In this document: piece after piece, positions 1 through 64,000 of the stretch
Layout: each line of letters starts with the position of its first letter
How positions within the stretch are numbered: the first letter of the stretch is position 1
DNA from: Eledone cirrhosa
Taxonomy: Eukaryota
Length of the DNA stretch: 64,000 nt
NCBI GenBank assembly: GCA_964016885.1
Contig: OZ024743.1
Span: 17,422,001 to 17,486,000 of the forward strand
Reading direction: 5' to 3'
Made by a program: the position numbers and the translations under genes
Notes under the pieces: generated by a model
Databases searched by the model: none
Told to the model about the DNA's origin: nothing
Seen by the model: the letters and a program-made list of their open reading frames with translations, nothing else

Positions 1-1039
1 TGTGTAGCTTGTATTATATGGAAAAGTGAAATAATATACGTACATTTCCAATTGTAAGGACAGTATGAAATTATTCGATGATAATTACACATACATATAT
101 ATAATATAACTTATGATTATGAAGTATGCAAAAGCATAGTTGTAAATCTAATTTAGATTTAACATACGGTTAAATAGTATCTCTCTATGCGTGGGTCTCT
201 CTGGTAGTTCTCTATAGTTAGGGCATGTCATATCAGTATATATGTCATTATACTCAAACATATGAGCAGCATGGGTATAAATATGTACTGACTAACATTT
301 CTGTATAGACGACAACAAATCGATATACGAAATCTATAGAAATTACGAAAATCAGTATTAGCTTATTCAAAGATTAAATGCACCGTGCTGTAGTTGCGCT
401 CGAATTCACACCTTTTTAAAAATGAGTATAACATTTTATGCGTATTGATTCACGTCGCTGGCTTAGCTGGTGATTGTGATGAACGATTCAATATATGAGA
501 AATTTGATATTCATTCCATTTCATGAAGGATTTTTGCCAAACATTTGGATTCACTAAATGGCGGCAAAATAGAATATTAAATTCAAAATAGATTAGAAAA
601 GATAACTCTACGTAGCAAAAGAAAAATAATAAATAAATAAAGATTAGTTGCAAATACGAAACCAACAAGATACAACACAGACTGCGACATACTACTTCAT
701 CGGAAACATTTCTCTCTTTAAATGACTATATACTATAAATGCCAATATAGTGCAAATGATGAATTACGTATAATAAGTTTATGACTAAATTATCTCCTCA
801 ATCACGAAAAACAAAACACACATATGTGAATAATTCAACAGGCAACATTTGTACTTGGCGTAAGAGTTTATGCATTTTAGTTGATATACATATAAAATAA
901 CGCCAATGTTTAATCTAATTATATACATATACTTGCAAAGAGATGCACAAACATACATGCACACACAGAGACACCCTTTCTACGTCCCCAACTGTCTCTG
1001 CCTCAGTCTCTATCACTCTCTCAATTTCTATTTCTCTAC

Positions 1040-1180
<141 letters not shown>

Positions 1181-1533
1181 CATCCATACAACCATATTCA
1201 TATTTATAAGAAAGTGCGTATTTCTATGTAGTATTCATGTATGCTACCTCATTGATGTTTACGTCAGCTGATTTCCAGCGAGATGATAGCATGACACGTA
1301 CTCCTAGACCTACGCTATGCCTTTACAGATAATCTTGAAATACCAGCGGCATTGTTTCTGCGTACAATTCTCACAGCAAATGTCATTATTGTTTTAAATA
1401 TGCATCTCCTTAGATTAGTGCAGTATAGAGCTGAATATACAAATAATTAAATACGTACGGCAAATGCAATCTTGTACGGTGATGACATGTAAGTGTCACG
1501 ATCGCAACAAGTAATGTGTAATATTTCATAATA

Positions 1534-1630
1534 CAAGGTATCCCAAAAATGTATACACACATGAACAGCATCCTAATAAATATTGCATGTGCAGGTAATC
1601 AAATTGTGTATACAGTTTGGGGACACCATG
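1534..1630. mobile_element. Short decayed Tc1/mariner-type MITE (~97 bp)
   Basis: Imperfect ~25 bp TIRs: caaggtatcccaaaaatgtatacac vs reverse complement of right end catggtgtccccaaactgtatacac; TA on the left flank. Confidence 0.55.
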
Positions 1631-3383
1631 TGCGTTGCCAAACTATTGTGTAAATCAGAATATGTATTATTGTCTGTTAGCATATCTCTCTGAAACTATC
1701 TTAAACATGTTATAAAGCCTTTTGACAGGATAATGAAGCAGCTGCCATAGGACTTCTTTATCTGAGCATGATCAATCTGAAAGTACGTACCCTTGGTTTA
1801 ATTGGAAAACTAGAAGATTTGCTGCATGAATGTGTTTAACAGAGAATCCTGTCTTCCGCCTCCGATGAAAACATCTTAAATGAAACATCAATATCGAGGG
1901 TGCCATTCAATGAAATGTAATGCGGTTAATGATATTCGGGTTAGTTCTATCAGATCTGCTCTGTGTAGTTATGGCAGCCATATAGGAAAGTAAGACGAGC
2001 AACATATCTTCTACTGTCTTAACGTTAGAGCTGGATGTTCTTTACAAATGCACTGGGGACGATAGGAATTATGTTAATGCTGTAATGTGTCAATCTCACC
2101 ACAATGAAACTCTAGTACATGTTCGCTATTGCAAACTTACACAGCATAAGTCTGAATTGAAATACCCGAATCCTTATCAGGGCGGATGCTAGAATTGAGG
2201 AATATATCGTGGTGTGAATTATTGTTTTCTCGGTACAGGAAAAATAACCTTTTAAAAAATATGATACCTATATAAATTTACACTGTTTTCAGCTCGTATA
2301 AAAACATTGTGTGTTCCTGTTTCTGATATATTTCCATCTAATTTCTTCGTCCCCTATCGTTATAATGTGTTTGTTACTACCTTATCAAATATTTTGAATG
2401 CCTGTTGCAATGTTATCAAAAATATATTTTAATCACATTGATATCAATTTATGATATTGAATGGCATATTTTAGAAAGCCTTCTCCAGAAAATCAATCAC
2501 AGTCACAGCAGACATAATAATATATGTAGTCAAATATCCTTTATACTTCTAGAATATCCATGTATAATTATGTGTGTCAATGATATTCATGTGTATGTGA
2601 GTGTCTGAGTGTGTGTCTCTGTGTGTGTATGTGTGTGTGTGTGCGTAAGTGTGTGTGGGAGGGTGCGTGTGTGTGGGAGGGTGCGTGCGTGTGTGTATGT
2701 GCGTGTGTGTGTGAGTGTGATACGGGTATTTCAAGAGCTCAAAACAGAAGCTTTCAAGCACGTTGTATTAGTTCAATGCCGAGCATATATTGTTAGCTAT
2801 ATGCGATACATGGTTTATTTTTATTACAGAACGATATATTGAACTTAATCCTGATGCGTAACTAAGTAAATCTTTATCTCGTTCCTGTATAATAATAATG
2901 TATCATATATTTTACAATGATTTATACATTGCAGAAAATTCAATTCATATTGAAAGAGAATGCATTTCTAAAATACGGAATAATATTATTGAAAAATCCA
3001 TAATTCTATCATAAGGATAACTTTGTGAGATATTGGGAAATGTTTGCTATGTTTATTATACAGACACTTGCTTTGTAATTTCACTGGCCTCGTAGAATTA
3101 GCCACCATATATCCTTCAAGATAGCACATGCTACAATCTTGAGAAGGGAATTCAATCTTAAAAGAAAATGTCATCCTGAATTGTGCAGATGAATTCCTGA
3201 AAAGCAGATGAAGTCCAATGGATTAATTGTGTTTCGATATATATATTTTCTTAGAACTGACCAGTATACACAGAAATACATAAATATACAGATTTCGTCC
3301 CTCTCTCTTTCACAATCTCACTGTGTGTTTTTATTTCGCCTCACTCCTTTGTTTTTTGTTTGCTTACACCATCTTGTTTTTGT

Positions 3384-3566
3384 GTAGGACAGAACACACA
3401 AAATAAAATCCCAGTCACTGAGGAGGTCACAGAATGTGTGACAAAAGCACTTTCACAATATATTAAAAATACCTACGATTATCGCACCAACCAACCAACC
3501 AGACAACGAACCGGAAAAGGGAGCGTGGATTTTATTGGCTTCATGTTCCTCCCAATTTATAGCAAT
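3384..3566 (+). mobile_element. Solo 3' fragment of the PLE family at 41811-46499, with decayed hammerhead (3414-3456)
   Basis: Aligns by eye to 46257-46499 (ccagtcactgaNgaggtcac...gtgtgac; ctcccaaNNtataNcaata end); GAAA mutated to AAAA; ends in (TA)n. Confidence 0.75.
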
Positions 3567-3854
3567 ATATATATATATATATATATGTAATATAAGAATC
3601 AAAGAACTGTTCAAAACATTATTGTGCTTACAGCTGTTTCCTCCAAACCGAGGTTTTGATTTTTCGGAGCAATTTATTAATGCTTGGACAGTTATATGAC
3701 CTCCTTTTCAGCCAAGAGACATACCGATACATATGCAAATATTGTGGGTCAACATTCATTACAGAATTTAGAGTGGCAGTACACACTTCGAGATTACATT
3801 CATATTACATTCATATTTATTATATATATATATAGATGTGCTTCGTTGAATTGA

Positions 3855-3949
3855 GACGTATCCGAGGACCACGCGATTTCAGAGTCAGATTTGTTCACCA
3901 CATCGATCGTGCCTCGACCTGGTCGTCCAAGAAACAATTGTAATATGTC
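3855..3949 (+). ncRNA. Candidate decayed type I hammerhead in a ~160 bp insertion between (TA)n tracts
   Basis: Helix I GACGTAT/ATATGTC; core CCGAGGA (U4>C); GAAA; palindromic helix III CAATTG; GUA triplet; helix II not clearly resolved. Confidence 0.5.
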
Positions 3950-5084
3950 CAATAAATCTCTTTCGTCGCAACACTGATTCTCTTTTTTCTGTGATATATA
4001 TATATATATATATATATGTGATGCGGCGTAATATTTATAAGAGAAATCGCGAATCTTTGTTCAATGAAATGGTGATATGATTGTTTATTTACCATTTAAT
4101 CAACTACTCGTAATAGCTAATCGATGGCCCTTAGAGGTTACAATGTATTTTCTACATTATAAATATATGATATACCGTTTCTCGCCTTAGAAAATATACA
4201 CATTGTAATTGTGGAGCGATGCAGTATATTCCACTCTAATATACGCTTTTTATTATTCTTTAGACATTCCTGAAAACAATATTAGCCCGTGATGCGTGCA
4301 CGGATATATATTTATTGTTGTGTTTCTACTTTAGTGTTCTGTTTAAATTCTATTATGCATATGTTTCTTTAAGTGTTTTTCTCATCTTAAAATAGTTTAG
4401 ACATGTATATCCTTTTATATATTATACATGTTTGTTGAGAATGATCTAGGTAGACATTTATTTTTTCGTCGTAAAAACTATGGTTTTGATTTCTTTAGAC
4501 ATAAAATATTACTATATAAAATATAAATTTTAAATTTAGCTATTTGTTGAAGCATTTGTTAAAGTTTTTCTTTTATATAGGAAATTTAGTATATGTGCAG
4601 CCCTGACTCATGGGAAGAAAACACTTTTAAATTTGTTTTAGAAATTGGGCTAAATATTTATTTATGGGAAATTTTCATTATGTTTTCGATTCGTGCTAAA
4701 TGAAGTCCAATGGAAACATTTACGCTGGGATTTTATCTTCGTTACAACTATGAGTATAAGCATCCTATTGCAGAAGACAGGACTATCATTTACAGACAGA
4801 TGTTTTATACGTAATTAAATTTGATTTGTTTTTCTTTATTAAACAATACATTTTGTTTGAAATTGAATAGGGCCTACATCGTTACTTGGCCATAACATAT
4901 GTTTATAGATGTTTTGGTCTTGAAATAAAAGTGATAAAACGTGTATTGATTAAATCACCATTTTAAATTCCTTTATATAACATGCAACGAATATTTTCTC
5001 AGGCATGTTCTTTCATATTCATTTCAAAATGGTTAAAGATGCCTTTCTAATATATATAGATACGGTTATAAATTTTATTAATAA

Positions 5085-5216
5085 TTGTTTCTACTTTTGG
5101 CACAATGCCAGCAATTATGCCAGTGTATTACTGGTATTTTCTTTTATCGACCCCGTAAGGATGAAAGGCAAAGTTAACCTCGGCGGGATTTGAACTCAGA
5201 CCATAAAGGGCCGTAA
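5085..5216 (-). mobile_element. tRNA-derived SINE (partial)
   Basis: Shared core ctggtaNtttNttttatcgaccccgtaaggatgaaaggcaaagttaacctcggcgggatttgaac; B-box GTTCAAATCC on the minus strand; repeated in the window. Confidence 0.85.
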
Positions 5217-6338
5217 TTTTATTAATAATATAATAAAAATCGTAAATTCTGAATAGAAGGCTTTTTTACCAGATATATGAGGGTTTATTTTCTTAAGTAA
5301 TATCAATCAGAATAGATTGATAATATGTACATCGTCAAATTTCACCAGCAAGTATTATTCCATATTACGTACATCACCGATTCTTCTTCATACAATATTC
5401 AATTTATAATGCTTTTCGAGTACGAGGTACCTCTAAGGCTATATATATATATATAGAGAGAGAGATATGTGTGTGTATATGTATATATAAATACATACTA
5501 TCTGGCCCGTCTGGCTGGTGTCCGGCTAGGTATGCCTGACCCCACCACACCACTGCAAAGATACCACACACCCTCCCGTATCACATTGTCCTTCCGACTT
5601 CGTAGCAAAGGAGAGGGCAAAACCCGAAGAACAAATTATACTACATCAGCACAGTCTGAGGACTCATGCAACAGCCAGTCGTCCCTCTGTTTCTCTCTCT
5701 CTTCTCTCCTCTATTACCCGCTTGACCGTCCCTCTGTTTCTCTCTGTCACTCTCCCTCTCTCCCCTCTCTCAACTCTCTCTGTTTAAATGTGTGTAGTGC
5801 GTAGTTTTACTAATCTGTCTCTTTCACTGTCTCTCTTTCACTGTCTCTCTTCCACTCTGCGTCTCTCTAAGAGGGTTCGCGCGCCTTTTGATGTATGTAT
5901 TACCTGCTTGTGTGTTGACCTAATTTGGATAAGGTTATCCTTTTAAAATAAACAATGTTTATGATAAAATGTAGCGGTAATTTGAACAAATATAAAAGAA
6001 GACGATCTATTATGGAGAGAGGGAAGAGCGACAGGGAGAGTAAAGCAGTTAAATTATAGAGAGGAGCAACAGATGCGAGCGAAGCCGATCTATTATAGAG
6101 AGAGGGAAGAGCGACAGAGAGAGTAAAGATAAGCAATTATAGTGAGGTGTGTACGATACATACATAATACATACATACGACGTCAGCTATTTCTAGTGGC
6201 AGGACATTGATCTGTCCACCCCTGCCTTCTGTCTTTACACACGGCACTAGACAAAGTTGGTTCCGTCCTCATTCACTCTCATGCGGGAACAGTTTTGTAT
6301 GGCGCCAGTTTGTGATTTGAACTCAGGAATTTCATATT

Positions 6339-6421
6339 CCTTCTGACGAGAATCCCCTTCTCAATGGTAGTCCGCCTCGATTATCCATTTATCTTGTGAT
6401 TTGAAACCGCGCGGTAAGGGT
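6339..6421 (+). ncRNA. Type I hammerhead ribozyme, family A1 copy 1
   Basis: CCTT-CTGACGA-GAATC...GATTT-GAAA-CCGCGCGG-TA-AGGG; palindromic helix III; predicted cleavage after GUA at 6416. Confidence 0.8.
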
Positions 6422-6825
6422 ACATATAGTAAGTACAGCGAACTTTTTAAAATTTATTTAACACTTTTTCTCTATTTGCTAAACCTTGATTTTATATGTT
6501 CTGGCTCGTTAATCTATTAACCTGCCATAGAATGACATTGGCATACGGTTGGATAATACTTGTGTCCCTATATGTATTTTCTACACGTAGGAACACATAC
6601 TTTATTATGATTAATCTCCCCTAGGCTTGAGATAACATTTTGGTCGTTTGAACTGCTGCTATTTCTAGTGACAGGACATTGACCTGTCCGTCCCTGCCTT
6701 CTGTCTTTACACACGGCACTAGACAAAATTGGTTCCTTCCTCATTCACTCTCATTCGGGAACAGTTTTGTATGGCGCCAGTTTGTGATTTGAACTCGGGA
6801 ATTTTATATTCTCCGAGCGAGAAGA

Positions 6826-6909
6826 ACCTTCTGACGAGAATCCCCTTCTCAATGATGGTCCGCCTGGATTATCCATTTATTTTATGATTTGAAACCGCGC
6901 GCTAAGGGT
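6826..6909 (+). ncRNA. Type I hammerhead ribozyme, family A1 copy 2
   Basis: ACCTT-CTGACGA-GAATC...GATTT-GAAA-CCGCGCGC-TA-AGGGT; one helix III mismatch. Confidence 0.7.
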
Positions 6910-6982
6910 ACATATAGTAAGTACACCGAACCTTTTAAAACTTATTTTAAAACTTTTTCTCTATTTCCTAAACCTTGATGTT

Positions 6983-7057
<75 letters not shown>

Positions 7058-7106
7058 TGTATATATTTATATATGTATGTGTTTCTGTGTGATTGTGTGT
7101 ATAAGT

Positions 7107-7149
<43 letters not shown>

Positions 7150-8341
7150 ACAATAACCAACTCGAGGAGTGCTAAGTAAGGAATTTCTACCAATTACAAT
7201 TAAAACTATTGAGGAATCTTCAGAGATGTAACATCAGCTTTTTAAACATTTTTATTATATTTGTTACCATAATATATCTCACCAACATTACATAAATTCA
7301 ACACTTAACTCGGTCCGTTGAACTCCGATCACATTTAGTATTTGATACATCCAGATATGTTCAACGTAAACTAAACAATCCATGTACTTAATCTAGCAGA
7401 GAAACTGGTATTGTAATAGTGATTTTCATACAATATATTAATATATTGTTGATATAGAAAATTAGAAGTCTTTAGATTTACGCAATGTCTAATCATGTGA
7501 AATATAATAATATAATCTGTTAAAAAATATGTCCCATACGTGTATTAAATTGAAATAGATGAAAAATATTATTTGCTGCATTCAAAGAATTAATCTTCGA
7601 GTATATATGGGGAATAGAAATGTGTGATCATAATCTTTGTTCTGCAACAATGATTGGAAATAATTCAATACATACATTTGGTACACCATTTCAATATTAG
7701 TATGTAATAAGTATTGTTATGTTTCTTTGAACTCCTTAATATACTTCAGGAAATAAATATACAGCCCTTCCTAAAAGGGAAAACAATTCTCTGAAAAGAG
7801 ATACGATTTCTCTAACAATGACAAGTAGAAATATGAGATGGACATGGATAATCAAAATATTAAATGGTTACAGTAAATTGGAAATAATGCTGAAAGCTGA
7901 AGTACAAATGACAAATTAATCCACTGTAACAATACAATTGTCAGCTCTATATTAATCACGTTTCAAGTTAGTAATATGTGGTGAAATGTCTAATGATCAC
8001 TGCATTCGGTTGAAATAGGCAAAGACATTGGACATTCTATTATTATGTATTGGTTATTTAATTAATTACAAATGCGAATAGACAAACATTGTTATGAACA
8101 AAATTCATTTGGAAGCTATTGTAATTGATTGACAGGTATGAAATCAGATATAATGGCATAGCTAAAATGGAGATTAATGAAAATAACCAGCGTTGCGAGA
8201 TCTTGAGATGCTGTTATATATATTGATTACTTGCCATATTTAATGTCCAACACACACAAGTTATTCCCTGTAGTTCGCTTCCTGGTCCTACGTCTCAAAA
8301 CAATATACACATACAAACAGGAGCGCACGTGCATATTTCAT

Positions 8342-8404
<63 letters not shown>

Positions 8405-8411
<7 letters not shown>

Positions 8412-9350
8412 AATTAGTATATCTAGTAACATATATATACACAGATACATATTTATGCTAGCAAATATATAGGTTTTGTCTCAGTAACTTTGTGGTTCAA
8501 TGCATGAGGATGCAGAACAATAATATGAGAGACGTAAAATAAGAAAATTATAAAATTAACTTACTTACTAAACTTTCACTCCAACTAATTAGTTTCTGAA
8601 AGGGAATAAACATAGTTTCCTAAGAAACGTACTGAATTATTTTTGTATAAGTTCCCTGTGTCGACGTATTGCCTGGAAACTTAGCTGAGAATAGACTTCC
8701 CTGATGACGAAAGGCTTCTCCGTACGGTTCTCAGGAAACTGTTTATTCCCTTTCAGAAACTAATTAGTTGGAGTGAAATTTTAGTAAGTAAGTTAATTTT
8801 ATAATTTTCTTATTTTACGTCTCTCATATTATTGTTCTGCATCCCCATGCATTGAACCACAAAGTTACTAAGACAAAACCTATATATTTGCTAGCATAAA
8901 TATGTATCTGTGTATATATATGTTACTAGATATACTAATTCTTTATAATTATCTCCAAATTATTTTGTCGAGCAAAAATTGGACAAAACTGCTACTATAG
9001 TAACGGTCCGGCCGCTGTCTTCTTAACAAACCACTCCTCTCTGATTGATCTCGATGTCACGTGATTGATTCTTTTGAATTTGCCACCGACGCAGTAGGCA
9101 GTGATTTTTTCAATGGCTTAGAATTTAGTCCACGCATTGCTTTTTTCCATCCACTGAATTATTTTTGTATAAGTTCCCTGTGTCCACGTATTGCCTGGAA
9201 ACTTAGCTGAGAATAGACTTCCCTGATGCCGAAAGGCTTCTCCGTACGTTTCTTAGGAAACTATGTTTATTCCCTTTCAGAAACTAATTAGTTGGAGTGA
9301 AATTTTAGTAGGTAAGTTAATTTTATAAGTTTCTTATTTTACGTCTCTCA
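8405..9350 (+). mobile_element. Retrozyme-like family B1: inverted 5' segment (8405-8631) plus tandem ~524 nt unit, between (TA)n tracts
   Basis: 8405-8631 is the reverse complement of ~8722-8946; 8631-8827 repeats at 9153-9350; HHR at each junction. Confidence 0.85.
8695..8774 (+). ncRNA. Type I hammerhead, family B1 (second copy at 9217-9298 has core CTGATGC)
   Basis: ACTTCC-CTGATGA-C-GAAAGG...CCTTTC-A-GAAA-CTAATTAG-TT-GGAGT; palindromic helix III; GUU triplet. Confidence 0.72.
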
Positions 9351-9370
9351 TATATATATATATATATATA

Positions 9371-10047
9371 TATGATTCATCGAGCGCTTGCCACACATAT
9401 CGGACGTTGATTTTCGTTAATTCCTGAGCTGAAAACGATTCTCGCTAATTTATATTTGTATTAATCTCCAGAGTCTAGCTATTGAGCAGTTAATTTTATT
9501 GATTTTTTCAGTTACTTATATTGACTGTTGAATAGCTCTGTTATATTTAACCATTCTGTCGAGAGCTTTATTCGATTTGTGATATTTTGCATTCTAGCAA
9601 TAATACACAACTGAATCATTCGCTTAATAGAGGTGTTACCTCCCTTGCTGAATCCCACGAGGGGTCAGTAATAGCCACATTATCTATAGCATCTTGGAGC
9701 AAAAACCCGTTGATAACACGACTGCCTTGTTCATCATCTCACCAGAAGCCCAACATTCTTTATGTAGGCGGACAGTAACTGATTTGGAGTCGCAGAAACC
9801 AATACTGGATTTTACCATCAGTCCAGGGTCCGGGAAAGTATCAACACATATATTTTTATTGTTTGACCCGAATTACTTGGTCGTTTTGTTTTGGCTGTGC
9901 GGATGATATGTTTAATCATCATCTCAGTGTGTTTGGCCCTTAACGTATGTTGTAGCTCTGATTCATATGATTCATCGAGCGCTTGCCACACATATCGGAC
10001 GTTGATTTTCGTTAATTCCTGAGCTGAAAACGATTCTCGCTAATTTA

Positions 10048-10051
<4 letters not shown>
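9371..10051. mobile_element. ~680 bp non-coding insertion in (TA)n with ~85 bp terminal direct repeats (595 nt period)
   Basis: 9371-9457 matches 9966-10052; (TA)n on both sides; no canonical HHR found. Confidence 0.7.
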
Positions 10052-10106
<55 letters not shown>

Positions 10107-10285
10107 GGATATGTGTTCCTACACGCACAAAGCGCTAAGGGACACATGTATTGTCCAACCATATGCCAATGTGGTTCAATGGCAGGTTAATAAATTAACG
10201 AGCCAGAACATATATAATCAGGTTTAGCAAATAATGAAAAAGTTTCAAAATAAATTTTAAAAAATTGACTTTACTTACTATAGTT

Positions 10286-10369
10286 ACCTTTACCGAATCG
10301 GTTTCGAATCTCAAAAATAAACGGAGACCATACGGCCTTCATTGCAAAGAAAGATTCTCGTCAGAAGGT
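10286..10369 (-). ncRNA. Type I hammerhead, family A2 (inverted copy)
   Basis: Reverse complement of the 10837-10921 motif; core intact. Confidence 0.82.
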
Positions 10370-10836
10370 TCTTTTCATTCGAAGAATATGAAATTCTTGA
10401 ATTTAAATTACGAACTAGCGTTATCCAAAACTGTTCCCGAGATGAGAGTAAATGAAGTGGAATCAATTTTTTCAAGGGCCGAAAGTAAAGATAGAGGCAG
10501 AGGGAGGTAGGTCAATCGGCCACCACTATCACTAGCAGCAGTCGGAACGACCAAATTTGTTCTCAACATATAGGAGATTAGTAATAATAGGATATTCCTA
10601 CACGCACAAAGCGCTAAGGTATTACTATTCTCCTCAATGTTGAGAAAAAATTTGGTCGTTCCGACTGCTGCTAGTGATAGTGGTGGCCGATTGACCTACC
10701 TCCCTCTGCCTCTATCTTTACTTTCGGCTCTTGAAAAAATTGATTCCACTTCATTTACTCTCATCTCGGGAACAGTTTTGGATAGCGCTAGTTCGTAATT
10801 TAAATTCAAGAATTTTATATTCTTCGAATGAAAAGA

Positions 10837-10921
10837 ACCTTCTGACGAGAATCTTTCTTTGCAACGAAGGCCGTATGGTCTCCGTCTATTTTTTGAGATT
10901 CGAAACCGATTCGGTAAAGGT
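10837..10921 (+). ncRNA. Type I hammerhead, family A2
   Basis: ACCTT-CTGACGA-GAATCT...AGATTC-GAAA-CCGATTCGG-TA-AAGGT; perfect helix I and helix II base; canonical core; GUA at 10916. Confidence 0.88.
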
Positions 10922-11319
10922 AACTATAGTAAGTAAAGTCAATTTTTTAAAATTTATTTTGAAACTTTTTCATTATTTGCTAAACCTGGTTATATATGTT
11001 CTGGCTCGTTAATTTATTAACCTGCCATTGAACCACATTGGCATATGGTTGGACAATACATGTGTGCCTTAGCGCTTTGTGCGTGTAGGAACACATATCC
11101 TATTATTACTATTCTCCTCTATGTTGAGAAAAAATATGGTCGTTCCGACTGCTGCTAGTTATAGTGGTGGCCGATTGACCTACCTCCCTCTGCCTCTATC
11201 TTTACTTTCGGCCCTTGAAAAAATTGATTCCACTTCATTTACTCTCATCTCGGGAACAGATTTGGATAGCGCTAGTTCGTAATTTAATTCAAGAATTTTA
11301 TATACTTCGAATGAAAAGA

Positions 11320-11403
11320 ACCTTCTGACGAGAATCTTTCTTTGCAACGAAGACCGTATGGTCTCCGTTTATTTTTGAGATTCGAAACCGATTCGGTAAA
11401 GGT
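11320..11403 (+). ncRNA. Type I hammerhead, family A2 (second tandem copy)
   Basis: Same motif; GUA at 11398, 482 nt after the previous site. Confidence 0.88.
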
Positions 11404-11470
11404 AGCTATAGTAAGTAAAGTCAATTTTTTAAAATTTATTTTGAAACTTTTTCATTATTTGCTAAACCTG

Positions 11471-11567
<97 letters not shown>

Positions 11568-11589
11568 GTATATATATATATATATATAT

Positions 11590-11675
11590 GAAGAAAGAAA
11601 TGTGGTAAGGAACCAGATGGACCATAATGCACCAGAGTACGCAATACTTAGGGTAGTAGGAGGTTAAACTATTTT

Positions 11676-11678
<3 letters not shown>
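11590..11678 (-). mobile_element. ~90 bp terminal fragment of repeat family F between (TA)n tracts
   Basis: gtggtaaggaaccagatggaccataatgcacc...agggtagtag also at 61920-61980 and, as reverse complement, at 21803-21860. Confidence 0.75.
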
Positions 11679-11716
<38 letters not shown>

Positions 11717-14690
11717 AGATATATATATAGATATATAAATATGTATATATATAAATAGTGTAGGTCGTGGGTGCATGTGTATCCAGATATAAATATATCG
11801 TTCATTCCAGTTGACAACACAAACATGTTAAACACCCCATAGAAGCTGTTTGTTCGAATGTGTGTACTCTACTGTACGGCAATTTAATTCAAAGCCCAGA
11901 CTGAGTAACTGCACTGATTGCTCATAAATTGAAAAAATAGTTAATGGATATATTGGCTCTCTCTGAGCCACGGCTGTACGGAGATGGTCAGCTCAATGAA
12001 AATAGTTTTGGTTATACCTTTTTCGAAACGTGGGTGTTTCAGAATTGCAAAGGAGAGAATCAAGTGTTAGCTTCAGTGAAATGATTCTCTCATTTCATCC
12101 ACCGAGTATTAACTAAGTGAGTTTTCAGAACATAATATATATTTTCGTTTGCATTTGAAAAAAAGTAGATATGTCACACTAATAATAATTTACGCTTCCA
12201 GAATTTCAAAGCTAGAAGTTCGATTGAACAATACAAGGATGAACTTCAGGAATTATTGAGTAATATGCAATATTATGATAAGTAATCTCCAAGATTATGT
12301 TAATTATGTGTGACATCAACAGGAGAGTTGGATAGGAATTGATAGCATGACCTGCCCTACGTAGTCATCGTGTAGAAAAGTTCAAACGAACTGGCGTTTC
12401 CCTCCTTATTTCGCACTGTATATCGACGTGTAATAAGAAACACTTTCATTCTACACAAAGATATATATAATCTAACTTGGATGCAAAGACTTTGCATCTT
12501 ATTGATTACAATATAATTAAAACAAGTGGTGCAAAATATGTGTATACTCTGCGCTCAATGGGACAAGCAGAGTGTAGTAACAATCACCAGGACCAAATTC
12601 ACTCTACAATAACATCAAAAGTTAGACGCTCTGAGTCCAAGGTGAGTAAATGGCAGAAAATGTACATACTGTAATACTTGATCATTGAAAAAAAAGAGGA
12701 AGTTCCACAAGACTGAGTTGATGCTTTCTTAATCACCCTTTTGAAATTTCGTGCCAAAGACCAATGTGGTAATTTTAGAGGCATTTTTCTATTGTCTCTA
12801 CGTTTCAACACATGTTCTTTTAAAAATACGTTTACCATACCAACAGTGGTATTCGATTGAAAAGAAACACGTGTGATATGATCTTCACTATCAGACAACA
12901 GAGGAAAAGATCTATTGAACAGGCCCTAAATGTCAACCTTTGTTTTCGAAAGCATTCGTTAGACATTTGATACCATGAATGGGAATGATTTATGGTTGGG
13001 ACCTCCAAATCTTGATGCCTTCACAATTTATAAATATATTGAACGCTCTTCATAAGGCTGAAAGCTAGAGAGAAATTCAGGTCACGCTGTCTGAGTCGAT
13101 TACAATGGAAAGTGGTGTGAAACATAATGACCTCCAAGCACACACTCACTTTGCAATATATTCTGCTTCTCTTCCATGATACCTGACAAAACAACAATGA
13201 AAGAATATATATAATATATCGTACCACATGAAATCTATTTAATTTACCAAGACATAAGAGTAGACGCAAAGAGACCTATTGTATACTTACGAATATGACC
13301 ATGCCAGTCACACTGCGTATGGAGTGCAGCTGATGATATCTGCATTTGTTTCAGATCGTGTTATCTTTGCTTTTAGTGAAAAATTAGAGAAAGATTTAGA
13401 TTTATTTCACTTTGCACCTGGACTATTTGTGCCACAAACTCAAATATATATGACAGTAAATCTTCTTAAGATTGTTGAATCTTCAAATAACTTGGTGATG
13501 CAGTCAATAAAGATAGAACATTGGATTCAGAACTATCTCTAAGAAATAAAATGGCAGCGAAATATTTTGACTCTTTAGATTCTCGGGTTTGACCACATAG
13601 ACTTATCGAGAATGAATAAAAAATATCTATTTATACCATTTGTGAGATATTTTTCTGTACTCTTTTGAAACTTGAACATGTTACAAATATCACTTTAGAC
13701 TCAATCAGGAACGCTTACTCAATATTCAGAGAATAGTATGGAATCCATACTTTCCTGACTCTGAAATTCTGAACACAACGTATAATCGTTCCATGCAGGC
13801 AATGATTTTGAGTAAGTAATTGAGGTTAGCTGGTCAATTTGTATGTATTGCTTATGAGCGTGTCCCTAAGAAACTGTGTCATACGGAACATGCTCAAGGT
13901 AAAATAAATCAGAATACGCCAACAAAAGGGTCAAAGATACATAACACGATAACCTGAAGAATGTACGAATTGACCCTAAGGACCTAGAATATCTTGCAGT
14001 GTATCTTTCTACCTAGCATTGAAAATGATTGTTTGGTGTAACTATCTTTGCGTAAAACAGGCTAATGCATGTAAGAGATTATATGAAAACAAAAAGCAGA
14101 TTATGAGTAATCTGAATCTCATATTTCTCCTTGCATTCTCCTTGCATATTTCTCGTTGCATTTGTATATAAATAAGTAGAGAGATACAAGGAGAAAGGGA
14201 GAGCAAGGAGAAAAAGGAGAGTAAGGAGAACAATGAGAAAAGAAGAGGAAGGAGAACAAGAAGAAAAGGAGAGCAATGTGAGCCATGAGAAAGGGAGAGC
14301 AAGAAGAGGTAAAGGCAAGCATTGGTCAAAGTATGCTGGAAGCTGACAAAGATGAAGAATAGGAAGAAGAAAATAATCAACTGAAGAGGTACATTCTGCA
14401 CCAAAATTACTTTTCTTCCTTTACAACATCGAGACTTTCTATCAGCACTGGATTTCCTCGACAAAGAGCCTTCAACATGGAAGATGATCCTGGTTACAAA
14501 AGTGGACTTGAAAAAATTGAGAAGACAGTTGTTGTGAATGATGTCGCAGAAAGAGATGTGAAACACATTCAGGATTACAATAATTTTCTCACAAAATATT
14601 AAAGTGAGAAACAATTTGTTTTACAGAACGTTACCAAAAACCCGTAAAACATACCCGACTGCCACTAAATCCTCTCTTATGCAACAATAA

Positions 14691-14877
14691 TTGTTTCTAC
14701 TTTTGGCAACAGGCCAGCAATTATCCCAGTGCATTACTGGTACGTTATTTTATTGACCCCGTAAGGATGAAAGGCAAAGTTAACATCGGTAGGATTTGAA
14801 CTCAGAACGTAAAGGGCCATAACTCTATGCTACAAAGCATGGCGTCCGCCCCTCTACCGATATTGCCACTTCACCGC
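14691..14877 (-). mobile_element. tRNA-derived SINE, near full length
   Basis: Same core as 5085; minus-strand 5' end gcggtgaagtggcaatatcggtagag (A-box-like) and B-box. Confidence 0.88.
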
Positions 14878-15795
14878 TCTGTTATGCAAAAGTAATATTC
14901 AATATACAGTGATCAGTATTCACGTTGTGTTTTTGATTCTATAGTAATTATTGTTGTAAATAAAAAATGCGTTTCTCTTATTGAAGTTGTGTGCTTTATT
15001 AAGAAAACCTAATATTTCTTACTTTTTTCATATTATTTCAGTAAATTTCATTCAGTAAATTTCATTCAGAACGTTCTTAAATATTGAAGAAGAAAAAATA
15101 AAATTGTCGAGATAGGTAACAGTTTACCACTTTTAGAACAGAATTAATCCTTGCTGATACTATGTTACAACTTCAAGGTTTTCGAGGTTCGCCTTTGAGT
15201 TGTTCGATTGAGCTGAAATTTTGCACACCGCGATTGGGCGAAATCGTTGATCGGAACAGGATTAGACGATGATACCACCAAAATGTTAACTTTCGTAAAA
15301 TTATCTATTGCTAAAGGCCACCCTAATATATATATGTATACGACAATGCATGCACAGGAGTGCGAATGTAATTCAATAAATTATTGTGTGATGCACAATT
15401 ATGTTCTCTTCCTGTATTCCACGTTTATTTACTGTTAATTATCCTCTATTACATTCTGAGTTACGTGAGTGCGTAAATCCAGTTAGAATATAGGTAAAAG
15501 GGGAGATGTAAATCAAATAATAAAATATGGAAATGTAATCTTCTTTCTTGGAATCAATACGAGCATATTTAAACACATTGTATAACCCAAAATACTGCGA
15601 TTCATACCATTACATATAAGTTTTATCTGCCAAAGAACTAGGTGGTGACTGCACATCGTTTAAGTATTTACTGTGATGCTAATTGTTCCCACCTGGATGT
15701 ATTAACAATTTAAACTAAGAATGCTTACATGTATTATGCCCTCACATCGATGCACACACATTCACTAATCACTAAAACTACCCCTCTCTCTCTCA

Positions 15796-15827
<32 letters not shown>

Positions 15828-15964
15828 ATACTTTGGGAAATATATATATATATTGTTATACTTTGGGAAATATATATATATATGTAGAAAGTCAGTAATA
15901 TTGTAGAACAATAGAACTATGCATATATCAGATAACTAGCACTCAACAGTTGGTAGAACTGGAG

Positions 15965-16175
15965 TATATATAATAAAGAAGAAATTAAAAGCTGGTTAAA
16001 GAGTTCTATATATTTTATTATGCGCATTTCGAATACAAATTCATCCTGGGACAAAAATTGTGTTCTCATCATGAGAACACAATTTTTGTCCCAGGATGAA
16101 TTTGTATTCGAAATGCGCATAATAAAATATATAGAACTCTTTAACCAGCTTTTAATTTCTTCTTTATTATATATA
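15965..16175. repeat. Perfect ~105 bp-arm palindrome of a 5'-truncated hammerhead end (same family as 21920-21989)
   Basis: Centre at C16070; arm reads ATGA-GAACACAA...TTTGTATTC-GAAA-TGCGCA-TA-ATAAAATA; right arm ends in (TA)n. Confidence 0.9.
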
Positions 16176-16188
16176 TATATATATACAG

Positions 16189-16274
<86 letters not shown>

Positions 16275-17407
16275 ATATATAGATAGATAGACACATAAAT
16301 ATAAGTATGTACATTTAATCTCACTCACACATAAACATATGTGCTCATGTATCTTTGTCTACGTGTATCTGTGCATTTTCGTGCTTCTGTGACTGTTTCT
16401 CTGTGTGTGTCTGATAGAAATATGTGATATTATTGCGAGAGATGTGGCAGAAGATTATTAAAATAATTGATATTTAAGTGGGTTAATTTACAAAATATAT
16501 AAAATGTTTCTTCATGGAAGGTAGAATAGCTGCTATATGCAGTGTGATGTTATTAGATGTATGAAATGTGGAAATAGAAGTAGAGTAATATCAGAGAGGT
16601 CTAGCAAATATGGTGTGCGTTTTTGTTCCGATTTCCTTCTGCGTTCCTCGCACTTTCAGACATCTGTGATATTTTTTAATTCTATTTTTGCTACAAAACC
16701 TACATTCAGATAATTGCTTTAAATTACATCAAAATAGGATGTTCTATTTATATCTCCGACTCAGATACGGCCAATTAGCTTTATATCCAGGACACTGTCA
16801 GAATTAAAAGTATTAAAGAAATGTTTATCAAAAATACTTGTCAAGAAAAAAAAACACACACAAACATCGTTCCAGGATAATTTCTCAATCGATACAAAAA
16901 TCTGCACGCAAAACAAAATATAATGGAATAAATACCATCGCAAATAAATTTTGTCTATTTTATAATATCAAGCAGTTTTAAGAAACGAATTAAATATACT
17001 GTTGATGGTATTTAGCGTGCATTATGTACGTGCTTTTACCATACTTTTGCATCTAAGCATTCAGAAGATGGAAATAATTTAATTAACTGAAATGTAAATA
17101 GCGATTTAGTAGCAAATTATAATTGTATTTCAAATCCCATACCGGAAAAAATCTCTCAATGAACCATTTCACTCAGAATGCTCGTATACATATTTGTACC
17201 TATGAATGATTTATCCATATGTGTATGTGTATAATTGTCTGCACTTTTATATCTGTCTGTGTTATCTGTCTGACACACCCACTCTAACTATCAAATATAT
17301 AGCTATATATTGTAATTCACAGGAACCACATTAAAGCCAAAAGCTTATCGAGTACCTTGCTTGTATATGTATCTCTCTGCCTCTCTCTGTCTATAGGTCT
17401 GGCTTTA

Positions 17408-17471
<64 letters not shown>

Positions 17472-17476
17472 TCTCT

Positions 17477-17549
<73 letters not shown>

Positions 17550-17831
17550 ATTAAGTTGATTTTTATATGATCCATTCGGCTAACTGGGGTTGTCTTGGGC
17601 ACCATATACATGAGATTACTTCTCACAAATATATTGGGTTGTTGCCCAAATGAACCAGGTGCAAATTGACATAAATTTATGTTTTTGCATTGTCTTGGCG
17701 AGTGCCATTTTTATCAATCAGATAGTAAACAGTGGAGACAGTTGGCTGGTGTTTTTTGGCAAAAAAGAAAAAAATAATATTTGTGATTGAGTTTGATTTC
17801 CTCAATGGCCCATTCCTCCTCAGCAGTTGTT

Positions 17832-17908
<77 letters not shown>

Positions 17909-18327
17909 AGGGTAGATTTATGAATAGACATAAGACTGAAAGTTATATTTCAGTGCCTGTTTTGATTGATAAGGATAGTGGAATAAGTGGTCTAGGTCCA
18001 CTGCTCCGACTATCATCTGCGGATTAAGTGAACGAAGAAGCGGAAAAAGAAGAAGAGGGAAAGAAGTGTTACACAAAGAGGGGTAGACAACATAGAGTAT
18101 ATATATAAATATATATATATATAGAACCCACGCAACGCCTGTACCCGCACACATACTGACCTATACACCAAATACAAATAAATATATATATATATATATG
18201 TGTTTGTGTGTGCGTGCGTGTATTCATATAATTATATGAACGTATATAAATGTACACACATAAATACGTACATAACGCGCGCACACACATACCTACATGT
18301 AAATGCACATATGTTCGCTTAACTACG

Positions 18328-19097
18328 TCAACCAAAACACAAACTACACATATACACACACGCTACATACGTACGAACCCGCATACTCACACACACGCAA
18401 AACTCACGTATACACATAACCATATGCACATGTACCAGTATATACAATATAATACATACGCCTATACCATATACAAGCAAATATACGTACGAGAAAGTAT
18501 ACGTCCCTTCACAAAACATACAGGTAATATAGAGTATTTCCAGGGCTTCAGCGGCGCAGAGGTCGCATGGTCTTTTATATCCGTTATTCGATCTAGCCCT
18601 AGCTAGGATCTCCCAGTGTAATTTATATTGGGTGTAGTTGACTTTTAGACTCCAGATATAAGCTGAAAGTGACATCACGTTCTTTCTTAAAGGGTTAAGA
18701 AAAGAATGGGTATGCATGTACAGACGCTGCTTGAATCTATTGGCGGTTAATCCTATGTAGCCGGTACGGGACGTGGGTGATGCAACATTACATTTGTAGA
18801 CAATGTTACTAGAGTTACGGATAGGGGCAATGAACCCGATTCCTACAATTACAGTTAGTACTAGCTTCATGGTTGCACGTGTTCCTACGGCTAGCTAATT
18901 TAGCTAAATTTGAAGCTGTGATGTTATGTGCAAGGTTAGGAGTGGTAGAGTAGAAATATTAATGGTATTTCTATTAACAATTGTATTATATTTATGTGCT
19001 GGGGGAAATGCTTCATAAGAAGGGAGAGAAAGATCTTAGCTAATGGTGTGGCCATGTCCATATTATATGGGGGGTTATACCATATAATGTGTCGGGA
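18328..19097 (-). pseudogene. PLE 3' fragment (linker plus GIY-YIG endonuclease), decayed
   Basis: NIVYKCNV...YIGLTANRFKQR...H...LSAYIWSLK...W...CDLCAAE; upstream IWYNP motif near 19080. Confidence 0.8.
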
Positions 19098-19354
19098 TAT
19101 ATATATATATATATATTTCTACGGCGGGTAAAATTCTCGAGATCCATGGACTAGTTCTCTCCAGCGGTCTCTGTCCCTCATTATCGCTGCCATGTCCTGC
19201 GTCTCCAACAGACCAGTGTTATATATATATTATATATATGTATATAAATATACTTATATGATAATAGAAATTATAAATGTGAAGACTAAAATCGAAAGAG
19301 GGCCCGAAAAACGTAAATATATATATAATATATAAGAACCCAAGAGTAAATATT

Positions 19355-19490
19355 TATTAAAATAACAGATTAAAGTTTAAGCAAATTAATCGCTGCTTTC
19401 ACTCTTAACGGGATCTCATGAGTTTCAGAATGTCGAGTTAAGGGTGAAAACAGCGATTATTATCTTAAACTTTGATCTGTTATTTTAATA
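19355..19490. repeat. Small fold-back of HHR family G ends, next to (TA)n
   Basis: aaaataacagattaaagtttaag...ttcactcttaac inverted with gttaagggtgaaaa...ctgttatttt; homologous to 40158-40224. Confidence 0.7.
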
Positions 19491-19542
19491 TATACATATA
19501 TATATATATATATATATGTACATATATACACATATATATATA

Positions 19543-19597
<55 letters not shown>

Positions 19598-19616
19598 ATA
19601 ATAATAAATTTGCAGA

Positions 19617-19665
<49 letters not shown>

Positions 19666-19684
19666 ATAATAATAAATTTGCAGA

Positions 19685-19757
<73 letters not shown>

Positions 19758-20188
19758 TTATATATATATATGTATATATGTAGATAAATCTACCAAAACA
19801 TAAGTCTGCATTCCTCTACCCCTAAATTAAATTTCTACTACTACTATTCTATCAACTTGACCCCTTAATACTTTTCTATTGGTCAATTCAAAACCTGTTC
19901 CGAAACAGACCTATTATATTAAATCTGTGTTGGACTTTTTCAATAAACAAATCTCATCATTTCTGAAGACAGAATATATATGTGAAGGTATGTATATTTC
20001 CACTGATAGTTTGTAATATTTTTACATAGATCTATATGATATACATACCAACACACATCTATATCCTAGAAACGATCGTAAAATTATGAATTTTTTAATA
20101 TAAGGAATCTTGTTCTTTGTTTGTATTCATTATTTTATAAATTTATATATATATATATATATATATACATATATAAATTAATAATAAT

Positions 20189-20249
<61 letters not shown>

Positions 20250-20250
<1 letters not shown>

Positions 20251-20760
20251 TCCACCTGTTTGCTGAAAATCATAAAATCATGAATGTTTATCATGAATGT
20301 TTATCTCCCTTGTTTGCTGAAAATTTAAATAAGTGAGATTGTCATTACTCTAAAACAATAGGGTAAGGTGTTCAAAATGCTTTTAATTAAGCATACATTG
20401 TATTGCAAAATACACTATATATACATACATATATATATCGTTATTTCAGAGAATCAATTCCAATTTTCAATTTCTGCTTGACCGGCAACGTGATCATTAC
20501 TAGAATTCTATAAGAATCAAACATTCATTATTTTCAGCAAACAGGTGGAGTACTTAGCTTTGATAAGTACCAACAAGTACGAAACAGAGCTCTGTCAGCT
20601 TTATCTCCCCTGTTTGCTGAAAATTTAAAGTAAGTGAGACCGTCACTACTCTAAAACAATAGTCTTCGAAATGCTTTTATTTAAGTATACATTGTATAGC
20701 AAAATACACTATATATATATACATTCGTATATATATCGCTATTTCAGAGCACCAATTCCA

Positions 20761-20762
<2 letters not shown>
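20250..20762. repeat. Tandem plus inverted rearranged non-coding insertion between (TA)n tracts
   Basis: 20300-20463 repeats at 20600-20762; 20250-20270 is inverted at 20530-20552. Confidence 0.65.
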
Positions 20763-20835
<73 letters not shown>

Positions 20836-20862
20836 CATAAACATATATATATATGCATAAAC

Positions 20863-20907
<45 letters not shown>

Positions 20908-21697
20908 TATATGTATATATATATATATATATCCTAAACAAGAAAGACGAACTGGTAACCGCATGCAAACACAGATTGCGTAGGACATACCTCGCCCTCA
21001 AACCCTATAACGACCCGGGTGGGTAGAAAAGAGCTGATACCCCCCTACACACAGACACTTTCCGAATAATTTAGGGGAAACCCCAGCTTACATAGGTAGA
21101 AGTATCTCTTTTCTTTTCTTCTTTGTTTTCTTCTTCCGCCTGTCTTATCCTATCACTTCCTTCCACACCCTATTTTCTTCCTCGTCTGCTTTTTCCGTTT
21201 CGCTTACCTCGATGCAGCCCATCGGGCCTTGTAGCATCAGTTACTCCAACCTTGTAATTTTAAGATAGAATTGGCCGAAACGTTTTACTAACTACTTATA
21301 GCAGATGTGTTAAACCCCTTTAATTTTGTATCAGTTTTTTTTCTATTCTCATCTTATTAACCTGTAATTGGAAGATAGCATTGTGATTTTTTAAATTCAT
21401 TTCTCACTATCTAATTTTATATATATATTTTTTTTCTAGCATCTTTTTTAGTCTCCTACTCTCATTCGATTTACCTATCCTCTAACCTCCCTCCTCCATT
21501 TCATACACTATCCTTAGAATCTGCTGTATACATATCACTTTCAAAGCTTGACCGCACAACTCACTCCCGTATTGTTCTGCAGGCAAGTTCAGCCACCCCT
21601 ACCTCCCACCAAATGTCTTGATAGATTTATTTGTGTTTAAAACAAATGTTAACCAACTACAATCTTCCCATATAAGGAAGTACCCTCTTGCCAATTT

Positions 21698-21871
21698 CGG
21701 CTATTTATTCACCAGGCTAAAAAATCTAATTTAGTCCAGAAATAGCCGTCGAAACGGCTTGTGCTCTGCCGTCGGGGTCATATTTTTTCCTATTTCCCAC
21801 TCTACTACCCTAAGTATTGAGTACTATGGTGCATTATGGTCCATCTGGTTCGTTACCACAATTCCTTTGTT
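21698..21871 (+). mobile_element. Family F 3' end with partial hammerhead (helix II, GAAA, helix III, GUC; 5' core missing or decayed)
   Basis: CGGCTATTT...AAATAGCCG-TC-GAAA-CGGC(ttgtgctct)GCCG-TC-GGGGTC; ends in (TA)n. Confidence 0.6.
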
Positions 21872-21919
21872 ATATATATATATAATATGAGATCAAAATA
21901 TGATTAAAAGAGTTCCAAG

Positions 21920-21989
21920 TATTTTATTATGCGCATTTCAAAACAAACATCATCATCGGATAATATCTGCGTTCTCATCAGATAAAATA
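21920..21989 (-). ncRNA. Type I hammerhead of the fold-back PLE (mirror copy at 24374-24444 has a mutated triplet)
   Basis: TATTTTAT-CTGATGA-long helix II-GAAA-TGCGCA-TA-ATAAAATA; 8 bp perfect helix I; palindromic helix III; AUA triplet. Confidence 0.82.
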
Positions 21990-22373
21990 GGGAGACATGA
22001 TATGAAGCTTAAAAAATACTTGTGAGCAGTGAAGTTTTAAATCAACATATGAAAAATAAACTAAGATGGATATGTGAGATTTTGAAAAAAATGAGGGGGG
22101 GGGTAGGAAAAGGTAAGGAAGAGGAAGAAAAAAAAGTAAAGGATGGCGGGGGAGGAGTATAAGAAGGAAGGATGAGAGAGGAGAAGAAATGGGTGATAGA
22201 GAGAGAGAAATAGCCTTTACAACTGAGAAAACATTGTCTCACAGAGAGAAATTTAAAAACCGTTTGAAGATAATACATAATTTAGAAGATTTTGAAATTA
22301 AACGTTAATGAGGTTTATGCATGGAGAAAAAGGAATTAAGAATGGTATTAAATTATATTGAAGGGTTTAATAA

Positions 22374-22555
22374 TTGTTTCTACTTTAGGCACAAGGCCAG
22401 CAATTACCCAGTACACTACTGGTACTTTATTTTATCGACCCCGTAAGGATGAAAGGCAAAGTTAACCTCGGCGGGATTTGAACGCAGACTGTAAAGGGAC
22501 GTAACTATGCTAGAAAACATGGCGTCCAACCCTCTACCGACACTGCCAATTCACC
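22374..22555 (-). mobile_element. tRNA-derived SINE inserted in the left arm of the fold-back PLE
   Basis: SINE core present; absent at the equivalent site of the right arm (~23990). Confidence 0.9.
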
Positions 22556-22842
22556 ATGTGCGAAAAATGAATTAATGTATTATTAAAATAAAAATATTAA
22601 TGATATTAAGGATATAATGTGAAAGAAGGAGAAGAATAAATGAGTTATGAACTTAGAGGAATTAGTTAGGGTTTAAATGTGTTTTTATGTATTGTAATAT
22701 GTAAACATAAATAGTAGGTTTAAAACAAGCACGGAAGGAGAGAAGAAAAAAGAAACTTTAAGGGAGAAAAATATCTAACGTCAAAAAGTATATATGTTTA
22801 CGAACATTTTCTAATGGTAATATTATCATATATTAGGTTTAA

Positions 22843-23211
22843 ATGGTAGGTTTAAAACGAGCACGAGATACTAATTCTTTTACCTATTTCGGTTCCACTA
22901 CCACTTCCTTCAAAGCTAGATTTTATAATCACAAAACGTCTCTTAAATACCAACTTAAAAGAACTAACACGGCACTCTCGGAACTCATATGGTCCTTTAA
23001 AGACAAAAATATTAACTATAACATCTCTTGGAGGAAGGTTTGCTCCGCCTTTCCTTACCTGAATTCTTCCCTATCCAGAACATGTAATCTCTGCCTAGCC
23101 AATACATTTACCATTATATCTAATTTCAATTCTATAATAAATAGACGCACAGATTTATTTTCGCTCTGCTTGCATAAATCCCATAGAACATTCCATAAAG
23201 TATACAGCTAA
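22843..23211 (+). pseudogene. GIY-YIG endonuclease C-terminal remnant of a PLE
   Basis: YxGxT...FKxR..NH, LS..IW..K and CxLC motifs shared with the fragments at 18328 and 63570. Confidence 0.8.
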
Positions 23212-24565
23212 TATCTCAATACCTTATTAGTTTAAAATCCTCTTTTCTCAAAGGCTTATATATCTTTTACAAATATACGCTTCTTTCTACCTTATTTCAG
23301 TATTATATATTATATAATACAATTTACTCATTCTATGTCGTTATGATCCCCTATCTTTCTTCTTTATCATTTTCCTTTCTTCCTTTTTTTTATTTCTAAT
23401 CTCTAATCTGTATTTTTTCTTCTCAATTCATATTATTATTCGCTACAGCATTATCCATTTTTCCATCTTTCCTCATATTATTGGCCATTAAAACTATATA
23501 TATATTTTTTTAAATGTATTATAATATTACCATTAGAATATTTTCGTAAACATATATACTTTTTGACGTTAGATATTGTTTTCTTCATTAAATTTTTCTT
23601 CTTTCTTCTCTCCTTCCACGCTCGTTTTAAACCTACTATTTATTTTTACTTGTACATATTACAATACATAAAAACAAACTTAAACCCTAACTAATTCCTT
23701 TTTTTAATATATTATAATATTACCATTAGAAAATGTTCGTAAATATATATACTTTTGGACGTTAGATATTTTTCTTCCTTAAAGTTTCTTTTTTTTCTCT
23801 CCTTCCCTGCTCGTTTTAAACCTACTATTTACGTTTACATATTACAATACATAAAAACAAATTTAAAACCTAACTAATTCCTCTAAGTTCATAACTCATT
23901 TATTCTTCTCCTTCTTTCACATTATATCCTTAATATCATTAATATTTTTTATATTAATAATATATATTAATAAATTCTTTTTTTCGCACATATTATTAAA
24001 CCCTTCAATATACAAACCTTAATTTAATACTATTCTTAATTCCTTTTCCTTCATGCATAAACCTCATTAACTTTTAATTTTAAAATCTTTTCAATTATCT
24101 ATTATCTTCCAACGTTTTTTTAATTTCTCTCTGTGAGACAATGTTTTCTCAGTTGTAAAGGCTATTTCTCTCTCTCTATCACCCATTTCTCTTCCTCTCT
24201 CATCCTTCCTTATTATACTCCTCCCCACCATCCATTACTTTTCTTTCTTCCTCTTCCTTACCTTTTCCTCACTTTTTCCCAATCTCATATATCTATCTAA
24301 GTTTATTTTTCATATGTTGATTTAAAACTTCACTGCTCCAAATGTGTTTTTTAAGCTTTATATCATGTCTCCCTATTTTATCTGATGAGAACGCAGATAT
24401 CATCTGATGATGATATTTGTTTTTGAAATGCGCAAATAACATACTTGGAACTCTTTTAACCATCTTTTCATCTTATATTATTTATAATACAGTCCAACAA
24501 ACTGTAGAGTGCTACTTATCCGATATTTGCATTGCTCTATTGTGCTACAATAAAACTCACCTCCT

Positions 24566-24638
<73 letters not shown>

Positions 24639-24822
24639 TGAATTTCGTAATTCTAACGAAATACAGTATAAATTAACATTCAGAAAGCCATACCTATGAA
24701 TGACACTGACAAATTTGTAAATGTTTATGTACATGATGTATTTTTTTAGAAATATGAAATTTAAATACACACACACACATACATACACACACACACACAC
24801 AAATACATACACATACATACAG

Positions 24823-24924
<102 letters not shown>

Positions 24925-26036
24925 TTTTTTATTTCATAGAAGGAGCTTCTACAGGACTAGTACTGTTGCATTTAGATGTAATCTTCAGGAAACTGGGTGT
25001 CATATTAAGTTCTGGTATTTATACATTTAGGTAGTGTAAGGGAGGGGTGGTGGGAGGGGGGGGGGCAGTATTTACATACACAGGACCACTTCATGGCACA
25101 AGCCGTTTTTTCTTTGGGGAGTGGTCAATTAGCCAGAGTGCTTTTTTGAAATAAATAAATATGTAAATAAATAAATAAATGAATAAATAGAAAAAAGAAT
25201 AAATAGATAAAATAAATAAAAAAATAAATAAATGAATAAAAACCCCAAGAATAATAATTCAACAGATATATAGTAGGGAAATTTAGGTGGGTTGGTAATA
25301 GAAATTAAACATTTAACAAGACCGAATCATGGCACAGACTGGGGTGAGTGGTCAAGTTAACATACAAGCCACAGGTGGCCAGAGTGTTTTTGTAGGATGG
25401 AAAGAATAAAATATATTTACATACTCACAACCACATACAAAAACACTTACACACACATATATACCCATATATATATACATATATACATACATATATATGT
25501 GTATGTGTTTGCACACCTACACATTCACACACATACACATATATATATTCATATATACATATATATATATATATACACACACACACATATGTGTGCGTAT
25601 ACACATACACATACACACACATACATATACACACGCACACACATACATACATACATACACATATATACATATATACAGAAGAAAAACACAAACACACAAA
25701 TATACACACACACGGATACACATACACACAAATATATATCTACACATACACGCGTGCGCATACACATACACATATATACATATATATATACATATATATG
25801 TATACACATATATATATATATATATATATACACCTTCTTGTACGTATGTTTTTCTCGTGTAAACTATACTATGCATACACATACATACATATACACATAC
25901 ATACATACACATACATACACACACACACAAACACATACATTCACACATACATATACATATATACACACACACACACACACATACTTATAAAATCTCATAT
26001 ATATATATATATATATACCTATACACATACACATAC

Positions 26037-26075
<39 letters not shown>

Positions 26076-26842
26076 CATACATATATATATATATATATAC
26101 ATACATATATACATACACACACATACACATTTACAAGCAAACACGCATACATACACATACATACATACAAATAAGTACACATAAACGCATATGCACAAAC
26201 ACGCACTCGTTCGCACTCATACATGTGTCTATAGTATAAATGTAGTGGGACAAATTTTAATTTTAAATTTTAAATTTTAAACTGGGCCTGATAGAGGATA
26301 AAATAATTAATGTCACTATTAAGTTATTAATATTATCATCAAGTAATTAATTACTATTTATTATTTATTACTCATTCACTATTCGTTACCTATCTTTTAT
26401 CCCTTATCTATTCATTACCTAATCATTCACTCATAAATTAATAAATAAATGAATGAGTTAACTAACAAACAAACAAACAAACAGATAAACAAATAAACCA
26501 GTAAATAAGTAAATAAATAAACAAATAAATAAATAAATGGATAAATAAATAAATAAGTAAATAAAGTAACTAAATAAATAAATAAGTAAATAAATAAATA
26601 TACAGTTAAATAGATAAATAAATCATGAACGTGTGCGTGCAGCAGTTCATAACTGCGCGTCTGCAAACATGAGCAGGTATATACGTGAATTTCTGTGTGC
26701 GGCCACGGAACTTTACGCAGAGGCATACAACACAATATATAAGACCTGAAGGGGAGGAAAGAAGGTAATAATGAGAGATAGAGGGGAGGAAAGAGGGTAA
26801 TAATGACAGATGGAGGGACGAAATGGGATGAGTGTAGTTTGG

Positions 26843-27850
26843 TTAGATTTGTCTGGCGTCGGAACGAATGTGTGTGGGCGTCCAGCGAGTCTTAAAACTA
26901 TTAGAAGTCATCCCGATGTACGAGTTTCTTTTTTCATCGGGGCCTGAGAGTACATCGCATATATACACGAGATCTTTTTTTAGACAGTTGTTGTTGAGAG
27001 GGCAGGTCGTCTTATCAGGGCAATTGCAGTTGCTATCGGTTGCTGGATGGGCTTCGGAAAAAGTATACTTATTTAGCTTCTTGATGTTGTTGTTGGCTAA
27101 GTTTCTAGCTAGATTAGGTGTGGTAGAGTAAGAGAGTCTAATGGTATTCTTATTAAGGATAGTATAGTACCTATGTTGGGTGGGGAAGTATTTTTGTAAG
27201 AGAGTGAAGAACATTTTAGCTACAGGTGTTGAAACTTCACGGTTGAAGGGGGGGGGGGGGTTGTACCAGCTAATGTGCCTTCGCCTATTCTTCCTGGGTG
27301 GGCGTGGGGCTATAGTAAGGTAGGTGATCTTATCTCTAAAGCCGCTGCGGGCCAAGGCCTCGTTGTAATAGGGGGCTGCTGCTCTAAAGATATCTTCATT
27401 GGCGGCGAGGCTAGATATCCTAATGGAGACACTTTTTACTAGGTTGTCTAATATATTTTTGGGGTGGTTAGAATTAACGTCTATATATCTAAGGGATTCA
27501 TTTGGTTTGTGGTACGGGTAGTAAAGAGAAGTTTCTAAGTCGAGGGTAACGTCTAGGAAGTTAGCTTTAGTTAAGTTCGAATCTAAGGTAATCCTAAGGC
27601 CTAAGTTTTTAAAGAAGGTGTAAAGGTTTTTCCTGAACCCATCCGTTGTCGTGGGGTTGAATTTGTGGAGAGCAAAGAGGCCGTCATCTCGGTAGAGACC
27701 GCCGGAGAGGCCTGTGAAGAGGGTCTTCAACCTGTGGAGGATGAACAGACCCACAAGTTCACTAATTTCAGCTGAGTCGTTAGCACCCATGCTAACGTCG
27801 AAGGGGGTCTCAGATTTGTTGTTGATCCAGTGGGATCTGTCATGGTAAAG
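26843..27850 (-). pseudogene. PLE reverse transcriptase C-terminal half, thumb and start of GIY-YIG (5'-truncated, frameshifted)
   Basis: FDVSMGANDSAEISELVG, LYRDDG, FLDVTL, PYHKPN..LRYIDVNSNHP, WYNPP, CNC...CPL..NC...LVYIC...YIGMT. Confidence 0.9.
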
Positions 27851-29074
27851 ACGTTACCCTCGACTTAGAAACTTCCCTTTACTACCCGTACCACAAACCT
27901 AATGAATCCCTTAGATATATAGATGTTAATTCTAACCACCCCAAAAATATATTAGACAACCTAGTAAAAAGTGTCTCCATTAGGATATCTAGCCTCGCCG
28001 CCAATTAATATATCTTTAGAGCAGCAGCCCCCTATTACAACGAGGCCTTGGCCCGCAGCGGCTTTAGAGATAAGATCACCTACCTTACTATAGCCCCACG
28101 CCCACCCAGGAAGAATAGGCGAAGGCACATTAGCTGGTACAACCCCCCCTTCAACCGAGAACTTTCAACACCTGTAGCTAAAATGTTCTTCACTCTCTTA
28201 CAAAAATACTTCCCCACCCAACATAGGTACTATACTATCCTTAATAAGAATACCATTAGACTCTCTTACTACCTCACCTAATTTAGCTAGAAACTTAGCC
28301 AACAACAACATCAAGAAGCTAAATAAGTCTACTGTCCCCTCCCCCCTTCCCATTTCCGTCCCTCCATCTCTCATTATTACCCTCTTTCCTCCCCTGCTAT
28401 CTCTCATTATTACCTTCTTTCCTCCCCTCCAGGTCTTATATATTGTGTTGTATGCCTCTGAGTAAAGTTCCGTGGCCGCACACAGAAATTCACGTATATA
28501 CCTGCTCATGTTTGCATACGCGCAGTTATGAACTGCTGCACGCACACGTTCATGATTTATTTATCTATTTAACTGTATATTTATTTATTTATTTATTTAG
28601 TTACTTTATTTACTTATTTATTTATTTATCCATTTATTTATTTATTTGTTTATTTATTTACTTATTTACTGGTTTATTTGTTTATCTGTTTGTTTGTTTG
28701 TTTGTTAGTTAACTCATTCATTTATTTATTAATTTATGAGTGAATGATTAGGTAATGAATAGATAAGGGATAACAGATAGGTAACGAATAGTGAATGGTA
28801 AATAGTAAGTAATAAATAATAAATAGTAATTAATTACTTGATGATATTAATAACTTAATAGTGACATTAATTATTGTATCCTCTATCAGGCCCAGTTTAA
28901 AATTTTAAAATTTATAATTAAAATTTGTCCCACTACCTTTATACTATAGACACATGTATGAGTGCGAACGAGTGCGTGTTTGTGCATATGCGTCTATGTG
29001 TACTTATTTGTATGTATGTATGTGTATGTATGCGTGTTTGCTTGTAAATGTGTATGTGTGTGTATGTATATATG

Positions 29075-29165
<91 letters not shown>

Positions 29166-29208
29166 ATGTGTATAGGTATATATATATATATATATATGTG
29201 TATACATA

Positions 29209-29249
<41 letters not shown>

Positions 29250-30073
29250 ATGTGTATGCGCACGCGTGTATGTGTAGATATATATGTGTGTATGTGTATG
29301 CGTGTGTGTGTGTGTATATTTGTGTGTGTGTATATTTGTGTGTTTGTGTTTTTCTTGTGTATAAATGTATATATGTGTATGTATGTATGTGTGTGTGTGT
29401 GTATACGTATGTCTGTGTATGTGTATGTGTATACGCACACATATGTGTGTGTGTGTGTATATATATATATATGTATATATGAATATATATATGTGTATGT
29501 GTGTGAATGTGTAGGTGTGCACACACATACACATATATATGTATATATGTATATATATATATATGGGCATATATGTGTGTGTAAGTGTTTAAATATATGT
29601 GTGTGTAAGTGTTTTTGTATGTGGTTGTGAGTAAGTAAATATATTTTATTCTTTCCATCCTACAAAAACACTCTGGCCACCTGTGGCTTGTATGTTAACT
29701 TGATCACTCACCCCAGCCCGTGCCATGATTCGGTCTTGTTAAATGTTTAATTTTTATTACCAACCCACCTAAATTTCCCTACTATATATCTGTTGAATTA
29801 CTATTCTTGGGGTTTTTATTCATTTATTTATTTTTATTTATTTTTTTTTATTTTTTTATCTATTTATTCTTTTATCTATTTATTCATTTATTTATTTATT
29901 TACTTATTTATTTATTTCAAAAAAGCACTCTGGCTAATTGACCACTCCCCAAAGAAAAAACGGCCTGTGCCATGAAGTGGTCCTGTGTATCTAAATACCC
30001 CCCCCCCCCCTACCACCACCCCTCCCTTACCACTACCAAAATGTATAAATACCAGAACTTAATATGACACCCA

Positions 30074-30122
30074 GCTTCCTGAAGATTTCATCTGAATGAA
30101 ACAGTACTAGTCCTGTAGAAGC
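30074..30122 (+). ncRNA. Type I hammerhead, family D (mirror copy at ~24945-24993 decayed, GCAA)
   Basis: GCTTC-CTGAAGA-T-TTCA(tc)TGAA-T-GAAA-CAG(tactagtc)CTG-TA-GAAGC. Confidence 0.75.
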
Positions 30123-30228
30123 TCCTTCTATAAAATAAAAACATTTTACTCTGCCATGTAATGAGTACCTTACTTACTGTGGTTATCCCCGACTCAACCC
30201 GGGACCTACGTATATATACATATATATA

Positions 30229-30422
30229 GTTTTAATATAGATGAGATTCTACAGGACTAGAACTGTTTCATTCTTTAGAAATCATCATGATTTCTGATGA
30301 TTTCTAAAGAATGAAACAGTTGTAGTCCTGTAGAATCTCATCTATATTAAAACTGTTATACTCTGCAACGTATTGAGTACCTTACTTACTGTGGTTACCT
30401 CCGATTCAACCCGGAATAACGT
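30229..30422 (+). mobile_element. Mini fold-back insertion of family D with hammerhead at 30289-30337
   Basis: GATTT-CTGATGA-T-TTCT(aa)AGAA-T-GAAA-CAG...CTG-TA-GAATC, preceded by its own truncated inverse; tail tgagtaccttacttactgtgg shared with 30160-30210 and 48490-48541. Confidence 0.8.
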
Positions 30423-30439
30423 ATATATATATATATATA

Positions 30440-31345
30440 TATGTATACGTACATACATATATGTATACAGACGTACAGTATTATGTATATACATATACAT
30501 ACTTGCACACATATATATATATATATATACGTACGTATGGATTCACCGAACATTTATTATAATGCTCGGTGTGTTTGTAAACAAACATCTCGAATTAAGC
30601 CGTACAGTGTCTAGCAACCATCGTTGCTCATTTGTTCAACACTGACAAAGGAACGGTGTACTAGTTTCAAGCATATTAGCTATCGTCATCAACGTGTACC
30701 TTCCTGCCAGATGATTGAACGTCTGAAAATATTTACTTTCCTTATTCATATTAACGGCTGAGCAGCCTAATTTGCATATCGAGTGAGTTAATCGGCCGGG
30801 CATACCGACAACGATAAACGGAAAAAATGAAACCAAATTACATTTCTCACTCTTAGTACGGCTGTTACTTAAATATAAGTATACATACGTACATACATAT
30901 ATATAGAGAGACGTATACCGGTATGTCAGGGCGATTAACACACTCGATATGCAAATTAGGCTGCTCAGCCCTTAATATGCATAAGGAAAGTATATATTTT
31001 CAGACGTTCAATCATCTGGCAGGAAGGTATACGTTGCTGACGATAGCTAATGAGCTTGAATCTAGTACACCGTTCCTTTGTTAGTGTTGAACAAATTAGC
31101 AAAGATGGTTGCAAGACACTGTACGGCTTAATTCGGTATGTTCGTTTACAAACCCACCGAGCATTATAATAACTGTTCGGTGAATCCATACGTACATATA
31201 TATATATGTGTGCATGTATGTATATATATATACATACTACTGTACGTCTGTATACATTTATGTATGTACATATACATACTTATATTTAAGTCACATCCGT
31301 ACTAAGAGTGAGAAATGAACTTTCGTTTTATATTTTCCGTTTATA
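30440..31345. mobile_element. Fold-back non-coding insertion with paired minimal hammerheads (30653-30695 minus, 31031-31073 plus)
   Basis: 30445-30787 is inverted at 30940-31265; consensus ACGTTG-CTGACGA-TAGC...GCTT-GAAA-CTAG-TA-CACCGT; each copy carries a different single core mutation. Confidence 0.75.
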
Positions 31346-31365
31346 TATATATATATATATATATA

Positions 31366-32683
31366 CATGGTGAGGACGATATTTGTCGCAATTTTCAACT
31401 GCTAATTTGATGCAATTTTCTTTTACTTCCGCTGTCACATTGTTGGAATCCGCGCCGGGAGGACAAATAAGGAAATGTCCGCCTTCATAAAACAATGACT
31501 ACATTTACATTATTTATTTTCAGAATGATTGATTATGAATAATTTTGAACCTCCAAATTTGTGGAAGAGACACGGAGTTCTTCTTGGAATCCGCGCCGGG
31601 AGGACAAATAAGGAAATTTCCGACTTTCTCAGCGTCAGCAGGAGAATGGTGGAAAAGGTCAGAAAGGAATTGGAAGATTCAGGATTCGACTACGCAACAG
31701 CATCAGAGAGGAAAACACATGATCGACGATCTGACGCCTGCTGAACGCCCGAGTTCGTCGCTGAAGTTCAGGATATCATCAACAATGAACCTAGCAAGTC
31801 GATGCGTGCCATTACAAGGGAGAAAAGCGTGGATGAAAAGATCATTAGGCAGGTGGTACATGAAGACATTTGCTACGTTTCATACAAGATGATGAAAGGA
31901 CAATTTCTGTCAAAGGCGATGCAAGAAAAGCGACTGAAGCACGCAAAGAAGCTGATCAACAAGTTGAAACACCCACTGGACCCAGGCATGCTGCGGTTTT
32001 TCTCCGACATGAAACACTTCTGCCAAGACCAGAAGATCAACTCCCAGAGAAACAGTTTGTTCGCTGCCTCATCCAAAGACGTGCCCAGAGTCATGCAGAC
32101 AAAGTTTCCAGCGACAACATTGGTCTTAGGTGTCGTCAGCATCAAGGTGACGTCATGCCACCTCACCTCTTCCGTGAGGGCCTCAAGCTGAACACCGATG
32201 GCTACATTCGCGGTCTGAGCGAGGTAGTAAAGCCCTGGATCGACCAGGTAGCTGCAGTTAGGCCGTACATGCCATACCAGCCGAAAGACCCAAGACTGGC
32301 TGTCAGAGAACTTCGTCGACCACACTTCACCTGACATCTGGCCTGCCAGCTCGCCTGAGTGCAACACCTTCGACTTTTTTATGTGAGGCGCAGTGGAACA
32401 AGACACCAACAGATCTAGCTGCAATACGAAAGAAGATCTGAATGCCATGATCACAAGTGCCTTTAGGGCCTAAGTCAAGGGATAGTGACGAAGGCCTGAA
32501 GCCGCTTCTGAGGCCGCCTTGAGGCCGTCATCAACGCCAATGGCGGGTTTATCGAGTAAGATCGAAAGAACAAGTCATGAAGACAAACTGACCCAAATTT
32601 GATAAATAAATCTTAAAAAATAAAACTACTGTGTTATTTCTTCCTAGACATTAATCTTGCGAACAAATATCGTTCGCACCCTG
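31366..32683 (+). mobile_element. Full-length but inactivated Tc1/mariner transposon (maT/DD37D-like)
   Basis: ~27 bp TIRs (caNggtgNgNacgatatttgt..cgcaa), TA flanks; transposase remnants with HTH, FFSD, VLGVVS and WPASSPECNTFDFF; stops and frameshifts. Confidence 0.9.
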
Positions 32684-33370
32684 TATATATATAAATTGCG
32701 TGTGCATAACCAGTTCAGTACGTTTCTGCTGTCTTTCTATTTTTGCATTTTAATTATAAATCTGGTGTCGAATGGTGAAGCTGTCTGGTTAGTTAAATTG
32801 TAGTTTTCTAGATTTTCTCCCGTTATCAGCTGTCTTCCGCTAATAGACGCCTGTGAAATACAGGAGTATACTACATGCATAAATCCTTTGTACCAATAAC
32901 GTGTATCCTCCATACAAATACAAATAGTAGGCATATTTCTAACCACCTTCTTGGTTCACTGGAGCAGAAATGGATTCTAGATACTCAATTGTTAGCCGAC
33001 CGTAAAATGAAATTTCAATTATCAAGTGATACAAAAGTGGTGGTTTACATACGGTAAAAGGAAGCCATGCAGCTTACATTTAATGAAACATTTAAATTTG
33101 TGATTTTCCCGTAGCCACTACCTTGAGTTATTGTTGGTTAGAATTGACGTTTGTATATAAAGTTGCATCTGGTTTATGTATGTATCTAGACATACATTTA
33201 TATATGAACATAAATGTATAAACAAAATTGTAAATAGTTACAAGTGTCAAAATGTGCTAGTGTGTTTGTGTGTGTGTGTATGTGTGGTTGTCTGGTTGTG
33301 TGTGTGTGTGTGTATGTATGTATGTGTATGTGCGTGCATCTGGGTTTGTCACTCTCATATTATATATTTA

Positions 33371-33512
33371 GGTGGATTAGCAGTATCGGTAGAGGGTCAG
33401 ACGCCATACTTAGCAGAAAAGTGTTACGTTCTGTTACAATCTGTGTTAAAATCCCGCAGATGTAAGATGAAGTACCAGTAATTGCTGGCCTTATGTCAAA
33501 AGTAGAAACGAT
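33371..33512 (+). mobile_element. Internally deleted SINE copy
   Basis: gcagtatcggtagagggtcagacgccat head and gtaccagt...ttgctggcctt...agtagaaac tail match the other copies. Confidence 0.7.
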
Positions 33513-33729
33513 TATATATTTAGTGCTATGTTATGACGTGAAAGGTTCTTATTTTGCTGAGTTCTGGAATCCGAATTATTACATTAATTTTGAGGAGGCA
33601 TGAAGATCACAGATATGAAATATAGATAATAATACGGTTATATTTTAATTGTTACTTCGCTCAACTTCTAACGCTAGAGATTTGTTACCGTGTTAGCTGT
33701 TCACTACCAGTGAAATGAGGTAACACCCC

Positions 33730-36230
33730 TTTATTTTTTGAGAGCTCTCCTGAGTACTTGAGCTGTTCTACGCAATGCTATTTTTTATAACTGTTCTATT
33801 CATATTGCAATCCCTATTTGTTTATGCATTTCTCAAGATCTTTAATCACCAGAGTATACGAGGTTGTCCAAGCAATTTTCTTTTCTGTAAGTTTTCTATC
33901 CGGATTGCAATCCCTATTTGTTTAATGCGCTTCTTGAGATCTATACTCACCGTTCCTAAGACTACTACTTCTATTGGCATTGTCTCCGCGCTCTTAGTGA
34001 CTACAACTGCTTGACATCCCTGTCATATCTTTCACTTTTCCTTCTTTATTACATACTTTGATTTACGCTGAATATGGTGTATATATCTTCCAACCCTATC
34101 CTACTTTCTTTCTCAATTAATGCAGTATCTGGTTTCCTATGCTTAATTTACTTGTCACACTATGTCACAAAGTCCCACAGTATCTTTGAATTTGTATTTT
34201 AGATAACGCTTTCAGGAGTATGTTCGTACTATGTTTCTGCTTTGTGAAGTGTATATTTGCCAAAAATCCCAAATGAACTCTCTATTCTAAGTTGTTGTGA
34301 CGTCAATCATATTCCTTTTGAGTTAATGATAGATATTGAAAAGTGATATGCGCTACAGTTTCTCCATTTTTACCACAAATTCTACAACCACCATTTTCTA
34401 CCCTGTGGTCTACTCTCTGCATCATTTAGTTAATTCTTAATCTTTGTTCTTGAGCAGTACAGATTAAGGATTCTATTTCCGGTTTTATTTCACATTTAGT
34501 CATCCATAACCACTTTTGTTTGTGTCTGTCCTAACTTCAAAATCTGTATGTCCATACATTCTTTTGTTCTGTACATCTTATCTCAGTTTAATCAATCTTC
34601 AAATGTTTGTACTGTGTGTTTTCTTTGCAATCAACCCTATACTTCTTACCTCCAGCAACAGCAGTTCTATGGAATGTTGTAAGTACCATACAATGTTATT
34701 TCCTTCTGATCTACTACTGTTTTGCACCCAATCAGTCTTCTTCCTCTGCTTTTCTTCGTATATTTTAACTGCAGGTGTCGCTCTTTCAGAGAAATACCCC
34801 ATATATAACCAATAACTTATTTTTCGTTCAATCTAAATTCTCTATATTTTCTACTGTCCACCAGATTATATCCGCCCAATATCTAAGGAGTGATAATGCC
34901 CATTTATCGATAGCTTCCACCATATTCAGTTTGGATTCGAGTACAAGTCTCAATCTGCGCATGTATTCCACCTTGATTTATTTTGCATTTCTTCCTAAAT
35001 TTCCTTAACTTCCAATATCCTCATTAAATATAACCGCCCTCTTCTATTTGCTTCATCACTTTTCCTGATGGCAGTACCAAACTCTCAATGCTTTTATATT
35101 TTGCCACTGCTCAATATTAACAAACCACCCAATTTCAATCCAAACTCCATTCTGGAGTTTTGAACTTATACCCAGATTTACTTTTTTCTCAATATACATT
35201 GATCTTGTAGCCTTGAATATCATCAATTCCCCAAGACTTGCAGTTACTCCTCATTTTGTGCTTGGCTTCCTTCATGTCCGTAACTGAAATGCCTAGTTCT
35301 GCCTGCTGTGAACAAACTGTTGTTTGCTTAAATGCATCTATCCATTCATCGTCCTTCTTGTGTTCCTTCTCTTTACTCCAAATGTTTGTTTAAGACATTT
35401 GATTTTCAATGTTATCCGGTTTAGACAATTCATCTATACAATCTGTTTATTTCTGGTAAATGTTTTTGCTATAAGAATTTGCCAATGTTCTTCCATTATT
35501 ACTTTTAGGTCTTTCTTTCAAAGCCATGCTTTTATCCAGTTCTCTATTTGTTTGGCATTTCTAAGCTCAACTTTCTCTTTTCTAACTAAGACAGAAATGT
35601 TATTAAAGACGTTATCTATACTGGCCTGTATTCTCATTTTCAAGCCTGGCTCTTTTTCTTTGGTCTCTCTTATATTTTTCTTTGCCTTGGCATCTACACT
35701 CATATCTTCTTCTACAGCAATATTTGACTTATATTATAAGGCCATTTGTTTCGGTGGTATTATGTGCTGATTTATTTCAGAATTTCATTCTTCTCACATA
35801 TTTTTCATGGTTTAGTTTGCAATGGTCTAATTTGTTTCTGTTGTAAATAAGGTGCATATTTTCCAACTGTAGTCTTGATTTTTTTTCTGCCGTACATTGC
35901 CTTCATTTCACCTGTCATGTGTTCATTAATGTCATTGTCTCCCATACAATCTAAATTTCTTTCACCAGACACACCAACTGTACTCAGTTTCAGCGGGTTA
36001 CCTGAAATCTCTTCACACTTGTCCTCTGCTGTAATTTTAGCTTACATCAGAAAGATATGCAGTTCCACCATTTCTTTCACTGCTGTTTCCTGGTACGCGT
36101 CTTTTGAAATCTTCGAATTCGATATCTGTAAATTGGCTTGGTCACATAACTTCTCTCGGAGTTGAAACAAGTCTCTTTCTCTCCATTTTGTTATGCATTC
36201 GTTGTCGGTAACCTTTTAGAGAGACCCCAG
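33730..36230 (-). mobile_element. Degraded non-LTR retrotransposon with restriction-like endonuclease (R4/Dong-like)
   Basis: Minus-strand remnants ESLICTAQEQ, CRICGKNGETVAHI (CCHC), RHN, KILWDF...HRKPDT, terminal ALRRTAQVLRRAL; many stops; most of RT missing. Confidence 0.75.
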
Positions 36231-37103
36231 TTCGGGCTTACATCTTATACCTAAAAATAATTCGATATCAAGACACCACTTTAGGGGTTTAATCCTATTG
36301 AAATGTTAAACATAATTTTTTATGGATGTCAACATGTTAACATGTATAACATAATCAGAAAAGGAAAGAGCAGTAGATTTTCCCTTAGAGAGGCAACGAT
36401 ATTTCGCCTGTAAAAACCGAAAATGTTGATTGAGGACAGCGACGGCCAGGCATCAAACGAAATAGGAATGGATAAAAACACAATGAATGATATTTCAAAC
36501 AATATGGTTTTGAATAGCAGAATGGGAATAGCAACAACAGGAAGAAAGTGACAATTAACCACAATAAAGATAATGACAACTACAACACCATTTAGAGTTG
36601 CAATACAAGCGAATTGACAGAAATGAAAATTACTGTACATGAAAGAAAAAAAAAACCTCCTCTTTCCAAAAACCAATTGGAGATCAGCAATGAGCCATCC
36701 GGCAAACAGACGAAACATGCCAGCACTCATGGTAAGATATATTTAGCTATTTCTAAAAAATACTTTTTCCGAATAGGGAAAATATCATGAGAAAGAATTA
36801 CAATAGGGTAGACAGCTGGTGGAAGAAGCCTGCCTTATTGTTAGCCACAGCTCTGTTGTCTCCATCCAATACGTAGCGAATGATTGACAGTAATTTTGAT
36901 CTTAAATCAGGGAAAGTGGAAAGAGCGTAGATATTCAAATTCAAATATCTTTAGGTTTCGTGTGGGGCCTAAATATTTACATTTGAATTTAATGCATGCA
37001 AGATATGAGGCAGGTCTATCTTCACGCCTTCATAGTCAACTTATGCACAATTATTTTCAGCCAACCAAAGTACCTATATATATATATATATATATATATA
37101 AAG

Positions 37104-37140
<37 letters not shown>

Positions 37141-37944
37141 ATGAGAGAAAGAGAGAGAGATAGATCGTACCAGTGGAACGAATCCAAATATACTTTTCTT
37201 AGCAATGTAACGTTTCACCGAGGCTAATTAACGGACGCCGAATAAATTAATTACAATATGAGTTATAGGAAATTAATAACTAAGTTTGATTGAAATTTAC
37301 TCTTACTGGCATTTACACGCACGTTATAATATATTATAGTACTTTAAGCTACATCTGCATTTAATCGCAATATATATATTTGAATGCCTCTCCGTTACAT
37401 TTGTAGAAAACTAATCAATAGGAAAGAATAAGTCCACTCGAAAGTTACTATAATATTACATATGAATGTATGTAATGCCTTAAAACGAATAGTTAATTTG
37501 TTTAGTCTGAGTCGATTTGGTTTTTCGTCGCCTCCTAGCAACATGGAGACATGCTAAAGCTATATGTCTTTGTCTGTGTGTTTATGTGTATGAAGTAATA
37601 AGTGTATATTCAAGCGCATTATAATTGTGTTTAAACATTTATATTCATCATGATTAACTAGAGGTTCGGTTATTCCTAATATATACATTCGAATATAAAA
37701 TCCGTTGCGATCACTTTTATTCTTCTGTGTCAATAAAACAAAGTACCAGTAATATACGTAGCTCGATTTATTCAACTTTCCTCTCACTATAATTTTCGTC
37801 CTTTCATTTAAATTAAGCATCCTTATGTATAAATTAGAATCACTATTGACTAGCGGCAAGAATGGATGTTGATGCAGGTTGTGAGGATGGATTTTCAAAG
37901 ACGATAGTTTTAGATAGAATTGAGTTCTCTGGCTCAGCAACACC

Positions 37945-39660
37945 ATTCATATTTATACAAATGAAATTAAGTACAAAAACTTTTAATGTGTGGTTTTATA
38001 TTGGTAAAATTGTTTCGGATATCAAGTATATGACCGTACATCCATGACATCTTAGAATATAGGGGGCATATTTAGTCTTAGTATCAGATATTTGCATACA
38101 GAATTTTAGGTTTAAAGATAGCATTAAAGTAAGGCTTCTGATTCAGGGTTAGGAATTAATCAACATGAGATTTTACTGATAGGATTCACAGGTCCGTTTC
38201 GGTTTTTACGCCTCACGTTTTTTTTGGAATGGAACATAAATGGTTGGGAAATATATAATGAATTTATAAGGCATGTTTCTGTCTTATTCTTATATTTATC
38301 TTTACAAAATCTTACTTACCAGGTTTAATGCAGTAGAATCAGAAACCAAATTCAAAAACATCAACATTTTGAACGATATATGGTAATTGAAAAACACCGT
38401 TATAGTTTCCCTTGATATTTTATGAATTTAATAATTGCATATATCATATATATTTATGTAACATATTCTCATATCGAATACATTTACTTCAATTAATTTT
38501 TGGTAATATATAAAAAGCGATGAGATATTGCAGAATGTTGTTTCATTCGATTAGCAATCGCACAAGCATGAAATGCGTTAGGCACAAAATTATCATTTAT
38601 GGAATAGAGTTATATATACAAAATGTGCTGTATTTGAAACAATATTGGAATATTACCTAACGGTGTCAAACATGCAAGAGACTAACGGTTTTAGTCTATG
38701 AAGGATTAACCGAAGTTCAAATATGGTAACTAATATATGTAACCACTGGAAAATACAAGAGAGAGCGATACCACGTTTTCTAAATTAGAACAGTCTGCGA
38801 ATCAGTGTTGTAACAAACATTTCCAGAAGTACTCTTCTGAATGCCCTAAGTGCTTGCATTAGAAATTATATTACAATATATTTTAACAAGTATTAACATA
38901 TAGTCGTTTCGACGAAATGATATCTGATTAAGCTCATTTATGATTATATTTGGAGGATGATATTCGTACTGGATATGTAGTGAGAACGTATTTTAGGATA
39001 CATTCTTCTGCATTCAAAGGATGTATGTTGTCGCAACTTAATTTAGCTACTATATTAATTATAAATACAGACAGTTGCAGGACCTACACTCAGTTATCTG
39101 GGGCATAATAATCGGTCCTAATTAATAACGCACTTCATAATTCCGACCATTTAACACTCAATATTTTTGAAATGATTATTTATTTAGTCATGCAGACGAC
39201 TAATATCAAAAATAATTTCATTAATTGTTTCTACTTTAGGCACAAGGCCAGCAATCACCCAGTGCATTACTGGTACTTTATTTTATCGACCCCGTAAGGA
39301 TGAAAGGCAAAGTCAACCTCGGCGGGATTTTCATTAATGATATATATTTGTATATCAAATCCCGCTCGAATTGCAGGCGAAATGTGTGAAACGGATAAGT
39401 ACAACGAAACAATATTCATATTTATACAAATGAAATTAAACATATGAACTTTTAATGTGTGGTTTTATATTAGTAAACTTGTTCGGGTATCAAGGATGTG
39501 ACCGTATATCCTTCGGAGTTTAGAATGTAGGGTGCATGTTTAGCCTTAGTATCAGATATTTGCAGTTAGAATTTTAGGTTTGACGTTGAAATTAATTTGG
39601 GAAAACTTGTGATTCAGGGTTAGGAATTAATCAACATAAGAACATTTTAGTGTTAGGATT
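37945..39660. repeat. Diverged ~245 bp local direct repeat (37945-38190 and 39414-39660)
   Basis: attcatatttatacaaatgaaattaa...gattcagggttaggaattaatcaacat present in both. Confidence 0.8.
39225..39330 (-). mobile_element. 5'-truncated SINE
   Basis: SINE core; truncated at the B-box. Confidence 0.85.
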
Positions 39661-40057
39661 CGCGATTCCGAAAGGTACAATGAAAGTTATATTGCGAGGA
39701 AGAGACTATTACTCATGTGTTAATTCATATTTGATTTGAATAATATAATTTCTTTGAATCGAAGCAAATATAACTTTTCCTTGTTGGAAAAATATGGATG
39801 TTAACTAGGTTGGTTCCCATCATATTAATTATTTAAGAAGAAGATGTAGTATTTCGATTTCCGTTTGAGATCATATGTTCCATAACGTCTGAAATATACG
39901 AAATTAATAATAGTATTTCCCTAAATATATATATATGCATAATAAAACTTTAAGATAGACTCGATTTAGTGAGACAAATACACATATACACACTTTTACG
40001 TATATATATTTGTATATATATATGTGCATATAAATATTTGTATATATATATAAATAT

Positions 40058-40162
<105 letters not shown>

Positions 40163-40173
40163 TAACAGATTAA

Positions 40174-40224
40174 AGTTTAAGCAAATAATCGCTGCTTTCA
40201 CCCTTAAAGGGATCTTCTGAAACT
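40174..40224 (-). ncRNA. Hammerhead-like motif, family G, with variant core CAGAAGA
   Basis: AGTTT-CAGAAGA-T-CCCT(tta)AGGG-T-GAAA-GCA...TGC-TT-AAACT in a ~125 bp insertion between (TA)n tracts. Confidence 0.6.
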
Positions 40225-41095
40225 AACAAATTCAATCTGTGAACGCAGAAGTGAATATTTCAAAAAACGTTGAAGACTAAATAAATATATATATATATAC
40301 ATTTATATATATGATAACACGTTCACAATTTCCAATCTGACATACAGTAATTTAATTGTCATCTGATTGAGTTTCAACATAGTTTTCTGTCCATTCTACT
40401 TCAAAATAGGCCCTCATTTATATCTTCCGTAGCGCATGGTTTATAGTTCTTTTTAAAGGACATGTAACATCGGCGGACTAGCCCGGTGCCTAATAATTCG
40501 ATTTGAATAAAATGTATAATGCTATACGTTCCTTGATCTTTGAAGAAAGGTTTTCCCATGCTCTTGTGTATCAACGAATCAGGAGAATGATTGAACTTGA
40601 TGGATTTATGAAAATAATGATTGGTTTTGAAGGTGCGCGTTGTAATTTTATAATGTGCGTCCTTAATATTGGTAATAAAGTAATATTAATAGAGGCGCAA
40701 TTGTGCTAAATCTCAAATTGGCGGAAATTATGCATTCACTTAAAGAGTGGACTTACCAAGTAATATGGAAAATTATCACCGAGGGCCATCACTGTGAGGA
40801 TTTGTTTGATGATCAACACAGATATGGTGCTCGTAATTAAAATAAACACGGAAACCAAAAAATCACATACTTCAGAGCCATACACGAACCTAGGGAATTA
40901 CATTGAATTGCTCAAAAAGTATTGCCATGACCTGTATTACCCCACGTAATTATATCTGTCTCATCTACGTCAATTGCACTTCAGTTTGTCACTTCTTTGA
41001 TTTCCGATTGCTCTGTTTACCTATTAAATTTATATACCCATTTGAGAATAGCAATGCATAAATTATTCATATTTATAAATAAATATAAGTGTGTA

Positions 41096-41184
<89 letters not shown>

Positions 41185-41596
41185 GAGAGAGAGAGAAAGA
41201 AAAAGAGATTGAGTGAGTGTGTATGCGTTGAGCAATGTAATCAGAAGTTGACATTTAGTGCTTAATATGTTCATTACTTTATGATCGATTCAGAAGATTG
41301 AGTGATCATGTTAAATCGATATAATGACTAATTAATAGTAATCATATAACATCATATTATTTGTCTCGGTACAATAAATCCATCTCACTCTCATTACCTG
41401 ATCAATTTGGAATCATTACTTCAGGACAATATGGAATTCTAACATTGTTACTGGCCCGCCCTACTATATGTATATATATATATATTGGTACGGTATATAT
41501 ATAATATATATATATATATAAGTATTGAAATTTCCGTTGGAAACAGAAAAGGTCATAGAAGTGAAGAGTGCTCTATGTAAGTATCAAAGCAAAATT

Positions 41597-41806
41597 TAAT
41601 GTATAAAAATCAATACAATATAATTACCTCATTACCAGAGGTTTCCCGAATGAGGCGAATACGAAATAAACGTCTTCATTCGTTCGTCAGACGAGGCAAT
41701 ATATTGCCTCGTCTGACGAACGAATGAAGACGTTTATTTCGTATTCGCCTCATTCGGGAAACCTCTGGTAATGAGGTAATTATATTGTATTGATTTTTAT
41801 ACATTA
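41597..41806. repeat. Perfect 105 bp-arm palindrome carrying two complete hammerheads back to back
   Basis: Centre at 41701/41702; plus-strand HHR 41707-41776; minus-strand mirror 41627-41696. Confidence 0.9.
41707..41776 (+). ncRNA. Type I hammerhead ribozyme
   Basis: CCTCGT-CTGACGA-A-CGAATGA...TCATTCG-G-GAAA-CC(tct)GG-TA-ATGAGG; GUA triplet. Confidence 0.78.
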
Positions 41807-41964
41807 TATATATTGTTATACTTTGGGAGGGTCATGTTGCCAATAAGAAACACACGCACCAGTTGCTATCACTTAAAATTTATTATAATCAATTTATAAA
41901 TTTAGGAATTTATAAATTTCCGGTTGGTTGGTTGGTTCCACAACCATGTAGTTGTTTATATATT

Positions 41965-42007
41965 GTCAAAGTTCTTTCGTCACACATTATGTGACCTCTT
42001 CAGTGAC
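41965..42007 (-). ncRNA. Minimal type I hammerhead in the PLE 3' region
   Basis: GTCA-CTGAAGA-G-GTCACAT(aat)GTGTGAC-GAAA-GAAC-TT-TGAC. Confidence 0.72.
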
Positions 42008-42210
42008 TGGGGATACTTTTCTTTGTTTTTGTGCCTCTCCTTTGTTCTCTCCTACGCCATTTTGTTTCTGTGTGTCTGTGTTGTGCGCTCAGTCTGCGCA
42101 TGCGCCACATCCGGGTGTCTGTGTGTGTTTATATTCGTTTATTTATTTGTTTATTTACATGTTACAGGTTGGTTGTTTGTTCTATTGGCGTGTCTGTTTT
42201 CATTTTGTCC

Positions 42211-45200
42211 TTAATTGTAAGTTGTGATGTTTCTGTTCCACTCATATTTTCTATTTAATTTTGGTTGTAATTCTTTTATGTTTATTGCCTCTGTGATTTG
42301 TCTAAACATTGCGTCTTTTCTGTGTGTAGATTCTATTTTTATTTCTATGTTCTCTAATTTACCCTTATGTTCTATTTTAGCATGTTTGTAGAGTACAGAT
42401 GATTCTTTACTCTCTTGAAGGTCTCGCCAGTGTTCATTTATCCGTTCCCCTACACTGCGAGCTGTTTCACCTATGTACACTATATTTTTGTCTCTACATT
42501 GTCCTTCAGTACATCTTATGCTATATACTACATTTCTAGTGTTACAGTTAATATGGGGGCTTAATTTACAGGTTATACATTTCTTATCTATACAGGGGGG
42601 TCTTTGAAAAGGGTATGTCTTGCTAATAAGTGTTTTTACGGAGGTACCTGATCTTTCTACTATCTTAATATTGAGTTCATGTTTATCTAGGGCCCTTCTA
42701 TATTTGTAAGCTAATTCACCTCTAGGGGTTGTATCGATGAACATTACACTCTGGTATTTATTGATATCATACCATGAGTTTATTCTATTAGTCTTATTCC
42801 TAGTTCTTTCTATTCTATTCCAAAATTTGCTCCTATACAAGGGGCAGGTTCCATTTGTGTCATTATTTACCATTTTTCCCATTTGGTTCTGGCTCCTCTA
42901 TACACTCTGATTTTATCTCTCTGATTGTAACCATAGAACTGCATACGGTGGATGAAGTGTTGTATGTGTCTCTCTAGTTCTTCGGGGTTGCACATGTGGG
43001 ACACGTTTCTCATCACCCGTACCAAATCCGCAATCAGTATGTTGATTTTGGTATGGTCCGAAACAGCTGAGTTTCGGTGGATCAGATATTTGGAAGTCAT
43101 GGATTTGGCATAATGGGAATGGAGGATTTGTTTTTTATTATTAATGGTATCTAACCAGAGCTCTGTGTCTAGTACAGGTAATCGATGTTTGGGGTGTTTA
43201 CTTGGGTAGTATATAGTAACTCTAATACTCTGGTGGATGGAGTTAGCTATTTGCTGGATGCTTTCCATTGTGTTTTTCTCTAATTCCTGACTGTTCTCTA
43301 GTGGGGGTGTTTTAACTACGATGGTTATGTCATCAACGTAGCGGGAGTACATTATGAGGGTTAAGGGTCTTCTAATTGTTCTTTAAGTTTAAGTTTAAGT
43401 CTACTGTCCCACCATACTATGAATAAGTTAGCTATGTGCCTGCAATGCTAACACCAATGGCTGCTCCTTCCTCTTGGGCATATGTTTTTCCATTAAATTT
43501 GAACATATGTTCCTTAAGGGTTAATTTTATGCTGGCCCCCACCGCATATGCAATCATTTTCTTCAGTTCATCGTTGTTTTCGGGTGTCCGTATGGCTCTG
43601 GTCCACCCGTTCCATCTATATGTGTGGGTTTTCTTGGCCATTGAGGTAATGGTAGGTGGTCTGCCTCTTGCTGATCTTGTAGGGCACAGGCTGCTAAGGT
43701 CATATGTGTCTAGGTAATTATTACTATAGGTAAGTTTGAGTAGGAGTCCCAGCTCACTGGTATCAATCCCACGGAACTCAACATTGTTCTCACTGATCAT
43801 TTCTACGCATTTCTCCACAGCAAAATCCACGTCAATAGATGGATACAGGGACACAACATCCATGCTACCTATTATGCAGTTTGTTAGGTCCCTAGATCGG
43901 TTACTCTCGCTGATTCTGCTGAGGAGGTCCTCCGTGCTGGCACATACATCTGGGGACATTTCAATCATGGGGCGTATGATCAGGGAGAGGAAGTAGGACA
44001 GTCTGTAGTTACTAGCCATGTTAGCTCCACAGACTGGCCGTGTTGGTGGTCCCGTAACAGGGTCACTGCCCGTTTTATGGTATTTTCGAAGCCCATACAA
44101 CGCCGGCACGTCATTGTTCCAGGCCTGGAAGTTGATTGCAGTCCTTTTGTTGGGCTGCATTATATTCGTCCACATCACCATATGGGCATTGAGGGCTTTT
44201 TCTCTATCCTCATGCTCATGTGGTGTTACTTCTCTTGTGTTAGTGATGTGGGGTTGCATTGCCTGGATGTAGTTTGGCAGGCTGTCAACCGACATTCTAC
44301 CAGACTTGTCTGTTGGAAAGCATGCTATCTCTCCATTACGCGAGCGCTGCATGAGCTTACGCAAGCCATTTGCAGATTTGTCTCCCAGTTGCTGGGCCTC
44401 CATTCTATTATGCTTCTTGCTATACTGTTCTATAATATTTCTAAGTTCGGATTTAGCTAAACTAAATTGTGCTCTGTGTGTTCATCGACCTGCGACGGCA
44501 ATTGCGTGCGTTTGTTAAATGGTAAAGTCGTGGCATGGACTCGTCACAGGTCGAACGACTTATCGGAGGGATTATAAAACGTAGAGTTTCAGGCTGTTGC
44601 TTTATGTGTACTAGTGCCATTGTTATTGTTAGTTGTGTTGTTTCTATTTCTATTTCCACCAACAACCTCATGGTTGTTTCTATGTCTCTCATTATTACTC
44701 CTGTCTCTTTCCACTGGCTCATTATTATTATCTACTCTATTTTGTGTGTCTGTGTGTTCGTCTTGGTTATTTTATTTGTCCATAGTCTCCCTTCCCCTTT
44801 TAATCCTATTACCTTCCCTTATTTCTGTGCTACTGTCATTACCTGTTTTCTGTGTCTGTGTGTTTGTTAAGATTGTGGTGGTGGTGAGAGGCATTGAATG
44901 TGTGTGTGCTGATGTTGTTGTTGATGTGTGCTGTTGTTGATGTGTGTTGTTGTTGTTGTCTCCGCGTGTGTTATTATTGTTATGTGTGTTGTTATTGTTG
45001 TTTGTGTCTGCGTATCTGTTGTTGTTGTTTCTGAGTATGTTATTAATGTTGATATGTGTGTTGTTGTTATTGTTGTTTGTGTCTGTGTGTCTGTTGTTGT
45101 TGGGATGTGTGTTGTATATTGGTGTGCGTATGTTGTTACCTTTGTTTTTGTTTTTGTTTTTGAGGCTCCAACGTAATTTTGTAAATGATTTTTCTATTTC

Positions 45201-45300
45201 TGACAAACAACTAATCATATTTACCTTCTTGAATGTCGCATATTTAGGCGGTAGTTGTAATATAGATCATTCATTAGGGTCTACTGCAGTGTTGCGGATT
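42211..45300 (-). pseudogene. Frameshifted PLE polyprotein (RT-thumb-GIY-YIG)
   Basis: PTDKSG, LYGLRKYHK, RPVC, SMDVVSLYPSI, QEEGAAIG, RYVDD, LPVLD, C..KCITC, NVVYSIRC...YIGET, RQITEA in ORFs 43432-44403, 42867-43352 and 42211-42882. Confidence 0.93.
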
Positions 45301-46965
45301 TGGTATGGGTGATGAGAAACGTGTCACGCATGTGCAACCCCATATATCTAGAGAGACACATACAACACTTCATCCACCGTATGCAGTTCTCTGGTTACAA
45401 TCAGAGAGATAAAATCAGAGTGTATAGAGGAGCCAGAACCAAATGGAAAAAAAATGGTAAATAATGACACAAATGGGACCTACCCCTTGTATAGGAGCAC
45501 ATTTTGGAATAAAATAGAAAGAACTAGGAATAAGGCTAATAGAATAAACTCATGGTATGATAGCAATAAATACCAGAGTTTAATGTTCATCGATACAACC
45601 CCTAGAGGTGAATTAGCTTACAAATTTAGAAGGGCCCTAGATAAACATAAACTCAATATTAAGATAGTAGAACGACCAGGTACCTCCGTAAAAACACTTA
45701 TTAGCAAGACATACACTTTTTAAAGACCCCCTGTATAGATAAGAAAGGTATAACCTGTAAATTAAGACCACATATTAACTGTAAAACTAGAAATGTAGTA
45801 TCTAGCATAAGATGTACTGAAGGACAATGTAGAGACAAAGATATAGTGTACATAGGTAAGACAGCTCGTAGTGTAAATGAACACTGGCGAGACCCTCAAG
45901 ATAGTAAAGAATCACCTGTACTCTACCAACATGCTAAAATAGAACATAAGGGTAAATTAGAGAACATAGAAATAAAAATAGAATCTACACACAGAAAAGA
46001 CGCAATGTTTAGACAAATCACAGAGGCAATAAACATAAAAGAATTACAACCAAAATTAAATAGAAAATATGATTGGAACAGCAACATCACAACTTACAAT
46101 TATGGACAAAATGAAAACAGACACGCACATATAACAAACAACCAACCTGTAACATGTAAATAAACAAATAAATAAACGAATATAAACACACACAGACACC
46201 CGGATGTGGCGCATGCGCAGACTGAGCACACAACACACACACAGAAACAAAATGGCGTAGGACAGAACAAAGGAGAGGCACACAAACAAAGAAAAGAATC
46301 CCAGTCACTGAAGAGGTCACATAATGTGTGACGAAAGGACGTTGACAATATATAAACAACTACCTGTTTGTGGAACCAAACAACCAACCGGAAATTTATA
46401 AATTCCTAAATTTATAAATTGATTATAATAAATTGAAGTTAAAGCAACTGGTGCGTGTGTTTCTTATTGGCAACATGACCCTCCCAAAGTATAACAATAT
46501 CGGTTTCAACACACGTTTTCAGATAAAGAATCTTGCTAAACAAATTCAAAAACGAAATATATATATATATATATATATATTTCAGTTTAGTAGTCAGTTA
46601 CAAATATTAAGCTCTAAGAAAATACTTCTGAGCATTACATTACAATTTAAAAATATATATGAACTAACACTAATGTGTTTTTTTTTGCAAAATGACAATC
46701 ATGTTTTATGTGTCCTTATCTTTAATTATTGTAACTGATTTTGGTCTTATATGTATCGGCTTTTTGCGGTGACGCTTCGTCCAAGCACACCACTCTTCTA
46801 AGTCATGCATGCTACACATGGATCGTTCTTGTGATATAGGTCGGTAGAGTTTATACTATTGATCTAATTCCTCTTTATAACGCCCTGGTGAGTCCTGCAA
46901 TTATGCAAGGACGAAACACTGTCAGCAAATAAAATTAATTGATGATGTAAGCGCTCTTTGTTTTC

Positions 46966-47040
<75 letters not shown>

Positions 47041-47267
47041 ATTTATATATGTCTGTGTATGTGTGTGACTGCATTTGACTGAAGGGAGAAACGAGTACTC
47101 CATATACCGACTATTATTAAGATTATCCTTCTGTCTTTAAATAGTCAAAAGATCCGACGAAGCTTACAACACACACACATACACACGCATACGAAAGCAC
47201 ACTTGCACATTCACACACACACTTATATATATTGGGTGTGTGTACATATATACATATATATATATAT

Positions 47268-48320
47268 AGTGAAAAATGAACGGGAACAAAACAGAGAGAC
47301 AATACGAACAAAGGTTTATTAATTTCACGCTCTTGAGAGTGGGGTGGGGCTGGGGAACGACGTTTCGGGCATAAGCCCTTCTTCAGGTGAAAAGGGTGTG
47401 GGAAGAGAGTTCAAAGGGTGTGTAGGGGAGTGGTGGAGAGACATATAGCAAAAAGGGGGTGAGAGGAAATGGTGCAAATGAACTTAAAAATAAAGGCATG
47501 ATCAAAATAAAATTAAAATGAGGTAAAACAGGTGGTGGAAGGGTGTGGGGCGTGTACGGGTGATGGCGGGTGGAGTGGGGAGAGGGAGATGGGGTGTCCT
47601 TGCGGGCAGGGCTGAAGGTTGTGTGTGTGTGTAGGTGTACGTGTGTGTGTGTGTGTGTGTATGTGAAAGCAAGGGTTGGGGGAAGAACGGGGTTGCATGT
47701 TCAGGTAGAGGTGTGTGTGGGGTGGGGTGTAGGTCGGAGTAGGTGTGTGCGTGTGGATAGAGGGGTGGGGAGAGAGGATTCCGGAGACTGAATGTGTAAA
47801 TATGTGGTGGTACGCACGTGTGTGTGTGGTGTGTATGCGTGTTGTGGATGTAGGTGGCGTGTGGCAAAAAAAATGTTTTGGGGTGTGTTTTTGGGGTGAG
47901 TCGCAAGGTAATTCCGTAAAAAGATGGGATGCGGTAGATTCTCGGGATCAAGGTTCATATATGTGTAATCCATGAAGAGATTGGTCGGAAGAGGGGAGAT
48001 GTGGGGTGCGCGCGCAACAGGAAGTGGTCAAAGGGTCAAGGCAGGAGGAGGGTTGTGTGTCTGTGTGTGCGGGGAGGTGGTCAGAGGGCATAGCAGCAGT
48101 AGGGTAGAATGGGAAGTGAAGGATTGTCAGTGTGTGCGGAGATGCGGTGGACAGGGGAGAGGATGGGTATGTGTGAAAGTTGGAGTGAGGAGGGGGTGTG
48201 TGTGTATTAGTAGAGGTGTTGTGGGATGAGTGAGTGTTTGAGAAAGGGTGTGGCTGGAGTGGGGAGAGAAGGGTTTGGGGACCGATGGAGGGAGTGTAGT
48301 GTACCGGTGTGTGTGTGTGG

Positions 48321-48323
<3 letters not shown>
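47268..48323 (-). mobile_element. C/A-rich PLE-derived remnant with minimal hammerhead (47357-47389)
   Basis: CTGAAGA-A-GGGC(ttat)GCCC-GAAA-CG-TC, a classic PLE minimal HHR core with weak helix I; peptide IPRIYRIPSFYG...KTH resembles a PLE RT N-terminal motif; flanked by (TA)n. Confidence 0.65.
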
Positions 48324-48354
<31 letters not shown>

Positions 48355-48357
<3 letters not shown>

Positions 48358-48541
48358 CAGAGCTACTACATGGCCAGAACCGCTCCACTAGTGTGAAATC
48401 ATATGGAAGCTTCCTAATGATTTCCCTCGAGTGGAGCGGTTCTGGTCCTGTAGAAGCTCTTCTATATTAAAACATTTATACTCTACCATATATTGAGTAC
48501 CTTACTTACTGTGGTCACCTCCGATTTAAACTGGAATAACT
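48355..48541 (+). mobile_element. Decayed mini fold-back of family D
   Basis: AGCTTC-CTAATGA...GGAG-CGG(ttctggtc)CTG-TA-GAAGCT plus its inverse and the family D tail. Confidence 0.7.
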
Positions 48542-49336
48542 TATATATATATATTCACATATATATATTCATATATAGATATGCGTGTGTGTGTATATAT
48601 ATATATATGTGAGTGTGTGTTTGCGTATGTGTCTCTGTGTCTGTGTGGAAAGCTTAATCATATCTTTAGACTATTGAAAGACAAAAAGATCATCTGAAAA
48701 ATAGTCCGTATATCATCCGAATAATAGTCCTCTGAATAGTCATTCATGTTCGCCTGTATGTATGTGTGTATGTTTTCTGGTGTGTGTGTATTGGTGCATA
48801 TGTGTGAGTGTATATACATGTATAAGCCTATGCATGTTGCATATGTGTCAATATTAGATAAAGCTGCGTGATCGTATTCATTTATCTTATCACACAAACA
48901 ACTGAAAAAAAAAGTTCCTCATCTATAGATAAATGCATACATATCTACATGTATATTGCCTACGGATTTTCCTGCAGGTTATACGTTCAGGTGTATACAC
49001 AACGTTATTAAACATTTGCAAAAATATTGACGTAAAATATTTTCAATTCATGATGCAACGAGAAATTTAATTAAACCTACGAAGTATTTACCCAAACCAT
49101 GAAAGCAATAATGGCTAAAATATGACATACAAAAATACTTGAATCGATTCAAAGTATGTTCATATTAATCCCATTAAAATTTTATTAAAATAATAGCCAA
49201 ATCCATCATCAGATGATAAAGAAATAAACAAATATGAAGTATATTTGAAGCGAGCATAAATTTATTCCACAATATACAGTTATATGCATATATATAAACA
49301 TACACAAAAACTTACACATACACACATGTGTATATA

Positions 49337-49436
<100 letters not shown>

Positions 49437-49760
49437 ATATATATTCATATATATATGAATATAAGTAAAATATTTATCGAAATATTTTCTATATACTAAA
49501 ATGGGTTCATTTATGGTTTTTTCATGATGTATTGATATTTTATTAGAATATTTTATAATTTCCAATTTCGGTGTATTATTCATAAACCGACTGTAATATT
49601 AAAGAAACAGTTATTAGTTCGCTTCTTAATAGAATTGAATATGTGTACGCACACACACACACCCACGCACACACATACACACACACACATACACACATAC
49701 ATACACATACACACACACACACACACTTATATATATATATATATATACATACATATATAT

Positions 49761-50193
49761 ACTAGACCTGAAAAAAAGAGCGACAGAACGTTATAATAAA
49801 CCTTCAAATGTGTGGGACTAGAGTTGTTGCTCAAGAATATTGTAATCATTAACTATCGTACACTCTGTTGCATCCTTTTATAAAAAAGAGACTCATAACG
49901 AACTCAAAACCACACGATAATTATTTAAGCTAATGTTCAATATCTCATATTAGATGTTTAGTAATGATTAATACGAAATGCACTTAAAGCGAATTCTATA
50001 TTATAAATTCACTTAAATAATTATCGTGTCGTCTTGAGTTCGTTATGAGTCTCTTTTTTTATAAAAGGATGCCACAGAGTCTACGATAGATAATGATTAC
50101 AATATTTCTGAGCAACAACTCCAGTTCCACATTTTGAAGGTTTATTACAACATTCTGTGGCTCTTTTGAGCTTGCTTATTTTTCAGGTCTAGT
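49761..50193. repeat. ~170 bp inverted repeat insertion between (TA)n tracts
   Basis: 49761-49929 vs 50011-50193 reverse complement, diverged. Confidence 0.8.
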
Positions 50194-50230
50194 TTTTGTT
50201 AAGGCAACGCTTGTAATAACTCTAGTTAAA

Positions 50231-50291
<61 letters not shown>

Positions 50292-51004
50292 TAATAAATT
50301 ATCGTTCTAATGGAATTAGGTTATATAATTGTTATTTTATAAATGATCTTATAAAGATCATTGTAAGATGTATAAAAAATATTTTTCAGATTTTTAGTAT
50401 AAACAACTACAAAAACAATCAGTATTAAATAAATATATTTTACATAATAATTATTAGAGTTGAATTAATAAAATTTAAATATTACATACAAATAGTCTAA
50501 CATAATAATAAAAAAATAATCTAACATAATAATAATAAAATAATATAACATAAAACGAACAATAATGTAGACAAATATACAGGTAAATATGATACAAACA
50601 ATATTATAAGCATGGTCTAACGAACTGAAAAAAAAAGTAGTTAATATAAATTAAAAAAGTCATATATAAATTAACAATATAACTTACCAAAACGAGAGCA
50701 ATATTCTGATGATAAACGACGAAATACAGGAGGAAGATTCGAAAGCGAAACGATAAATAAATGTGCAACAAAAGTGCGGATGCTTTTAAGCAACAATTAC
50801 TGACGTTGGTTGAATAGCCAATAAGACGATAACATTAGCCAATAAGACGATACATTACAAAACATGTTTGGCAGCGATCACCACGGCCCGCGACAGTCCT
50901 TGAATATATATAAGCTACGCGTATATGTCAAGACATGCAGACTTAAAACATTCTGTTGTTAGTCACTGCGTGTCTAACAGATACATATATACATACATAT
51001 ACAA

Positions 51005-51045
<41 letters not shown>

Positions 51046-51103
51046 TGCATATATATATATATATATATATAAATATATGTATATATATAAATATATGTAT
51101 AAC

Positions 51104-51165
<62 letters not shown>

Positions 51166-51170
<5 letters not shown>

Positions 51171-52497
51171 AAGAATGTATATCTAGTAACATATATATAC
51201 ATACAAATGAATATCGATGCTAGCAAATATATAGGTTTTGTCTTAATAACATTGTGGTTCAATGCATGGGGTTGCAGAACAATAATATAAGAGACGTAAG
51301 ATAAGAAAGTTATAAAATTAACTTACTTACTAAAATATCACTTCCAACTAATTAGTTTCTGGAACGGAGTAGATACATCTTCCGAAGAAGGTGTAGAGAA
51401 ACATCCCGTCATCCGGAAAGTCTATTCTCATATAAGTTCCAGGCAAATCGAGGACACTGGAAGCTTATTAAAAAATAAATCAGTGAATAGGAAATAGCAA
51501 AGCGTGGACTTACTTCCAAGCCATTGAGAAAATCACTGCCTCTGTGTCTGTGGCAAATTCAAAAAGAATCGAACACGTGACACCGAGGTCAATCGGTGGA
51601 AAGTGGGTTGTTAATAAGACAGCGGCCAGCCTACTACCGTAGAAGCAGTCATGGCCAGTATTGCTCGACAAATATTTTGGAGATAATAATAAAGTATTTA
51701 TATCTAGTAACATATATATATACATACAAATGCATATCGATGCTAGCAAATATATAGGTTTTGTCTTAATAACATTGCGGTTCAATGCATGGGGTTGCAG
51801 AACAATAATATAAGAGACGTAAGATAAGAAAATTATAAAATTAACTTACTTACTAAAACTTACTTACTTGCAACTAATTAGTTTCTGGAATGGAGTAGAT
51901 ACATATTAACTAATTAGTTGGAAGTGATATTTTAGTGAGTAAGTTAATTTTATAATTTTCTTATCTTACGTCTCTTATATTATTGTTTTGCAACCCCATA
52001 CGTTGAACCACAATGTTATTAAGACAAAACCTATATATTTGCTAGCATCGATATGCATTTGTATGTATATATATATGTTACTAGATATAAATTATTTATT
52101 ATTATCTCAAAAATATTTGTCGAGCAATACTGGCCATGACTGCTTCTACGGTAGTAGGCTGGCCGCTGTCTTATTAACAACCCACTTTCCACCGATTGAC
52201 CTCGGTGTCACGTGTTCGATTCTTTTTGAATTTGCCACAGACACAGAAACAGTGATTTTCTCAATGGCTAGGAAGTAAGTCCACGCTTTGCTATTTCCTA
52301 TTCACTGATTTATTTTTTAATAAGCTTCCAGAGTCCTCGCTTTGCCTGGAAACTTATATGAGAATAGACTTTCCTGATGACGGGATGTTTCTCCACACCT
52401 TCTTCGGAAGATGTTTCTACTCCATTCCAGAAACTAATTAGTTGGAAGTGATATTTTAGTAAGTAAGTTAATTTTATAATTTTCTTATCTTACGTCT

Positions 52498-52500
<3 letters not shown>
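51166..52500 (+). mobile_element. Retrozyme-like family B2: inverted block longer than one unit (51166-51905) plus direct block (51908-52500), in (TA)n
   Basis: Homologous to 8405-9350; HHR at 52368-52449 (+) and 51340-51421 (-, core CGGATGA). Confidence 0.88.
52368..52449 (+). ncRNA. Type I hammerhead, family B2
   Basis: ACTTTC-CTGATGA-C-GGGAT...ATTCC-A-GAAA-CTAATTAG-TT-GGAAGT; apical CTTC-TTCG-GAAG hairpin in helix II. Confidence 0.75.
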
Positions 52501-52593
<93 letters not shown>

Positions 52594-52605
52594 TATAATA
52601 CATAC

Positions 52606-52646
<41 letters not shown>

Positions 52647-53108
52647 GTGTGTGTGTGTCTATGTATAAACGCAAACATGTTTTGGACATGAGGCATGCTG
52701 ATGCTCAAGTGTTACTTATTAAATATTTATTCTGGTCTGCATGGTTTTGCATATCACACGCATACGGAAAATATTAATTATATATGTTGCTCTAATATGT
52801 TGATTGATTCCTTTGGATTATAATTGCATATTTTTGTCTTTCGGTGAATGTGATGGTTACTTTGCGCTTTTCAAGTTCCACGGTATATTTATATTTAAGA
52901 ATTCGGAATTTACATACGTAATTTTATTGTTACATGTAATAATACATTGTTGAAACATTAACTTCTGAAGACATGTCGTTTTTATTTGACTGAAACCTGT
53001 TTATAATGTGGAACGTTGAGCATTTCATTCGAAGGCGATCGAAATAGTTGTATCTGTATTTTCTTTTTTGTTTTTACAGACAAATGGACTTTCTGTATAA
53101 ATGGGTGA

Positions 53109-53181
<73 letters not shown>

Positions 53182-53192
53182 TCTCTTTATGG

Positions 53193-53353
<161 letters not shown>

Positions 53354-55327
53354 GATAGATAGATAGATATATTAGATATATATATAGATATATATATATA
53401 GACACATAAAGGGCAATTTATATCTGTTTGTGTGTTTATTTGTGAACATAAAACTCAAAACCTACCAAACAGATCTTGATGAAGCCTGACATGCGTGTGG
53501 CTCTCAAGCCTATTTGATATTTTACGTACATTTCCTTTTCATCAAAGGGTTCCCCGATGGCTCAAATCCCCGCTGAAAACCCCCGTCGAAATTATCAGCA
53601 AATTTCAATATTAAAACACCATAATGGGGATTAAACCCCCTATCTATATACCTAAATGGTAATTTCTGTCTGTTGGTGTGTGTGCGTGTGTTTGTGAACC
53701 TAAAACTCAAAACCTACCAAATCGATCTTGATGAAACGTGTTTGTGCCTCATACCCGTTTGATTTCTTACGTACTTTGAAGTTCAAAATAATCGATAATT
53801 TCCAGTCTGCCTTGATTTTTTTAAATTGAATAGGAAATTTGTATGCAAATGCTGATATGAATGTTATTTTAAGCCATAACTTTCAAAGGTCTCAACCAAT
53901 TTCCTTCAAATTGCTTTTTTGCTGACGAAAATTCTCCAGACCACTCAAGCAAAGCGGAAGCTGAGTTTTGATTAACTGATGAGCGAAATTTGGCTTCAGC
54001 TGTTGTGGGCTTAAAATGTCTCCATAAATCAACTTAATATTCTATGCTTGCTGTAACATGTATATTTGCTCTGAGAGGCATTGGGCATTTTAATGGGAAC
54101 TAGGAATATACCCGATTCCGAATATTACCGGGTACCTCAGCTGATATTTCTTTAGACTTGCATTTAAATTCGTGATGTATATACTTGTATGTTATACCAC
54201 CCGGTGAGATATGATGTTGTGCTTCCACCACTCCGCTAACTAATGGTCTTATTCCGAGATTTATATTTTCCTCTATGAAAATATATATAATTCACCGACT
54301 ATACACATCTTACATTTTTGCCTAACAACTGAATATAAAGATTAGAATATCAACTACAATAACTGTAATAGAAACAGAAGACAACATTGCTATGTACTTT
54401 CACCTAATGCTAAATGTGACTTTATTCACATTTTATCGTATATGAATCTATTATGACTTTAGAGGTATTAAGGTATTCAGAAATAGGCTATGTGTATATA
54501 ACCGCCCTTCAATACTTTCAGTGAATTGTAAATTTCCAATATATATGTACCTCATAAAATGAATTTAAATTCCATACGAATCCCATTGGATCGGTAATCA
54601 CAGCAATTATATATAATAATAACTTTTCATAATTCTTGAACACGTGAAGTTATGTCATGGATTTGGGACGTCCAATAGTTGTCTTAAAGATCCACATCAT
54701 TTTCAATTACCTAGGCAGTATTACTAGATCATGAGTCCAGATGCATTAAGGATAGTCAGTATTGGGAGAATGAATTCAATGAAAACAGCGGATGAGATGG
54801 CGAGAGATGCTAGAGATGACCAAGAAAGTAAGGGCTAGGAAGGGCTCGGAAGAGATCCAAGAGAAATACGACGGATGTGATGAGACTTTATTACATAGAC
54901 AGAGGCAGAGAAACAGAAGAGGAGATGAAATGAGTTGAATTGTAGGATGGTCCAAATATACAAGAAACATACTGTATTTAAGATTTATGCAGTATTGATA
55001 GGATCAATAAAAAAATAGAAAATAACGGGAATATGGTACACGGAGTGCAAGGAAAAAAATTAAATAACACTTGTTACTTAGAAGTGCATATGTATTTGAA
55101 ATGATGTTCAGTTACTATATTTTGATTTTGAACATAGACAACGAAGATCTATGTATAGTAAACACATATTCGTCATTGTCGTTACACATTTACAGTTAAG
55201 GTAATAGAATGTCATATACACACATCTATCACATACACAAACACACACACACAAACACACACACACATACACACACACATACATACATACACACACACAC
55301 ACATTCATACGCGTACACGTAGTTGTG

Positions 55328-55371
<44 letters not shown>

Positions 55372-55373
<2 letters not shown>

Positions 55374-56812
55374 AGAAAGTATGACTCCGACGGCAGAGCT
55401 CAAGCCGTTCCCCCAACAATTTATTTTGGAAGGACTCAAACTAGTACTGGAGAAAAACCACTTCCTTTTTGATAACGAACTATATTTACAGATAAAAGGA
55501 AGAGCCATAGGCACCAAAGTGGCCCCAACATATGCAACACTCGTTAAAGGCCACCTGGCGACATTACATTCCATACTGCAGGAATCATTCAATCATGACT
55601 TCGCCACCTACATTAATCACAACTGGAAACGCTAGCTAGACGACTGCTTCATCTTCTGGAATAGAAGCCAAGAAGACCTTCACAGATTCCATTCCATCAT
55701 AAACAATCTTCACGAAGAAATAAAATTCACCATGGAATGTAATTAAAAGGAACAACCGTTTCCGGATATCTATATAATTAAGGAAGGGGAAAATATCAAA
55801 ACGGACTTATTTTACAAACCAACAGACACACACCAATACTTGAATTTCCGTTCAGCACACCCATCACATACCAAAAGGAATATTCCTTTTAACATAGCAA
55901 GACGCATCTGCACTATAGTGACACATCCAACACTACAGGAAAAAAGATTATATGAATTAAAAAGTTCCTTAAGAGACAAGAATATCCGGTGAACCTCATC
56001 AACACAGCCATTTCCAACACTGAGAAAAACAAAGCAACAAAATAGAATGGAAAAAACAGTTATACCTTTCGTCATCACTCACAATCCAAGGAACTTCAAC
56101 ATTGTAAAAGCCGCCAAACAATACCTTCCGATTCTCCAGCAGTCCCCCAAAATGAATGCACTCATAAAATACGCACACATTATATATAGTAGACGCCAAG
56201 CACCCAACCTAAAGAAACTGCTTACCAAGGCAAAATTTCCGACGAATAATTGTTTCTACTTTGGGCACAAGGCCAGCAAATTAAACAGTGCATTACTGGT
56301 ACTTTATTTTATCGATTCCGTAAGGATGAAAGGCAAAGTTTACCTCGGCAGGATTTGAACTCAGAATAGCAAGAGCCGTAACTTTATGCGTCAAAGCATG
56401 GCGTCTGACCCTCTACCGATACTGCCACGTCTAATAATGAAGCAATCCAAGTTAAAAAATGAGGGGACTCTCGATGCGGAACTTGCGAACTCATTGAAGA
56501 GGGTGGACAAATCTCCTTTAAAAGCAACCAGTCTTTCACAGTTAATGCAAACATGTATTGCAAAACAAAAAAACTTGATTTACTGTGCAACCTGCCCACA
56601 ATGTAAAGAATACTACAATGGTGAAACCGGAACGGGTCTCCATGACAGAATTCGAGTACATAAACAACAAATTAGAGACCCCTCTGCCAGAAATACCACA
56701 TGAAGTGAACACTTCGCAACATGCGGACAGGGAAATTTCACAATGTTCCCCTTCTTTAAGATATGGTCGGACAACGAACACTTCCGAAAATATAAAGAAG
56801 AATTCTAAATAC
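55372..56812 (+). pseudogene. 5'-truncated PLE (Neptune-like) RT-GIY-YIG, decayed, interrupted by a SINE
   Basis: LEKNHFLF..ELYLQIKGRAIGTKVAPTYA, WKR*LDD, YKPTDTHQYL, HP, IPFNIARRI, NLIYCATCPQC...YNGETG; starts at (TA)n. Confidence 0.88.
56250..56431 (-). mobile_element. SINE inserted in the PLE ORF
   Basis: SINE core; aataat on both flanks (possible TSD). Confidence 0.88.
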
Positions 56813-57792
56813 AAAGAGAGGAAGAGGGGAAACAAGTCCGTGATATCTGTGAACTTATGTTCGATCAAATTACGGACGAAAGACATAGACGCGTCCGAGC
56901 CATGTGAGATGTAAGCGAGAAAAGGAATTCGCACAGCTCAGACGGGAGGAAGTGAGTGATGGGGAGTAAAAGGGAGTGAGTGAGTGAAAGTGTGAGTCTA
57001 TGTCTCTCGTCCGTAATTTGATCGAACTTACGTTCACAGATATCACGGCCTAGTTACTCCTCTTCCTCTCTTTCCGTTGCATTACCATCTCTGTTTGTTT
57101 ACATGTCTCGCTCGCTTCACCCCATTCTACGTGTCCCAATAACTTTTTTTAGTTATTGCTCGCACCAGCCTGAGGTATATAGTCTTTAATGCGAAGAAAT
57201 ACCAACGACGGCTGGAAGATCACTGATGACGAATGGCTTATCTTCTTTTCGAATTTTATTCATATCTATCCCATTTGCAACAACGCAGCACGTCATTTTT
57301 CATTTATAATTTTCCCTCCGCTGTGACCCGTCTGTTTTTTTCTTACTGCTATTCCCTTTCTCTGTATCTCTCCCCTTCATTTCACCCCTCTGCCAGTCAC
57401 TCTCTATCAGTGGCCTCTTCCTCACACTTTCACTCACTCACTCTCTGCTACCCCCCTCTCTCACTTCCTCCCGCCTGAGCTGTGTGAATTTCTTTTCTCG
57501 CTTACATCTCACATGGTTCGGACGCATCTATGTCTTTCGTCCGTAATTTGATCGAACTTACGTTCACAGATATCACGGCCTTGTTACTCCTCTTCCTCTC
57601 TTTCCGTTGCATTACCATCTCTGTTTGTTTACATGTCTCGCTCGCTTCACCATATTCTACGTGTCCCAATAACTTTGATTTAGTATTTGCTCGCACCAGC
57701 CTGAGGTATATGATCTTTAATGCGAAGAAATACCAACGACGGCTGGAAGATCACTGATGACGGACGCCTTATCTTCTGTTCGAATTTTATTC
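56811..57792 (+). mobile_element. Non-coding element: inverted 5' segment (56811-56996) plus ~530 nt tandem unit, ending in (TA)n; atypical CTGATGA...GAAT motif
   Basis: 56997-57264 repeats at 57527-57794; same architecture and unit size as families A and B. Confidence 0.75.
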
Positions 57793-57844
57793 ATATATAT
57801 ATATATATATATATATATAGCCATACTCGATAACAAGGGGGCAA

Positions 57845-57927
<83 letters not shown>

Positions 57928-58220
57928 TATAATGTGTGTTTCAAGCCGGTGCTTATCCCAGTTTTGTGGAGGGAGTAAAGCGAATGAGAGAACGAGATTC
58001 TCAACTTGACAGGAAGGATATCGCAAGTTTAAACTTCCAGCTATTATACTGATATGTTTTACGCAAATACACAACACAGAGCCCATAGAAACTATCGGAC
58101 CCTATGATCGTAAGTTCTACACCTAACTGCTTATCAAGGCACTCCTTTTCCCCCTCTAGTTTTAGCCGTTCTTACCTCTTATCACACTTTACTTTCAATT
58201 ATCTTCTATTTTTACATCTA

Positions 58221-58256
58221 TCTTTTGATGGAGGACTAGTGTCAGAAATGTTAAGA
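58221..58256 (+). ncRNA. Decayed minimal hammerhead
   Basis: TCTT-TTGATGG-AG-GAC(tagt)GTC-A-GAAA-TG-TT-AAGA; helices I and II pair, core mutated. Confidence 0.45.
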
Positions 58257-58431
58257 CCTCCTTCCTGCTATATCAATCGTTAAACAAATATAGTTCATCC
58301 ATGCACTCTGCCGTTTGTTTCGTTATTTCAGTTTACCTTTTACACAGACACACACATGCAGGGACACACACCGACACACGCATTTTACCTCTTACACACA
58401 CAAACGCCCCCCCCCCCCATACACACACACA

Positions 58432-58507
<76 letters not shown>

Positions 58508-59028
58508 TATATTGGTAAACGGAAAAAAATGCTGGTAAATTGTTCACAGTGAAAAATAGTTTAATAAGGCATAACTGAGAATTAGTAATAGTATTGGTTA
58601 ATATTCAGTTTTGGTTTGAAGTTTTACCGGTTGCGCATTTCTAATGCTTTTCAAAAATAATTTTGAGATAGACGTTCATGATGTTTGCTCTAATCTGATT
58701 AGTTTTGGAAATTCTACCTATTTTTATGTTAAAAAAGTGGCTCCAGCGGTATTAAAATAAGTTTTGCGCCAATTCGTGTTGCAAAAATTATTGTGGTCAA
58801 AACAATTTTGATTGGTCGGTTGAGGTCATGTGAATGTTAAAAATTGATTTTGCGCCAAATGTAGGTTTGAGTCGGCTGATTGAGAAGTCACTGAAAAATA
58901 AGTCTTTCAAAACAAATATGTGTGTGTGCGTGTAGTAGTAGTAAAGAGGTTCGTTGTTGTGATAATGGCCAGCAGGGATGTGTGTGCGAACCGCAGCCTG
59001 TTGCAAGTTCAAATGCCTATTAAGACAA

Positions 59029-59066
<38 letters not shown>

Positions 59067-59209
59067 CAGAGTAATTCGTGGCAGAGGAATGGTCAGTAGG
59101 AACGTGTCTGTAAGTGTGTGGGGGATATTTTAACATGTTAAAAGATATTTTTTCAACTCTTGTCTTATACGGAGAAGTGTGTGTGTGTGTGGGGTGGGGG
59201 GGGTATATA

Positions 59210-60300
59210 TGTCTCACATAGAAAGGAACTGGAAGCGATATCTAGATGACTGCTTCATCCTTTGGCACGGAAATATCGAGAAACTTAAAGAATTTCACAC
59301 CCTTATAAATGGGCTCAACACGAATATTAACTTCACGATGGAATACAGACATCAACAACTCCCCTCCATCGACATCCTCATTACGATCAATAACAAAAAA
59401 TAGAAACAGACATATACTACAAGCCCGCAGACTCCAAGCAATATCTTGCTTTAAACCCTTGCCACCCTAGACACGTTAAAATGAATATTCCCTTCAACTT
59501 AGCCAAGAGAATCTGTACTATAGTCTCCAATAAAAACACCTGCTACTTACGGCTACAAGAACTAAAGGACACACTCATAGGCAGGGACTACCCTGCATCA
59601 CTAATTGACAATGGAATCCAACGTGCCCTAAAACGCAGTATTCAGGAGCTTAGACACCCTAAAGTAAATCAACCGAAACTAAAAGCTCTTCCATACATCT
59701 CCACACACAACCCACTCACAAATAAAGCCTTTGACACCATCCTCCAGAACATCCCTGTGTTGAAAAAGTACCATTGAATGAAGCAAATCCTACGAACACA
59801 CGATATCATAAAGAGCAAAAGACAATCTAAGTCACTGAAAAACATCCTAACTCATGCCAAAGTACTACCAACCACAACAATGAAACCCACAGTAAAAAAA
59901 ATGCTATAGACCCAACTGTGGCATAAGCATCGACCTAATAGAGGGTTCGGAATTCTATTTCAAAGAAGGACAACGTTTTATAGTAAAACACAATTTCACA
60001 TGCGCATCAGAAAATCTAATATATGTATTAACTTGCTCAGGTTGTCGAGAACAATACATAGCCCACACCAAAAACAGCCTCCGCCAACGCATGACTGTCC
60101 ATAGATCCCAAATTAAAATACGGGAATACAGGAAAATACCACTGTCTGAACACATTGGTACCTGTGGTGCCCAAAATCATCCCAACTTCAGAATCTTTCC
60201 CCTCTACAAATTTAAAGATAATGCCACCCACACCCAGCGCATCAGGAAGGAATCTTACTTTATTAAAAAATACGGACCCCATCTAAACACTTCTCCCTAA
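59210..60300 (+). pseudogene. 5'-truncated PLE (Neptune-like) RT C-terminus plus GIY-YIG, decayed
   Basis: WKRYLDDCF, INFTME, YYKPADSKQYL, CHP, IPFNLAKRI, NLIYVLTCSGC..QYI, RMTVHRSQI, RKESYFIKKY.P.LN. Confidence 0.88.
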
Positions 60301-60509
60301 GACGAACCCACAATATACACACGTCAACATACATACCTACATCAGCATACATCTCTACCCACATATAAACACAATGACATACGAAAACACACATGTTCTA
60401 TGGGGCAACACAAATATACACAAATGTACATACCTTTTGATGTCTATAGATATAAACGTGCCGACACACACACATACATAAACGTACACATGCATTGCCC
60501 ACTGATGGG

Positions 60510-60790
60510 CACATACATATTTGTACACAAGTATTCCAAAACGGCAAGGGCTAATGGATTCCCCTTGCAGTACGTACAATCTGGACACACTCCAGATACA
60601 TATTTGTACACAAGTATACAATTTCTGGACACACTCCAGATACATATATACAATTTGTACACAAGTATGCAATTTGTACACAAGTATACAATTTCTGGAC
60701 ACACTCCAGATACATATTTATACACAGGTACTCCAATACGGCAAGGCCTAATGGATTCCCCTGCAGTACGTACAATCTGGACACACGCAC
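60510..60790. repeat. Irregular minisatellite (tgtacacaagta / tctggacacactccagatacata units)
   Basis: Seen directly; produces the spurious 254 aa ORF. Confidence 0.8.
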
Positions 60791-60968
60791 ACACACCTTG
60801 GTATTATGCCAATACTATATATCATTTCACACCTTTTATTATTAAGGTTTTTGATGTTCTATTGAGAGAATCGATTTTACTGAAAATATCGAATAATGTA
60901 CACCATTTCACCAGTATCACAAAAATAATTACTGGTCCACCACACACACACACACACACACACACATT

Positions 60969-61004
<36 letters not shown>

Positions 61005-61159
61005 TATGCGCACACACGTGTATGCGCACACACGCACATATATACACACACATACACACGCGTACATTAACATACAAAGAGACATATATACACACACACC
61101 CACGCCCCCCCCCCACACACACACACTTCTCCGTATAAGACAAGAGCTGAAAAATATAT

Positions 61160-61590
61160 TTTAACATGTTAAAATCCAAATAAGTTTCGAAAAATGAAAA
61201 AGTGAAAGAATACCGCATTTCTATCTCCTCAGCAAGCACCAGAAAAATTGGTATGTTTCACTTCAAAATATTTAAAAAGACTTCTTTCTTTGAGCTATTT
61301 CTTTGTAAAGGACTACCTGAGTTTTGAATTCATTATTAATAGTATCACTGCTCCTTACGTAGAGCTAAATTTAACCCCATATAAACGGCTGTTATTTCTA
61401 GCAGCACGAGTATGCGGTAGCTAGACACTGGATAACCATGTGTGAAAAACCATGTGCGTTAAACAGTCTTTTTAAATATTTTGAAGTGAAACATACCAAT
61501 TTTTCTGGTTCTTGCTGAGGAGATAGAAATGCGGTTTTCTTTCACTTTTTCATTTTTCGAAACTTATTTGGATTTTAATGTTTAAACCAG
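61160..61590. repeat. ~115 bp inverted repeat containing a decayed hammerhead-like motif (CTGAGGA at 61515, GAAA at 61559)
   Basis: 61168-61282 vs 61466-61578 reverse complement; helix II GATAGAAATG/CATTTTTC; helix III poor. Confidence 0.55.
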
Positions 61591-61910
61591 TCTACGGAAC
61601 AGGTTTGATTTTGAAATTTAAATTTGTCCAAGCACCACAGCCATTTGCCAATATGCTTTGTTTTTATTGATTTATTATTTTAAATCGAGACAGGCAAACT
61701 GTATTATTATAATTAGTATTTTTCAATCTAGCTAAATTAGTCGTTTACAATACAAACATGGATATGTTGGTATTTGTGTTTATCAAATATATTAATTTAT
61801 ATTAACTTGTATTACACGGCTCAGAAATACCTATTTCATTGAGCTATTTCTCTGTAAAGGACTACCTGAGTTTTGAACTCATTATTAATAGTATATATAT
61901 ATATATATAT

Positions 61911-62094
61911 AACGAAGGAAATGTGGTAAGGAACCAGGTGGACCATAACGCACCAAAGTACTCAATACTTGAGGTAGTAGAGTGGGTAATAGGAACCAGT
62001 AAGACCCCGACAGCTGAGCTGTCCAGAATTAGCCGACTAGTCCAGAATTAGCCGTCGAAACGGCTTGAGCTCAGCTGTCGGGGTCTTACTGGTT

Positions 62095-62097
<3 letters not shown>
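61911..62097. mobile_element. Mini fold-back of family F within (TA)n, carrying the 3' half of a hammerhead
   Basis: GAAA-CGGCT(tgagctc)AGCTG-TC-GGGGTC; 61990-62020 is inverted at 62068-62097. Confidence 0.7.
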
Positions 62098-62130
<33 letters not shown>

Positions 62131-62135
<5 letters not shown>

Positions 62136-64000
62136 AAATAAATAAGTCAAATGTTTAAAATTTGGCTTCGATTATAACTGCTATATATATTTCGGTGACA
62201 GCCATCTTTGGCTGTGTCCTCTTCAGGCAGTCGGAATTAGTGTGGTAGAGACGAGTACACATGTTGTTTAGGTGTATAACTTTGTCAATACTCTGATATG
62301 CCCAGTTCCTGTTTGGGTTGTTATTTCACTGAGGAACTCGAATCATATGAATTTAAACAAACGAATTTCAGCGTCAAAGGGCCTCTTCTCCTCTCATTGG
62401 TCAGTTGTTAGAACATTCCTCGGTCAAAAGTCTATAGAAATTCGTTCTGAGGTAAGCCAGTCTGTAGTTGTTGTTCTTGTTATTGTTAGGTACATTCTCA
62501 TGTTGGTAGTGATGTTGTTGTTGGAGTCAGATTTGAAAAATGGTGATAAAGTGGTAGAAGGAATAAGATGGTAAAGGAACAAAATAAAATAAAATAACCG
62601 AATATAATGTGTGTGTGTTATACCCATCTCAATGCTATACAGATTTGTAAGGTCAAATTTCCCATTGGTCAGTTTTGAGAGCATTCCTCAGTCCAAAGTC
62701 TATATAAAATCTTTCTGGGGTGCGGCTCCCTATAGTGTTTGTGTTTGCTATTGTTAAGTACATCAGACCTCTACCCTTATTGTGTTAGTGTTGTTAGTGT
62801 TGTGATCAGCTTATGTCTTGCAGCTGCTGACAATTTAGAAGTATCTGTGTGTGTGTTTCTTCATCCTTCCTGCCACCATCTCCCGTGGTGGTGGTGGTAG
62901 TGGTGGTGCTTTTGTTCTGCCATGTATATGAAGAAATAGAAGGCAATAAAATGAAGAAAACAGAAAATAAATAATAAATAGAAAATAAATGAAAAAATTA
63001 ATGAAAAAGTAATGAAGATTACTGAAAAATGAATATGGAAAATGAAAAATTAAGATGAAAAGTGAAAGTAAAAATGAAGATTCAAATAAAATAAGATGAA
63101 ATGTGTGTGTGCTATAACCGATCTCAAGGTCAGAAATATGTTGCATAGATTGGTAGGAGGAACAAGATGGTAAAATAATAAAACCGAAAAGGATAATCGA
63201 ATAAAATGTGTGCGTGTGTTATAACCAATCTCAAGTTAAATATAAATATAAGGTGATACAGTGATGAAAACAGAAAGCAAATAACAAATGAATAATGAGA
63301 AATCAAAAATCAAAAATCAAAAATCAAAAATCAAGTAAATTAAAATGTGTGTGTGTTATAAAGGTGTTGGCCAAATTATAAAGGCTGTGTCAGAATCAAT
63401 CTCTAGGCTATCATGGTGTCTGCTCAGCCTGGGTTGGTCCCTATGGCTTGAGAGCAGTTCCCAACCTATGGTGTTGTTACTGCCCATATAGCTTGAGGGA
63501 GGTCTGGCCGACAGGTGTCTACACGTTCTGGAGAAGTCCCTATAGCTTGAGGGGTGTTCAGATCTTATCGTGTTGCTATTGTCCATTCTGTGGTTTATCA
63601 GGCCGCTTCCACCTCTTAGTATCTCGAGGGTCTCATTCAGACATAGTTTGCATATGCAAGATCCCCCTTTATCGGGTGGTACTTTCCTGATTATGGACCT
63701 GGCCAGAGAGTACGGGGTCCTGTCCAGCTTAAGCTTCCAGATGAGGTCAGAGAGAGTCGTACTTTTCCTTTTGGCCTCTTTATTGAAGGAATGGCGATGG
63801 TTCTACCAGCAGTCTTTAAAGCTCGTTGATGTGGCTCCTATGTAGAGGTATTTAAAGTTGGGGGTTTTAACCCTACAAACGTATACTAGGTTCTTCTTAA
63901 GGTATTCATTACCAAGGGCATGATTCGGGGTTTCTGCAGTTGTAGAGGGCGGTCGACCTCTGGGAGGTCGACGTCTGTATGCCTAGATTGGAGTTTCCGT
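62131..64000 (-). mobile_element. PLE 3' portion (GIY-YIG remnant ~63570-63940, long 3' region, hammerhead) ending in (TA)n; continues beyond the window
   Basis: Minus-strand NLVYVCRV...YIGATSTSFKDCW*NHRHSF...LSDLIWKLK...CKLCLNE. Confidence 0.8.
62177..62231 (-). ncRNA. Canonical-core type I hammerhead ribozyme
   Basis: ACTGC-CTGAAGA-GG..ACAGCCA(aaga)TGGCTGT..CC-GAAA-TATATA-TA-GCAGT; perfect helix I; palindromic helix III; AUA triplet. Confidence 0.85.

Follow-up and report, generated by a model that had tools for sequence, protein, structure and literature searches.

A 64,000-nt stretch of DNA, hereafter called the window, contains two related families of tandem repeats, A1 and A2, which probably represent a retrozyme mobilised by Penelope-like elements (PLEs) and carrying a type I hammerhead ribozyme for which bracing by a pseudoknot between helices I and II is predicted. 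This reading builds on the repeat units and their ends, a canonical catalytic core, three helices, a palindromic helix III, the anatomy of helix II, and a complementarity of two strands that tracks the families. A first-pass annotation of the window had recognised A1 and A2 as homologous hammerheads with an enlarged helix II and had attributed the enlargement to selection; its observation was confirmed and its interpretation is partly supported. The feature that would best explain the extension was absent from that annotation, namely the family-tracking pairing between the 5′ strand of the helix II internal loop and the strand upstream of helix I.

Organization of the A1 and A2 repeats

The source genome of the window is a 3.0-Gb animal genome that is rich in microsatellites. 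A1 forms a non-coding insertion of approximately 1.6 units of a 488-nt repeat (6186..6982, plus strand), whose 3′ limit lies 78 nt past the second predicted cut site and adjoins a (CA)/(TA)n tract. The A2 insertion is composed of an inverted copy with one hammerhead (10104..10586, minus strand; core from 10364, predicted cut at 10291) and a forward tandem of 482-483-nt units (10620..11472, plus strand). The long end of the inverted copy lies approximately +190 from its cut site and the short end of the tandem approximately +81 from the last cut site, and the whole is flanked by (TA)n microsatellites on the left (10046..10103) and on the right (11473..11589). Both families had previously been placed at 6186..6982, which is correct for A1 but not for A2, found at 10104-11472. 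No open reading frame of 120 aa was detected across the A elements, so these were classified as non-coding.

Measured from cut to cut, the unit is 488 nt in A1 (6416 to 6904) and 482 nt in A2 (10916 to 11398), the same values as the monomer lengths first proposed, and the two units share 76.9% identity over 493 columns. The best-scoring genome copies are 84-89% identical for A1 and 93-98% identical for A2, which is the youngest family. All of the strings quoted in the first-pass annotation were located in the window. In A1 these are CCGCGCGG (helix III, 6407-6414) and the apical hairpin strands AATGGTAGTC (6363-6372) and GATTATCCATT (6379-6389); in A2 they are CCGATTCGG (helix III, at 10906, at 11388 and on the minus strand at 10293-10301) and the apical hairpin strands ACGAAGGCC (10864) and GGTCTCCGT (10877).

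Hammerhead motifs in the window

The elements of the motif follow one another in the order ACCUU, CUGACGA, a helix II of 52-53 nt, GAAA, a short helix III, UA and the 3′ strand of helix I. Helix II is 53 nt long in both A1 copies of the window and 52-53 nt long in all three A2 copies. The canonical core (C3 U4 G5 A6 N7 G8 A9, G12 A13 A14 A15, U16 H17) is present in each of these five copies. Judged from its sequence, the A1/A2 motif is a type I hammerhead with an open-ended helix I and three helices, and is predicted to cleave itself.

The first A1 hammerhead (6338..6421, plus strand) comprises the core at 6343-6349, helix II at 6350-6402, GAAA at 6403-6406 and a palindromic helix III at 6407-6414, with the predicted cut after 6416; a 16-nt deletion directly upstream of helix I has taken away its upstream pairing strand. 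The second (6826..6909, plus strand; core 6831-6837, helix II 6838-6890, GAAA 6891-6894, predicted cut after 6904) is preceded by an upstream purine strand (6819..6824, plus strand), complementary over 6 bp to internal-loop strand 6845-6850, but the closing pair of its helix III, C15.2-G16.2, is broken. The minimum free energy (MFE) structure of neither A1 copy is a hammerhead (z -0.08 and 0.10), and both copies are decayed.

The A2 hammerhead at 10837..10921 (plus strand) has helix I at 10837-10841/10917-10921, the core at 10842-10848, helix II at 10849-10901, GAAA at 10902-10905 and helix III at 10906-10914, with the predicted cut after 10916. Its upstream purine strand (10829..10836, plus strand) is complementary to internal-loop strand 10856-10863 at seven of eight positions, with one A.G mismatch. 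A second forward A2 hammerhead, including its upstream strand, occupies 11312..11403 (plus strand; core 11325-11331, predicted cut after 11398), and here 11312-11319 pairs with 11339-11346. In all three A2 copies the MFE structure is the hammerhead fold, with z of only -0.8 to -1.8.

It had been suggested that a conserved, structured helix II of about 53 nt could be missed by standard hammerhead models. Indeed, an Rfam scan of the window, and of 10600-11470 separately, gave no hammerhead match at the A cores, as is expected with a 53-nt helix II; an Rfam match is not in itself defining. Elsewhere in the window, the scan returned a weak Hammerhead_HH9 match at 20543-20618 (22.6 bits, E 0.44), far under the gathering score. 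A near-perfect 100-nt palindrome at 41651-41752 carries CTGACGA and a downstream GAAA on both strands.

Distribution of hammerheads with a long helix II

The genome-wide pattern counts took a helix II of 40-64 nt. A pattern with the A-type flanks and a helix II of 44-60 nt matched the genome 1,746 times, while the reversed pattern gave 0 matches, and the A-type long-helix motif is thus not a product of chance. The same flanks with a helix II of 8-38 nt were found at seven sites, each of which, by eye, is a different deletion of the A-type helix. The extension is therefore kept, as had been supposed: 1,746 long copies stand against seven short ones that derive from unrelated single deletions. 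Relaxed patterns gave a further 98, 1,326 and 1,055 matches (reversed controls 10, 3 and 3), and the pattern of a 523-nt family, designated P, gave 7,885 (reversed control 0). The exact-pattern matches with a long helix II total about 12,000, and those in the reversed controls 16.

At least eight clades were distinguished among the matches listed (A, G/H, B/F, C, D, E, I and P; the labels are those of this analysis), with unit lengths, where measured, of approximately 483, 485 and 657-723 nt. In most clades, helix II consists of a basal stem of 5-8 bp, an internal loop of 5-9 nt and an apical hairpin whose sequence is free. Every family has a helix III sequence of its own, in each case palindromic or nearly so. 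The energy of helix III is -9 to -20 kcal/mol as a self-duplex and 0 to -2 kcal/mol as a hairpin, and this far greater stability of the self-duplex is as expected for dimeric cleavage (PMC4209133; PMC6765202).

The A families were considered as minimal hammerheads of PLEs, which are characterized by a base left unpaired between A9 and G10.1 and by a helix III that is minimal or absent. This assignment was rejected: in the A families G10.1 is paired directly and 2-3 bp of helix III follow A15.1-U16.1. An extra base between A9 and G10.1 is present in family P. In the window, family P occupies 8406-9360 and 51168-52500, with cores at 8701, 9223 (mutated) and 52374. Its copies there show an extra C before and an A after helix II, the GUU-type site is replaced by a palindromic helix III plus UU, and upstream pairing is seen as in A.

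Contigs spanning helix II were also found in sequencing runs under four other organism labels, and one of them joins with a 485-nt period. No RNA run was among those listed as carrying the sequence. A metagenome scan for the long-helix pattern yielded 54 matches, none with both helix I and helix II. In one of these matches (L335) helix II measures 8 bp and the flank resembles GGGA/UCCC with a shift of one base, but by the criterion applied there is no helix I.

Mobilization and relationship to Penelope-like elements

The ends of the A2 elements are recurrent. Among 77 ends examined, 32 lie at approximately +81 relative to the cut site and another 20 at +190-197, and almost all of these run into (TA)n; a further 20 continue as a tandem and five end elsewhere. 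A hammerhead pairs are mostly spaced 481-486 nt apart, and one A array is a 9-mer at 483-nt spacing. At a separate locus (L091-L092, G000:C3:88917000-88936500), about seven A2 insertions of 2.6 units each recur every 2.4-3.2 kb, probably by local segmental duplication.

Insertions of PLEs are described as tandem and inverted copies with a tail at one end and a preference for (TA)n (PMC8557442). The A elements display the same anatomy, i.e. a tandem plus an inverted 5′-truncated copy, fixed 3′ ends, a tail and a microsatellite target, but their tail measures about 110 nt, compared with the 30-40 nt given for PLEs (PMC8557442). Retrozymes have been proposed to be non-autonomous derivatives of PLEs (bioRxiv 10.64898/2026.07.22.740005). 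A1 and A2 were likely copied from an RNA circle by the enzymes of a Penelope-like retrotransposon. Multimeric transcripts would be cut at GUA, most efficiently as dimers held by the palindromic helix III, and the monomers would then be circularised. A Penelope-type reverse transcriptase (RT)/endonuclease would prime at a (TA)n target and copy the RNA circle for more than one round, in rolling-circle fashion.

No autonomous PLE partner sharing the ends of the A elements was found: in a tblastn comparison of 11 window ORFs with 219 loci, none showed consistent linkage. Two loci situated beside a PLE with its own short hammerhead (L082 and L128) were discarded as linked partners, since a microsatellite in between marks them as separate insertions.

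The window itself contains several PLE fragments, none of which could be linked to the A families in the comparison of 219 loci. One is a fragmented autonomous element at 42062-46252, with RT and GIY-YIG pieces at 42211-44481 (minus strand), enclosed in 379-nt inverted repeats. Short-helix hammerheads lie nearby at about 42003 (minus strand) and 46308 (plus strand), and the same core recurs near 3418. Another fragment, at 25000-30100, contains an ORF at 26843-27853 (minus strand) and is surrounded by inverted repeats that are long and nested; hammerhead-like cores occur near 24988 (minus strand) and 30079 (plus strand). Further RT/GIY-YIG-like fragments, belonging to several families, are situated at 59394-60300, 55162-56358, 63356-63802, 22843-23211 and 18328-18894. 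A hammerhead-like core with a 27-nt helix II is located near 62226 (minus strand), downstream of the fragment at 63356.

Compensatory changes in helix II

The first-pass annotation had drawn its case for covariation from three differences between A1 and A2. Two of these are not covariation: the helix III difference sits in the loop (CG versus ATT), and AGGGT versus AAGGT in helix I is a one-sided U.G/U-A change (UA 36, UG 8), both states being present within A1. Moreover, two families offer few independent changes. Changes on both sides of a pair did appear in a bigger alignment of genomic copies, as had been proposed there for checking the structure: with 44 A-type rows, compensatory pairs were found by pair counts.

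These 44 rows were chosen by hand from 87 distinct candidates plus the window copies. In this alignment, 92.7% of the cells are paired, compared with 30-59% when the partners are slid. Both-sided changes occur in the basal part of helix II (AU 20/GC 15/UA 2; UA 22/CG 12), in the apical stem (UA 30/CG 13; GC 30/AU 5) and in one pair of the putative pseudoknot (AU 27/GC 10). An alignment of the B/F clade (34 rows used out of 40) likewise contains a pseudoknot pair with UA 16/CG 11/UG 6. All of these figures count copies, not events, each column representing one or two changes between subfamilies. Regional substitution rates inside families (in A2, 0.7-0.8% in the loop strands versus 2.7% elsewhere; in A1, 9.2% in the apical part versus 4-5%) are uninformative on selection.

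Predicted pairing between the internal loop and the upstream strand

The 5′ strand of the internal loop of helix II is complementary to the strand directly upstream of helix I. The complementarity extends over 6 bp in A1, 8 bp in A3/A4, seven of eight positions in A2, 7-8 bp in G/H, 4-7 bp in B/F, 7-9 bp in C and 6-7 bp in I. The loop strand involved, the 5′ one, is unpaired within helix II in A, G/H, B/F, C, I and P.

Upstream windows were compared with 5′ windows of helix II under 15 family labels, using fixed windows, with three artefact rows dropped and large families subsampled to 25. Own-family combinations gave -5.05 kcal/mol and cross-family combinations -2.70 kcal/mol (p ~1e-4), with the p values being optimistic because windows and representatives were set after the pairing had been seen by eye. 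The own-family partner was the best in seven of the 15 rows. In the same test four control window pairs were null, and the upstream strand against the 3′ side of the loop was marginal (p 0.049). Extension of helix I by pairing of upstream with downstream windows was null, as were downstream or further-upstream windows against the loop. In an exact permutation over eight clades, represented by 20 hand-picked intact copies, the true assignment ranked first among all 40,320, a result that is optimistic for the same reason.

Family P, which was added once the windows had been fixed, passes the pairing test. Its loop strand hardly varies, unlike the two stems that flank it, and the one subfamily with an altered loop strand carries the matching upstream change (L360, L364). 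Five P copies picked by hand for changes in the loop had no compensating upstream change, which is what neutral decay following insertion would produce. By the definition of a pseudoknotted hammerhead as having four or more covarying base pairs between the stem I and stem II sides, the motif qualifies, except in clade D and only weakly in E and A2.

Several observations speak against the pairing. In A2 there is the A.G mismatch, the duplex reaches only -3.3 kcal/mol, and 13 cells are unpaired at that column. Clade D has no such pairing, clade E has only 4 bp, further up and in a different register, and the single-copy labels J, K, M and N do not pass the pairing test. A local hairpin in the upstream strand, noticed by eye as possibly conserved, was rejected, as it is not kept between A1, A2 and A3.

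Two families show additional repeats around the loop. In family C (L250-L269), the same 7-nt pyrimidine run is present on both strands of the internal loop, and either could pair upstream. In family D (L106, L173-L180, L204), where a clear pseudoknot is absent, a 7-nt run following the basal part of helix II recurs directly downstream of helix I, so strand exchange with an extended helix I may be possible.

Possible roles of the upstream pairing

Helices I and II lie side by side in the hammerhead fold. It follows that the strand entering helix I runs antiparallel to the 5′ strand of helix II, and its 3′ end should then meet the base of the internal loop. The observed register agrees, though its correlation across six clades does not reach significance (rho 0.72, p 0.10). 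The pseudoknot would keep helices I and II parallel, standing in for the usual loop-loop contact, and the apical hairpin would close the internal loop and stack on the pseudoknot. A brace of this kind is favoured by the partner being an unpaired loop strand in six clades. Stem I-II pseudoknots of other hammerheads are reported to speed cleavage 20- to >100-fold (PMC3088659). Against the retrozyme reading as a whole, eight of nine Xenopus retrozyme dimers tested showed no cleavage (bioRxiv 10.64898/2026.07.22.740005).

A hypothetical ENE-like triple helix is suggested by the 3′ strand of the loop, which is U-rich in A, G/H, C and I. Here the pyrimidine-rich 3′ strand of the loop would bind the purine strand in the major groove through Hoogsteen contacts (U.A-U, C.G-C), with B/F using an A-rich minor-groove strand instead. 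In A2/A3, G and H an A-tract does stand opposite U-rich loop strands; in families C, I and G, a G of the purine strand is matched by a C of the 3′ strand, allowing 4-5 possible triples; and the anatomy is that described for ENEs (PMC13541005). The clade-level test was nevertheless not significant, with 22 of 120 permutations as good, only 2-3 triples are available in A1 and P, and the register varies by family, which leaves this structure rather doubtful.

The main rival explanation is an off-switch: the same complementary strands would form a nested hairpin in which CUGANGA and the beginning of helix II are buried, so that neither single units nor the circle would cut before a second hammerhead is present. 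This hairpin structure has the minimum free energy for A2, A3, B2 and G, lies within 1.3-3.2 kcal/mol of it in A1 and C, and could form before helix II is fully transcribed; in H1, F2, I, P and B1, on the other hand, it exceeds the MFE by 5-10 kcal/mol. Since pseudoknotted states are beyond the scoring of ViennaRNA, comparisons of the two are biased against the pseudoknot. Placement of the partner in an unpaired internal loop, seen in six clades, is needed by a brace but not by a switch, and we regard the switch as unlikely. Brace and nested-hairpin states may both exist.

These elements can be joined in one tentative, possible scheme, in which the loop would capture the upstream strand, forming an ENE-like triple helix in some families and an A-minor pseudoknot in others; folded instead as a nested hairpin, this pairing would be an off state that ties cutting to the formation of multimers. 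If so, Penelope-type hammerheads would have seemed weak in vitro partly because constructs were made without the 5′ flank, and the tertiary module would be one undescribed for retrozyme hammerheads.

It is quite improbable that the long helix II is kept for a non-catalytic role, for instance in binding the RT or in giving the RNA circle its fold, with the complementarity being secondary. The extension also forms in the MFE structure of the circular A2 monomer, where the core is unfolded, and the apical stem is free to vary in sequence and length. However, it is the match of loop and upstream strand that is conserved across clades and not the apical sequence, and the matched pair changes in A, B/F and P are not predicted by such a role. 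The view that the motif is an inactive relic with a neutrally inherited long helix fits the decayed A1 copies of the window but is very improbable, given the youth of A2 (93-98% identity) and the retention of core, helices, palindromes and pairing across clades whose flanks are 60-70% alike or unalignable.

Comparison with known hammerheads and retrozymes

Reports describe Penelope-type and retrozyme hammerheads as poor cleavers that often lack the known loop-loop contact (PMC4209133, PMC7229834). The roughly 12,000 matches to the motif, which fall into eight or more diverged clades, name a specific tertiary contact that can be mutated, turning the matter of how such ribozymes reach useful rates, or stay off, into a simple mutant-and-rescue question. 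They also supply natural variants of a long, sequence-tolerant helix II, and show that descriptor and Rfam searches undercount animal hammerheads. In the literature searched on hammerheads, Penelope, retrozymes, ENEs and cephalopods, no description of this type I form was found; Lunse et al. 2017 (PLE hammerhead dimers) and the supplements of the retrozyme papers lie outside that scope and may show it.

By the characters of their sequence, the A elements appear to work like a metazoan non-LTR retrozyme. Such retrozymes (PMC7229834; bioRxiv 10.64898/2026.07.22.740005) are similarly tandem non-coding units of a few hundred bases with one type I hammerhead each, a weak helix III and arrangements from monomers to multimers, in genomes that also contain PLEs. 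They differ in having a short helix II stem-loop, whereas helix II here is 48-62 nt long with an internal loop, and the tertiary contact predicted here is a Watson-Crick pseudoknot with the 5′ flank. The minimal hammerheads of PLEs (PMC4209133) resemble the A motif in being type I, with a 5-bp helix I, a small palindromic helix III suited to dimers, a basal helix II of 5-8 bp and a site near the 3′ end of the element.

ENE elements of transposons and lncRNAs (PMC13541005) share with A2, A3, G, H, C and I a stem, a U-rich internal loop and a second stem facing an A-rich strand. In ENEs this strand is the 3′ tail, while here it lies upstream, and testing for a third strand gave no significant result.

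Pseudoknotted hammerheads (Perreault et al. 2011, PMC3088659) have base pairing between stems I and II as a tertiary brace that speeds up cleavage; they are known in all three types and make up about 40% of representatives. Those are mostly microbial and stem II is often very short, with repetitive type I motifs excluded from the stem-length analyses; the form with an internal loop in helix II does not appear in the available text of that study.

An architectural parallel is offered by type III hammerheads from insect genomes and from the HDV-like RNAs of toad and termite (PMC7936874), in which a short stem is followed by an internal loop of 6-10 nt and an extra hairpin of about 20 nt, and the 5′ strand of the internal loop base-pairs across to the other arm. 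The two arrangements are mirror images: the type III form extends helix I and pairs with loop II, whereas in the type I form described here helix II is the extended arm, and its predicted partner is the open 5′ flank of helix I.

What the first reader, a model, noticed from the sequence alone, without database searches (positions are those of the whole stretch)
10103..11472. Family A2: 482 nt non-coding tandem unit delimited by intact hammerheads (candidate circular-RNA retrozyme)
Seen: three near-identical HHRs with canonical core, perfect helix I (ACCTT/AAGGT), helix II base GAATCT/AGATTC and helix III CCG/CGG. Predicted GUA sites at 10916 and 11398 are 482 nt apart; there is no ORF and (TA)n lies on both flanks. 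Inference: a transcript would self-process to a unit-length monomer that could circularise and be copied by a PLE RT. Low divergence between copies suggests a recent insertion.
Basis: partly seen in the sequence, partly recalled or inferred. Interest (0 to 1): 0.85.

Follow-up and report, generated by a model that had tools for sequence, protein, structure and literature searches.

The report
Penelope-mobilised hammerhead retrozyme insertion
This is one of thousands of copies of a 482-base, protein-free mobile repeat with a predicted self-cutting RNA motif; its back-to-back arms and two fixed ends match those of a coding Penelope-like retrotransposon in the same genome, whose enzyme likely copies it, possibly from an RNA circle.

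Summary
Real, and mostly as described, with one correction: only two of the three hammerheads are in tandem; the third lies on the minus strand in an inverted arm. The insertion reads (TA)n, inverted 519-nt arm, forward 853-nt arm, (TA)n. The family is large (2,818 intact hammerheads of this build genome-wide, two families together) and non-coding; none of 132 sampled insertions shows a conserved ORF-to-unit junction, so it is not a solo pLTR as far as sampled. It fits the known non-LTR retrozymes. What is added: arms end at one of two fixed sites, 74 nt (A) or about 190 nt (B) past the cleavage site, and back-to-back insertions pair A with B (43 of 47). A coding Neptune-like Penelope element here does the same (+64/+199; 17 of 18). 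Most arms run through the ribozyme site (159 of 183) and young arrays of 9-12 units are clonal across both arms, which fits rolling-circle copying but does not exclude an uncut multimer. Cleavage, expression and circles are untested. The window copy is not among the youngest (pieces 2.5% apart). New member of a known kind, with useful mechanistic evidence.

The parts
10046..10103 (.). left (TA)n tract, target microsatellite
   Evidence: 173 of 183 arm 3' ends in the family abut TA
10101..10619 (-). inverted arm, 519 nt (1.08 units); 3' end is the B-type end at 10101-10105, 5' end at 10619; 4-nt deletion near 10590
10101..10216 (-). 116-nt tail (unit positions 1-116) present on this arm only; structured (z -2.5), ends after a hairpin
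   Evidence: folded from the internal copy 10975-11110
10286..10369 (-). type I hammerhead, predicted cleavage after GUA at 10291
10619..10620 (.). head-to-head junction of the two 5'-truncated arms (unit positions 77 and 114); position varies between loci
10620..11472 (+). forward tandem arm, 853 nt (1.77 units), ending at the A-type end
10837..10921 (+). type I hammerhead, predicted cleavage after 10916
10917..11398 (+). predicted self-processed monomer, 482 nt, 36.5% GC, no ORF over 53 aa
11320..11403 (+). type I hammerhead, predicted cleavage after 11398
11399..11472 (+). 74 nt between cleavage site and end A; with the first 80 nt of the tail, the best-conserved part of the unit (0.94-0.98 agreement among 7 subfamilies)
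11473..11589 (.). right (TA)n tract
6178..6980 (+). separate, older insertion of a sister subfamily (about 75% identical); hammerhead at core 6343 intact, the second (core near 6831) has a helix III mismatch

Best explanation
This is a non-coding tandem repeat of the non-LTR retrozyme kind that is likely spread in trans by the reverse transcriptase-endonuclease of a Neptune-type Penelope-like element, which would cut both strands of a (TA)n tract and start two cDNAs at two fixed sites of the RNA. Shown: the architecture (inverted arm plus tandem arm, both 3' ends on TA), two fixed ends 74 and about 190 nt past the hammerhead, A-with-B pairing, the same geometry in a coding Neptune-like element, no conserved ORF link, read-through of the ribozyme site, clonal young arrays. 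Inferred: one enzyme complex (probably a dimer) primes once at A and once at B on the same template type; the two cDNAs stop at variable points and are joined head to head, or only one arm is kept. Inferred with less support (about 55 in 100): the template is the hammerhead-cut, re-ligated 482-nt circle, read round more than once. Untested: transcription, cleavage, circularisation, and which Neptune family is the helper.
For: Two-arm insertions: 43 A/B, 4 A/A, 0 B/B of 47 with two canonical ends (0.50 expected if independent, p 1e-9); 11 of 12 in the sample drawn by the hammerhead 15-mer alone. Coding 830-aa element with RT, Cys linker and GIY-YIG: own minimal hammerhead, ends at +64 and about +199 into (TA)n, 17 A/B and 1 A/A of 18 resolved pairs out of 20 fetched. 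173 of 183 arm 3' ends abut TA; 159 of 183 cross a ribozyme site; 96 of 183 exceed 500 nt. Minor alleles are shared within an insertion: same arm 0.96 and 0.99, other arm 0.91 and 0.92, other loci 0.20 and 0.27 (pair counts dominated by long arrays). Arrays L101-L106 have only singleton variants (4, 1, 3, 1, 1, 2; none shared). Hammerhead pairing kept over 24% divergence: 91.4% of cells paired, 7 of 25 pairs with double changes, covariation 0.192 against 0.127 shuffled and at most 0.066 slid. Two loci (L143, L202) fuse a unit 5' end directly to a Neptune-type ORF piece on the same strand, as template switching would give. Literature: tail at one end and inverted arm are PLE hallmarks (PMC8557442); a PLE cuts and extends both strands and starts at two internal RNA sites (PMC11167929).
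Against: No significant sequence likeness to any coding PLE examined: unit profile against 62 PLE loci found only a nested copy; cleavage-to-B alignment 69/500 and 73/500 shuffles as good; tail-to-tail 55, 233, 12 and 279 of 1000, post hoc. So the helper rests on geometry. The tail (113-118 nt) is far longer than the 30-40 bp described for PLEs. L016 has 8 shared variants beside 28 singletons, L029 and L091 2 each, which points to local duplication, conversion or a mixed template. In vitro a PLE did not need hammerhead cleavage and used unprocessed RNA. Only 1 of 9 frog retrozyme dimers cleaved in vitro (bioRxiv 2026.07.22.740005). The monomer is only moderately self-paired (z -1.9; 57% paired as a circle). 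Three of the four sampling queries contain tail sequence. Clonality of long arrays could partly come from assembly polishing.
Confidence: 0.78

Rival explanations
1. Same helper and same two priming sites, but the template is an uncut linear multimer transcribed from a genomic array; the hammerhead is dispensable for insertion and long arrays come from long source arrays or later local expansion. This differs from the best explanation only in the template step.
For: Unprocessed RNA was the dominant substrate for an anole PLE in vitro. Read-through in 159 of 183 arms fits it equally. L016 shows variants shared by adjacent units.
Against: Arrays of 9-12 units with only singleton variants, and lineage alleles fixed across all units and both arms (L102 18 of 18, L104 15, L105 10, L107 11), need a unit-length bottleneck. 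Hammerhead structure is conserved with compensatory changes, so it is under selection.
Confidence: 0.35
2. The unit is the terminal repeat (pLTR) of a rare coding Penelope-like element, and these copies are 5'-truncated insertions of it.
For: It has every end feature of a PLE terminus. The sample is 132 insertions, mostly with about 1.5 kb of flank, against 2,818 hammerhead matches. In frogs 24 of 57 retrozyme families match known TEs, nearly all at PLE termini.
Against: Arms longer than one unit continue into another unit (96 of 183 over 500 nt). Of 28 loci with a PLE ORF hit in the flank, 10 have it upstream on the same strand; 8 are separated by a TA run and the other 2 join different PLE families at different places. 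The family fused in L202 has its own unrelated 1.4-kb 3' UTR and hammerhead. The 31 non-TA 5' flanks share nothing but missed unit pieces and one unrelated repeat match away from the junction.
Confidence: 0.08
3. A satellite-like DNA repeat spread by recombination or DNA-level rolling circle, the hammerhead being a relic.
For: Tandem arrays exist, and one locus is amplified inside a larger tandem repeat (C3 88.9 Mb).
Against: Dispersed copies with fixed 3' ends, variable 5' truncation, inversions and TA targeting are retroposition marks; the ribozyme covaries.
Confidence: 0.03

Closest known systems
Metazoan non-LTR retrozymes (Cervera and de la Pena 2020, PMC7229834; Li et al. bioRxiv 10.64898/2026.07.22.740005)
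   Same: Tandem non-coding units, one type I hammerhead each, GC under 50%, co-occurring with PLEs, proposed PLE mobilisation via circular RNA.
   Different: 482 nt is above the 150-450 bp of the 2020 paper (inside the 51-972 bp of the 2026 preprint). Helix I is 5 bp, helix II carries a 40-nt insert with an inner hairpin, helix III has 3 pairs beyond the core pair. The parts of those papers I read do not describe inverted arms, two fixed ends or A/B pairing. No pLTR homology to a coding PLE was found here. RNA not shown.
Penelope-like elements, Neptune clade (Craig et al. 2021, PMC8557442; Frangieh et al. 2024, PMC11167929; Arkhipova et al. 2013, PMC3846280)
   Same: Partial tandem plus inverted 5'-truncated arm, tail at one end only, microsatellite target, hammerhead upstream of two internal start sites.
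   Different: No ORF. Tail 113-118 nt (about 135 nt in the coding element here) instead of 30-40 bp. Hammerhead has a stable helix III rather than the minimal PLE form.
Non-autonomous Chlamys elements such as MRC1 (PMC8557442, passage)
   Same: Non-coding, multicopy head-to-tail insertions, PLE-dependent.
   Different: Those share 3' sequence with their autonomous partner and that clade lacks canonical hammerheads; here there is a hammerhead and no significant shared sequence.

Membership tests
non-LTR retrozyme | tandem units each with a complete type I hammerhead (at least two consecutive) | tested here: met
   two in tandem at 10837-10921 and 11320-11403; arrays up to 10 units elsewhere
non-LTR retrozyme | no protein coding | tested here: met
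   longest ATG frame 53 aa, linear or circular; no ORF of 120 aa in the interval
non-LTR retrozyme | short unit, GC under 50% | tested here: met
   482 nt, 36.5% GC; ranges
non-LTR retrozyme | dispersed family with conserved ribozyme structure | tested here: met
   9 clusters among 105 full units, up to 24% apart; covariation in 19 rows; 2,818 pattern matches, control 0 (includes a second family)
non-LTR retrozyme | self-cleavage at the predicted site | not testable with these tools
   needs an in vitro assay
non-LTR retrozyme | expressed as linear and circular monomer RNA | not testable with these tools
   needs RNA data from this organism
non-LTR retrozyme | highly self-paired monomer | tested here: inconclusive
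   z -1.94, 4 of 100 shuffles as good; 57% paired as a circle
non-LTR retrozyme | no primer-binding site or polypurine tract; target-site duplications longer than 4 bp when present | not tested
   PBS and PPT were not searched for; duplications cannot be read inside (TA)n
PLE-type insertion (works like) | partial tandem with adjacent inverted 5'-truncated copy | tested here: met
   52 of 132 loci scored two-armed, an undercount
PLE-type insertion (works like) | optional tail at one end only | tested here: met
   43 of 47 A/B; length 113-118 nt, not 30-40 bp
PLE-type insertion (works like) | microsatellite target | tested here: met
   173 of 183 arm 3' ends abut TA
coding PLE or its solo pLTR | RT plus GIY-YIG ORF attached at a fixed junction | tested here: not met
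   0 conserved junctions in 132 loci; 2 one-off fusions
coding PLE or its solo pLTR | sequence homology to the terminal repeat of a coding PLE | tested here: not met
   profiles against 62 PLE loci and L279; only four Neptune-type families were examined, of many in the genome

The most novel reading that the evidence does not exclude
One Neptune-type enzyme dimer primes both strands of a cut (TA)n tract at two fixed sites of a single ribozyme-made RNA circle and rolls round it, so that each insertion is a clonal, back-to-back array: a genomic record of rolling-circle target-primed reverse transcription of a circular RNA that shares end geometry, but no detectable ancestry, with its helper.
Probability: 0.35. 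Interest if true: 0.72.

Novelty: new member of a known kind. Interest (0 to 1): 0.5.

Why it matters
Animal retrozymes were proposed to be copied from RNA circles by Penelope-like enzymes, but the support in the papers read is co-occurrence and pLTR homology. Here the insertions themselves carry the PLE signature, and the strict pairing of the two ends (43 of 47 in the retrozyme, 17 of 18 in the coding element) turns the known 'tail at one end' into a rule that a mechanism must explain. A 482-nt substrate with two mapped start sites, next to many intact copies of an 830-aa Neptune-like ORF, makes two open questions testable in vitro: how PLEs make inverted insertions, and whether a circle is the template.

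Tried and rejected
Rfam at gathering score: 0 hits. Expression: no RNA holder listed; four runs of unknown kind laid as contigs only show the sequence is present and repetitive; neither bears on expression. Pfam did not recognise the PLE ORFs and there was no solved-structure match; 'Neptune-type' rests on visible RT, Cys-linker and GIY-YIG motifs and the clade definition, not on a tree. Search for an intermediate between the retrozyme tail and the Neptune tail: 22 matches, 21 with the retrozyme spacing and 1 with the Neptune spacing; their 12 loci were not examined further. Shared motifs between retrozyme and Neptune ends: noticed by eye, not significant overall. Pile-up of 5' ends at the cleavage site: 43 ends in +1..+36 against about 5 per 12 nt upstream, but no sharp stop at +1, and AT-rich microhomology and length decay confound it; inconclusive. 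Ribozyme-off switch in the circle: helix I is predicted absent in 26 of 48 natural monomers folded as circles (median probability 0.00, against 0.42 for a transcript cut at +8), but the alternative partner varies and the hairpin near end A has 0 of 21 pairs with double changes; a weak hint only. One search used a mis-registered structure and is void; one search replaces it. L110 is two separate insertions misaligned and was left out of the clonality argument. The array at C3 88.9 Mb is amplified inside a larger repeat and was left out of the counts. The divergent hammerhead family found is also non-coding in 8 of 8 loci looked at. Earlier findings: nothing returned.

Full report
1. What is in the window. 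The interval is bounded by (TA)n at 10046-10103 and 11473-11589. A motif scan with helix checks finds three matching type I hammerheads: two on the plus strand (cleavage after 10916 and 11398, 482 nt apart) and one on the minus strand (after 10291). Each folds into the three-helix form as its minimum-energy structure, though no better than shuffles, and Rfam has no hit. Self-comparison shows an inverted arm 10101-10619 and a forward arm 10620-11472 joined head to head. Numbering the unit from 10991 to 11472, the forward arm ends at position 482 (end A, 74 nt past the cleavage site) and the inverted arm runs 116 nt further (end B). There is no ORF over 53 aa, even on the monomer read as a circle. 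A sister copy, about 75% identical, lies at 6178-6980.

2. The family. The window lies in a 3.0-Gb genome. The 15-nt core occurs 1,454 times (control 1), a 24-nt tail motif 2,199 times (control 0) and a full hammerhead pattern 2,818 times (control 0, which also takes in a second, barely alignable family). I examined 132 non-redundant loci drawn by four queries. Their 105 full units fall into 9 clusters up to 24% apart, all 472-492 nt; agreement among the 7 larger clusters is highest around end A and the first 80 nt of the tail. In 19 hammerheads chosen across clusters, 91.4% of cells pair and 7 of 25 pairs change on both sides; covariation is 0.192 against 0.127 in shuffles and at most 0.066 when slid (related sequences inflate the shuffle test). 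A few rows carry a damaged helix III or cleavage triplet.

3. The ends. Of the 132 loci, 52 scored as two-armed, 79 as single-armed and 1 touched an edge. Of 47 two-armed loci with two canonical ends, 43 pair A with B, 4 are A/A and none B/B; independence predicts 0.50 (p 1e-9). By sample: 18 of 20, 11 of 12 (hammerhead 15-mer, the only query without tail sequence), 2 of 3 and 12 of 12. Single arms end at A (56), B (18) or elsewhere (5). 173 of 183 arm 3' ends abut TA, while 5' ends are spread over the unit. Some loci with a short second arm were scored single, so two-armed loci are undercounted.

4. Is it a solo pLTR? 96 of 183 arms exceed 500 nt and go on into another unit. Five PLE protein queries hit the flank of 28 of 132 loci; in 10 the hit is upstream on the same strand, in 8 of these across a TA run. 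The two exceptions, L143 and L202, fuse the unit to different Neptune-type ORFs at different points, and the family in L202 normally has an unrelated 3' UTR with its own hammerhead (one other copy read). They look like template-switch chimeras or deletions, not a conserved junction. Unit profiles find no homology in 62 coding-PLE loci beyond one nested copy. A rare coding parent is not excluded, since the sample is a few per cent of copies.

5. The likely helper. A PLE ORF beside one copy belongs to a very young family: 150 of 150 scored hits are 100% identical over 193 aa, many in 830-aa open frames, with a 6,060-bp period. [quoted passage not shown] It has a minimal hammerhead and two fixed ends at +64 and about +199 on (TA)n; of 20 back-to-back pairs fetched, 17 are A/B, 1 A/A and 2 unresolved. 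The geometry is that of the retrozyme, but sequence likeness is not significant. The helper is therefore inferred to be a Neptune-type element, not shown to be this family. The second hammerhead family has the same layout and is also non-coding in the 8 loci read.

6. The template. 159 of 183 arms cross a ribozyme site, so a cut linear monomer cannot be the template without jumps. Young arrays are clonal: L102 (10 plus 2 units) differs at 1 of 22,585 compared positions within arms and 10 of 9,048 between arms, against 0.7% to the nearest other locus; L101, L104 and L105 are alike. Lineage alleles are shared by both arms and variants in L101-L106 are all singletons, as expected if all units were made at once from one unit-length template. 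Against this: L016 has 8 shared variants, L029 and L091 2 each; polishing could flatten arrays; and a purified PLE used unprocessed RNA. I put the circle at about 55 in 100. In the window all 17 variant columns are specific to some pieces and pieces are 2.5% apart: older than the youngest arrays, younger than the sister subfamily (copies 91-94% identical).

7. Known systems. Papers seen: PMC7229834 parts 2-4 of 6; bioRxiv 10.64898/2026.07.22.740005 parts 1-3 of 5; PMC11167929 parts 1-3 of 4; PMC4209133 part 1 of 4; passages of PMC8557442 and PMC3846280. No supplements were opened; those of the preprint and of PMC7229834 could list related elements. Non-LTR retrozymes and their proposed dependence on PLEs are in print, and so are the inverted arm, the one-sided tail and two internal start sites for coding PLEs. 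Six searches turned up no paper whose listing or read text reports these insertion marks for a retrozyme, a tail of over 100 nt, or a count of end pairing; subscription journals are not covered.

8. Verdict. A real, ordinary-in-kind retrozyme insertion, a new member of a known kind. Its value is the family-level evidence: PLE-type two-site priming on a non-coding ribozyme repeat, with arrays that fit rolling-circle copying. Interest 0.5; 0.72 if the single-circle, two-primer reading is confirmed.

Noticed in passing
window 41624-41785 and 41810-46500: Palindromic head-to-head pair of hammerheads (cores 41690 minus, 41713 plus) at the end of a broken coding PLE (RT and GIY-YIG pieces 42211-44481, minus strand) with an inverted partial arm at 45292-46500. 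Its hammerhead differs from the finding's.
   Followed up: partly
window 9370-10056: Element between two TA tracts just left of the finding: a 92-nt direct repeat 595 bp apart. Looks like another 1.15-unit tandem insertion; no clear hammerhead seen.
   Followed up: partly
window 8345-9373 and 51106-52643: Another repeat family with tandem and inverted pieces and a degenerate hammerhead-like core near 9220.
   Followed up: no
window 26846-28333: Neptune-type PLE remnant in two inverted arms, member of a large family; further PLE pieces at 18532-19088, 22882-23193 and 63581-63901.
   Followed up: partly
window 21920-21990 (minus) and 50700-50765: Two more hammerhead-like motifs; the first resembles the minimal hammerhead in the 3' UTR of the Neptune-type family in L279.
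   Followed up: no
L099:1794-4283: Very young autonomous Neptune-like PLE: 830-aa ORF, 6,060-bp period, hammerhead with a roughly 110-nt helix II, 135-nt tail, strict A/B end pairing. A good candidate for biochemistry.
   Followed up: yes
L271-L278: Second non-coding hammerhead repeat, about 485 nt, barely alignable to the finding, with the same two-end layout (about +90 and +195) on (TA)n.
   Followed up: partly
L143:1260-2094 and L202:775-2778: Retrozyme units fused at their 5' end to Neptune-type ORF pieces on the same strand; possible template-switch chimeras.
   Followed up: partly
L031-L033: A retrozyme insertion amplified as part of a larger, multi-kb tandem repeat.
   Followed up: no
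window 31745-32188: Weak Tc1/mariner transposase HTH match, E 0.00045, below the Pfam cut-off.
   Followed up: no
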